Source of the DNA: Piromyces finnis finn
Lineage: Eukaryota > Fungi > Neocallimastigomycota
Reading direction: 5' to 3'
DNA: 64,000 nt
Assembly: GCA_002104945.1 (NCBI GenBank)
Contig: MCFH01000011.1
Span: 930,001-994,000 of the forward strand
Part shown: positions 1 to 64,000 of the stretch, piece after piece
How positions within the stretch are numbered: position 1 is the first letter of the stretch
Layout: the number at the start of each line of letters is the position of its first letter
The notes under the pieces: generated by a model
The model's database searches: none
The model's input: only the letters and a program-made list of their open reading frames with translations
Told to the model about the DNA's origin: nothing
Position numbers and translations under genes: made by a program

Positions 1-3000
1 TAGATAAGCATTCCTGTGGAAATGCACCAATACAATTGGTTGTTTTATTTTTACCTACACGCCATCCATCATTAAAATATTGCATTATTTCAACAACATC
101 ACCAATATTTAATTCTATTTCACTCTCATTTTGTGGTATATACTTTTGTTTACATACATAATAATATAGAGTTTGATAATTAGTTATGTTATTATTTTCA
201 GTTTTAGAGTTAGTATCATTTGAATTTAAATTACTATGTATAGATATATTACCATTATTTGAGAGTCCTGAATTGTCAACATATGATTTATTATTTACAT
301 GTAATGATGAACTTGAAGTCATTGAATGAATTGACTTACGAGATAAATTATTCTTATTCTTTTGTTGGCGTTGTTGAATAAGTTGATTGGTGTAAGAAGT
401 TTCATTGTTTGAATTATATTGATTCATTTGTGATGGTAAATGTGAAGAAGGATAGGGTTGTGAATTACGTGGATAATACGTTGGACTATATATGTCATCT
501 GCTGTTAATCCTCCGCTTGATTGATTACGCTTATTTAGTATCTGTTCATTAAAATTACTACTAATACTATTATTACTACTATTGCTTTTATTACTATTAT
601 TATATGAAAAATCATTCAAAAAGTTTCTATTGTAAGGTATGGATAAATGGTTATTCATTTTATAACTTGAAGTTTTAGTGGTTAATACAGGTTGAGTCGT
701 CACTATTGGTGAGAAACTACCGACTTCTCTTGGATCAGGTTGATTAAATGGTATTGCAATTGCAGGGAGTTCAAATGGTGAAAGTGGTGGAATAGTAACA
801 ACTGTAACCGGTGGCTTTTGATTTTCATAATCATCTTCTTCACGTTCATAATTAATATTTGGAATATGATCTTCCATTTGTTCTTCATCTTCATTTTCAG
901 ATGGAGTTGAAACTGAACGTTGATGATGATGATGGTAACTTTCAATGGAATCTTCATCTTCCTGGTAATATTGATCTTTTTCTTCATCTTCTTCACAATT
1001 CAGCATGTTTTCATTAATATTATTAAAATTATCATAATTTTTGGAAATATTATGATGATTGTCTTCTTTTTCTGATGTTTCTTGAAGATTTTCATATGGT
1101 GATGAAGTAAATGATTGTTTTGAGAATGAATAATTTTGTGATTGATGAAGTGAGTTTGAATTAGAATGATGATGTTCTTGTTCCGTTTGTAATTTTGGTT
1201 CACTATATTCTCTTGTTTTATAATATTCCTCTAGATAATCTTCATCTATAGGTGGTTCACTAAGATTATCTTCGTGACGATGATGGCTATCAAGTTTGGT
1301 AGGTAAACTATGCTCTGTTCTTCCTTCCATACTATTCTTTTTGTAACTTTCATTCAATGATGGGGTAAAATGAGGGAGAGATGAAGATGATGAAGAAATA
1401 GATAATGAAGAAACAATACTATTCTTTTCTTCCAATGTTTCCTTATATTCTTCAACTTTATTGTAGAATGGCATCTTTTCATAGTAGGATGAATTTACAT
1501 AATAAGGTTCTTGATAATATTCTTTTTCCTTTCCATTATAATCAGACGCTGCTATGGAGGATGAAGCAAGAATATCAAAATTATTTTCTTTTGTTCTCTC
1601 TTTCTCTTCATTCACATATTTATTAACGGTAATATTATTGATGCGTTCATTAACAGTAGGATCAAAATTATTTATTGGTACATTGTTTAATTGTAATGAT
1701 TTTATACTATATTTGCTGATGTTGGTAGTTCCATGTGTACTTGAATTTCCATTAACATTTGACTGTGAGTATGACAATGAATCTAAAGCATTGTTATCAT
1801 GATTTGTATTAGTATGTAAATTTGGAATATAATAGGATTTAGGATGATGCATTTGTGATTGGCTTTCATTTGATATTTCATTCTTTTCTTCTTTTGATAT
1901 CTTGTTTAATGAAAGATCATCAGCAACTGGAAGTTGATCTTCTAATGGTAATTGATCAAATGATTGATAAGTTTCTCTTTTTCCCTTTTCCGGTAAAGCA
2001 GTCATAGAGGCATAACTGTGATTATCATTATTTGTACCAAATATTTGATTTAACAAGCTATCTCTTTGTGATTCTCTAGCTATTTGTGAAGGAGTATTTA
2101 ATGAATTAGTTAATGGAATATAATCATCGATCGTAGTAGGTGATCTTTTTGAATTTACAGATTCATTATATGGAATACTATTGAATTGTTGATATGATTT
2201 TGGTCTTTGTGGAATTGGTGGTTTTGGTAATTGATTATGTTGTTGTGGTGGAGGTTGAGAATTTGGTTGAGATGGTGCAGATGAAGAAGGGACACTATTA
2301 GTTTGATGAATTTGATGAATTGATGGATATTCTTCAAAGGATTCAATATCATGAAGTGATTCTAATTCATTTGAATGGACAGGTTCCATTGTATTTACCG
2401 TGAATGAATTATTTCTATCTGCATTTTCAATTAAAGCATCACTTTGATAAAGATAGCTTTCTTGAGTTTGTGGTTTGAAAGTTTCAAGAATTTGACTTTT
2501 ACTTGTATTTTCTTCTTGTAAAGCATTTATTATAAAACTTCCATTACTAACTCTTTTATTTTCACTAGAAGATTTAACTGGTACTAAAAGGTTGTTAAAA
2601 TTACTGTTATTATTAGAAAAGGAATTGTTCATAATAAGTGAACTATCGCGTGCTGGTCTAACGGCAATTAAGTTTTTATCAACAGAATTATCCGTCATAC
2701 TCTTATTATATTTAGCTATTGATTCATTTATTCTGGAAGAAGATTGTAAATCATTATTATCATCTTCTTTATTACTACTTTCTTTGGTAATATTCTTATT
2801 AGAATGGAGATTAACATTTAATTTAGTATTTGATGATAGATTTATATTATTGTTGTTGCTGTTGTTGTTGTTAATATTTTGACTATTTGTTATATTTTTA
2901 TTTATATTTGGTAATACTTTTTCTAAATTTCCATTATTTTGGATTTTTGTTGGAATATTATTACTATTTATGGCATTTTGTCCTTCTTGAACATTTTTAA

Positions 3001-4053
3001 TACAACTTTTACTATTATTAGCACTTATATTTGTATTATCTACATTATGTAACTGAGATGCAAAACTTGCAATAGATATACGTTGAGTATTTTGATTTGG
3101 GGGGTAATTTATGATATTTTTTTCTGGAAGTGATTTATTTAAGCTATACGATATTTGTGACTGTGATTGTGAGCCTGACAAGGTTACTGAATCAGTCAAT
3201 CTGCTATCAAAACCAAATTTTTTGAAATCTTCCAATTGTTTATTCAATCGGAAAGATTTTATTTCCTTTTCATATTGCCTAATTAATAAAAGATATGAAA
3301 TTAAAGATAAAAGATCAAGAATAATACTTATTGTAAATAGCCAAAAAGATGAACCCAATTCATGATAATCTGTTTTAATTAAATAGATTACTTCTAGGAT
3401 AAGTTTTAATAAAACTGAAAAATTTTTAAATAATATATCAACAAAAAAAAAAAAAAAGGAATTTATGAATATTAAAATGAATATTGTCAGTATTATTATG
3501 CTATATATTATATATTAAATAATATGATTTTAAACCCTAATTCCTACTTACCTAAAATTCCAAAGCATAAATATATAATATAATAAGATTTTCTGTAAAA
3601 ACGATTTACTCTTAATAAAATAAGTAATGAAATAAATGAAATAATTGTAAAAATCATAATCATTATCATATATATAAAATCTAAAGCACTTGTAAAAATT
3701 GGTTCTTTTAATTGAAAATAATTATATTTGAGTTGCCATTTAGGTAATGACAATGATATTATAAATAGTACATAGGAAATAACACTCGATGCAATTGTAC
3801 AATATAAAAGATTTTTACATAAATTGGTGGGTCTTATTATTTTAGATATCTGATCACTAACTATATTATCATCAACATCTAATTTTTCCTCTTGATTTTT
3901 ATTTAATTTATATGGAATATTTTTAATATTAATATTATTATTTGTATTATTAAGGGTAACTGAACTACCATTTACTGAACTTCTAGGATACGATGAATCG
4001 TTATATCCTGATACATTTGATATATCAACCTCTGTTACATTTGTAATATCCAT
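1..4053 (-). CDS. Large membrane protein: 4 N-terminal TM helices (claudin/SUR7-PalI-like), >1000-aa low-complexity tail, C-terminal SH3 domain; exons 4053-3552 and 3393-<1, 3' end outside the window
   Basis: ORF 3544..4053 ends at a GTAAGT donor (3551); CCTAG acceptor at 3394; the phase-1 join gives ...GILE/VIYLIKTDYHELGSSFWLFTISIILDLL. The same frame had no stops in the stretches I checked and reads YVCKQKYIPQNESEIELNIGDVVEIMQYFNDGWRVGKNKTTNCIGAFPQECLS at 160-2, a recognisable SH3. The ORF track misses it because no stop lies in the window. Confidence 0.85.
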
Positions 4054-7000
4054 TTTTTTAATATTAAATTTAAAATGATTTTGGTTTTATACGCAAAATT
4101 TTCCTTTTTTATTGTTTAGAAATAATTTTATTATATATATCAAAAACTTTAATAATTATTATATTATTACAATTATTAAAATAGTGATGTTCGATTTTAT
4201 ATTTTCTTTAAAAAAACATAATATTTCTGAGAATTTGGTATATTTATATATTTATAATAAGTTATTTTTTATTAAGAAAGTTAAAATCTTTCTCTTATAT
4301 TTAATTAGTCCTTTTTTTCAAAGACTTATTTTTAAAATATTGGAAATAAATAATTGCGAAATACTTTTTCTTTGTTGTGATTAAATAATATTTGCTTTTA
4401 TCTACTCTAATCTCTAGTTGTAAAAATAAATATATATTAATTTTAAAATTTTACTAAAAATATATATTAATCATATGAAATCAATATCAATATAGGATTG
4501 TATATGTTATAATTTAATTGTTATATGAAAATATGATATATATATATTGTTTTAAATACTGTTCTAATGAATTTTGATTATTGATTTAAATTTAAATTGA
4601 TAATACCTTTAATTATAATTGTTCTAAAATTATTTTTACTTAAAAATTAAATGATAATAATCAAATGAATGTATTTGAAAATGATATTAAACATTAAGTA
4701 TAGAATATATTGATATTTAAATATGTATATATTAATTCATTATAAAAAAATAATTATTTTTAAAAAATATTGAGCCTTAAAGATATAAATTATGCTACTA
4801 AATAAAATTAAAGAAAATATATATTGTGTCTTTAATATTTTAATTTCTATGTTTTAATTATTTTTTCATATTTATATTATATTGAATATTATATCCCTTT
4901 CTCTTTTCTTTTTAATAAATCTTAATAAAATAAAATAAAATAAAAAAAAAAAAAAAAAAGAAACAACCTTTCTTTAATATATAAAATATTTAAAATATTA
5001 AGAATAAAAAAAATAATATATATATTTTAATATATATTGATTTGTATTTTAATATATTTTAATATATTGCTCAAGGATATGATGAGATATATTGGTTGGT
5101 TTTTATTAATATATTACAAAATATATACTATAAAATTTCAACCTATTATTTATATATTGTTTATAATATCTAGTAAAATTTAATATATTTACAATAAAAG
5201 CTAGATATAATGATAGAATTTAGAAATTATACTGAATAAAAATATGTAGTATTAACATAGATTTATAAAAATATTATATATACAACATTTTTTTTAAAAT
5301 TTATAAAAGGAAAAAAAAAAGTAATGAAATCAGATAGCCAAGATAAAATGTAAAAATAAATATAGAAGAAAAAAATGAAAAAGATGTTGATACTAAACGC
5401 TTCATTAATATATATTTAATTAATAACAAATGGTAATAAAATGCTTATAAATGAATATATATATAATTTTACGCCAACAATTTGTTAATTAATTATATTG
5501 AATAATAGTAATGAACAAATGTGGAATAAAATTTCCAAATTTAGTAAAATAAGCAATGATAATCAATAGATAATGGATTATAGCTTAATATAAGCTATGA
5601 TAATCAAATATTTAAAATATATCAATATTCATCATGTTAATTATACTATGTATAGTATATTGAATAATAACTACTTATAAAGATATTAAAAGATAAAGAA
5701 ATTTAAGATTTTTTTTTAAAAAAGTGAATGTATTGAAATAAAATTTATGTATACTGTATTAATGAATATATCACGTGTATTATTATAAAATACAATGATG
5801 GGATATATATTAAAGTATATCAAATTGACTTATTTTTAAATTACACAGAAATCTTTTGTGACATTGTGGCTTAAATATTTTAGAGTACTACAAATATTAA
5901 TTTTATTAAAGTAAATAATAAAACGCATTATTAAAGAAATATAAATAAATATTTATTATACTATATTCCACATAGTACATATTCCACATAGCTGCTTATA
6001 TTTTTAACCTTGACAACTGATGAATTGTGTAACTTTTTTTTTTTAATAGTCCTCATATTTTAAACCTATAAAAAGTTTAAATATTTTTTTTTACTAATGC
6101 TAACTTTTTATAGCTTTTCAGTTGATTATCAATAAAATCTATAATACATTTTGTCAAACATAAATATTCAAAAATATATAAATAATTGTGAAAATAAATA
6201 ATAAAATGTACTAACGTATTTATATAAATTATATAAAATATTTATAAATTTATAATAAAGTATAATAAAATAATATAAATATAAAATTTTAATAATTATA
6301 AATAAAAGCAATATTTTAATTATTTACTTTTAAAAATACTTTATTTATTCAACATAATTAAATAATACTCTAAATATGATTTATGATTTATCATAAATTA
6401 TTAATTAGAAAAATGAATTTAGATTAAATAATCCATTTTAATATTATTTTATTTATTTTTGATTGCTAAAACTTAAGCTACTTTTTCTTCTATTTTTGCT
6501 TTGAATTAGAGAATTGATTTTTAAATTAGGGAAATATTAAATAATAATATTAAATAATATATTAGTATTTATTTATAATAAATGATTAATAATTATATAT
6601 CAAAATAATAATAGTAGTAATAATAATATAGCATTAACAAAAACTATAACCATTTTAAATTTAATATTTTTAATTATGTATTATATCTTTATTTCATTTT
6701 TTTAATTTATTTTTATATATTATTATGTAATTATTCATTTATTTATTTGTCATTTTATTCGTTCCCATTATATATTAAAATAAAAATTGTAAAGTTTTTT
6801 AAGTTTAATATGAAAATGAGAAACTTTAAAATTAATTAAAATTTCTATATATGGCAATTTAATAATATATCTATTTTATTATTCATATTAATTATTATTA
6901 ATTTTTTATTTACACATACAAACATACAAGCATTACTATTTCGTATAATAAATTATTAAATGTTAAGTATAAGCATAATAATATGTAGCAGTAGTTAAAT

Positions 7001-8898
7001 TTAATATGTAATTATCTATTTAAAAAACATTTTTTAAAATAACTCATTTCATAATTTTCTTAATTTATACAAAGGTTGATAAAACCGTTACTAAAATATT
7101 AGTCTTTGTTCAAGAAATCTTAACTATTTTGTTATCTTCTTCATCTTATAAATATTAATTAAAACAGTATTATTCAATAAGCTTTTTAAAATGCCCATTT
7201 AGCTCATGTTTACTCTTTATTATTACGATTTATAAAAATTAACCTTTTTTTAACTCTAACATTCAAATTTAATTATAAAATATATTTCTATTGTATATAA
7301 AAATTTAAATTCATGAAAGTTTCAGTTTTCTTTAGCTTATAAAAATATATTTTATTATTACAACTACTATCTAATACTTAAACACCATAAAATATATATA
7401 TTTAATAAACATTTATCAAATAAAAGCTTGGATTATATTAATACTATAGTATTAATATTTAAGTCGAATAAAAATTTTTAAAAAAATTACAATATTATTA
7501 CTTTTATTATAATAATCCCAAAAATGAAATAAGCATATTCATATTACAATATTTAATATTGTAATATGAACTTAATTATATATCAGTAATTTATATTTAT
7601 AAAAGTTAAAATTTATAATCATTAATTTTTTTTATAATTAAATTTTTAAATATAAATAAAAGCGACTTAGCGCAGTATAAAAATAACCACTTGGTTAAAT
7701 ATTTCCTTATTTTAACTTTTTATTTATTATAAATTAAAATATTTAAAAAAAAAAAAAAAGCAGAAAACCGCAATATAAATAAATATTAAATATAAATAAA
7801 TTTTTTGTGATAAGCTAAATTAAATATTTCAATATATGCTATTTTTTATATTTGTTTATTATCTCTTATTTAAATTTATATGTTATTAATATTATTTTAT
7901 AATAAATAAAGTTTAGAAGCAATTAATAATTCCTTTTATTATTATTGTCTATATAATTTCTAATATATAAAATTTTATATAAAGTAATAACAAATATTAT
8001 AATTCTACAATAGATTAAGCCACATTCAATAGAAATAATAAAACAAATTTAATATAAATTCAAATTAAAAATCCAATATATTATAATAAATAAATAATAA
8101 TAAATAAATATTTATTTTTAATATAAATAATATAATCATTTTAACCTAACTATTTATTATTGATAAATTTTAATTTATAAATTGTTAAATAACTTTATTA
8201 TATATAAAAATATATTTCTATACCCTAAATTTTTGTATTTTCAAGCTATATATTAAATACATATACGGTTTAAAAATCATATATTACAATAATATTAGGT
8301 TGTATTGAAGTTAAATATGATACAATTTTATTTATATTGAATATACTTTAATAAATAAACTATTATATATTATATTTATTATTTAATATAATAATATAAT
8401 GTCAGTAATATATTTTAAACATTTTATTTATATTACCAATATATATGATAATATATAAGGATGAATTTACTAAAATTCATTGGATAACACATTTATTATT
8501 TTATTGAAAAAAGTATACACTCTAATATATATTTTAGTTCTATTACTAATAATTACAAAAAAAAAATAATAATTTTTAATTTATCAAATAATATATTATA
8601 GTTTAATATTAAAATATATTGTAATCAAATATTATCATATATTAACATACTAATAGATTATAATACTTTTTAATATTTATTAGTAGTTTTTATAATAATA
8701 GTCAATTAGTAATATAATAATTTATTGACTATAAAATGATGATGTTATCCTTTAAAAAAATTTTTATTTAGTTTTTTTTTTAAATATAAATATAAATATA
8801 AATAATCAAGAAAAAAAAAACATTGTAAAAAATAAATATTAAATTAAGTCATTAGTATTTTTTTTTTTTTTTTTAGAAAAGTAAATAAAATTTTGAAA

Positions 8899-9635
8899 AT
8901 GCGTTTCACCAACACTTTATTATTAGCTCTTTCTGCTGTCGCTGTTCAATCTGCTGTTGTCCCAACTGAACAACAACAAACTACTACTGAAACCAACGCT
9001 AACACTAACACTAATGCTAACACTAACTCTCAACAATTAACTGCTGAAGGTAAAGAAAAGAAGTTTATAGAATATAAAAAATAATATAATGTTAAATAAA
9101 TTTTAAAATAAATTGAATAATAACAATTATTAATAAAACCAATCACTAAAAATATATTTTTCAATGAATAGCTCAATGTGTTATTAACAGTAACTGTAAC
9201 CAAGATGTAAGTTGTATTGCTCGTTGTTACAATGTTCCAGCACCAACTAATGATATGGTTTACAAAACTAATGACTGTGCTTCTAAATGCCCAGATCCAA
9301 CTAAGGACAGTTCAGGTTACTTAAAGTGTTACAATGATTGTGTTGACAACTACTACATGGGTAACAATGTCAATGCTGCTACTCCAAACAATACCCCAGC
9401 CACCAATACAAACGTTAACAATGGTAACGGTAATGTTGATAATGGTGCTAACAACGCTAACGGTATGAATAATACTAACAGTACTACTAATTCCGGCAAC
9501 TCAATCAATGGTAACTCAAATAACAACCAATTAAAGCCAACTAATAACAACACAGTTTCTAACACTTCTTCTGCCTCTACAATGAAGATTAGTGCTCTCG
9601 CTATTGCTGCCTCTGTTATTGCTTTATTATTTTAA
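8899..9635 (+). CDS. Small secreted, probably GPI-anchored, Cys-rich cell-surface protein; exons 8899-9049 and 9172-9635
   Basis: Signal peptide MRFTNTLLLALSAVAVQSA; GT..AG intron 9050-9171 joins in frame to AQCVINSNCNQDVSCIARCYNVPAPTNDMVYKTNDCASKCPDPTKDSSGYLKCYNDCVDNYY (8 Cys); Asn/Thr-rich stalk; hydrophobic C-terminus SSASTMKISALAIAASVIALLF*. Confidence 0.85.
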
Positions 9636-10256
9636 ATAAATTAATAATTCTTTAAAAAAAATCTTTAAAAAAAATTATATTTTTTTTTTAAAATCTTCAA
9701 AATATAAATTAATTATTATCGAATTTCCGTTTTTTTTTAAAATAATATATTTATATTAATATAAAACGCATTAATATAGAACAGAAATCTATTAATATCA
9801 CTTTTAATCATAATTAATATTCATTTATTTAAAGTTTAAAATAAATAAAAGTTAAAAATATTTTAAATATCAAAAATTGGAAGTTTAACTATTCTTTTAT
9901 TATTTTATAATAAATAATAGCTTTTAACTATTCTTTTATTATTTTATAATAAATAATAGCTTTATGCTTTACACTAATTAAAAAATAAAATTGATAAATT
10001 TATTTTAAAGAAAATAATAAGTAATATTATTAAAAAATATTAATTTTTCTAGCATTTGTGTATTGTATAATAAAGTTTAACGATAGTAAAGAAGAAATTT
10101 TTAAAGGTCGTATTAATTAAATTTTGTTATTGGTCAACAAAAGTTATTGTGTAAAAGTCTTAAGAACTTCTTTCACATAATTTTAAAAATGTTTTTTTAT
10201 ATTTTTTCAATGGTTCAAATTCAATTATGAATTCTCTATTAAAAGATAAAATAATA

Positions 10257-10338
10257 CGTCACCTGCAGGACTCGAACCTGCGCTCCCAAAGGGAAATGGC
10301 TTAGCAGGCCACCGCGTTAACCACTCCGCCAAAGTGAC
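10257..10338 (-). tRNA. tRNA-Ser(GCT)
   Basis: Reverse complement GTCACTTTGGCGGAGTGGTTAACGCGGTGGCCTGCTAAGCCATTTCCCTTTGGGAGCGCAGGTTCGAGTCCTGCAGGTGACG: cloverleaf, anticodon GCT, long variable arm, GGTTCGA T-loop. Confidence 0.95.
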
Positions 10339-10351
10339 TACACAATTTTTT

Positions 10352-10972
10352 TGATAACGGATTGGTAGTTATATTACAACTTTTTAACTACTTCTTCTGT
10401 TATCTTATATTGTTTTATCTCGACAGCTATTGTACGAGCTTTAACAATATCTACTAGTTTTATTAATTTATTTTAAGCTATTTTATAGTTTTAATAGTTT
10501 TATTATTTAATAATATTTATATAGAATAATAACACCAGATTTATTCTATAAAATATTATTTATTATTAACACAATAATTACAAATTAGACAAGTTTAATT
10601 TCGTTTTTATATTTTCTTTTATTTATTGTTCTTACGCTCTTTTTAACAATAATTTTTATTATATAAAAACTTATTTTTGTCTTTTTAAATATTATTATGT
10701 ATTCACTAATTAATTATATTAACTATTATTAAAATTTAACTTATTATTAATAATCTAAGTCTTCCTATTTTCTACTAAAAATTATTATTATTCTTTATAT
10801 TAAAAATTATTTTTATAATTTAACCCAATCAAATATATAAATTTATAAAATATTTGATTTTATGTAAATTATATTTTTATAATAAACTATATAAAATTAT
10901 TTAATAATTATTTTATAATAAAATTTTCTACTAATATCAAATGTATAATATATTTATAATTATTATTTATCA
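10352..10972 (-). repeat. 3' LTR of element A
   Basis: tgataacgga...atttatca, matches 16307-16927 and 47642-48263. Confidence 0.95.
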
Positions 10973-11304
10973 AGATTTCCTCCCCTAAGATACGACTTAG
11001 TGGTAGCTGATAAAAATATTCATAAATAATAATAAATATATAAGTTTTTGATATTTTTATACTAAATATTTAAAAATTTAAATTAAATTTTTTTTTTTTT
11101 TTTTTTTTTTTATATATATGATAAAAATAATATAAAATAAAGTTTATAAAAAAAATGATGAAAAATTTGAAAATTTTTATTAATAAAATTTTTTTTCAAA
11201 AAAAGTAAAAAAAATAAAATAGATGAGATAAAATTCGTCTTCAGTATATTAATATGTGTTTTTCTTGAAATTTATATAATAATCGCCATTTTTTTTATAT
11301 GATT

Positions 11305-14300
11305 TTATAGAGAGGACAAATAGGGCTTCACATTTTTAATATGGACATTACGTTCTAATATCTTATGCGTGTCCAGTGTTTCTAGAACTAAAGTGTTGAA
11401 TTTTGATACTTTCTTCACTTTAAATGGTCCTAAAAAGAATGGATCTAATTTTTTTCTACCTATATATCTTACCAACACTAGATCATCTGGCTTGTACCGG
11501 TGTTGCATAGACTTTGCTGTTTCATTTCTTTGAAGCCAATAGTCGTGAGCTTGCTTGATATTTTCAGTAGCTTCTTGTACCCAATTCTGGTGTCTGACAA
11601 AACGTCTGAAATTGTATTCTTCGTCAGACTCATCCTTTTCTTTTGGAATATCTGGTAGCAATACGCTAAGAGGCCATAAGTCTTTTCTTCCATATAAGAG
11701 TTCGAAACTACTAAACCCTGTAACTTTCGAACGAGACGTACGCAGAGCCCATAAAGTTGCCGGAAGTATTTCGTCCCAATTTTCTTGATTTTTACATAAA
11801 TGTCGAAGTATTTTTATTATTTCTCTATTTCTGTTTTCAACTTGTCCATTAGCTTCAGGGTGATGTGGTGCAACGAATTGAACCCAGGAACCATATAAGT
11901 CTATCATTGTTTTTGTTATGTCCGAAGTGAACTGACTTCCATTATCAGTGACAATTATTTCTGGGACACCATGTCTTGCAAAGACGTCTTTTAAGAAATA
12001 AATAACGTCTTGACTTTCGATTCTCTTTAAGGGAGCGGCTTCAACCCATTTAGTAGTATAGTCTACTAAAACAATGATATATAAATTACCTCTATCTGTT
12101 AATGGTAGTGGTCCAACTATATCCAAACCAACTCTAACGAAGGGTCTTTCAACAGGACTTGAAATATTAGACAGGTTTTTAGGAATGGGTTTTGGACGGT
12201 AGCATTGACATTCTAAACATGTTTTAACGACTTTATTTACGTCGTTCCACATTCCTGGCCAATAATATATTTCTTTTAATCTGGAAAGTGTTTTTTCAAC
12301 ACCTTCATGGCCGACAAGATGAGCCTTACGAATCAAGGAGAATTTTAAAGAGTCATCTTCAATAACTTTTAAAAAGTTTCCAGATTTAGAGCGGTAAACA
12401 AGAGTACCATTTAAAAATGAATAGTTCTTCTTAACATATTCAATAATTTTGGGAGGAGCAAAGGTGGAAATATTATCTTCTTTGTCTTCTAAGATAGAAT
12501 GAATAGAATTAATATTTAAATTTTGCGAAGAGGGCATACGGGACAAAGCATCAGCAAAAACATTATTTTTACCTTTTTCATAAATGATGTCGACTCTAAA
12601 TTCATTAAACTTGGCTATCCATCTAATATGTCTATCATTAGAAGGAATACTTGAAGTAAAGAAACCTACAAGTGGCTTATGGTCAGTGTATACTTTTACA
12701 ACAAGAGGAGAAGCTGCAATATAGGAGCGAAATTTATTCAAAGCGAATAAAATAGCAATATCTTCTTTTTCAGTAACAGAATAACGCGTTTCAGCATCTT
12801 TAAGACATCTACTAACACAATAAATAGGAAACTCAATATCTAAAGAGTCAGAAGGCTGTAGAAGAACAGCGCCAACGGCATAAGAAGAAGCGTCAGTACG
12901 AATAATGAATTGTTTATTAGGGTCGGGATATTTTAAAATACTGGAGGAGCAAATAAAAGAACGAAGTGTATGAAAGGCATCAGAATGGATATCTAACCAA
13001 ATAAAACTAGCTTTAGGACTTGTAAGTTTATATAAACAACTTGAAATAGCAGCAAAGTTAGGAATAAATTTTCTATAGTAGCTAACTAAGCCAAGGAAGG
13101 ACCTAAGTTGAGTGACGTTTTTAGGAGTGTTCCAAGAAGCTATAGCAAGAACTTTAGAAGGCATAGGTTTAATACCATCTGCAGTAAGTACGTGACCAAG
13201 AACTTCGACGGAGTTTTTGCAAAAAGAACACTTATCAATATTAATAGAGAATTTATGCTCTCTTAGGATAATAAAAAGTTTTTCAAGGTCCTTTAAATGT
13301 TGTTTAAAGTTAGGAGAATAAACTAAAATATCATCCATGTAAACAAATAGACAAGTACCGATAAGAGGCATAAGAATACGGTTCATCTCACGTTGGAAGG
13401 ATGCGGGTGCATTAGTTAACCCGAATGGCATAACCTTAAAGTTAAAATTATCAAACTTAGTAGTGAATGCTGTCTTTTCGATATCTTTGCTATTCATTGG
13501 AATTTGATGAAAACCAGAAAAAAGGTCAATAGCAGAGAAATATTTTGCGCCATGAACAGATTCTAGTAGTTCATCAATAAATGGTAGAGCATACGCGTCT
13601 TTAATAGTAATTTGATTTAATTTTCTATAATCGACACACATACGCCATTTACCATTTTTCTTTTTCACCATAACAACAGGGAATGACCATGGTGAATGAG
13701 AAGGTTCAATGAGACCGTGTTTCAATAGTTTCGAAATCTCTTCTTTTAATGCTTGGGATTGAGCAAGAGATATCTTATAAGGTCTCAGTTTAATGGGTTT
13801 GGTGGATGTTAATTCAATAGAATGAGGTTCAGCATCAGCAACTGAAACATCATCAATGGAATCGATTAAAACATCCCTATAATTTTTTATTAAAGAATGA
13901 AGTTGAATTTGTTCATCCTTTGAGATAATATTATCAATATCAGAAATATCTTTTAAGGAATTAATATTATTCATAATAGTAATATGATATAATTTATTTC
14001 CTTGCGATATGGAATCTGATGGTTGAGCAACCATAATAGAGGATCCATCAGTTTTCATATATAAAGCGTCGTCATCAGGATCTATATATAGCCTATGATC
14101 CTTTTGTGACTGGCGCCCAAGTATGATATCATAGCAGGAATCTTCGTCTTCTAGGATCCAGAAGGTAGTACTTATTTTAAGCTTATCAAAACGAAGAACG
14201 AGACTTACTGCTTGATTAGTGGAGATGACTTGTTGGCTAGCTAGCTTGAAGAATGTTCTTTTAAAGTATTTAATTTTATGTTTCTTTGATATAATATCAA

Positions 14301-15144
14301 AGAAGGACTTAGTAATCACGTTGACATCAGAGCCTGTATCCACTAACACTCTTACAATATTGTTGTCAACAGAACCTATAACAGAAGCGATATTGACTTT
14401 ATTAATGACGTTAATCTCATTACTAACATCAATGTTGTCAACACTATTGTTAACATTATTGTTATTATCATCACCATCGACATCACCTTCGTTGATAATA
14501 TTAATAAATGAACTAATATCATCATCATCAAGATCCAAATTTTGAATGGCGTTTATTTTTCTAACGTCATTAGGATCAAGTTTTAAGCCTTTCGCACAAA
14601 GTCTTCTAATGATAGGGCTAACAGCAAAGAGTTGTGCAAAGGTAATACCAGCGTTGGTATTATTGAGAGCATCATATACATCATACTCCTTATTTTTGCC
14701 AAGCATAATAATAGAACGTAAGAAGTCGTAATAGTTTCCTTTCAGCGACTTCTTACTTCCAATAACTTCTTCCTCTATATCATCTTGATTACTAGAGATA
14801 TCCGGACCAGTTCTCCTTTTGTTTCTGGCTTCTTTATTTTTCTTCTTGGCAGAAGAGATATTCTTGCCTGCAATTACCGAGGGGTCTAGGATGTCCAGGC
14901 GGGAAGTAGTGGTATGAAAATTTGAATTTTTCTCGTTTTGAATTTCTTGCTGTTCTTTCATCTGAGTGGCCTTTGTGTGTATTGGCAAGGGGTTTTCTCG
15001 AAGTTTCTTTTTCTTCGACTGAGTCACGTGATCCTCATCTTCACTTTCATCACTTTCTTCAGAACTTTTCCTCTTGAATGCGTAAATAAGGTTTTCGATG
15101 TCCTTATCATCGATTGTATTTGTCACGTGATTTTGTAACATCAT
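11305..15144 (-). CDS. pol: Pol polyprotein of A (protease, RT, RNase H, integrase; no chromodomain)
   Basis: LVDTGS protease, YMDD RT, TDASSYAVGAVL RNase H, GLDIVGP...VTDNGSQF integrase. The -1 frame after gag is open to about 15107 but is not the frame of this ORF, so one extra frameshift lies near 15110-15150. Confidence 0.9.
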   Translation of the reverse strand: MMLQNHVTNTIDDKDIENLIYAFKRKSSEESDESEDEDHVTQSKKKKLRENPLPIHTKATQMKEQQEIQNEKNSNFHTTTSRLDILDPSVIAGKNISSAKKKNKEARNKRRTGPDISSNQDDIEEEVIGSKKSLKGNYYDFLRSIIMLGKNKEYDVYDALNNTNAGITFAQLFAVSPIIRRLCAKGLKLDPNDVRKINAIQNLDLDDDDISSFINIINEGDVDGDDNNNNVNNSVDNIDVSNEINVINKVNIASVIGSVDNNIVRVLVDTGSDVNVITKSFFDIISKKHKIKYFKRTFFKLASQQVISTNQAVSLVLRFDKLKISTTFWILEDEDSCYDIILGRQSQKDHRLYIDPDDDALYMKTDGSSIMVAQPSDSISQGNKLYHITIMNNINSLKDISDIDNIISKDEQIQLHSLIKNYRDVLIDSIDDVSVADAEPHSIELTSTKPIKLRPYKISLAQSQALKEEISKLLKHGLIEPSHSPWSFPVVMVKKKNGKWRMCVDYRKLNQITIKDAYALPFIDELLESVHGAKYFSAIDLFSGFHQIPMNSKDIEKTAFTTKFDNFNFKVMPFGLTNAPASFQREMNRILMPLIGTCLFVYMDDILVYSPNFKQHLKDLEKLFIILREHKFSINIDKCSFCKNSVEVLGHVLTADGIKPMPSKVLAIASWNTPKNVTQLRSFLGLVSYYRKFIPNFAAISSCLYKLTSPKASFIWLDIHSDAFHTLRSFICSSSILKYPDPNKQFIIRTDASSYAVGAVLLQPSDSLDIEFPIYCVSRCLKDAETRYSVTEKEDIAILFALNKFRSYIAASPLVVKVYTDHKPLVGFFTSSIPSNDRHIRWIAKFNEFRVDIIYEKGKNNVFADALSRMPSSQNLNINSIHSILEDKEDNISTFAPPKIIEYVKKNYSFLNGTLVYRSKSGNFLKVIEDDSLKFSLIRKAHLVGHEGVEKTLSRLKEIYYWPGMWNDVNKVVKTCLECQCYRPKPIPKNLSNISSPVERPFVRVGLDIVGPLPLTDRGNLYIIVLVDYTTKWVEAAPLKRIESQDVIYFLKDVFARHGVPEIIVTDNGSQFTSDITKTMIDLYGSWVQFVAPHHPEANGQVENRNREIIKILRHLCKNQENWDEILPATLWALRTSRSKVTGFSSFELLYGRKDLWPLSVLLPDIPKEKDESDEEYNFRRFVRHQNWVQEATENIKQAHDYWLQRNETAKSMQHRYKPDDLVLVRYIGRKKLDPFFLGPFKVKKVSKFNTLVLETLDTHKILERNVHIKNVKPYLSSL

Positions 15145-15336
15145 CCTTATCTATGTCTTTGATTGGATCATCCACCAAAGGGTCAGAGAATTTTTCTTCA
15201 GAATTTGAAAATTTTTCTGTTTTATGTGAGTCACGTGTTTCATCAACATAAACTTGCTCGTTTATGTTATTGATATTGTGGGTTTGGTTATTATCAATTT
15301 TGGAGTTAGAAGGGGAAGATTGAGAACTTCCCCCAT

Positions 15337-16206
15337 TTAATTTAAATGGTTTTGGGAAAGGAGAGTAGCAATAAACTTATTCATATCTGACATTTCATTA
15401 GGGCAAAAACGAGCATCATGTCCTCTCTGATTACAGCGGTGACAGACATGAATTTTCATCTGGGCAAAACTCTTGGTCAGAGCCTCTAGATCGGATTCCT
15501 TAACGTCTTTTGTACCTCCTTGATTTTTATTGTTATTACTACTACTACTGTTATTATTACTATTATTATTATTATAAGGCGATTTTTCATTGTTGGTAGT
15601 AGTTCTTTTCTTAAAGGAGCTATTGCTTTTGTTTCTTTTATAGTTATAGTCGGTTTCGTCATCACTTTCATAAGCTGAGATGGTTTCTTCTGCTGTGATG
15701 GCGATTCTCATAGCGTCCTTTAAGGTTTTTGGTTGTTTATTAATAAGAGAATTCATAATGGGAGTTCTCCTATTAAAGGCTTTAATGTAAAGGAAAACAA
15801 GTCTTTCTTCAGAAGGCTTATCCCTTTCTTTAATTTCTTTCAAGAGGTCGTTAAAAGAACGGTTAAATTCTCTAACAGAGCTTTTGTTTACTTTTATTTT
15901 TTCTAACTTATTTAGGTTTCTATTAGAGGTTTTATCATCCTCAAATAAGTTAGATATTTTATTGATAAATTCATTATAAGATAGGGATCTATCTTCATAA
16001 TAAATATCACTACAAAGATCCTTTGAGTTACCGGTAGTAGCAAGCAAAGCAATTCTCTTCTTTTCTTTTTCAGAAAGAGCTAAGTCTTCTAAGATATCTT
16101 CAAGTTCCATTTTCCATCTGAAGAACTTAGTATCTTTCTTGCCAAGAGGGCTTATTTCTTTAGCCATACTAGCGGCTCTTTCAAAATTGTTTTTATTTTC
16201 AGTCAT
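15337..16206 (-). CDS. gag: Gag of A
   Basis: 289-aa ORF with CCHC knuckle CHRCNQRGHDARFC, ending at slippery site T TTA AAT TAA. Confidence 0.9.
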   Translation of the reverse strand: MTENKNNFERAASMAKEISPLGKKDTKFFRWKMELEDILEDLALSEKEKKRIALLATTGNSKDLCSDIYYEDRSLSYNEFINKISNLFEDDKTSNRNLNKLEKIKVNKSSVREFNRSFNDLLKEIKERDKPSEERLVFLYIKAFNRRTPIMNSLINKQPKTLKDAMRIAITAEETISAYESDDETDYNYKRNKSNSSFKKRTTTNNEKSPYNNNNSNNNSSSSNNNKNQGGTKDVKESDLEALTKSFAQMKIHVCHRCNQRGHDARFCPNEMSDMNKFIATLLSQNHLN

Positions 16207-16306
16207 ATTTAGTAAATAAATAAGATAATTATACTAAATATACTAATTAATAGGAATTATTTAAATTATCGGCTTTCCCACGGGACGACTGAGGTTCTCC
16301 ACCACT

Positions 16307-16927
16307 TGATAACGGATTGGTAGTTATATTACAACTTTTTAACTACTTCTTCTGTTATCTTATATTGTTTTATCTCGACAGCTATTGTACGAGCTTTAAC
16401 AATATCTACTAGTTTTATTAATTTATTTTAAGCTATTTTATAGTTTTAATAGTTTTATTATTTAATAATATTTATATAGAATAATAACACCAGATTTATT
16501 CTATAAAATATTATTTATTATTAACACAATAATTACAAATTAGACAAGTTTAATTTCGTTTTTATATTTTCTTTTATTTATTGTTCTTACGCTCTTTTTA
16601 ACAATAATTTTTATTATATAAAAACTTATTTTTGTCTTTTTAAATATTATTATGTATTCACTAATTAATTATATTAACTATTATTAAAATTTAACTTATT
16701 ATTAATAATCTAAGTCTTCCTATTTTCTACTAAAAATTATTATTATTCTTTATATTAAAAATTATTTTTATAATTTAACCCAATCAAATATATAAATTTA
16801 TAAAATATTTGATTTTATGTAAATTATATTTTTATAATAAACTATATAAAATTATTTAATAATTATTTTATAATAAAATTTTCTACTAATATCAAATGTA
16901 TAATATATTTATAATTATTATTTATCA
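16307..16927 (-). repeat. 5' LTR of element A
   Basis: Copy of 10352-10972; followed on the minus strand by the PBS. Confidence 0.95.
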
Positions 16928-16930
16928 TTT

Positions 16931-18450
16931 TTATAAATAATGAAATTAATAAATATAAAATTATTACTATACTTGATTTTTATGTTACGAATACTAGTGA
17001 AATTACCTATGAAATTTTCAAAATCAACAATATTTTAATTTCAAATTAATTATAAAATTATATTAAGAAATATTTAAAAAATTCAGAAAAGGTTAAGATA
17101 TGGCTTTAACCCTTAATAATTTTTATAATAAATAACTTTAACCCTTATCGTCAAAATTAAATAAGGAAAAACATGCGTATCTCCTCAACGAGTGACGATT
17201 TTTGATAATTGTGTTTTGGGAAATTATGGGTTCGTTAGAAAGCCACGCTCGAGAACTACAACATATGTTAATACGAGCATGATATCTTTGCTGGTTCATG
17301 AGATATTAAAATTTAAATATAATTGTGAACAAATGAGTAATGAAAATTTAGAGAATGATTACCCCTGATATATCAATTATAAATCATTCTGTAAAACTAA
17401 ATTATCTTTTCCCATTGATTAAAGCAAATTAAATTGAATTACATTGTAATAATTCTCCGGAAAATAATAATTTTATAACAATTATTTCAATAAGACAAAT
17501 TATAATCTTTGAATTAAAAGATTATAAACACTATAATTATATTTAATGAATTATATTAGAGTTAGATAATAATTAATATTATAAATATTGTTAACAATAT
17601 TTAAATTTAATAATCATGAATAAGCTTTAAGTTTAGTTTTTAATATTATAAATTATATTATAAGTATAATCATGTATTGAAAAGTTATTTTATTATTAAA
17701 TGTAAAATTACAGATAGATAGTATAAATAGTTTAGAATATTTTATAAATTTATTTTTTTGTAAAGATTATTACTTATTACATTAATATTTTACTATTAAA
17801 TAATCTTATTATTATATTTTATTAATATATTATTTAAATAAAATAAAGAAATTATTTTAACCACAATATATAATTTATAAAACGATTAAGATTATTTTAA
17901 TAAACCATTTTTTCTAACCTAGCTATCTTTTAATCTTTTATTTAATATAATATTTTAATATTAAACTATAAGTTTAGTAAAACTTTTTACATTTTAAGTT
18001 AACCCTAAAAGTAATTTAAAACAAGTTATAGTTTAATTACTTTACCAAAATTCTAAAATGAAATTAACCCTTAACACTGCATATATTTTGATTATTGAAA
18101 GAAAATAATAAACTTTAATTAATCGATATCAAAATATATAACTTTTGTTAAATTAATTGTTAAATTAAATATTTAATAACTTATTTAGTAAATTACACTT
18201 TAAAAGAAAACAAATATAACTAATTCATGTTATAAAATAATATAATTAAACACTTTTATTAAAATACTAAAAATAATTATTATTTTAATTAATTGTAAAA
18301 TAAACAACTTTTTATATTCTTTAACTTTTAATTATCTTTTATTGTTATTTTTAATTACTTTTATTACTTTTATTGTAAATAGTTATTAATTTTATTATTT
18401 TAATGTAAATAATTTAAATTTAAAAGAAAATATAAATACATGTAAATAAT
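16931..18450 (+). mobile_element. Degraded family-B LTR interrupted by solo LTR C
   Basis: 16931-16982 and 17997-~18450 together match the start of the B LTR at 38478 (ataaataatgaaattaat...tgattttta|agttaaccctaaaag...). Right end approximate. Confidence 0.75.
16983..17991. mobile_element. Solo LTR, family C
   Basis: tgttacgaatactag...aactttttaca with TSD TTTTA; homologous to 29737-30770 and 48319-49344. Confidence 0.9.
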
Positions 18451-18533
18451 AAAAAAATCAAATAAGTAATATTCTATAATATTTTATAATACTAAAACAC
18501 AATTTTAATTTATTCTTTAATTTTAATAAATAA

Positions 18534-18897
18534 TGACAATAGTAATAATAATATTTAATAGTTAAAAATAATAATACATGTAATAAATGAAAATGTATAA
18601 AAGGAAGATAAAATTCTTCTTTATAAAAAGCGGACAATAAATGAAGAGTAAAAAAAAAGACAATAAGTAGACAATAAATAAATTATAAAATATAATAAAG
18701 AGATAATTTAAATATAATAATAAAAGAGTTTATTTTCGAGTTTTGAGTGATTTATTTGTTAATTATAAAACATATTTTATTTTATTTTAAATTTATTGTT
18801 TCATCATAAATACTAGAATTTATTATATATTAAAATTACTATATAATTCAAAAATATATCGGTCAACGCATCATAAAATTTTGGTGGAGAATCCGGG
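18534..18897 (+). mobile_element. Possible old LTR plus PBS remnant
   Basis: TGACA...GCATCA followed 8 nt later by TGGTGGAGAATCCGGG, similar to the PBS of A. LTR boundaries are uncertain. Confidence 0.35.
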
Positions 18898-19125
18898 CGT
18901 GACCAAAGATATGAAAAAGAATAATATCAATAATAATACTAATAAATTCTGAAATATTAAATGTTTATAAAAAAAACAGTTTACATTTACTTTTATTTTA
19001 TATTTTCTATAATAATTATAATAATAAAAAAAATAAAAAAAATTAATTATATATATAATCTTAAAATTTGTTATTTCTAAAAAGGGTATTTAAGAAATTA
19101 AAGACTAAATGATTAATATTATACG

Positions 19126-22100
19126 TGTAAAAGTTTTATATTCAAAACAGATTATAAAATTATACAATAAAACAAGAACACAAAAAAATAAATAAATAGA
19201 AAAAAACAAAAAAAAAATCTTTTAAAATTTTCTTTTTATTAATTTTATTTAGTTATTAACTAAATTATAGTCAATAACAATTATATCGTTTTTACATAGA
19301 AATTATTACATGTACATGTATTTATATTTTTTATTATTTTAATATATAATTCTATTTAATAATACACATATTCAATATAAGATAAATAAAACTAATTTAA
19401 TAAATAATTTAATAAATAATAAAATAATAAAACAAAACTAAAACTAATTAAATACACTTTCAATTCAATTTGAGTAAACTGCAAATTGAATACAGTCCAT
19501 GTATTACTTATATATTAATTAAATATTAACAATACTATTTATTATATATTTACTATTAAAAATGCTAATTTAAAACTACGCTAAAGTTATTAAACTAATT
19601 TTAATTAAATAAAAACTTTTGATTTAATTTGAATAATTAGAATATTTAAATTTAATTATCTATTAATTCAAATATTTATCCAAAATTCTTTCTTAACTTT
19701 TATATTTTAAAATTAATTATTATTTAATAATTATTAATTAAAGATATATTTTATATTTTTACAATCTCGCCCTTTAAGTTGAGCTCCTGCTAGATTATTT
19801 CTTTGAAGGAATATCAATTACAAATGGTTGATATCTATGTTTGATCATACCATTGTTATTTCTTGTATAAACTTGATCTTGACTTTCTTTTCTAGACTTT
19901 TTATTTTTTCTATAAAATTCTTGGATCAATTGTACATCCGTAATTTGATCTTCCGGAATCCAAGTATTTTCGTCAAGATTTTTCTATGTCATCAAGAAAT
20001 ATTTCTTTCCATGATAATTTCTTTCTTGAATAATCTTATCAGGAATCCTATCAATAGTATATGTAGTTAACCTTTCTTCTTCTATTCATTACTGATCTAT
20101 TTTTAAATTCATTTTCGTTATAAGGTTCTAATAACGAAACATGAAAAACAGAGTGGCAACGTAAATTGTTTGATAACTTTAATTCAAATGCTAAAGGACT
20201 TACTTTCTTGATTATTTCAAAAGGTCCAAGCATTTGATCAGCAAGTTTTCTTTTAACGTTTTTGTTTGAAAGATTAATACCTTTTAATAACCAAACTTTT
20301 TTGCCAACTTCGAAATTTGGAGATTCCATTCTCTTTTGATCAGCATACTTTTTGTAGGTTTCTTTTGCTTGATCAAGATTTTCTTTTAAAAATTTAATTT
20401 TTTCATTAATATCCAAAATTCTTTGCTTAGCTCTATTTGGTTTATTGGCTGAAGGAATTTCAGGGTTGAATTTTGGATTGAACTTATAATTAACGAAAAA
20501 CGGAGATTGATTGATTGATTGCTGTAAAGTATTGTTATAAGTAAATTCAGCAAAAGCAAGTCAACCTAGTTATTCTGTTTTTCGTTAATAAAACAACGGA
20601 GATATTGTTCCAATATCCCGTTCACCCTCTCCATTTGACCATCAGTTTCAGGATGGTTTGCAGTAGAAAAAGCAAGTTTAATATTTAACAAATTACATAA
20701 ATGATTCCAAAAGTCTGAAGTAAACTGAGTTCCTCGATCAGAAATGATGGAATCAGGAAAACCATGTAATTTAAAGATATTGTTAACAAAAACATCAGCT
20801 GCATTAGAAGCAGTAGGTAAACATCTTAAAGGATTAAAATGAGCTATTTTTGTTAACTTATCAACTATAACCATAATGGTGGTCATGTCTTTGGATTTTG
20901 GAAGCTCGACAATGAAATCTATTAACAATTCAGATTATACTCTATTAGGAGTGGAAAGAAGAAAAAGCAACCCATATGATTTATGTCTTGAAACTTTAGC
21001 TTTACAACAAGCTACACAAGACTTTATAAACTTTTTAACATCATAACTAAACTTTGGCCACCAAAAATTTCTACTAATTAATTCAATAGTTTTATTAACA
21101 CCAAAACGATCAGCAGAAATGGAGTCATGATGTAATTCTAAGACCCTAGTTCTTAATGAAGAAGGAACATAAATTAAATTGTCGTAAAGTAAAAATCCTT
21201 CTTTATCAATTTTAACTTTATCAATATTCCTAATTGGAGGGGACGAAAAATTATTGCTTAGAAATACACAAACTTTGTTATATAATTCATTTTTTAAAGA
21301 ACATAAAATAGAATTAATTAAAGAATTGTTTTTATTAAAAGAATTAATTACATTTCATGAAACAAAATTACAACTAAAATTAATACATTCAATATTTTCA
21401 ATAACACAATTATTATTGTTATTATTACAAAAATGATCACTACATCTGGATAACAAGCCAAGTTTACTAGACTTTTTCCCAGCTCTGAAGACTAACTTAA
21501 AAATCAAATCTAGATAAGAATTCATACCATCTTATCTGTCTTTGTGAGAGCATTTCAGGCTTTCTTGGGAAGGTTAAATTCTTATGATCAGTATAAATGA
21601 TAAACTGATGCTTTGCGCCTTCTAAATAATGTCTCTATTCTTCAAGAGCCACCTTGATAGCTATCAACACTTTATAATAAATTTGATAATTTCTTTGAGA
21701 CTTGGTTAAGCTAGATGAAATAAAAGCAATAGAGCGCAATTGCTCTTCAAACTCTTGTGAAAGAATTGCACCAACTGCAAAGTTACTAGTGTCATTCTCC
21801 ACAATAAAAGGTTTGTTGCTATCAGGGTTAATTAAGTGTAAAATAATAATGTTAAAAACAGATTATTATTTTTACAATAAAACACAAAAATTATAAAAAA
21901 TTAAACACTAAAATTAATAAATAAAATTTTCAATTTATATTTCTCTTTAAAAAAGTTATTAACTATATGATAGTCAATAACAACTACGTTTATTTAAAAT
22001 TTGGAAAAAATACATGTATTTATATGTTTTTTCATTTACATTCATTATATATGTTTTTCATTCAATTATACATATATTTAATATAAAATAAACAAAACTA

Positions 22101-22534
22101 ATTTAATACAAATTTAAATAAATAATAAAATAATAAAACTAAATTGAAACTAATTAAATACACTTTTGATTTAATTTGAGTAAACTACAAATTGAATACA
22201 GTCCATGTATTATCTATATATTATTTTAATATTAATAATACTATTTATAATATAATTATTATTAAAAATGTTAATTTAAAACTACGCTAAAGTTATTAAA
22301 CTAATTTTTAATTAAATAAAAACTTTTTAAGATTTAATTTGAATATTTAAAATATTTAAATTTTAATTATCCATTAATCTAAATTTTAACTTTGATATTT
22401 TAAAATTATTTATTATTTAATTATTCCATAAAATTTTATTTAATAAATAATTTTCCATTAAAATATCAAGATTATTATTTAATAATTATTAATTAATTAT
22501 TAAATAATTTAAAGATATATTTTATATCTTTACA
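19126..22534 (-). mobile_element. Decayed, internally deleted chromovirus-type Gypsy element, family F (LTRs 19126-19763 and 21837-22534)
   Basis: Diverged F LTRs at both ends; PPT AAAGGGCGAGA beside 19763; broken RNase H (KPFIVENDTSNFAVGA), integrase (IDFIVELPKS...SDRGTQFTS) and chromodomain-like remnants. No TSD found, so the two LTRs may not belong to one insertion. Confidence 0.75.
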
Positions 22535-23935
22535 AGTGTCTTCGTAAGCTTGCATAAGGCTTTCAAAACTATTATTTATTTTCTTTATTTAATAATAATG
22601 TGAGTTTATCCAACTTTTCTTCTATATTTTTAAATTTTTCTTCATAATTAATTTCTTTTAAGTCTTCTTCATTACTAATTGTAAAATACTAATCTTAAAA
22701 CAGATTATATATTTAACAATAAAACAACTAAACACAAAGATAAAAAAAAGTAAAAGAATATTTTTTATCACAAATTATTACTTTATTAGTAATTGAAATT
22801 TAAAATAACAAACAAAAATTATATGTATTTATATTTTTCCATAATTATATTCTAATATATTATTCTATTTAAATAAACATATATTTAATATAAAATAAAC
22901 AAATCTAATCTAGTTAAATAATAAAATAATAAAGCTAAATTAAAACTAATTCAATATACTTTTAATTCAATTTGAGTTAACTCAAAATTGAATAAAGCTC
23001 AGGTATTATCTATAAATTAATTTAATATTATTAATACTATTCATAATATATTTCCTATTGAAATATAAACAAATCTATTTTTAAAACTAAGTTAAAATTA
23101 TTAAGTTATTCTAAATTTAAATAAAAAAAAGTATAATGTTATTAAATTATTCTAAAATTAAATAAAAAGTATTTAAAAACATTTTGAATATTTAAAATAT
23201 TTGAAATATTTAAATTTATTTAAAATTCTTTTATTCCTTAAACTTAAGTATTTATCTTAATTACGGAAACGGAATTATTATAAAATAATTTACTATTAAA
23301 TTATTCCATAAAATTTATTTAAAATTTTATAATTAATTTTTATAATTAATTTTATTAAGTTTTAATTTATATTTAATAATTAATTATTAATTATTAAATA
23401 ATCTAAAGATACATATTATATCTTTACACTAGTTTTATCATTGAGTGTTTCCAGGTTTTCATTCATTAAATTATCATTTACATTTGAAATGTCTTTTTCC
23501 TTTTTGTCTTTATTGTTATATTCATTACATAACTCCTTAAAGTTATTAGAAGTGAATTCAGTTCCATTATCGCTTCTAAGATATTTTACTTTGGATAATA
23601 GTTCATTGGTTGTTTTATTCAACCAATTTCCAAATTCCTTGAAAACATTACTTTTACTCTTGACAAATATTACCCATCCATATCGACTGTAATCATCTAA
23701 GATACTTAAAAAGTATACATTGTCATGAATTGATGGTGTGATTGGACTTACCAAATCGATGTGTACTATTCCAAAACATTTGATGCTATACTATTTGACC
23801 TTTTATTAGGGATTTCTTTCATTTTGCTTTTCATGTATATTGTACAATTGCGAATATTGTTCTTTTCATCATTATTGTTGAAATTCAGATGCCCAATTCT
23901 TCTTGAAGTCAAGTTTTAAGGAGGGACATCTTGAT
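22535..23935 (-). pseudogene. Ty1/Copia integrase fragment, interrupted by a solo F LTR
   Basis: RRIGH...C..C zinc finger, HIDLVSP, LDDYSRY and LRSDNGTEF motifs; reading frame broken. Span approximate. Confidence 0.8.
22680..23428. mobile_element. Solo LTR, family F
   Basis: tgtaaaatac...tctttaca with near-TSD CTAAT/CTAGT. Confidence 0.8.
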
Positions 23936-24407
23936 AAGGAATAATAATATAATGCTTTTATTAATAAAATAACTTAATCATTTGATCATTATTATCTTAT
24001 TTAAGTTAGCTAAATTTTTAATTAATAATATGACTAATGTAATTTATAATTGTAAATAGTTTAATTATATTTTATTTTCTATTAAATGGAGCTAATATTA
24101 TAAGATGAAATATAAAAATTTAATACATTATAAATTATATATTTTTAAATTATTAAACTTTATATTATTTTATAATTTAAATAATTTATTATTTATTTTA
24201 TTATTTAATTATTAAAAATATTTTTTTATTAAGATTTTAATTTACTATTTTTATTAAATAATTGTTATTGACTATTAAGTAATAACATTCTAATAAAAAT
24301 ATTTTCATAAATAATAAAAAATAATAATACTGTAAATTATAATTGTAATTAAAAATCTAGTGTTATTGCAATTTTGTTTAGTCTAGTGTTTTACAAAACT
24401 TTACAAA

Positions 24408-27400
24408 AATATATATTTATATAATATTAAATAAAATTATACTTTTCATATAATTAATCTAATTAATACATAAAAATAATTATATAATTAATTAATAGTA
24501 AATAAAATATATAAAATTATTTTATTATTTTTTAACATACTCCCAAAAGTATAAATACTTTATTTAATATTCATTTAATATTAATTTAATATTTATGTAA
24601 TAAATTATTTCTAAAAATAGTCATCTTTGTTGCATCCAAATATTTTGTGAAAACATCAGCAATATTATATAAAGACTTGATATATTCCAATTTTATTTTT
24701 TTTTCTTTTACCAATTCTCTTATTTTATGGTACTTAATGTCTATGTTTAGATTTTGAATTGATAGTATCAGTTTCAGCATTGTATATTGCTGCTTGATTG
24801 TCAATCAATATCTTAGTACAACTGTAGTGTATTCCCATTTCATTAAATACTCATATACCAAAAGAAATGCTTACCACACTCACATAAGCTATAATATTCA
24901 GATTCGACAATTGAAGTGGCAATGCAGTAACTTGGAGTACCAGCTTGTGGGACCACTTCCCATGAAAAAAAACAAAATCGGTAGTCGATCTTCTTGTTAT
25001 TTTATCACTTCCATAATCTGCGTCAACGAAAATTTTTAATGAAGCTTTTCCGGTATACAATAATCCATAGTACATAGTTCTTTTCAAATATTTAAATATT
25101 TGAACAATATTCTCCCAATTTTTATAAGTTGACTCTTGCGATTTCCTGGAAGCTCTTGTAACGGGGAATAAAATGTCAGACCTTGTAGAAATAGCTAAGT
25201 ATATGTAAAGATATCAAACGCCACAGATTGATATCATTAATGTAACTTAAGCCATAAATACTATTGTTTAAGTTACACGAATTATATTACAGAAAAAGAA
25301 AAATGGGACATAATTTATTTATTAATAATTAAAGTTTAAAACAAAATAAATTATTAATTTGTTTTTAATGTTTAACAAATAAATTAAATTTCTCAATTCA
25401 AACCCCTAGTTTTAGTATTGTTTTATAATAGAAATAGATATATAGTATATAATTATTAAATGATTAATATATCAATAGTACATGGGCACATATTCAAATT
25501 GAATAGTACTTAATTTGAATTGTCAATTTTACTAAAAATAGTTATAGTTTAAATATTTATTGATAATTAAGATTTAGTGTGGATTTTAAATAATAATATA
25601 AGAAATAAATAGTTATAATATAATATAAATGTATTTAGGAAAAATATAAATAGAAGATATTTTTCATCATTTTTCTATGTAATTGTTATTAACAATTTTA
25701 TTACAATAAATTAATAAAATTATTTTTATAAACCATATTTTATCTTTTGTGTTGTTACTGTAATAGGTTAGATGTCCTAATATATTCTGTTTTGTGTCTG
25801 GCTTTATAGTATAATAAACAACTGCTGACCTATATTTTGTTGAACTAAATTTTTCTTGTTTTTCATCAACTTCGTTTACATGTTTAGGTGTTTTGCAAGG
25901 TTTACAGTTTTCCAAATTGAACTTTTTTAAGACATCTTTAAAATATCTCTCTTGGTGCTCTTGGTGGAGTAAGTAGCCGTTATTTAGTTTTTTAAACTTA
26001 ATACTACAATAAATCCAGCTTTTCCTATATCGGTAATTTTATATTTTTCTTTTAATATGAATATTACATGATATTAAAATATCATCCATGTGTATGTCTA
26101 ACAAACAATTAATATCATTATTTTTATCCTTCATAACGAAAATACAGGATTCACTTACTAATCGCTTGAATCCGATACTTGTTAAGGTTTCTGTTATGTT
26201 GTTGTTCCATTCCCGTGCCGCTTTCTTGAGTCCGTAACGCGCTTTATTTAACTTCCAATAGCCTTTTTGGTAAGTAGAGTCTCCTTCTGGAGCTTTCATA
26301 TAAATACTTTTTTTTAAGTCAGCATATAAATATGCTGCTTTTATATCTAACTGTTGTATATCAAAATTATTTTCTACTGCAATAGCTGTAAGAATTCTTA
26401 GAATCATGCTTCAAGGTTGGTGGTTTCTTTGTATTCTGTTCCGTATTCTTATATGAAACCTCTGGCTACTAAGCGTACTTTGTATTTCGAGATATTTCCT
26501 TCACTGTACCTTTTTATTTTGAAAACACATCTAGAGCTTACGGCGTTTGTATTTGGTGGAATATGGTTAACTTTTGTATATACACCACGCTCCTTCATAT
26601 TATTTAACTCGTCTCTAATAGCTTTTAACCATTCCATTTTGTCTTTTCTTTTGAAGACTTCAAAAAATTTGTAGGCTCGGTTATTTGGTTTGTTGACTTT
26701 AATAATAGTTTATCAACATTATTTATTTCATTTCTTCTCCTTTTACCTTTTATATCTTCTTCATTAATATCTAAATGTTTTCTTTTATTTCTTGGATAAT
26801 TTGGGTATTGTCTTTGTTCCACTTCTATTAAATGGTTCGGAATATAACTTAACATGAAATCTTTCTTTTGCTTATTTTTGTTAAAGTCTGATAAATTAAT
26901 TCCATCGTCTAAGTCTTTAACTTTATAAGAAAAATTTGTTTTTAGATTTTCTTTCACTTTCAATTATTTTATTTATTCTTTCTTCTTTGTTTAAATATTT
27001 ATTACTTTTAATTTTAATTTGACTTTCATCTTCCCTTTCTTTGTCGTCAATTAATTTTCTTTTATTTTTTCTTTTATGAATATTATTATTATTTTTATTA
27101 TCAATTTTATGATTATTATCGTCTTTCATATTATTAATAAAGTTATTATATTTATATTATTATTGTTTTCATTTTTATTATATGAATTAATAATATTGAC
27201 GTTATTATCGTCATTATTATTGTTATTATTATTTATATTTGTTTTATTTAATTATTATTCTCTTTTGTAATATTATTTTTACTTTTTATTTTGTTTTTAC
27301 TTAAGTTGCTTTTATTTAAATCATTATTATTTAAATTGTTATTTTCATTTTAATTGTCATTAATATTATTTTCTTTATTGTTATTATTGTTATAAATAAT

Positions 27401-29477
27401 ATTTTCTTTGTTATTATTATTATTGTTAATGTCGATATAATTATGGTCGGCATTATAATTTATTTTATTTAAATTATTTGAAATATTATTGTTATTAATG
27501 TTTGATGATATGTCAATTTCTATGTCCTGTTGAAGACTTTCGTTATAGTCCCCTTCCATTCCATTGATTAATAAATCATAATCGATGAAATTGATATTTT
27601 TGACATTATCATCAAAGTTAAAATTACCTGATTGGTCTTCAAGAAATTCTACAACTCTTTTGATGACAATTTTAAATGAATTTAAGTCGAAAATTCTAAA
27701 TTCAGTAGAGTTATCATTATAGCCAATAAAGATACCAGGTAGAGATGTACTTTCAAATTTGTGCTTTTCTATGTTATGTTTAAGATGTAAAACTTTATGG
27801 CCTAGTCTTCTATGCAAGGATGTAATTTTTCGTCATTATTTAACTTCCTAATAGAATAATAATACATTGGATTTTGTATATGGTAGTTAAATAATTTAGT
27901 TTTTGATATATAAGCATTAAATACATTATGTTCATCTTCTCTTGATACATATATGTTATTTTTGTTTTTATCTTGAATAAATGTTGTAGCAGCGTTATTT
28001 ATATTTTTAAAATTTACGTTAAGGCCTTCTTTAACAAAATTTGAAATAGATATCAAATTTCTTTTAATATCTGGAACATATAGAACATTATTTAAAGAAG
28101 GGGGGTTCCTAATTTAAATTTAGTGTTATATCCTTGTAGTTATTTCTTTGTCTTGTAACTACATCTGCATATTTCTTTTTATATTTTATATTTTGTTTAT
28201 TTTTATAATTTTTATTATTTGAATTATATTCTTTTGTTAATTTTTTCTTTAAATATGCAGTTTCTTTCAATGTGACCTCTTTTATTACAAAAACGACATA
28301 TTATATCGTTTTTATTTTTATTATTTTTATTTTTATAATTTAAATATTTATTATTTCTATGATTATAATTATCATAATTTCCATAGCCACTTTCACTGCC
28401 AAAAACTTGATTGAAACCAAGCCTATTACTTCGTTCTCTTTCTTCTGACCTTTGAAAGGACTGAATTCTATTTGATACATATTCTCTACATAAAGTCCAG
28501 TTATCTTCATAATTAAATATATTTATCCATTGGTATTGTTTAGGCATAGTTCTGTATAACACGGCGGCCTTTTCTTCTTCATCTATATGGACTCCAATGG
28601 ATTCTAGTGTTTCAAATTTTAAATTTAAGTTGTTTACGAAACTGGCTATACTATCTTGTGGGCTGTATTTCATCCTGTTTACTTCTTTAATAAGGACATT
28701 TTTCTTACTAGCCTGGTTTCCTATATATATACTTTCTAGTGTTTTCCATATTTGATAACCAGTGAGTGTTCTACTTTGAACATCTTCAACTTATTTTGGT
28801 GTTAATGTATTTCCAATAAGCATTCTTACTTTTATCAATAGCAAGTGTTTTATTTTTTACATTTTTATTATAGTACATATTGGGCTCATAAGGAACTTCT
28901 TTATAATTTTCCTTTTCACTCTGATATATTTTTTATATATATCTTTGGAGTTTTATTTTCATCAATATATTTTTCCAAGTCGCAGCATCTTAAAATATCT
29001 CTAACTTTAATTTGCCAAGCTTGAAAGCTTTCATTATTAAGTTCTATTTGGAATTTTCCTATAAAACTAGAAGAGTCCATATTTGAACTTAATACATTTT
29101 TTATTTTTATTATTAAACATTTTCTTGAGACTATTGAGACTCTTAATCTTTTATGATTAAATATTATATCTTATATAATGCCAACACTTTTATAAATATA
29201 TATATATATATATAATAAGTTTATTTATTATTTATTATTAATATTTATTATTAATATTTTTATTATTATTCAATACAAGTTATTTAATAATGTCTTTTCT
29301 TATATTATGAAAAGAACAACATTTTAATGATAGTAAAAAATATATTTATATAATATTAAATAAAATTATACTTTTCATATAATTACTATAATTAATACAT
29401 AAAAATAAATAATATATTATTATATAATTAATTAATAATAAATAAAATATATAAAATTATTTTATTATTTTTTAACA
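24408..29477 (-). mobile_element. Decayed Ty1/Copia LTR retrotransposon
   Basis: Short homologous LTR segments ~24408-24537 and ~29336-29477; PPT-like GGGAG before the 3' LTR; gag from ATG 29080 with CRFCNKRGHIERNC; HRRLGH; RT (KVRLVARGF, QLDIKAAYL, MDDILI); RNase H (FVDADYGSD, DVFTK). Many stops and frameshifts. Confidence 0.85.
25204..25808 (+). mobile_element. Solo LTR, family D, inserted in Copia pol
   Basis: tgtaaagatatc...ggctttata with TSD GTATA; homologous to 59707-60312. Confidence 0.9.
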
Positions 29478-29588
29478 ATAATAATTCCACTATAAATTAT
29501 TTTAAAATAGAATTATTAATTATAATTTTTTAAAATCTTTTTCCTATATGATTTTTTAATTATAAGTATCAAAAAATATTTATTAATA

Positions 29589-29670
29589 CGTCAGCTGCAG
29601 GATTTGAACCTGCGCGGGCAGAGCCCATCAGATTTCAAGTCTGACTCCTTAACCACTCGGACAAACTGAC
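29589..29670 (-). tRNA. tRNA-Ser(TGA)
   Basis: Reverse complement GTCAGTTTGTCCGAGTGGTTAAGGAGTCAGACTTGAAATCTGATGGGCTCTGCCCGCGCAGGTTCAAATCCTGCAGCTGACG: anticodon TGA, long variable arm. Confidence 0.95.
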
Positions 29671-29736
29671 TTTATTAATTTTTTTTGTGTAAGAAATATT
29701 AATTATTCATAATTGAATAATTATTATTTCTTATTA

Positions 29737-30770
29737 TGTCACGAATACTAGTGAAATTACAATTTCAAGATCACTTGGAATTGTGAAATCACTTATGAAA
29801 ATTCAAAATCAACAAATATTTTATTTTCAAATAAATTATAAAATTTTATTAAGAAATATTTAAAAATTTAGAAAAGGTTAAAATATGACCTTAACCCTTA
29901 ATAATTTTTATAATAAATAACTTTAACCCTTATCGTTAAAATGGAATAAGAAAAAACACGCGTATCTCCTCAACGAATGACGATTTTTGAATAAAAATAT
30001 TTTGGTTATAATTACGTTCGTTAGAAAGCCACGCTCGAGACAAACAACATATCTTAAAATCATGTCAATATCTCTGCTGGTTCACGAGATATTCCAATTT
30101 AAAGATATTTTGTTAGCAATGATTAATTGTTTATTCAGAGAATGATCACCCCTGATATATCAAACATAAATCATTCACTCAAAGTATAAAAAATTATTGT
30201 TTAATTAAATTAAAATTATTTTCCGGAACTAATTAACTTTATTTTATAATAATTATTTCAATAACATAATTTATAATCTTTGAACTAGAGGATTATAATT
30301 ATTAATATTATATTCAATGAATTATATTATAATTAAGAAATAATTAATATTATGAATATTATAAACAATAGTTATTTTTTAATAATTAGGAATAAGTCTT
30401 AAGTTTAGTTTAAGTATTATAAAATATATTATGAATATAATCATGTATTGAAAAGTTATTTTATTATTAAATGTAAAATTACAAATAGTATAAATAGTTT
30501 AGAATAGTTTTATGAATTAAATCTTTGTAAAGATTATTATCTTATTAATACTTAATAAGTATTACTATTAAATAATCTTATTATTATATATATTCTTTAA
30601 ATAAAATAAAAAGGAATTATTTTAACTATAATACATAATATAATTATTCATTTATAAATCAATTAAGATTATTTTAATAAAACATTTTTTTTTCTAACCT
30701 AGTTATCTTTTAACCTTTTATTTAATTTAATATTTTAATATTAAATTATAAGTTTAGTAAAACTTTTACA
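29737..30770. mobile_element. Solo LTR, family C
   Basis: tgtcacgaatactag...aacttttaca with TSD TATTA. Confidence 0.9.
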
Positions 30771-31116
30771 TATTATTTAATACAAATTTATTTAAATTAT
30801 TATTTTCTATACATTCAACTATTACTAATAATTTATTAAATTATTTAATATTTCATTCATTTAGTTAATACTTATGATTTACTTAAAATATTAATTTTAT
30901 ATACACTTATATAAAATATAAAATTTATTTACTTGCTATATTCTTATATATTTAATTAACTTTATAAATTTATTTAATTATTAATTTTTATGTACATTTA
31001 ATTAATATAAATAATTTATTTACTTATTATTTATCTTATACATTTAATTTTGACTAACTATATTCATTACACTTATTGTTTTAAATTATGTATTAATTAT
31101 ATTTTATGTATTGTAT

Positions 31117-31400
31117 TAAGCACGGATAAAATAGGAATCGGAATTTTAAGGTTTTCCCGATTTCGCTTTAAAGAAGCATTCGGTTTTACTTAAAATTACA
31201 CGAAGATCAATATGACTAGAATATTGATCGAAAATCATGTTTAGGTTTTTCTTCTAGTCTTTTCCTAAACATTTTATTTGTTAAGATTAGAACCCGTTTA
31301 TTTAACCTTATTTTTTAATAAAATTATAAATAAAACACTCTTGAAATTCCTTAGAAATTCAAGAGTTATTATTATAAAGGAATACGTTATAATAAATAAC
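31117..31400 (+). repeat. Non-coding retroelement leader-like segment, homologous to the reverse complement of ~59440-59706
   Basis: Shared taaggtttt(c/t)ccga...ttttcttctagtcttttcctaaa...gttaagattagaa and the hairpin actct(t/g)gaa...a(a/g)agt. Confidence 0.65.
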
Positions 31401-32104
31401 ATAAATACATTTTTCTTTTTAATTAAATAAAATATCCTTCTAATAAATCAGTAATTTAACTAAAAAAACTTACGACCCATTTGACTCTTTGTGTTTGGTT
31501 GTTTATTATAAATCTTTATAATAAACTCGATAAGTTTTATTTTTACTTTCTATTTTCTATTCTAATTTGTTCAATACTTCTTATTTCCGCATAATAATAC
31601 TACAATATTATTCGTTAATATTATTGTAGATAGTAATTTCTGTAAACAATAATAAGAAATTACTACATTTTGTTAAGGAACCAACAAATAATGTTATTCT
31701 TGTCATAATTAATGATTATGACCTAATCCATTATTGTTCCTAAATGTATGAAAACTTTACAATATTCTTATTTGTAAATTAATGTATACACTTAAATTAT
31801 ATTTAAAATTATTAATAATTATTTTTATTGAACTTAAAAATTAATTTAGTAATAATAATATATTGAAAATTATAGTTTATTGAACTTTTAGTTTAATTTA
31901 TCAAGTTAATGAATTTTTATTAATTAAAATTATGAATAATATTTCTGTAAAATAGTAAAATTCTTTAGTTAAATATATTTAAAGTAAACTTTTAATGTAT
32001 GTTAATCAATTTAATAATATGTATAAATATTTATTATAATAGTAATGTAATTTTATTATTCATTTAAAAGTAATTTAAAGACTAAAATTAATGTAAATAA
32101 TTAA

Positions 32105-32892
32105 TGTAAAAGTATAAAATTTAAAACAGATTTCATACTTAAAACAAAACAATTTTTATTAACACAAAAATAAAAAAATAAAACATTAAATTTTTATTTT
32201 AAGAAAACATTTTATTTAAACTCTTAAAAATATTATTAGCTATATAATAGTTAATAATTAAAAAATTGAAAATAACAATTACATCGATTTAACAAATAAA
32301 AATTACATGTATTTATATTTTTTCATAATTATATTCTAATATATTATTCTATTTAAATAAACATATATTTAATATAAAATAAACAAAACTAATTTAATTA
32401 AATAATAAAATAACAGAACTAAACTAAACTAATTCATTATACTTTTAATTCAATTTGAGTAAACTCAAAATTGAATAAAGCCCATGTATTTTCTATAAAT
32501 TAATTTAATATTATCAATACTATTCTTAATATATTTCCTATTGAAATATAAATAAATCTATTTTTAAAACTAAGTTAAAATTATTAAACTATTCTAAATT
32601 TAAATAAAAAAGTATAATCTATTCTAAAATTAAATAAAAAGTATTTGAAAAATATTTTAATTATTTAAAATATTTGAAATATTTAAATTTAATTAAAATT
32701 CTTTTATTCCTTAAACTTAAATATTTATCTTAATTTAAATTTAACGGAATTATTATAAAATAATTTATTATTAAATTATTCCATAAAATTTACTCAAAAA
32801 TTTTATAATCAGTTTTACTAAATATTAATTTATTATTTAATAATTAATAATTAATTATTAAATAATCTAAAGATATATATTATATCTTTACA
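32105..32892 (-). repeat. 3' LTR of the non-autonomous F element
   Basis: tgtaaaagtata...tatctttaca, matches 37429-38216. Confidence 0.95.
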
Positions 32893-35195
32893 ATCTCGCC
32901 CTTTAAGTCGAGCTCCTGCGAGATTATTTTCTTGAAGAAATTTAAATAACAAATGGTTACTACTTTTTCTAAATCATAACATTGTTAAAAAAATATATAA
33001 GTATTTAATTTATTTATACTCTTATTATCATTCTTGTTACTTATACATAATTCTAATAATTTATCTAAAACTTAATCATCAAGAATCCATTTGTTTTTAT
33101 ATTCAGATTATGGTTATTTATAAATTGTTTTCTATTAACATTTTTATTTAAGTATTCAAAACAAAACATTTACTTTAAGTTTCAAATTTTTATTTATTCA
33201 ATTCTTCTTGATCATCATGACTTTTATAATCTTCTTATGCATGATTAAAATTCTATTTTACAATTTTAATACTTTTTATTAATACTTATAGTAATCTGTT
33301 CAACTTTCTTTGGTTTATTAGCTGAAGAAATTTCAATATTAAATTTTAAATTAAATCCATAGTTTGTATAAAATTGAAATTGATTGATTGATTACAATAA
33401 AATATTATAAGTAGATTCCAATATAACAATCAATTCGATTTTATTAACCAACGGAGATATTGGAACAATATCTCGTTCACCCTCTCATTTAAATGAAAAG
33501 TCTGTGATAAAATTTATATAAAATATATCAAACAGGCAATTCTAAAATTATAAAGAAAATAGCATTTAAAGAGTATTAAATGTTTTTTATTATTGTACAA
33601 ACTTTAAACCAAGTGGAACTTTTTTTTTTTTTTTTTTTAAAGGTTATTATTAAGCAAATAAATATAACAAAATTCTTAGTAATAAAATATTTGTAAAAAA
33701 ATTAACATTCATTAATAATAATGGAAAAACATCATTCAATAATTATATTAACTATACCACTATTTTTTTTTAATCTTATTATTAAATAAACAAAAGTGGT
33801 ATCAAGTCATCAAGTAAATACTATAATTTAATTAACAAATTTATCATTTTTAGACATTTTTAAAATACTTTTAGCATATTTATAATTCTCTTTTATTTTA
33901 TAATTTATCAATATATGGTATTATAAAATTATTTCTTTTTTTTAAAAATTTAACAATGAATTCATAAATTTAAATATCATCAATAAAACATCACAGAATT
34001 GATATAAACATATACATAATGTTGTACTAAATATTATTAATTATAAAGTAATTAAAATACTTCATCAAAAGCATCACTTAAAATATTAAAATAGAGCTGA
34101 TACATTTTTGAATAAAAGGTATGATAATAAATTAAAAATGCCATATAAAGATTAAAGCAATTTTAAATTCATCACCTTATTTAATTATTACTAAGCTATT
34201 GATATATTTAAATTTAGTTTAAAAACATATTTTACTCCATTTATCTTATTTATTGATTAAAGGAATATATGAATTTCAATAATTATATCATTTAATTTCC
34301 TACAATCAATATATAGTAATTTTAGTTATCAATCTCATTATACTTCCATTAAAAAGAATTGTATAAAGATTAAAATCTTTTTTTTTTTTTTTTTTTCCTT
34401 TATAAAGTTCGTTTTATTAAGTACATAAAAACTATTCATTTATTAAAAACTCTTATAATTATTATACATATTACATTAATTTATATTTGTTTTATTCATT
34501 ATATTTATTACATTTATCATATTTATTAACTTATTCTATTTATTAATTTATTCTATTTATTACATTTTATTATATTTTTTTTTTCATTTGTTGTATTTAT
34601 TAATTCTATTTTTTTTTTAATTATTATTAATACTAACTATTATATTATCAAATTGTTACTATTACTAAAACTATTCCTCATTAATTTCTATTATAGCTAT
34701 TTCTAATTCTACAATACTAAATGAAATTAAGAACAGATCCAGAATAGATTAATTTTCTAGCTCTGATTTCACTACCATCATATTATTAAGAATAAAAAAA
34801 TATTACACTCATTTCTTATTATATATTTATTTAACTTTATAATTATTCAATCAAAGCTACTATATTAATTTATTCAAGTTATTTGAATCTTTTAAATATA
34901 AAACTTACTTCTTAATAAAAATATAAACTTATTAACTAGATATACAATAACTTCTTTATAATAAATTCAAATCAAATTAAATTTGTGAATTTATTCTACA
35001 ATTATAAGAAATTCTTTATTTAATTAATTTATTTTAATTTATTAATTATAAAAAACATAATTGATTTAACAACTAAATTTGTAAAACCTCCTCATATTGA
35101 ATTCAAATTATTTTAATTATTAATCTTAATCATTTGTTTAATGAATTATTTAATAAACTATTACATTCAAATTATCTTAATTTACGAAATATAAA

Positions 35196-35234
<39 letters not shown>

Positions 35235-35364
35235 AATGTATAACTTTTTAAATAACTAAATTTGTATTGACTTTTGTTGATAAATTCAAATCAAATTAAA
35301 AATGCTTTAAATTTATATTCTAATTATTAAGAATTTTCTATTTAGTCAAATATTCAGTTATATA

Positions 35365-36905
35365 AAATACACATTTATATAAAAGAAGTCAACTCCATCC
35401 TATCAACTGGTGTCAGCGAATTCTTTATAAAGTATAAAACATGTTATTACAATGAAATTAAATTATTTTTTTTTTAAGCTCGTTTTCGTATTACTTCATA
35501 ATATTTTAATATATTATTTAATAAACTTCTTAATTGTATTTATCTAATTTAATTAATAATATATAATCCTTGAATATATTTTATTTAGTTAGTTAGTTAA
35601 TCGAATTTATATTGTATCTTCATATTAAAGAAGTCGACCTGACTCTATCCTTTAAAGAAAAGGTGTCGTCGAGTTCTTTATTTAGTATGAAGTTAAATTA
35701 TTTTAAAAGTGATTTTAAATATCAAATCATTTTCTAACTTCATTAAATAAAATTATATATTTCAAATTTTCAAGTTAAATTAATTTATAGTATTTTCAAT
35801 TTAATTTATTATATACTATTTCCCAAAAAGATGTCGATCTGACTCTGTCCTCTAAAAAGGTGTCATCGAAATCTTATTATAATAAAGAATAATTTATTTA
35901 TTTAACTAACTTTACACATTTATTACTTTTACTTTTATTGTAAAATTTTAATTCATTTCTTAATTTTAATTTATTATATACTATATCTAAAAGATGTCGC
36001 TCAGACTCTATCCTATCAAAAGGTGTCGAGCGAGGTCTTTTAAGTATATAATAAATTCATTTCAAATTTACTTATTATATAATCAAATTTTAATTTGTTT
36101 TAATTATATATTCAATTTAATTTATTATATACAATATCTAAAGATGTCGCTCAGACTCTATCCTATCAAAAGGTGTCGAGCGAGGTCTTTTATAGTATAT
36201 AATAAATTTATTTCAATAAGATAACTTATTCCTCAACTACTTTTAATTAATAAATATCAAAATTTTAATTTTCATATTTCTCAATGTATTTTAAATAAAT
36301 CTAAAATTATTATATACTACGTCTAAAAGATGTCGCTCAGACTCTATCCTATCAAAAGGTGTCGAGCGAGGTCTTTTATAATATATAATAAATATATTTC
36401 AATAAAATAACTTTTTCCAATAAGTGATATTTACATTTTAATTCACTTATTTCTCAATTTCATTTTAATTAATAAATATCAAAATTTTAATTTTCATACA
36501 ATATATTTTAAATAATTCTATAATTATTATATACCATGTTTAAAAGATGTCGCTCAGACTCTATCCTATCAAACGGTGTCGAGCGAGGTCTTTTAAGTAT
36601 ATAATAAGTTCATTTCAAAATAACAATTAATAATTCATTCAAATAAGTGAAATCAACATACTAATTCACTTATTTCTCAATATATTTAAATAATTTTAAA
36701 ATTTTATTAACTTTTTCTTAATTTTCTTTCTTTTTAAATAAGTTTTAATTTTCTTACTTTGCAATTAATTTTTTGATTTAATTTACTCTTTTAATTGTAT
36801 ATATCCAATTTAATTTATAATATACTATGTATAAAAGATGTCGCTCAGACTCTATCCTATCAAACGGTGTCGAGCGAGTTCTTTTTATAGTATATTATAA
36901 TTAAA
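35365..36905. repeat. Array of 8 imperfect-palindrome (hairpin) units separated by AT-rich spacers
   Basis: Cores at 35381, 35627, 35828, 35989, 36140, 36325, 36542, 36833; consensus AAAAGATGTCGCTCAGACTCTATCCTATCAAAAGGTGTCGAGCGAGGTCTTTT, flanked by inverted AATTTATTATATACT/AGTATATAATAAATT. Confidence 0.9.
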
Positions 36906-37004
36906 TTTAATTTTAAAAGAGTTTCATCAATTTAAAAACAAGAGTATTTCATAAATATATTTCTATTAGTATTACAGATAGATTTTATATATAAAGATTT
37001 CATT

Positions 37005-37280
37005 GTTCCATACAGTAGAGTTACACTTATTCCAATTCCAATATAAAAAGGAAAGTTTCACAGAGTAGAAGTTCCACAAGCAAAGTTCCACGAGATTCGT
37101 TCAAAAGAATTCCACGAAGGAAGGATTTCACAAGGTAGTGTTCCACAAGTAGGTAAAAATTCCACAATTATAGTTCCACAAAGTAGTGTTTCACAAAATT
37201 TATTTAGAATTTCACAAAGTAGGGTAACACAAAATTAATGTTACACTGACAGAAGTTACACCATAAATAGTTCCACAAGG
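37005..37280. repeat. About 14 copies of a TT(C/T)CACA-like motif, mostly ~15 nt apart
   Basis: Motif starts at 37056, 37072, 37086, 37110, 37126, 37141, 37160, 37174, 37189, 37210, 37225, 37241, 37256, 37271. Confidence 0.8.
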
Positions 37281-37417
37281 TAGGCTACTCAAGTAGACAA
37301 AAAAAAAATTTCCGAAAAGTTCCAAATTTTCTACGGTAGCAATTCCCAATGTTGTAACTTCAGAAAATAAAAATTGTTTTATTATTAAATATAAAACGTG
37401 TTTTTTAATAAGAAAAG

Positions 37418-37641
37418 GTAATTGTTATTGTAAAAGTATAAAATTTAAAACAGATTTCATACTTAAAACAAAACAATTTTTATTAACACAAAAATAAAAA
37501 AATAAAACATTAAATTTTTATTTTAAGAAAACATTTTATTTAAACTCTTAAAAATATTATTAGCTATATAATAGTTAATAATTAAAAAATTGAAAATAAC
37601 AATTACATCGATTTAACAAATAAAAATTACATGTATTTATA
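37418..37641 (-). promoter_or_regulatory. TATA box, predicted TSS/self-primer and PBS of the F element
   Basis: On the minus strand: TATAAATA (37641-37634), then GTAATTGTTAT (37606-37596), which is perfectly complementary to ATAACAATTAC (37428-37418) directly after the LTR. Confidence 0.75.
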
Positions 37642-38216
37642 TTTTTTCATAATTATATTCTAATATATTATTCTATTTAAATAAACATATATTTAATATA
37701 AAATAAACAAAACTAATTTAATTAAATAATAAAATAACAGAACTAAACTAAACTAATTCATTATACTTTTAATTCAATTTGAGTAAACTCAAAATTGAAT
37801 AAAGCCCATGTATTTTCTATAAATTAATTTAATATTATCAATACTATTCTTAATATATTTCCTATTGAAATATAAATAAATCTATTTTTAAAACTAAGTT
37901 AAAATTATTAAACTATTCTAAATTTAAATAAAAAAGTATAATCTATTCTAAAATTAAATAAAAAGTATTTGAAAAATATTTTAATTATTTAAAATATTTG
38001 AAATATTTAAATTTAATTAAAATTCTTTTATTCCTTAAACTTAAATATTTATCTTAATTTAAATTTAACGGAATTATTATAAAATAATTTATTATTAAAT
38101 TATTCCATAAAATTTACTCAAAAATTTTATAATCAGTTTTACTAAATATTAATTTATTATTTAATAATTAATAATTAATTATTAAATAATCTAAAGATAT
38201 ATATTATATCTTTACA
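37429..38216 (-). repeat. 5' LTR of the non-autonomous F element
   Basis: Copy of 32105-32892; followed on the minus strand by the PBS. Confidence 0.95.
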
Positions 38217-39883
38217 ATTAAAGACTAATTCTTTTAATTAACACTACTTAATTTTTTTTACAAAAAGTATAAAAAGGTGTATATTATAAGAATTAGAGAA
38301 TATACAGATATTTTTATTTTTATTTTTATTTTATTTTATAATTTTATATTAATATCTTAATAAAACAATTTTATCAATAAAACAATTTTTCTTATTTCAT
38401 TTTAATATTATTTTTGAGTATTAATAAATTTATTAATATTTTATAAATAAAAGTAAATTCCTCGAACCGTAACATTTTGATAAATAATGAAATTAATAAA
38501 TATAAAATTATTATTAAACCTGATTTTTAAGTTAACCCTAAAAGTAACTTAAAACAAGTTATAGTTTAAGTACTTTACCAAAATTCTTAAATAAAATTAA
38601 TCCTAAACACTGCATATATTTTGATTATTGAAAGAAAATAATAAACTTTAATTAATCGAGATCAAAATATATAACTTTTGTTAAATTAATTGTTAAATTA
38701 AATATTTAATAACTTCGTTAGTAAATTACACTTTAAAAGTAAACAAATATAATAATTCATGTTATAAAATAATATAATTAAACACCTTTATTAAAACATT
38801 AAAAATAATTATTACTTTAATTAATTGTAAAATAAACAACTTTTTATATTCTTTAACTTTTAATTATTTCTTTTATTGTTATTTCTAATTACTTTTATTA
38901 TTTTTATTGTAAATAGTTATTAATTTTATTGTTTTAATGTAAATAGTTTAAATTTAAAAGAAAATATAAATACATGTAAATATTCTTATTTTAATCATTA
39001 TTATTATTATTAATAAAGAAATATTATATAGTTAGATTAATATTTTATAATTTTAATAATCACTTTTATACTTAAATAAATAAAAATTTTAAATATTTAA
39101 ATATTAGAAAAACAAGTGTTTCTAATAAAACCATTTAGTGTTTTAACAAAACAATTTTATTAATTTTTATAAAAACGATTTTAAATCTTAATCAATATAA
39201 CTTATATAGTTATAACAAAAGATATAATATAATAATCACTTTTTGAAGTAAAATTCAAAATTAAGATTATTATCAAATTATATCAATGGTCCTTCGAACC
39301 GGAGAATCAAAATAAGGTAAATATATAAAATTTTCTTTATATAAAAATTTCATATAGAATAGTAAAATATTCTATGAAATTAATTAAATAATCAAGTTAT
39401 AATAGTATAGAATAGATAGTTAACAGAATAGTTAAATATTCTCAATATTTTATCTATTTAGAAATTATAACTTATTAAATAATAAAATAATATTAAAATA
39501 ATAAATCAATATTCAATATTGAAATATTATTTAAATATTATTAAATCAATATTAAAATAAAATAAATAAATTATAATACTTAATAGTATAGTATTAATAT
39601 AGTAAATTGATATATAAACATTATATATTAGATAAAATATATAGATATTTTAAATAAGAAAAGAATTAAAAAAAAAAAAAAATAGTATAGAAAAATTATT
39701 AGATAAATAGATTGATAATATTATAAATAAGATAGTTGAAAGAATTAATTATAATAATAAAATAGGTATATATACATTAGATATATATACATAAAAATAA
39801 ATATATAATAAAAATAAATCAAAATAATAATAAATAAAGATTTAAGTATATATATATAAAAAATATATATACACCAAACAAAC

Positions 39884-39924
<41 letters not shown>

Positions 39925-41234
39925 ATAAAACTTTATAAATAAAAATACTTGTAAAAATATACTAGGAGCGTATAGAGCTCATATACAGAGTTTCAGTGTA
40001 TAATTAACTAGTTTCAGTTGGTTAGAAACTATAGCTGTTAATCACTGAAGTATTTGTAAAAGTAGGACGAGTGTGAATAGCACGCTTACTTGGGGGAAGG
40101 GATTGTTAGTGTGATAAAAAGCACGCAATACAGGACTCTCAAGTTGAATACTTTAGTGAACTCTGGCGAATAAGGAACTTTAGTCACCGAAGGCTAAAGG
40201 TTTGTCGTGAAGGTAAAGCGACATAAAAATATATAGTTTAAATTTATTTTGAGGTCTAGTATATCACCTCTAGTTAGTAGCTTTTGCCGGTTAATTAAAT
40301 TGTTGTAAGGCACTAAAAAGCAAAAAATAAATCCTGTAAATAAAGTTTTATATTTAATTATTTTTTTTAAAAAAAGAAAAAGAAATACATAAATTAAAGA
40401 TAAAAATTATTTAATAAAAATTATAAAATATAATCATCGGTCAAATAAAATTAAGAGTATTGTTATAAATTTTAAATAATAAAAGCAATAATATTGAGTT
40501 GTCTTTTTAGTTAATTTTCAGCGAAAAATAACTTTTGTTTATCTTTTCGGTTAATTAATTACTAAGATAATTAAAGTGTTTTATAGTAAGTTAGTAAGAG
40601 TGCAGTTTTATCACATATCGTGGGGGAGTAGAGCGCTAACTAATAAGTAAATATTACACCACTTAATATTTATGACGGTTAGTTAGTGGAGGTCGAAAGG
40701 CACGGTGACGAAACTGTCGGGTACTCTGAAGGTACTATAATAACATAATCAATATTATTTTCTGCTTTATAATAAAGAAATAAAAATAAACATCCTACTC
40801 TAAATTAAATATTTTTTTTTACAATACTAATATATAAATAACTTAATATAAATAAAATATATTCTTAACATTTTCTCAAAAAAAAATAAAATCTTCTTAA
40901 TTACAATAAAACTAAAGCAAGTGTCTACAAGTGTTTACAAACAACAACCAATTACTCCTTTTATATTACATTATATAAACGTTATATAAGATTATATTTT
41001 ATTAATAACAGTAATAAATAAAATACCTGTAAATAAAATTATATTATTGTAAATAAAGACTATTGTAAATAAAAACATATTACTGTACTTATAACTAAAT
41101 TATTGTAAATAAAGATTGTTGTAAATAAAAACATATTATTGTTCTTATAACTAAATTATTGAGAATAAATAAAAATTGAGTTTTTAAATAAAATATTAAA
41201 ATAAAATTAAATAAAATAAAAATAAAAAGTAATA

Positions 41235-42203
41235 ATGGATAATACTACTAAAGGTATTACCTTTAATAGAATACCTATTTTGGGTTCAACAAAGGTTGAA
41301 TTTGATGATTGGGAATTTTCTTTTAAACATTGGTGTAATTTATATAAGGTACCAGAACAAGAAAAGTTAGAATACCTTATATCATTAACTACAGGTACAG
41401 CTAGAACAATTGTAGTTAATGCATTAAATAAAGAAACACCAGATGATTATAATACCATCATCAAAAACCTTAAAAGTCATTTTAAAGGTTCAGTACCAAA
41501 GAATTCTAGATTATTAGAATTGTCTACTATTACAATAAAGAAAAATGAAAGTGTATCTGAATTCAATATTAAATTTGACTCTTTAATAAATAAAACAAAC
41601 TTAAAAATGTCAAATGAAATCATATTGTCCTACTATATTAATGCTTTTAGAAACCTTACTAAAACTTACGAAGCACTTTTAGAAGCTGAACCAAAAAGTT
41701 TAGAAGAAGCCAGAAACATTACTATTAAGAAAGAGAAAATTTTCAATATAGTTGAAGAAAATAGACCAAAAATAAGAACTTCCATTAGTTCTAGAAGGTC
41801 TCCAAATGATAATAATGCTCAAAGAAATAATGATAGAGCATATTCAAATAATTTTAATAGTTATAACCGAATGAATAACAATAACACTACTCAAAATAGT
41901 TTTAAAAATTATAATAATAGAAATTATACTAATAACTACAGAAATAATAATTATAATAGTAATATTCAAAATAATAACTACAATAATGATAACAATAATT
42001 ATTCAAGATTTAATAATATTAATCAAAACGTTGAGCAAAGAAAAAGTACCTTAAAATACCCACAAAATAATGATGATGAGTTAAAAGATATAACTCAAAA
42101 GCTTGCGGACCTAAAAATTAATGTTTGCTTAAATTGTAAAAGAATAGGTCATACTACGAATGATTGTCCAGAATTAGATGACGAATACAATCATTTAAAC
42201 TAA
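41235..42203 (+). CDS. gag: Gag of B
   Basis: 322 aa, CLNCKRIGHTTNDC knuckle, ends at T TTA AAC TAA. Confidence 0.9.
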   Translation: MDNTTKGITFNRIPILGSTKVEFDDWEFSFKHWCNLYKVPEQEKLEYLISLTTGTARTIVVNALNKETPDDYNTIIKNLKSHFKGSVPKNSRLLELSTITIKKNESVSEFNIKFDSLINKTNLKMSNEIILSYYINAFRNLTKTYEALLEAEPKSLEEARNITIKKEKIFNIVEENRPKIRTSISSRRSPNDNNAQRNNDRAYSNNFNSYNRMNNNNTTQNSFKNYNNRNYTNNYRNNNYNSNIQNNNYNNDNNNYSRFNNINQNVEQRKSTLKYPQNNDDELKDITQKLADLKINVCLNCKRIGHTTNDCPELDDEYNHLN

Positions 42204-45200
42204 ATAATGGGAGTAAGCAATCTCCCATAAAAACTAAAATTGCAAATAGTTCACAAAATACACAAAAAGCACAAATAAATTCTAATATCTCTAATGAAAA
42301 TAATTATTCTATTAATGCGGCTCAAAAGAAGAAAATAAATGTTAAAACATTAGATAAAAATAAAATATCACCAAATAATAAAAGTATTGTCAAGCCCTCA
42401 ATACTTAACCAACCTAACATTAGGAATTTAAAACAACAAAAGAAGGCTATTAGAGATACTCGTAGAAGAAAAATTAGTGAAGATAAAGATGAAGTTATGG
42501 AAGAAACCCCAAATGAAGAAATAGAAATAGAAAGTGAAGAAGAACAAAATAATACAAATGAAATACCTTTAGAAGAAGTTACTAATACAAAAGAACATAT
42601 CCAACCTATTGAAATTAATAACTCTAATGATTCTACCAATGAAGAAACTTTTAAAAATAATAATGAAACAAGTGATGTAAAAGTAAAGAAAAATTCTGTC
42701 AAAACCAAAGTAACCACAAAAAGAAATATGACAGAAATACAAATGTTAAAAACCAAAGATAAATTTAGTATAATTAAAGAAGCAAATAATTTATATCCAA
42801 AAATAAGTCTTTCCCAATTACTTTCTGCTAGTCCATCACTTAGAAAAGAATTAGAACAAGGATGTAAACCTAAAGTTGAAAAAGTGATGTACTCCTTTAA
42901 TAACTCTAATATTCCATTAATAATTGGTGATATAGATGGAAAATATTTAAAAATTCTTTATGATACTGGCGCAAATGTCAATATCATTACTACAAATGGT
43001 TTTAATAAACTATCAAATAAAAATATTGAAAAAAGTGATGAGGAACAAAATATAACTATTGCTAATGGTACTACTGTTCCTACAAATGTTTTTACTACTT
43101 TAAAAATAAATATTAATAATTGTTGTATTATTTTAGAAAAATTTTATATTATTGAACAAAGTAATCCATACTTTGATATAATTTTTGGAAGAGGTATTCA
43201 AAAGAAATACCGTTTATTTATTGACCCTGATGATGATTATATATACCAGAAAACTAAAAAAGGTTTAAAGAAAATTATCAATAGTAATGATAATGATGCT
43301 AATGATATTCCCTTAATGAATTCTATAATTATTTCAAAAGAAGAAAACCAAGAATTTCAAGATACGTTAAAAGAAATCTTAAATTCAACACCTGATAATA
43401 TTAAATCAAAATTTGAACACATTATAAATAAATATAAAAATTGTATGGCTACATCAATGTCTCAATTAACTACTGCGGATTTAGAACCTCATTCTATAAT
43501 TACTACTACTAATAAACCAATAAAATTAAAACCTTATAAATTATCTAAGGAACATGCTGATATTTTAAAAAGTGAAATTCTTTCATTACTTGATAAAGGT
43601 TTAATTACTCCTTCTCACTCTCCATGGTCATTTCCAGTTTTACTTGTACAAAAGAAAAATGGTAAATGGAGAATGTGTATTGATTATAGAAGACTTAATG
43701 AAATTACTATTAAGGATTCTTATGCACTTCCTTTTATTGATGAATTAATCTCTTCTGTTAATGGTGCAAAAATATTTTATGCTTTAGATTTATATTCTGG
43801 CTACCACCAAATTCCTATGAACCCAAATGATGTGAGAAAACTGCTTTTACAACAAAATTTGGTAATTATAATTTTAAAGTAATGCCATTTGGTTTAACTA
43901 ATGCTCCCGCTACTTTCCAGCGAGAAATGAATAGGATTCTCTTACCATTAATTGGTAAATGTCTTTTTGTTTACATTGATGATATTGTTGTTTATTCTAA
44001 ATCACCAGAAGAACATCTTTATCATTTACAACAAGTTTTTGAAATATTATCTAAATATAATCTTTCTCTTAATTTACAAAAATGTAAATTCTTTCAAGAA
44101 AAGGTAGAAGTACTAGGACATGTACTTACACCTAACGGATTAAAAACTGTTCCTTCTAAAGTTCAAAGTATTGCTTTATGGAATGCTCCAAGAAATGTTA
44201 ATGAACTAAGATCATTCCTAGGTTTAGCTAGTTACTACCGCAAATTTATTCAAAATTTTTCTATTAGAGCAAGCTCTCTTTTTAATTTATTAAAGAAAGA
44301 CCAAGAATATATTTGGTCACAAGAATGTAATAATGCTTTTGAAGATATCCGACAATGTCTATTAAGTGATCCTATTTTAAGTTATCCTGATTTTAATAAA
44401 GAATTTATTATTCGTACTGATGCATCAACTAATGGCATTGGTGCTGTACTCTTACAGGTGGAGGGGGACAAATTGGAACATCTAATTTGTTGTATTAGTC
44501 GTACTTTATCTACTTCAGAAAAGAATTATTCTGTTACTGACCTTGAAGGATTAGCTATTTATTATGCAATTCTACAATTTCGTCAATATATTATAAGTAA
44601 TAAAAATCCTACCATATTAATTACTGATCATAAACCATTACTGGGATTTTATAAAAAGAATATTCCATCAAAAGGTAGACATGCAAGATGGATTGAAGAA
44701 TTTAATAAATATAAAATTGAATTAAAATATGATAAAGGAAAGAAAAATGTTTTTGCTGATGCCCTTTCAAGATTACCTTCTAAAAATTCTGATGAAATAG
44801 TAAATTGTGCTTATGCAATTTTGTCTGATTTTAATCCAAGAGATTTAGACCTACCTGAAGGAATAAAAAAATATTTTACTAAAAATTATCAAGTTGTTGA
44901 TAATACTCTTTATTATAAAAAAGATGAATTATATCTTAAAGTTATTTACAAAGATGAAGATAAAAAAGATATTATTAGTCGTGCTCATTCTGTTGGTCAT
45001 GAAGGTGCTGAAAAGACCACAAATAGAATTTTAAAATCTTATTATTGGCCTGGTATTTGGAATGATGTTAGAATGTGGGTAAAGTCCTGTAGAAAATGTC
45101 AACTTTGTAGACCTAAGCCTTTACCTAAAAATACTGAAGATAATATAACCCCAATTGAACAACCATTTACTAGAGTCGGATTAGATATAGTTGGCCCATT

Positions 45201-46035
45201 ACCACTTACTAAACATGGAAATTCTTATATTATTACCCTTGTTGATTATTTCACTAAATGGGTTGAAGCTAAAGCAATTCCAAATATGAAATCAGAAGAA
45301 GTAATAAAATTTTTAATAGAAGTAATAACAAGACATGGTCCACCAGAAATAATTGTTACTGATAATGGAAGTTCATTTATTTCTGATATTACTAAAATGA
45401 TGATTGATTTATATGGATCATGGGTTCATTTTGTTTCTCCTCATCACCCACAATCTAATGGTATGATTGAGAATAGAAACAAAGAAATAGGAAAAACTTT
45501 AAGACTCTTAATTGAAAATGAATCTGAATGGGATGAATATCTACCATCTGCATTATGGTCACTTAGAACTACCAAAAATTCAAAAACAAAGTTTAGTAGT
45601 TTCGAATTATTATATGGTAGAAGAGACACATGGCCATTAGAAATAATGTTTCCTGATATTTATAAAGATCCTAATGAAACAGAAGAGGAATATATTTTTA
45701 GAAGATTTTTAAGGCATCAAAATTGGGTAAAACAAGCTACTGAATATTCTAATCATGCTAATCAATATTGGGAACATAGAATAGGTTTATCCAAAGCTTT
45801 AAAGAAGACTTATAAACCGGGTGATTATGTTATGATAAGATTAATAGGAAGAAGTAAATTAAATCCTTATTTTTATGGCCCTTATAAAGTTGTTAATAAA
45901 CAAAAATTTAATACTGTTGTACTTGAAGATCCACATACAGGAAAACTACTTGATAGAAATGTACATATTAAAAATATTTTTCCTTACGTTCTACCAGAAC
46001 AAAATTTAACTTCAAGGGACGAAGTTAATTCTTAA
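42200..46035 (+). pseudogene. pol: Pol of B (-1 frame from gag; single frameshift in RT near 43831)
   Basis: The -1 frame is open from the slippery site into ORF 42497..43882 (LYDTGA protease). An apparent 1-nt deletion at gatgt|gagaaaactgct breaks RT; ORF 43882..46035 has YIDD, RNase H and integrase. Confidence 0.88.
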
Positions 46036-46865
46036 AAGGCCGAGAAACTGATAAATGATGAAATTAATAAATATAAAATTATTATTATACCTGATTTTTA
46101 AGTTAACCCTAAAAGTAACTTAAAACAAGTTATAGTTTAATTAAGTACTTTACCAAAATTCTTAAATAAAATTAATCCTAAACACTGCATATATTTTGAT
46201 TATTGAAAGAAAATAATAAACTTTAATTAATCGAGATCAAAATATATAACTTTTGTTAAATTAATTGTTAAATTAAATATTTAATAACTTCGTTAGTAAA
46301 TTATACTTTAAAAGTAAACAAATATAATAATTCATGTTATAAAATAATATAATTAAACACCTTTATTAAAACATTAAAAATAATTATTACTTTAATTAAT
46401 TGTAAAATAAACAACTTTTTATATTCTTTAACTTTTAATTATTTCTTTTATTGTTATTTCTAATTACTTTTATTATTTTTATTGTAAATAGTTATTAATT
46501 TTATTGTTTTAATGTAAATAGTTTAAATTTAAAAGAAAATATAAATACATGTAAATATTCTTATTTTAGTCATTATTATTATTATTAATAAAGAAATATT
46601 ATATAGTTAGATTAATATTTTATAATTTTAATAATCACTTTTATACTTAAATAAATAAAAATTTTAAATATTTAAATATTAGAAAAACAAGTGTTTCTAA
46701 TAAAACCATTTAGTGTTTTAACAAAACAATTTTATTAATTTTTATAAAAACGATTTTAAATCTTAATCAATATAACTTATATAGTTATAACAAAAGATAT
46801 AATATAATAATCACTTTTTGAAGTAAAATTCAAAATTAAGATTATTATCAAATTATATCATTTTC

Positions 46866-47637
46866 TGATACAAGATGCATAGAAAAATATAATATTTTAA
46901 GTATTTCATGAATAATATCTAATCCTTTTATAAATTGTATATTAATTACTAGTGTTAATAATAATTAAACTATATTAGTATAAATTATTATGACGCAAAT
47001 GTTACACATATATTAGAATAATTAATTACACAAGAAACGAAAAGATATAAAAATAGTGATAAAGAACAATATATAAAAGAGGAGAAAACTTTTCGTTTAT
47101 AAATAATTTTTGATATTTTAGTTTTAAGTATAAGTTCTATTTTATTTTATTTTAGTTACAGTTTATTTTAGTTTAGTTTTAGGTCACTAATTACGCATTT
47201 AGTATTTACTATATTTAATTCAGTTTAAAATATTAATTATAAAAGAAAAGAATAATTATTGTTTATTTTTATTATTTCAAAAAGTTATATTTTATTATTA
47301 ATAAGAATTTTATCAACATATTTTTATATTTACATTTTATATTTAACTATTTATATTTATTAAATAATAACTTTCGATTCTACTAGTATTGAATGTTATT
47401 AATGTTATAATCATAATAATAATAATAATTAAATAAAGAAACTTTAAACCAAAATCTATTTAATTATATTATTATAAAATTTATTATTTTTATTATTTGT
47501 TTTTTTATTATTTATTTTTATTATTATAAAATAGAAATAAATACAATATTATCTAATATATTATTCAACTCTCATTCCCTATTGCTAACGTTCACAATTA
47601 TATTTTATTTATGGTGTTTTTGAAATATATTGCATCA
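46866..47637. mobile_element. Probable solo LTR, family I (single copy here)
   Basis: TGATACA...TGCATCA termini, TTTC on both sides, sandwiched between the B and A LTRs. Confidence 0.55.
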
Positions 47638-47641
47638 TTTC

Positions 47642-48263
47642 TGATAACGGATTGGTAGTTATATTACAACTTTTTAACTACTTCTTCTGTTATCTTATAT
47701 TGTTTTATCTCGACAGCTATTGTACGAGCTTTAACAATATCTACTAGTTTTATTAATTTATTTTAAGTTATTTTATAGTTTTAATAGTTTTATTATTTTA
47801 ATAATATTTATATAGAATAATAACACCAGATTTATTCTATAAAATATTATTTATTATTAACACAATAATTACAAATTAGACAAGTTTAATTTCGTTTTTA
47901 TATTTTCTTTTATTTATTGTTCTTACGCTCTTTTTAACAATAATTTTTATTATATAAAAACTTATTTTTGTCTTTTAAATATTATTATGTATTCACTAAT
48001 TAATTATATTAACTATTATTAAAATTTAACTTATTATTAATAATCTAAGTCTTCTTATTTTGTACTAAAAAAATATTATTATTCTTTATATTAAAAATTA
48101 TTTTTATAATTTAACTCAATCAAATATATAAATTTATAAAATATTTGATTTTATGTAAATTATATTTTTATAATAAACTATATAAAATTATTTAATAATT
48201 ATTTTATAATAAAATTTTCTACTAATATCAAATGTATAATATATTTATAATTATTATTTATCA
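47642..48263 (-). mobile_element. Solo LTR, family A
   Basis: Nearly identical to 10352-10972; no convincing TSD. Confidence 0.9.
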
Positions 48264-48318
48264 TTGTCAAAAAGCGATTTTTTATTAAAGAAAAGTGTGG
48301 TAAGCACACTAGTTATAT

Positions 48319-49344
48319 TGTCACGAATACTAGTGGAATCTACAATTTCAAGATCACTTGAAATTGTGAAATTACTTATAAAATTTCAAAATCAATAATA
48401 TTTTATTTTCAAATAAATTATAAAATTATATTAAGAAATATTTAAAAAATTTATAAAAGGTTAAGATATGACCTTAACCCTTAATATTTTTATAAAAAAT
48501 AACTTTAACCCTTATCGTCAAAATTAAATAAGGGAAAACACGTGTATCTCCTTAACGAATGGCGATTTTGGATAATTGTGTTTTGGGAGATTGTGGGTTC
48601 GTTAGAAAGCCACGCTTGAGATAAACAACATATCTTAAAATCAGGTCGATATCTCTGCTGGTTCACGAGATATTCCAATTTAAAGATATTTTGTTAGTAA
48701 TGATTAATTGTTTATTCAGAGAATGATCACCCCTGATGTATTGAACATAAATCATTCACCCAAAAGGATATAAATTATTGTTTTAATTAAATTAAAATTA
48801 TTTTCCGGAATTAATTAACTTTATTTTATAATAATTATTTCAATAACATAACTTATAATCTTTGAATTAAAAGATTATAATTACTAATATTATATTCAAT
48901 GAATTATATTACAATTAAGAAATAATTAATATTATGCATATATAAACAATAGTTATTTTTAATAATTAGTAATAAGTCTTAAGTTTAACCTTAGTATTAT
49001 AAAATATATTATAAAAATAATCATGTATTAAAAAGTTATTTTATTATTAAATGTAAAATTACAAATAGTATAAATAGTTTAGAATAGTTTTATGAAATTA
49101 AATCCTTGTAAAGATTATTACCTTATTAATACTTAATAAGTATTACTATTAAATAATCTCATTATTATATATATTCTTTAAATAAAATAAAAGGAAATTA
49201 TTTTAACTATAATACATAATTTAATTATTATTATTCATTTATAAAACAATTAAGATTATTTTAATAAAACATTTTTTCTATCTTTAATCTTTTATTTAAT
49301 TTAATATTTTAATATTAAATTATAAGTTTAGTAAAACTTTTACA
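48319..49344. mobile_element. Solo LTR, family C
   Basis: tgtcacgaatactag...aacttttaca with TSD TATAT. Confidence 0.9.
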
Positions 49345-50088
49345 TATATTAATTAACAAATATAATACGCTTTCCTATTGAAGGCGTAAAGCTAATAATA
49401 TTTATATAAAGAAAATTAAATAATATTTTTATTTTAGCAATAACTTAATATCAGCATATATTAAGTTATTAAAAATATTAAAATTTTTAAAGTTTTAGGT
49501 TTTATATGTAATGGCGACACAGAAAGAATAGATTAGGATATCTATTCTATTACAATAACACTAAATTTAAAAAAAAAATAAAAATTGTTTTATTAAAAAA
49601 TATCTTTTATTATAATAGAAATTTATTAATAACAATTACATCGATCAAAATGATGAAAAATATCTTCTATTTATATTTTTCCTAAGTACAATTATATTAT
49701 ATTATAACTATTTATTTCTTATATATTATTATTTAAAATCTACACTAAAATCTTAATTATTAATAAATATTTAAACTATAACTATTTTTAGTAAAATACA
49801 ATTGGCAATTCAAATTAAGTACCATTCAATTTGAATATGTGCCCATGTATTATTGATATATTAATCATTTATTATTTATATATTATTTATCTATTTCTAT
49901 GAAAAAACAATACTAAAACTAGGGATTTAAATTGAGAATTTTAATTTACTTATTAAACATTAAAAATAAATAAATAATTTATTTTGTTTTAAACTTTAAT
50001 TATTAATAAATAAATTATGTCTCATTTTCTTTTTCTGAATATAATTTGTGTAACTTAAACAATAATACTTGTGGCTTAAGTTACATTA

Positions 50089-53000
50089 TGTAATGAGGTA
50101 TATCTAATGATAAGGGTTAGACTAGAAAATCATTAAGGTTAGATTAATGAAAATTTCATAATTATATTTTTATAACCAATCATTAAGTAATTAATTCACT
50201 TATCAAATTGTATTAAAAAAAAAAAATAATTTTCATGTAAAAAAGAGAGAATAAGAAAGATAAAATAGTTCTTTAGTGTTTTTATTAATAATTAATAAAA
50301 ATTAGTTTTTTTTGTTTCGTCTTTAGTTTGATAATACACTGACCTAGCGAGTTAGTCGTATTATAATAATAAATTTAATAAATAAACATTATTAAAAAAA
50401 AATACATATATATTTGATACATTAGAGTGTGTGTGTTTATTATTATAATATTTCGTTACAATAAAAACACTCTAAGAAAAAGATCACTACCTCAGTGCCT
50501 CGTTTATTTGCTTACTTCTAATTTTTTTTATGGATAACTCTGTTGATTTGAAGAACGGTTTTGATGGCAACCGTCGCTACCTGAAGGGATTCTTAGCCAA
50601 AATGGACATGATCTTTATGATCCATCCTGAAATAGGAAGGGACGATGGAGAAAAGGTCTTCTACGTCGTTAGTCGCCTCTACGGGGATGCAATGAATTGG
50701 GCTGCTACCTTGATTAACAACCATGATCCTTGCTTACAGGATTATGGCGCCTTTGTTGGAAAGCTGAAGGCTGCTTTTGGTTTTCAGGATATGGTCTATA
50801 CTGCCAACCAAAAGCTCAAGAAGATCAAACAACATGGCCTATCCAATACTCAAGAGTATATCAAGGAATTTAACTACTATACCGATGAATCCACTTGGAA
50901 TGAACAAGCCAAGATGGATGCTTTTGTTGATGGGTTGGACGATAGAATCGCCACCCATATCCTTCAGATGTTTCCTGGCCCCTCTACCTTGATAAACTTA
51001 CAAACAATAGCCAGTCGTATAGGAAGTAGATTGGCATGCCACCAAGAGGAAATAAACAGAAGATCCAATAGAAGTTTCCGTTCTAAACAAAGCTTCCAAT
51101 CCCGCTCCTCAGAAAGATCTACAAGTAAATCCACTCAGCCCAAGAAGGAAAATAATTTTGGCCCCATTTCAAGTGAAGAACGTAGCCGCCGAATGAAAGA
51201 GAATCTCTGCTTATATTGTGGTAAACCTGGTCACCGATTATCTGAATGCCCTATTAGAACCAAAAAGGAAAACCATACTAATAATGCTGGGGTCCATGTT
51301 TTGAATGAACAAAAAAAATCCACTCGACTTTCGGATAACTCCTCTTTACCTCAAACTGTTATCGATGTTGATGTTGTTCTTCCATACAAATCTGTCGGAA
51401 CTAAAGTTCTCTTAGATAGTGGTTCACAATTCTGTTTGATAGACCACGCCTTTGTTAAGGCCCATGAGATCCCTATAATTACCAAAGTAAAATGCCCACA
51501 AATTATAGGTATCGGAGGTCACCAAAAGATTATCGGCCAGACTTGGCCTATAACTGTGGAACACATGAATCACTCATGCCAGTTACAATTTTACGTCGTA
51601 GAATTGCCTTCTTACTGTTGTATTCTTGGCTCTGATTGGCTGGCCCTTCACAATCCGACAATCAATTTTGCTAGTAAGGACGTTTCCTATCATTCTGAAT
51701 ACTGTAAGGAAAATTGCTTAAGGAAAGAATCTGCTAGCTCTACCACTTCTGAACTCGAAGACCAATCGAAGGACGAAATGTCAGTTGGAAATACACCTGA
51801 ATACCCTTTCAATGTATTCACTTGTTTAGAAGAACCTGAAGTTGAGTCACCCCAAATTCCAATTCACTACTCTCAACACTCCAAAGTGTTCGAGGAAAGG
51901 CTCGCTGATAAACTCCCTCCTCATCGCACGTACGACTGTGAGATCAACCTGAGACCAAATAGCAACTTGTTTTATGGTCCAATCTACCGACTTACTGAGA
52001 AAGAATCAAAGGTATTAGAAGAAACCATTAATGAAAATTTAAAAAAGGGGTTTATCCGCAAATCCAAATCGCCAGCTGGTGCTCCCGTTCTGTTTGTCCC
52101 GAAGAAGAGTGGAGAACTTCGTATGTGTATCGACTACCGCCGCTTGAACGAAATCACCATTAGGAACTCGTACCCTCTCCCATTGATCCAAGACATGTTG
52201 GATCATCTAGGAAAAGTTAAGGTGTTCTCGAAGCTAGATCTTCGATCCGCCTATAACTTGGTAAGAATCAAAGAAGGCGATGAATATAAGACCGCCTTCA
52301 CCTGTCAATTTGGCCATTTCGAATATCTGGTAATGCCTTTCGGTCTCAAGAACGCTCCTGCAGTCTTCCAACATTTTATTAACGACGTTCTTGGAGGCAT
52401 TATCGATAAATTCGTCTTTTCGTATATTGACGATATTATCATTTTCTCTGATAATATAGCCGAACATCATGAACACGTCAATGAAGTCCTTCGTAGACTC
52501 GAAGAAGCCGGACTGTACGCTAAACTTGAAAAATGTCTATTCGACTCTCCTTGTCTTGACTTCCTTGGTCATAGAATCTCTGCCTCTGGTATCGGAATGG
52601 ACCCTAATAAGGTGAAAGCCATTGCGGAATGGCCGACTCCTAAATCGGTCCATGAACTACAATCTTTCCTAGGCTTAGCCAACTATTATCGTAGATTTAT
52701 TCCTGGCTTTGCTAAGATTGCTCACCCACTCCACCAACTTTGCAAGAAGAACACCGCCTTCGTTTGGAACGATACCGCTCAAGATGCTTTTGATGCTTTG
52801 GTTAAGCATTTTATTAGTCAGCCTATCCTTGCATATCCTGATGTTGACCTACCTTTCGTTGTCGAAACCGATGCAAGTAACTTCGCCATAGGTGCTGTAT
52901 TGTCTCAAGTCAACAAGTCCGACAATATTCTTCACCCTGTTGCGTTCTTTTCTAGATCCCTTACAAACCCGGAGAAGAACTACCCTATCTATGATAAAGA

Positions 53001-55524
53001 ACTTCTGGCTATCGTCGCGTCCTTAGAAGTGTGGAGACATTTTTTGAAAGGTGCGAATCATCCTTTCAAAATTATATCAGACCACAGAAACCTCCTTTTT
53101 CAGAAGAAACCGGAGAAGATGACTCAGAGATTAATTAGATGGTCCCTTTTCCTTGCTGAATTCGATTTTGTCATTGAATATCGCCCTGGTTCCTCGAACG
53201 GGAAAACCGATGCCTTGTCAAGAAGACCTGACTATCTTGATCACTCTTGCAATTCCGATTCTAATAACTCTGTCTTTCGTCCCGAAAATTTCAGCTCCTG
53301 CTTTGCTTCATCCACTCCTTCTTCTCTTCTTGAAAAAATTGCTCTCTCTTGTAAACTTGACAAATTCTTCATTGAGACTTCTAATCAACTTCTCAATGAT
53401 AATTGTTCTTCTGACTACAAACTTAGTAACAACGTCCTCCTTTTCCAAGATAAAATCTATGTTCCTAATGATTGCCGAGTTGAAATTCTGTCTTCTTGTC
53501 ATGACTCCCCTGCTGCCGGCCATTTTGGTATTTCAAAAACTTTATCCTTGATTTCCCGTAACTACTGGTGGCCCAAAATGTATCAGGATGTTAAGGACTA
53601 TGTCCGTTCTTGTGAGGTCTGCTGTCGTTCGAAATCCTCTAGACATAAACCTTACGGGTTATTATCCACTCTTCCTTTAGGTGAACGTCCCTGGTCTTCC
53701 ATTGCTATGGATTTTATCACTGACCTCCCCTCTTCTCGTGGATTTACCTGTATCTTCGTTGTCATTGATCGATTGACAAAAATGGCTCACTTTATCCCTC
53801 TTGAAAAAGTTCCCACTGCTGAACGTGCTGCCGAAGCTTTCATTAACAACGTCTTCAAACTTCATGGATGCCCCTCCGACATTGTTCTCGACCAAGGTTC
53901 TCAGTTCACTTCAAAGTTTTGGAAGAAATTCTTTGCTACCCTCAAGATTGATTTGAAATACTCTTCTGCTTATCACCACCAATCCAATGGCCAGACGGAG
54001 AGAGTGAACTCCGTTGTAGAACAATATCTACGCTGCTTCTCAAATTACAAAGGCACTAACTGGATCGAATACTTAAGCCTAGCTGAATTTAGTTACAATA
54101 ATTCAGTTCAAGAATCTGCAAAACAAACACCCTTCTTCTTGAACTATGGTTTCCATCCTAATTTTAATCCAACAATTCCAACAACAAGTGAAGTTCCAAG
54201 AGCTGAAGAATACACAAAAGAATTAAAAGAAATTATCAGCACCCTCAAGAAAAACCTTTCGGAAGCCCAAAAGAAACAAGAACATTTCGCCAATAGACAT
54301 AGACAACCAGGCCCGTCATTCAAACCAGGAGAAAAGGTATGGTTAATCAATAATAATTTAGTTAAGGGAAATAAAAAATTCACCCCTCGGAAACTCGGTC
54401 CCTATGAAATTGAACAACAAATATCAGAAGTCTCATTCAAATTGAAACTCCCTGGTAACATGAAGATTGATCCGGTATTCCATAAATCATCTCTCGAGCC
54501 TTACTTCGAAGGGAAAAGTACAAACCGAAAAGTTCAACCTCCACCACCTGTCATTATAAACGAAGAGGAGGAATACGAAGTAGAAGAAATTCTGGACAAA
54601 AGAAGACGCTATAACAAAACTCAGTACTTGATCAAATGGAAAGGATATCCTATTTCAGAAGCCTCATGGGAACCCGAAGAAAATCTGAACTGTCCAGCAA
54701 AGCTAAGAGAATTCAACAAGACCCATTAAAAAAAAAAAAAAAAAAAAAAACTAATAATAATAAAATTAACTAATTTTCATTAATTTTTAGACACAAATGA
54801 GGGAATATTAATTTTAGAATAAACTTAACCGATACCGTTTTGGCGAAGCTCCCATAGGGATTTACTGGACTTACAAGCGTACCAAGAACAAGTACTATCA
54901 AACGGCCATATTGGAACCTTGCCTATGAAACCTCTAGTACTTGTTGGACATACTTTAGTCTTGGCGCCAACCCGCCTTACATCAAAGTTACTCTACCAAC
55001 CCCGACTTCGAACCCACAACCTTCTAGTTTATTGCCAACTACTCGACCATTGTACCACACCTTTTAATTCTCATATGAAGTCAACTGCCTATTTAAAAAA
55101 AAAAAAAATTATTAGCTTATAAATTCGTCTGGAATCCGAATTTAGAGGAGGAGCTTGTAATGAGGTATATCTAATGATAAGGGTTAGACTAGAAAATCAT
55201 TAAGGTTAGATTAATGAAAATTTCATAATTATATTTTTATAACCAATCATTAAGTAATTAATTCACTTATCAAATTGTATTAAAAAAAAATAATTTTCAT
55301 GTATAAAAGAGAGAATAAGAAAGATAAAATAGTTCTTTAGTGTTTTTATTAATAATTAATAAAAATTAGTTTTTTTTGTTTCGTCTTTAGTTTGATAATA
55401 CACTGACCTAGCGAGTTAGTCGTATTATAATAATAAATTTAATAAATAAACATTATTAAAAAAAAATACATATATATTTGATACATTAGAGTGTGTGTGT
55501 TTATTATTATAATATTTCGTTACA
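50089..55524 (+). mobile_element. Intact chromovirus (Ty3/Gypsy, Tf1/sushi-like), family E
   Basis: LTRs 50089-50460 and 55156-55524 almost identical; TSD CATTA; PPT TAGAGGAGGAG; single gag-pol ORF. Confidence 0.95.
50530..54729 (+). CDS. Gag-Pol polyprotein with chromodomain (1399 aa, uninterrupted)
   Basis: Gag, [44 protein letters not shown] integrase, GPY, chromodomain [12 protein letters not shown]...[21 protein letters not shown]. Confidence 0.95.
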
Positions 55525-56466
55525 CATTAAAGATATCAAACAGAGGCGTTTGATATCTTTACATTATAGGAGTTTATAAATTTTATTAACTTTAAGTTAA
55601 AAAATTACTAACGCTAAAGCTTCGTAATTTTTGTCAATTTTTGTTCTTTTTATACATGAACAATTTTAATTATTACAAATTTAAATTTTAATTAATTATT
55701 GTCTAATTATAAAATATTTAATTTTTATAAATTAATAATTAATATAATTATTGTAAATAGTTAATAAATTTAAATTAAAATTTTTAATAATAAAATTTTA
55801 ATAATTTTAAAAAATTTAATAATTTCAAATATTAGAAATTTTATACTTTGAAATTTTTTAATAAAAATTTAAAAAATAAATTTTTTCAAATTTTCAAACT
55901 TTCAAATTTTAAAAAAATTTTTAATTTTTTTCATGTGTCCAAATTTTTTAAATTTTTATAAATGTTATTGTGACACTGCCCGTCCTAAGGCTCGTTTCGC
56001 CGGACGACCCAAAAAATTATGGACACTGGCACGTCATAATAATTTGGACATTGACACTTCCACGACACTTAGAAAAATTTTGAGAATTTCCATTTTTTGA
56101 AAATTCTCAATTTTTGAAAAAAATATATAAGTGTTGAAAAAGTGAAGTGTAAAATTGTTCAAAGAAAAGTTGTGAGGGTATCACGTGGATTCTTCAGAAA
56201 TGGAGACTACACGTGAAGGTTAGGGAAATGATATGACTCGAGGGGAAGCGGATTTTGGGATGCGGAAAAGGTTGCGGAATTTGAGGGTTGAGGGCAAAGG
56301 CGAAAGAGTGTGGTTGGGTAGCGGAATAGTGGTTGGTAGTTGTAGTGGTGGCGACTAGTGGGTAGCGGAGTTGTGGGTAGTAGGTGGGATAGTGGCGATT
56401 GGTGGGTAGTGAAGGAGTAAGGGTGGTAGACACTAGTAGGTGGGGTACTAAAAAGTGGGATCCAGA

Positions 56467-56862
56467 TTAAGAATCTGGGACGGAAAACATACCTGGATCT
56501 GGGACTTGAGTAATTGGAGTAGCAAAACGACCTCTCATGATAACATCATGATCTAAATCAAATCTTGTTGAAGTAGATTCATCATCTCTAAAGGCAGTAG
56601 GTCTTGGAGTAGCTATCCTATCATAGTTGGTATGTAACAATGGTTGTTCATCTTCATTCCGAGTAGCTTGACTATTATTCATACTAGTTAATACTCCCAT
56701 GATTTCATTTAAACGATTATTCACATCATTGGAAAAATTTTGAAAATCTTCACGGAAAACCAAATTTTCATTGATACCCTCAATGATATCTTTGGCAGTC
56801 TGAGTAGCCTCCTCTCTAAGTTGATTTACCTCGTCTGGGAAGTTAGGAACTGGAGTGAACAT
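56467..56862 (-). pseudogene. Probable truncated gag N-terminus of another retroelement (H)
   Basis: 131-aa ORF, coiled-coil-like start, ends at VPDPGMFS, resembling the P-x-x-F-x-G start of a Gypsy capsid. Upstream region shares leader homology with 31117-31400. Confidence 0.45.
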
Positions 56863-59706
56863 TCTAAAGTAGCCACTAAACAGCGGGTAAAGATTATTGT
56901 TAAGTTTTTGGATTTGGTTATGCGGCCAGGTCAGAATGTTATCAATTATATAGTAAATATGTTTTTTAAGAAATTAAATTTAAATATAAAATAACCCTTT
57001 AAACTTCCAAATGAAAAATTAATATTTATTCTTTAGAATAACTTTTTTTTTTATAAAATTTTATTTATTTATTAATAATAATATAAATGATAATATATTT
57101 AATAACTATATAATTAAGATTATAACTATAATCTTTACAAAGAATTAAAATCAAATTCAATTCATTCTATTTTATATTCTTTGTTCAGATTATTAAATTG
57201 ATAAAAATAAAGTATTACATGTAATATGTTAATAATATAATAAGATTGTTTGTTTGTTTGTGTTTGTTTGTTTGTTTTGTCATGACATAAAATAAAATAA
57301 ACATATGATTAATCATTTAAACACTTGATCCATTAACCTATTTTATAATAATTAAAATTATTTAATTTATAAATGTTAACTGTTACACCTAAATGGTTTA
57401 GTTCTATTTTTAGTAACAGTCACTATCATTAATTAAATTAATATAATTAGAATTTCTATTGATATCCTTTTAATTTTCGTCAAGTCATAAGAAATGTCTA
57501 TGATCCATACTTGATATCATATTAATTTTAATTTACTTATTAAAATCTTCAAATGATCATATCTTCCTTAAATGACCAGTTAGAAGGACCGCGATTGTAC
57601 CAAAATGTAGCTTTTCCCTTAAGCTTTCTAATAAACTTAGTTTCACAGCCGTAGTACTTACAGCCGTAGCACTCGTTTTTGGCGAGTTACACCTTGTTTC
57701 GTGTTTGTTTATTTTTGGTTAAGGGTTATAGTGTATTGATATTAAATTTTTGAAATCATAACCCTTTCACTGAATCAGAATTTAAAAGGTGACTTTTAAA
57801 GGTGTTTTAAAATAATTATTGGGATCATTTAATTCTAATTATTATGTTTAATTAATTATAGATATTATCTGAATTTGTTTTAAATCCAGTTAATATCTTC
57901 ACAAATTAACTAAATTATATAACTTATTAACTAATATTTAGCCAATTAAGTTAGTTATTACCTCTCTATACGAGTTAATAACTAAATAAAGTTTTATAAA
58001 AAATAATAAAATAAATAAAATAAATATTATAACACTAAAATAATTACAAACAAACGTATAAAGATCTTATGAAATAATGTTTACTTAAATAATTCTATAT
58101 TAATTATATCTTTTATTTATTAATTATAATTATATACATTAATTATTATTATAGTTACTAATTTACTTTAATACTAACGCTAAAGTATTTAACGTTAGTT
58201 TTAACTATACTATTTAACTATATTAGTTTATTTTCTTTACCACTTGATTGGGTAAAGCAAATAAACTTCCTATTTAATTAATAACCATTAATATATGGTT
58301 ATACATATATCTGGCCAATAAATGGTGACCAGAATATATGGTTTCAATTGAAATATTTGTGGGCAAACTTATGGCCACAAATATTTCTTACAATGCTACG
58401 GTTCAAATAAGATATCACAAAACACTTGAATAGTTATAAAAATAAAAATTTATTTAATTTTAATTTTTATTCATTTAATTTATTTTTGATTTTTCAATTT
58501 TTAAAATTTTTCTCAAAAATCCTCGTACTTTTTCCAACTATCCATTATTTGAAATTTAATGGTTTTGGATAGCTAAGGATTTAAATTGATTTCATTCATA
58601 ATATATGGACCATTCACTGTAACATATATTAATTAAATCCTTAATATATATTATGAATAATCTCTTAATATTTGAATAGAAAAATTTTTAATTTATAATT
58701 AATAAAATTTTAATTTATGATATGTGTAACATTTTTGCATATCATATATTATATATTTAATTATGACATATAATAAAATTATATTATTCAATTAATTATG
58801 CCCTTTTTTAGACATAAATAATAATTTTTCTGTCGAGGTATCTTCTGTTTTGTGTGTAACAGTTGCCTCTTTTAGTAAAAATTATAATTAAATTCTATGT
58901 CATAATTTCAAATTATAAAATATTATACAATAAAGTTAATTAATAAAATAAACCTTAAATAATAATAAAATACCTATAACTATTTTAATAATAAAATTTT
59001 GTAAAATTTATAAGTATAAAATATTATAAGTAATTATACTAATACTAATAGTAAAGGTCTTAAATAACTATATACAAATAATATAACTATATAATAAAAA
59101 TATTAATAATTACTAGAAAAATGTATAAAAATTATATATTATAATTTTTATATTTTAAAAATAGAGTTAAACACTAGTAAGGAATATAAATAGTTGAAGG
59201 TTAAATCCTAAAATTCTAGCTAATTCAACTATTTATGTTCATTCCTTAACAACATGTAATAATTATTATATATTTAATAATAATTATTATCTACAATATA
59301 ATAATACAAATCGTAATATGTATTATTAAATTGAGAAGTTTCTTAATAGTAAATAAAAATGAATACTTATCTTAAAGAGTTTATTATAAGTGAATTATAA
59401 TAACAAACACAAAATATTAAGACTATCTTTAATGTAAATATTTTTTATGAATATAGTTTTTGAAAGGGTTATTTATTATAATTGTCTTAAAATAATAACT
59501 CTGGATTCTTTAGTGGAATTCCAGAGTCCTTATATTTATAATTTTTTGATAATTTAAAGTTTAATAAAGAATTTCTAATCTTAACAAATAATCTTTTTAG
59601 GAAAAGACTAGAAGAAAAACCTAAAAAGATATTCGATTGATAACTAATATATCAATCATCGTAATATTAAGTAAAACCGATTAAAATTCGGAAAAACCTT
59701 AATATC

Positions 59707-60699
59707 TGTAAAGACATCAAACGCCTCTGTTTGATATCTTTAATGTAACTTAAGCCACAAGTATTATTGTTTAAGTTACACAAATTATATTCAGAAAAAG
59801 AAAATGAGACATAATTTATTTATTAATAATTAAAGTTTAAAACAAAATAAATTATTAATTTATTTTTAATGTTTAACAAGTAAATTAATATTCTCAATTT
59901 AAATCCCTAGTTTTAGTATTGTTTTTTTATAGAAATAGATAAATAATAAATGATTAATATATCAATAATACATGGGCACATATTCAAATTAAATAGTACT
60001 TAATTTGAATTGCCAATTGTATTTTACTAAAAATAGTTATAGTTTAAATATTTATTAATAATTAAGATTTTAGTGTAGATTTTAAATAATAATATATAAG
60101 AAATAAATAGTTATAATATAATATAAATGTATTTAGGAAAAATATAAATAGAAGATATTTTTCATCATTTTATCGATGTAATTGTTATTATTAAAATTCT
60201 ATTATAATAAAAGATATTTTATAAAACAATTTTTTATTTTATTTCTCAAATTTTTGTGTTATTGTAATAGGTTAGATATCCTAATCTATTCGGTTTAGTG
60301 TCTGACTTTACAATAACAATTACCTAAACAGATAGTTACGAATACGTTAGGGTATCAAGAAGAAATAGAAGAACTTTTGGGAAGATTCTACTAGGACAAA
60401 TAGAAGAATTCTACTAGAAGAAATATAAGAACTTTTTGGAAAACTCTACTTGAAGAAATAGAAGAAATTTTTGAATATTTTGCTAAGGCTACCTAAGGAA
60501 GATTATCAAGAACTTTGGGATATTCTACCGGACTACAAGAATACTTTAATCAATCGGAACGCTTCACCGAATAATTCGTATTTGAAAAGGACTATTACTA
60601 CGGCTGAAGTTTGGAATTAACATTAGTTAATAACTTGTTCGACACTGTAATTATACAGAGAGAGTCTGTAATAACTTATTAACTTATTGTTAGAAGACG

Positions 60700-60743
<44 letters not shown>

Positions 60744-63700
60744 ACTTACTTGAAATAATAGTAAGAAACCCTCGTTATTTTACTTAATTTTAATTTTATG
60801 TGTTTTTGTATTAGAGTTGGAGGAATTAATTAATACTTTTGATAATTTAAATTTAGAAGAAATGGAAGAAAGAGGTGGTGGTTCTACAGTAAATCCAGGG
60901 AACATTATCAATGCTCCTCCGTTGTTTACTGGTAGACATAGAGATTTAGATGGGTTTTTAACTAGAGTAGAATTGGTATTTCGAACTCGACCGGCACTGT
61001 ACAATACAGATCGCGTCCGGGTTGATTTCGTTATTTCCTACTTCTCTGGTAGACCCCTGGAATGGGCATCATCGCTTATGAGGAATAATAGTAATGTATT
61101 GAACCATTATGATGAATTTATAGATCGCCTCAGAGCTAATTTCGGTAGTGATCGATATGACACTGTTGTTGCAAACGGTAAACTCGATAACATTAGACAA
61201 AGAAAACTTGGTCAAGTAGTTGATTATATCACCGAGTTTCAACGAGTTAGCCAAAATTCCAACTTTAACGAAAGTGCTAAGATCTATATGTTTCTGAAAG
61301 GTTTAAATCCATTACTTAGAGAGAAATTGGCGTTTGTCGAAACAAACCCGTCATCTATGGAACATTTAATATCCTCAACAATATTAGTTGAAGATATGAT
61401 GAAAAGGAATTCTTTGAGTGAGTTTTATTTTAATAATAGAAGGGCTAATGATCCTATGGATGTTGACGTTTTTAGAATTAGTGCTGATAAGAAGCGTAAA
61501 CGTTATGTAAATATTCAAGGAACTAGTAATAATTATGATGAGAGCCCAAGAACGTTTGAAGAAGAAAGGAGAAAGGAGGTTTGTTTTTTGTGTAAAAAAC
61601 CTGGACATTTTAAATTTAATTGTCCAAATAGAGTAAAACCCAAGAAGGTTTTTAGAATAATTAAAGAAAAAACTCCTAAGATTGTTGAACCGAAAATTTA
61701 TAAAGTAGGAGTAATGGACAAAAAAGATGATTTGAATTTTATTGACTTTTATTTAAGTACTAACGAGGTCCCCGAAGCAAAAATCAAGGTGTTGATTGAT
61801 TCTGGTTCCGAGTTAAATTTTATTAACCCGGATATTGCTGAGGATCTTGGCATTAAATTTGAGAATATTGACCCATTCCGTGTTTCCGGAGTCAATGATG
61901 GAATTTCCAGAGTCTGGGAAAAGTCGGAGAAATGTATGCTAAGATATAGGAACCATTATGAAGTTATTCAGCTGTATAGCTTAAAGGTTCCTGGAGTTGA
62001 TGTTATTCTTGGGTTACCTTGGATCAAAAAGCATAATCCTGAAGCTTTTTATGATCCTAAGAAAATTGCTTTTAGTTCCGGTTATTGTGCTAGACACTGT
62101 AACCAAGGTAAAAGAAGAAGGAAGCAAAGAAAGAAGTCTCAAAAAAGCCAGCTAGATCATGATGTTCTTGACCGAAGTTTAACTAAAACAGTAAAATCTG
62201 TCTCTACAGCCCCTTTAAAAAACCCTGAAGAAAAGGAGTATATTAAAGGCCGCCTTGTTAGAACCATTAATGATGAAGATGATAGCGATGAGGAATATAT
62301 TAGTTTTAATAAAAAGGTTAAATGTATTGTAACGAAAATTAATGAAACATGTAATAATAATAATGAATCATGTAGTAATAATAATAATAATAATGAAAAG
62401 GATATTAATAAAGATAAATTGGTCTCCGTACCAACCCAATATTTAGAATTTAGTGAAGTGTTTAATGAAAAAAATTGTGAAGTGTTACCTCCTCATAGAC
62501 CTTATGATTGCGAAATCAAGCTTAAGGATGATTCAACTTTATTTTATGGACCATTGTATCCATTAACTGAAGTTGAAAGAGAGGAACTTAAAAAGTATAT
62601 AGATGAAAATTTAAATAAAGGTTTCATTAGGAAATCATCGTCTCCTGCTGGTGCCCCAATTTTGTTTGTTAAAAAGAAGGACGGTTCCTTAAGACTTTGT
62701 ATTGATTATAGAAGGTTGAATGATATTACAATTCGTAATTCATATCCTTTACCTTTAATAAGTGACCTTTTGGATAGGGTGAAAAATGCTAAGATTTTTA
62801 CCAAACTAGACCTTAAATCCGCTTATAATCTTGTTCGTATTAAAGAAGGTGATGAATACAAAACGGCTTTTCGTACTAGGTATGGTCATTTTGAATATCT
62901 GGTTATGCCTTTTGGATTAAAGAATGCACCTGCAACCTTTCAACACTTTATTAACGATGTTCTTAGTGATTATTTAGATGATTTTGTTATCTCATATATT
63001 GATGATATCCTTATTTATTCTAATAATATCGAAGAGCATCACGAGCATGTTAAAAAGGTACTTAAGAAACTACTCGAAAATAATCTTTATGTTAAATTAG
63101 AAAAATGTGAGTTTGATGTTAAGAAAACCACTTTTCTTGGTTATGTCATTTCAAAAGATGGGTTGCAAATGGATGAAAATAAAGTTAAAGCAATTCTCGA
63201 TTGGCCGGTTCCCAAGAATGTTAAAGAGGTTCAGTCTTTTATTGGTCTATGTAACTATTACAGAATTTTTATTAAAGACTTTGCTAAAATGGCAAACCCT
63301 CTTCACAAGCTCACTAGAAAAAATGTTGCTTTTAACTGGGTGAAAGAAGATCAGGACGCTTTTAATTTATTAAAAACTTTGTTCACGTCAGCTCCTATTC
63401 TGAAACATGCGGATAGTAATAAACAATTTATTGTTGAAACTGATGCTAGTAATTATGCTGTCGGTGCTATTCTCTCTCAAGAGTTTGACGGCAAATTACA
63501 TCCCATTGCATTTCTTTCTAAAAGTTTGACGAGTTGTCAAAGAAACTATCCTATATATGACAAGGAACTGTTAGCCATTATAGTTGCACTTGAAGAATGG
63601 CGTCATTACTTAGAGGGTGCACGCCATCAGTTCATAATTTATACCGATCACAAGAACTTAACATTTCCTAGAAAACCTGAAATGTTATCTCAGAGACAAA

Positions 63701-64000
63701 TTAGATGGAATTTGTTCTTATCCAGATTTGACTTTAAACTCATTTATAGAGCTGGTAAGAAATCTGGTAAGCCTGACATTCTGTCTCGTAGAAGTGATCA
63801 TTTAGTGAATGTTATTAACTCTGATGTTTCTTGTCTTACTATTTCGCTTCATCATAGTGATAACAAACCTTTAATAGATTCTATTTTATCAGAACTTAAA
63901 AATGACGATTTGTATAATTCCATTGTTCAATTTAAAATGAATGGTTCTACAAGTAATGCACCTATTAAAAATATTGATAAAGTTATTATTGACGGTGAAG
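59707..64000 (+). mobile_element. Ty3/Gypsy element G, 5' part; 5' LTR 59707-60312 is family D; continues beyond the window
   Basis: D LTR, self-complementary PBS ATAACAATTAC at 60313-60323, leader with short tandem repeats (60357-60545), then gag-pol. Confidence 0.9.
60862..64000 (+). CDS. Gag-Pol of G (open to the window end; absent from the ORF track)
   Basis: MEERGGG...PPLFTG gag, CFLCKKPGHFKFNC (61582), LIDSGS (61792), SYIDDILIY (62992) and RNase H are all in the same frame. Confidence 0.9.
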   Translation, partial: MEERGGGSTVNPGNIINAPPLFTGRHRDLDGFLTRVELVFRTRPALYNTDRVRVDFVISYFSGRPLEWASSLMRNNSNVLNHYDEFIDRLRANFGSDRYDTVVANGKLDNIRQRKLGQVVDYITEFQRVSQNSNFNESAKIYMFLKGLNPLLREKLAFVETNPSSMEHLISSTILVEDMMKRNSLSEFYFNNRRANDPMDVDVFRISADKKRKRYVNIQGTSNNYDESPRTFEEERRKEVCFLCKKPGHFKFNCPNRVKPKKVFRIIKEKTPKIVEPKIYKVGVMDKKDDLNFIDFYLSTNEVPEAKIKVLIDSGSELNFINPDIAEDLGIKFENIDPFRVSGVNDGISRVWEKSEKCMLRYRNHYEVIQLYSLKVPGVDVILGLPWIKKHNPEAFYDPKKIAFSSGYCARHCNQGKRRRKQRKKSQKSQLDHDVLDRSLTKTVKSVSTAPLKNPEEKEYIKGRLVRTINDEDDSDEEYISFNKKVKCIVTKINETCNNNNESCSNNNNNNEKDINKDKLVSVPTQYLEFSEVFNEKNCEVLPPHRPYDCEIKLKDDSTLFYGPLYPLTEVEREELKKYIDENLNKGFIRKSSSPAGAPILFVKKKDGSLRLCIDYRRLNDITIRNSYPLPLISDLLDRVKNAKIFTKLDLKSAYNLVRIKEGDEYKTAFRTRYGHFEYLVMPFGLKNAPATFQHFINDVLSDYLDDFVISYIDDILIYSNNIEEHHEHVKKVLKKLLENNLYVKLEKCEFDVKKTTFLGYVISKDGLQMDENKVKAILDWPVPKNVKEVQSFIGLCNYYRIFIKDFAKMANPLHKLTRKNVAFNWVKEDQDAFNLLKTLFTSAPILKHADSNKQFIVETDASNYAVGAILSQEFDGKLHPIAFLSKSLTSCQRNYPIYDKELLAIIVALEEWRHYLEGARHQFIIYTDHKNLTFPRKPEMLSQRQIRWNLFLSRFDFKLIYRAGKKSGKPDILSRRSDHLVNVINSDVSCLTISLHHSDNKPLIDSILSELKNDDLYNSIVQFKMNGSTSNAPIKNIDKVIIDGE

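Follow-up and report, generated by a model that had tools for sequence, protein, structure and literature searches.

A leader hairpin conserved in Tf1-like fungal chromoviruses and present eightfold in a gene-less LTR retroelement

Why should an LTR retroelement without genes carry the same hairpin eight times in succession? The question arises from a stretch of 64,000 nt (the window, to whose positions all coordinates refer unless a contig is named), in which an earlier note had described an array of eight ~90-nt hairpins with compensatory substitutions in the leader of a non-coding LTR retroelement. The array, its host element, the coding relatives of that element and the roles that the hairpin may play are considered here in turn.

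The array and its units

The array spans 35359-36904 and does consist of eight units of ~90 nt, although these are not the equal copies that had been described: five are intact, two have diverged and one is dead. All are assigned to the minus strand, and in the sense direction the first of them is c8 (36812-36904), which lies 524 nt past the PBS and is followed by c7 (36521-36611), c6 (36304-36395), c5 (36119-36209) and c4 (35968-36058), these five being the intact units. Against R2, a model built from relatives only and without any window sequence, the units c7 to c4 score 70, 76, 78 and 80 bits, respectively. The diverged units are c3 (35803-35896; 40 bits, E 2e-7), in which the outer stem is partly lost and the MFE is about -14 kcal/mol, and c2 (35604-35700; 47 bits, E 2.5e-9), with an MFE of -25.5 kcal/mol on the plus strand and -21.3 kcal/mol on the minus strand and with a stem sequence, GTCGAC/GTCGAG, of the type found in autonomous elements. 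The last unit, c1 (35359-35446), is decayed: it scores 55 bits with model R1, is not significant with R2 (E = 0.29) and has an MFE of only -7 to -13 kcal/mol. R2 recovers c2-c8, with E values from 2e-7 to 6e-18.

The fold of c2 and of c4-c8 is a single long hairpin of -25 to -35 kcal/mol. In c4, the MFE is -34.7 kcal/mol on the plus strand and -31.0 kcal/mol on the minus strand (z = -8.0 and -7.7, respectively), and none of 200 shuffled sequences was equally stable. The anatomy of helices, mismatch, bulge and loops given in the earlier note is what RNAfold returns for the plus strand, and the strand drawn there turned out to be antisense to the RNA of the element. With one mismatch allowed, the core GACTCTATCCT occurs seven times in the window, always within the array, against 0.37 occurrences expected. 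Just downstream of the array, in sense, lies an A30 tract (35201-35230, minus strand).

An Rfam search, as the earlier note had proposed, gave no family match to the hairpin in gathering or permissive mode. At the gathering threshold, only two tRNAs were found in the whole window, both outside the array, and in permissive mode no family, including those of ribozymes, miRNAs and cis-elements, was matched at E<1 within 32800-37500; matches to an Aggregatibacter sRNA and to plastid psbJ (E>1) were set aside as chance. A 76-aa ORF that crosses two hairpins, compared with 1.84 billion proteins, returned one spurious repeat-protein match only.

The non-coding host element

The host of the array is an LTR element with TGTAAA..TTTACA ends, whose 788-bp LTRs are identical at 788 of 788 positions and which is very young. 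A plus-strand orientation had first been assumed from a weak AAGAAAAGG tract. This was overturned because the element is collinear with the minus-strand integrase of remnant D, a polypurine tract (PPT) abuts its left LTR and its PBS is of the self-priming type, all of which place it on the minus strand; the array therefore lies in the 5' leader, and the location given in the earlier note is right, but only in this orientation.

The same five nucleotides, the TSD ATTAA, flank the left (32100-32104) and the right LTR (38217-38221). The 3' LTR (32105-32892, minus strand, TG..CA) and the LTR of remnant D, which adjoins a minus-strand integrase, are collinear. It is abutted by the polypurine-tract block (32893-32924, minus strand; sense ATCTCGCAGGAGCTCGACTTAAAGGGCGAGAT), whose PPT, AAAGGGCGAGAT, stands directly at the LTR and is common to the relative L005, where a nearly identical block (positions 5411-5443 of that contig) is located directly ahead of the LTR. 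Further inside, a decayed stretch of coding sequence for the integrase C-terminus (33196-33504, minus strand) has 70% DNA identity to 20323-20636, a region whose minus strand holds integrase core and Tf2-type SH3 ORFs; the remnant is recovered by tblastn with residues 1258-1341 of P0122 (E 1e-10) and keeps the motif ERVNEILFQYLR. Only decayed integrase and pol fragments are left in the internal region of 4,536 bp, the longest ORF of which is 76 aa.

At the opposite end, the predicted self-priming PBS (37417-37428, minus strand; sense ATAACAATTACC) abuts the 5' LTR (37429-38216, minus strand), and 11 nt of it are perfectly complementary to LTR nucleotides 37596-37606. The self-primer, and with it the start of the transcript, is predicted to lie inside the LTR at 37606-37596, leaving an R-U5 of ~178 nt. 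As a control, the plus orientation gave no match of at least 8 nt, and 11 nt were reached by 20 of 2000 shuffles (1%). The distance from the self-primer complement to the LTR end is 178 nt in this element, 186 nt in the coding chromovirus C and 135 nt in element E, and the same PBS is found in E and in the relatives L005, L006 and L014. The leader also contains ~15 short repeats detected by TRF (37000-37300, minus strand; sense CTACTTGTGGAAC-like, period 14-15 nt), and of the 27 occurrences of TTNCACRA in the window, 10 are concentrated there, all on one strand. A homologous array in the leader of L005 repeats CTTTTGGACTGCTACCG six times, and similar repeats are present in E.

The element is best classified as a LARD-type derivative of the clade of Tf1-like self-priming chromoviruses. 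In the window, the multi-hairpin element is represented by one full copy and by a solo LTR of 89% identity (22806-23428). As in LARDs such as Sukkula of barley, there are LTRs, a PBS, a PPT, a TSD and a large non-coding internal domain (here 4.5 kb), and mobilisation in trans is presumed; unlike these, the present element resides in a fungus, derives from a chromovirus and has a self-priming PBS, one full copy of it is found in the window, and its conserved structure is one defined hairpin, common to coding relatives and multiplied eightfold. With Tf1, Tf2 and Tj1 the element has in common a PBS that abuts the LTR and is the complement of a site inside it that is regarded as the 5' end of the mRNA (PMC4600332), as well as, in its coding relatives, an integrase that carries both a chromodomain and an SH3 domain of the Tf2 type, although self-priming is read here from sequence alone. 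PF00385 (chromodomain) and PF24626 (Tf2-type SH3) are both found in E-clade proteins and in those of element C, and PF24626 in remnant D. To our knowledge, no hairpin of this kind has been described for Tf1.

One hairpin in the coding relatives and its covariation

A relative that codes for proteins lies in the same window. Element E is a coding chromovirus on the plus strand, with an LTR (59707-60312) followed by the same PBS (60313-60324) and the same self-primer as the non-coding element, and its LTR is ~70% identical to that of the latter over ~260 nt. Its leader contains a single hairpin (60617-60692, plus strand), 303 nt past the PBS and 170 nt ahead of the gag ATG (60862), with an A42 tract between hairpin and gag. 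This hairpin is detected by R1 in a search of the whole window (E 0.019) and by R2 (31 bits, E 4.6e-5), folds with the same architecture as the array units and aligns with them. A weak model match at 55507-55580 is a different hairpin, the terminal one of an E-type LTR that element C splits.

The other relatives are retroelement contigs (L-numbered) from gut metagenomes and misbinned MAGs. Two metagenome pattern scans on the array's own variant yielded no match in one case and two chance matches in the other (L003 and L004, an unrelated repeat); these patterns are too specific for the hairpin variant of the relatives. A family-consensus pattern gave one true match among genome contigs, L016, and none among viral contigs; a further genome contig, L015, is presumably a chance match, as R2 finds nothing in it. 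When searched with the model of the units, E and eight related contigs (L005, L006, L007/L008, L011, L012, L013, L014 and L016) each yielded a single homologous hairpin, placed between PBS and gag and oriented as in the non-coding element, with E values down to 1e-10 to 1e-19. The homologous hairpin is absent from the A-type relatives L001 and L002 and from elements A, B and C of the window. Between the non-coding element and L005, the PBS is near-identical and the distance from it to the first hairpin is 524 nt and 515 nt, respectively. We take these Tf1-like, self-priming Ty3/gypsy elements to be one chromovirus clade of anaerobic gut fungi (Neocallimastigomycota), in which the leader hairpin is kept as a single copy.

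The array alone is insufficient to establish covariation because five of its eight copies are almost identical, and it is the relatives that supply the proof. Pair counts were taken from alignments fitted to the model, for the eight distinct relatives alone and for all 17 distinct hairpin sequences. In the larger set, 89.4% of the cells are paired, as compared with 67.3% in shuffled alignments and 33-42% when the pairing is slid; 29 of the 35 pairs show compensatory double changes, the covariation score is 0.48 (at most 0.08 when slid), and the observed values were reached by none of 500 shuffles. The relatives alone give 87.6% of cells paired against 64.8% when shuffled, with double changes in 24 of 35 pairs. 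RNAalifold, applied to a MAFFT alignment not fitted to any model, also returns the inner helices, where compensation is seen at 9 of 12 pairs. Five pair types occur within one helix, so that stem bases vary while pairing stays. The hairpin is accordingly conserved as a base-paired structure, and the earlier proposal that selection acts on structure and not on sequence is borne out.

Within the array, the compensatory substitutions that had been reported stand for the inner stem (C-G to A-T, T-A to C-G), for changes of T.G to A-T or T-A and for one pair in the outer stem of c8, whereas what had been taken for such a change in copy 2 (outer stem) reflects a shift in register and not positional covariation. 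Uncompensated changes also occur, namely a G>A in c6, an A.G in c7 and an A>C in the top stem of c7 and c8. Support for the apical 3-bp stem is weak: its third position is unpaired in 7 of the 17 sequences, and the strands could instead form one continuous helix that includes a U.U mismatch.

Throughout the family, three features are invariant: the 1x5 internal loop (sense C-A-C / G-ANAGA-G), a mismatch of two pyrimidines and a bulged U. A K-turn is not claimed for the 1x5 loop, since inspection shows that its non-bulged strand offers a single A in place of the required G-A. The apical loops vary (UUUGAU, AUUA, UAAGUAU and others) and, as they are neither conserved nor consistently palindromic, do not form a classical kissing-loop dimerisation site. 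Compared with the Psi/DIS class of signals, a structured, covarying leader element between PBS and gag is present and a self-complementary apical loop is not.

Possible roles of the hairpin and of its multiplication

The hairpin can be interpreted as a conserved cis-acting element of the genomic RNA, most likely for Gag recognition or dimerisation, that has been multiplied by a LARD-type parasite, a reading to which we give an even chance. It corresponds to the first role suggested in the earlier note, that of a multiplied Gag-binding, packaging or dimerisation signal, which, as a function that we infer, is the best fit to relatives with one copy and a derivative with eight. The hairpin would act in cis in the genomic (minus-strand-sense) RNA as a Gag/nucleocapsid recognition site for packaging, as a dimer-linkage site or as both, with the 1x5 internal loop, the pyrimidine-pyrimidine mismatch and the U bulge as the putative recognition surface. 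The gene-less derivative has lost gag-pol and kept all of the non-coding signals, namely the LTR ends, self-primer, PBS, short-repeat array, hairpin and polypurine block, a retained set that makes it a natural deletion experiment. Its eight tandem copies would then allow its RNA to capture in trans a larger share of the helper-encoded Gag and VLPs. That a signal has been multiplied to capture helper proteins is suggested because the coding relatives keep a single conserved copy between primer site and gag. A broader version, in which the hairpin is the Gag-recognition unit of the whole fungal chromovirus clade and the array an adaptive 'super-packaging' of the gene-less parasite, is possible and is put forward tentatively.

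Several known systems offer points of comparison. The VL30/MLV and ETn/MusD pairs also combine a gene-less LTR retroelement with a related helper and helper-type leader signals, and we know of no tandem array of a single hairpin in either. Alphavirus defective genomes duplicate the region that holds the packaging signal, and are alike in logic in that a parasite multiplies a signal. VL30 RNA is abundantly packaged by MLV (PMC4997597); VL30 and ETn differ from the present element in being mammalian and retrovirus-like and in that their packaging has been proven experimentally. Non-autonomous LTR elements in general keep their cis signals and depend on helpers for proteins, and conserved RNA structures are encoded by LARDs (PMC7215508). 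In Ty1 (TIPIRT) and HIV-1 (Psi, SL1-3), as in retroviruses more widely, packaging and dimerisation signals sit in the 5' leader as structured hairpins downstream of the PBS, are needed in cis and offer unpaired residues to which Gag/NC binds (PMC5454406, PMC7395439). The present hairpin differs from these in that it has no sequence or Rfam similarity to them, its loop is non-palindromic and an array of short single-stranded repeats lies alongside. In many RNA viruses, packaging signals are repeated structured motifs, and the selectivity of ssRNA viruses via short structured RNA repeats is comparable (PMC8206606), although here a retroelement is involved, the autonomous element has one copy and the array is found only in the parasite.

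These findings bear on the means by which LTR retrotransposons without genes (LARDs, TRIMs) obtain the proteins of helpers, and on what Ty3/gypsy Gag recognises. They offer a compact, covariation-supported RNA element absent from Rfam, a first cis-element map for Neocallimastigomycota retroelements and a covariance model that can serve as a marker for fungal retroelement contigs misbinned into bacterial MAGs. They also provide a natural dosage series, with one hairpin in coding relatives or helpers and eight in the parasite, by which competition for packaging is directly testable. If the hairpin were a clade-wide Gag-recognition unit, Tf1-like elements would gain their first defined packaging motif, and the array would be a retrotransposon counterpart of the defective-interfering RNAs that multiply a packaging signal, and a sequence record of a helper-parasite arms race.

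Alternatively, only the single hairpin may be functional and its eightfold repetition a neutral by-product of reverse transcriptase pausing and template switching or of unequal recombination, by which hairpin-anchored segments duplicate and cores stay homogeneous without selection for copy number; we regard this as rather doubtful. Tandem repeats are common in untranslated parts of LTR retrotransposons, and the spacers of this tandem array are partly homologous in blocks (217-nt period, 84% identity over 36224-36694; families D5 and D6). The global fold lets one unit pair with an identical one no less easily than with itself, as c4 does with c6, and this would be a substrate for template switching. 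Units c1 and c3 are decaying. Conservation, however, tracks the structure and not the duplication unit: among c4-c8, pairwise identity is 98.1% in the core and 84-88% in the AT-only outer stems, as compared with 68% in the unpaired stretch between outer stem and core and 55-62% in the AT-only spacers. In addition, five copies retain every conserved loop nucleotide of the hairpin family.

Less probable still, and in our judgement unlikely, is a cis-acting role in a step other than recognition by Gag: the unspliced RNA might be stabilised or exported from the nucleus through the hairpin, or the hairpin might take part in reverse transcription or strand transfer. Conservation, leader position and retention in the gene-less derivative fit such a role as they fit packaging, and constitutive transport elements work better when multimerised. 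The hairpin has no similarity to any Rfam cis-element, and it stands 200-500 nt downstream of the PBS, whereas self-priming of Tf1 uses a structure near the RNA start, within the first ~90 nt according to work cited in PMC4600332.

The strand that functions might also be the one antisense to gag, in an antisense transcript or in minus-strand cDNA, where the hairpin would present a U.G pair, a G.G mismatch and a UCUAU loop; this is very unlikely. The plus (antisense) strand folds ~3 kcal/mol more stably in 13 of the 17 sequences and in most units, and the alternative apical helix has a U.G there that is a C.A mismatch on the sense strand. Against this, the stems are almost purely Watson-Crick, and over all sequences the counts of G.U and A.C are much alike (14 and 12 cells, respectively), and therefore the sequence gives no indication of the strand used; the hairpin may serve on both strands or as ssDNA. 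Element E has a single wobble pair, and it belongs to the sense strand. No molecule other than the sense genomic RNA is known to include the leader region, in which we know of no antisense promoter.

The remaining candidates, taken together, are highly improbable. The earlier note had listed a Dicer-substrate cluster (hpRNA or milRNA), and stems of ~35 bp are within the range of Dicer substrates, but the retroelements themselves conserve loop, mismatch and bulge across diverged families, which is unexpected for a silencing trigger. A new self-cleaving ribozyme, also listed there, is disfavoured because a cut between PBS and gag would sever the genome and no ribozyme or miRNA family of Rfam is matched at E<1. 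Retrozymes are non-coding LTR elements with hammerhead ribozymes in their LTRs, and are thus similar in repeating a small structured RNA motif, but here the hairpins are in the leader and match no ribozyme. As dsDNA, the near-palindromic sequence could bind a dimeric protein, and the leader of Drosophila gypsy does carry an array of protein sites (Su(Hw)) of the enhancer/insulator type; stem bases that change freely while pairing is kept argue against it. Nested MITEs, finally, are disfavoured because the units have no flanking TSDs and occupy an orthologous leader position in nine coding, autonomous elements.

The hairpin family and its covariation

The hairpin that recurs at 35359-36904 is very probably a conserved cis-acting structured element of a clade of chromoviruses; its eight ~90-nt units (c8 first and c1 last in the sense direction) are not equally preserved. 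As the earlier note had counted, eight units are present; c2 and c4-c8 each form a single long hairpin (-25 to -35 kcal/mol, with a fold z of about -8 for c4 on both strands), but c3 folds weakly and c1 is decayed. The core motif occurs seven times in the window, always within the array, against 0.37 expected. Among c4-c8, pairwise identity is 98% in the core and 68% in the unpaired stretch between core and outer stems. Since the AT-only outer stems retain 84-88% and the equally AT-only spacers 55-62%, conservation in the array tracks structure. The compensatory changes described from the sequence were upheld for the inner stem and one outer-stem pair, whereas the outer stem of copy 2 proved to be a register shift, and the hairpins as then written lie on the antisense strand of a minus-strand element. 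Uncompensated changes are also present and, because five copies are near-identical, covariation is not establishable from the array alone.

R1, a covariance model built from the eight units and run on the whole window, gave nothing else strong beyond the array units. A weak match (E-value 0.019) at 60617-60692 runs antisense to the coding element E and lies 303 nt past a primer binding site (PBS) that is also that of the non-coding element (ACA followed by ATAACAATTACC) and 170 nt ahead of the gag ATG. It folds with the same architecture as the array units, reading GAC-A-[CUGUA..UACAG]-AGAGA-GUC on the sense strand, compared with GAC-A-[CCU..AGG]-AUAGA-GUC in the non-coding element; the two share the flanks YUCGACAC and AGAGUCUG exactly, and their stems are compensated. 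Contigs encoding the closest relatives of E were fetched and scanned with R1, and every leader-bearing contig has exactly one match per leader, always upstream of gag and antisense to it (E-values 1e-4 to 4e-10). These lie at 627-718 and 6646-6737 in L005 (gag starts 785 and 6804), 334-421 and 6119-6206 in L006, 6203-6286 in L007/L008, 487-581 in L011, 948-1037 in L012, 260-351 in L013 and 5884-5966 in L014. A family-consensus pattern revealed the same arrangement in L016, a contig of 5.4 kb that had been assigned to a rumen 'Bacillota' MAG. No hairpin was found in the A-type relatives L001 and L002, or in the window's elements A, B and C.

Across eight distinct relatives, taken without window sequences and in a model-fitted alignment, standard pairs fill 87.6% of cells, compared with 64.8% after shuffling (0 of 500 shuffles attain the observed pairing) and 29-40% with slid partners. 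Double compensatory changes affect 24 of the 35 pairs, and this covariation in independent relatives bears out the earlier proposal that selection acts on structure over sequence. For 17 distinct sequences, including c2-c8 and E, the model-fitted values are 89.4%, 67.3% and 33-42%, with 29 of 35 pairs doubly compensated and a covariation score of 0.48 against at most 0.08 with slid partners. RNAalifold, applied to a MAFFT alignment that was not model-fitted, recovered the inner helices, in which compensation affects 9 of 12 pairs. A second model built from relatives only (R2) matches c2-c8 at E-values of 2e-7 to 6e-18 and the E hairpin at 4.6e-5, scoring the correct strand 45-55 bits higher than the reverse; c1 was not found in its search of the window. 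The three-pair helix beside the internal loop occurs as GAC/GUC, GGC/GCC, AUC/GAU, GUC/GAC and CAC/GUG. Three unpaired features are invariant on the sense strand: the 1x5 internal loop (C-A-C / G-ANAGA-G), a mismatch of two pyrimidines next to CUCG/CGAC, and a bulged U. Support for the apical 3-bp stem is weak, a continuous helix being a possible alternative.

The gene-less host element

The LTRs of the non-coding element (32105-32892 and 37429-38216) are identical at 788 of 788 positions, with TG..CA ends and an ATTAA duplication on both flanks, and no ORF in the 4.5-kb interior exceeds 76 aa. A remnant at 19095-20636, which carries integrase core and Tf2-type SH3 ORFs on the minus strand, is collinear with the left LTR, its adjoining 93 nt and 33196-33490. 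On that strand the element keeps the motif ERVNEILFQYLR, and a polypurine tract (PPT; AAAGGGCGAGAT) adjoins the left LTR. The 11 nt adjoining the right LTR (ATAACAATTAC, minus reading) perfectly complement an LTR-internal site 178 nt from the LTR end, which 1% of shuffles attain; the opposite orientation offers no complement to the LTR of at least 8 nt. The minus-strand integrase collinearity, the PPT and the LTR-complementary PBS overturn a plus-strand reading and, because of them, the element is, as judged from its sequence, LARD-like and gene-less, and derives from a self-priming chromovirus.

An LTR-internal complement of the PBS marks Tf1/Tj1-type self-priming at the sequence level (PMC4600332). 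Here it occurs in an early-diverging fungus. The coding chromovirus C has a like signature, its 11-nt complement lying 186 nt from the LTR end. The self-primer pairs, of 11 nt, are 37417-37428 with 37596-37606 in the non-coding element, 50453-50471 with 50275-50285 in C and 60313-60324 with 60178-60188 in E; in each, the PBS complements its own LTR 135-186 nt from the end, not a tRNA.

Read in the minus-strand sense, the array begins 524 nt and ends 2070 nt past the PBS and hence belongs to the leader, where the earlier note had placed it. The sense order is 5' LTR, PBS, ~15 short repeats (37300-37000), c8 to c1, an A30 tract (35201-35230), a decayed body in which a 64-nt fragment of pol and a remnant of integrase survive, then the PPT block and finally the 3' LTR. 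Homopolymers also accompany the hairpins of E (A42 at 60700-60741, between hairpin and gag) and L005 (T16 at 6617-6632, ahead of the hairpin).

With L005 the element has in common the PBS and following nucleotides, a 32-nt PPT block, the LTR (~70%), the pol fragment and the integrase remnant. The hairpin core of L005 is the closest of all (68-72% identical), and the distance from PBS to first hairpin is 515 nt against 524 nt. Homologous arrays of short repeats occur in the leaders of both and of E (37000-37300, minus-strand sense; L005 6482-6587; E 60350-60470): six copies of CTTTTGGACTGCTACCG in L005, and ~15 copies of a 14-15-nt, CTACTTGTGGAAC-like unit between PBS and hairpins in the non-coding element. 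They could form a set of single-stranded nucleocapsid sites. As the LTRs of E and of the non-coding element are only ~70% identical, E represents a related family, not necessarily the helper. The 32 nt ahead of the 3' LTR (ATCTCGCAGGAGCTCGACTTAAAGGGCGAGAT; 32893-32924, L005 5411-5443) are nearly identical in elements otherwise only ~70% similar, and include a 7-bp stem of their own (ATCTCGC/GCGAGAT) that encloses the polypurine tract. LTRs of the hairpin-bearing clade open with a short terminal hairpin, TGTAAAGAYAT...ATATCTTTA (38196-38216, minus; 59707-59745; 55532-55575; L005 5444-5475).

Possible roles of the hairpin

That the hairpin is retained, structurally conserved and multiplied suggests a role in the replication cycle independent of gag translation, since a gene-less element keeps what replication requires in cis. 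The hairpin may be a Gag-recognition and/or dimer-linkage element, whose multiplied copies would let the parasite capture helper proteins. This role is favoured by the leader position, as packaging and dimerisation signals of Ty1 and retroviruses lie in the leader downstream of the PBS (PMC5454406, PMC7395439), by the repeated structured motifs that commonly make up RNA virus packaging signals (PMC8206606), by the conserved RNA structures reported as specified by LARDs (PMC7215508) and by the abundant packaging of non-coding VL30 RNA by MLV (PMC4997597). By analogy with these systems, a packaging or dimerisation function together with an adaptive value of the array is tentatively proposed, at a probability of even or slightly less. 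The array could instead have arisen neutrally, by template switching at a stable hairpin, a reading favoured by the global fold, in which identical units pair with one another as readily as with themselves. Further points weaken the packaging or dimerisation reading. Only one copy of the full element was seen, and the apical loops are not consistently palindromic. Stems are near-purely Watson-Crick and, since G.U (14 cells) is no commoner than A.C (12 cells), the functional strand is not readable from the sequence; the antisense strand folds slightly more stably.

The Dicer substrate and self-cleaving motif that the earlier note had entertained are disfavoured, as are a dsDNA site and a MITE, by pairing and loops that the retroelements themselves conserve and by a hairpin position orthologous in nine coding elements; cleavage in the leader would, moreover, destroy the genome. 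The Rfam search that the note had called for (release 15) returned no matching family. Non-autonomous LTR elements and leader packaging structures are already known in kind; Rfam (release 15) and the literature searched contained no record of this hairpin family, of its occurrence throughout a clade of fungal chromoviruses or of its eightfold array in a derivative without genes.

Neighbouring elements and genomic setting

With 12-20% G+C outside genes, the window is extremely rich in AT, and it holds a nest of LTR retroelements, including copia fragments and several solo LTRs. Its Ty3/gypsy elements are A (10351-16927, minus), B (38478-46860, plus), C (50089-55531, plus, with a chromodomain) and E (LTR 59707-60312, plus), whose gag-pol continues past the window end. 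Along part of the E polyprotein, identity to an Orpinomyces sp. protein (JGI Orpsp1_1) is 85%; Orpinomyces is a member of Neocallimastigomycota. Proteins of short gut-metagenome contigs are 55-78% identical to the polyprotein. These matches place the source among the anaerobic gut fungi. Fungal retroelement contigs are deposited within bacterial MAGs, as with L016 (JAEEHM010000116.1, 'Bacillota bacterium Tb.RUG.122') and the protein P0130 ('Erysipelotrichaceae bacterium'), and the hairpin model flags such misplaced contigs.

Both tRNA-Ser genes (10257-10352 and 29589-29790, minus strand) have an LTR directly upstream: for tRNA-Ser(GCT) it is the LTR of A, starting ~13 nt from the 5' end of the gene, and for tRNA-Ser(TGA) an LTR-like repeat, starting ~60 nt away. 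This suggests that Pol III genes are targeted for integration, as they are by Ty3 and Tj1. Chromovirus C sits within a solo LTR of the E family (49502-50088, resuming at 55532 past the C 3' LTR). The leader of element B, ~1.95 kb long (39286-41234), includes tandem repeats of its own (41043-41169, 56 nt x2.3), and although the LTRs of B are 99% identical, its pol is broken into two ORFs at 43882. The sole clear host gene (2-3499, minus) is a long asparagine-rich ORF with a C-terminal SH3 domain, which extends beyond the window start.
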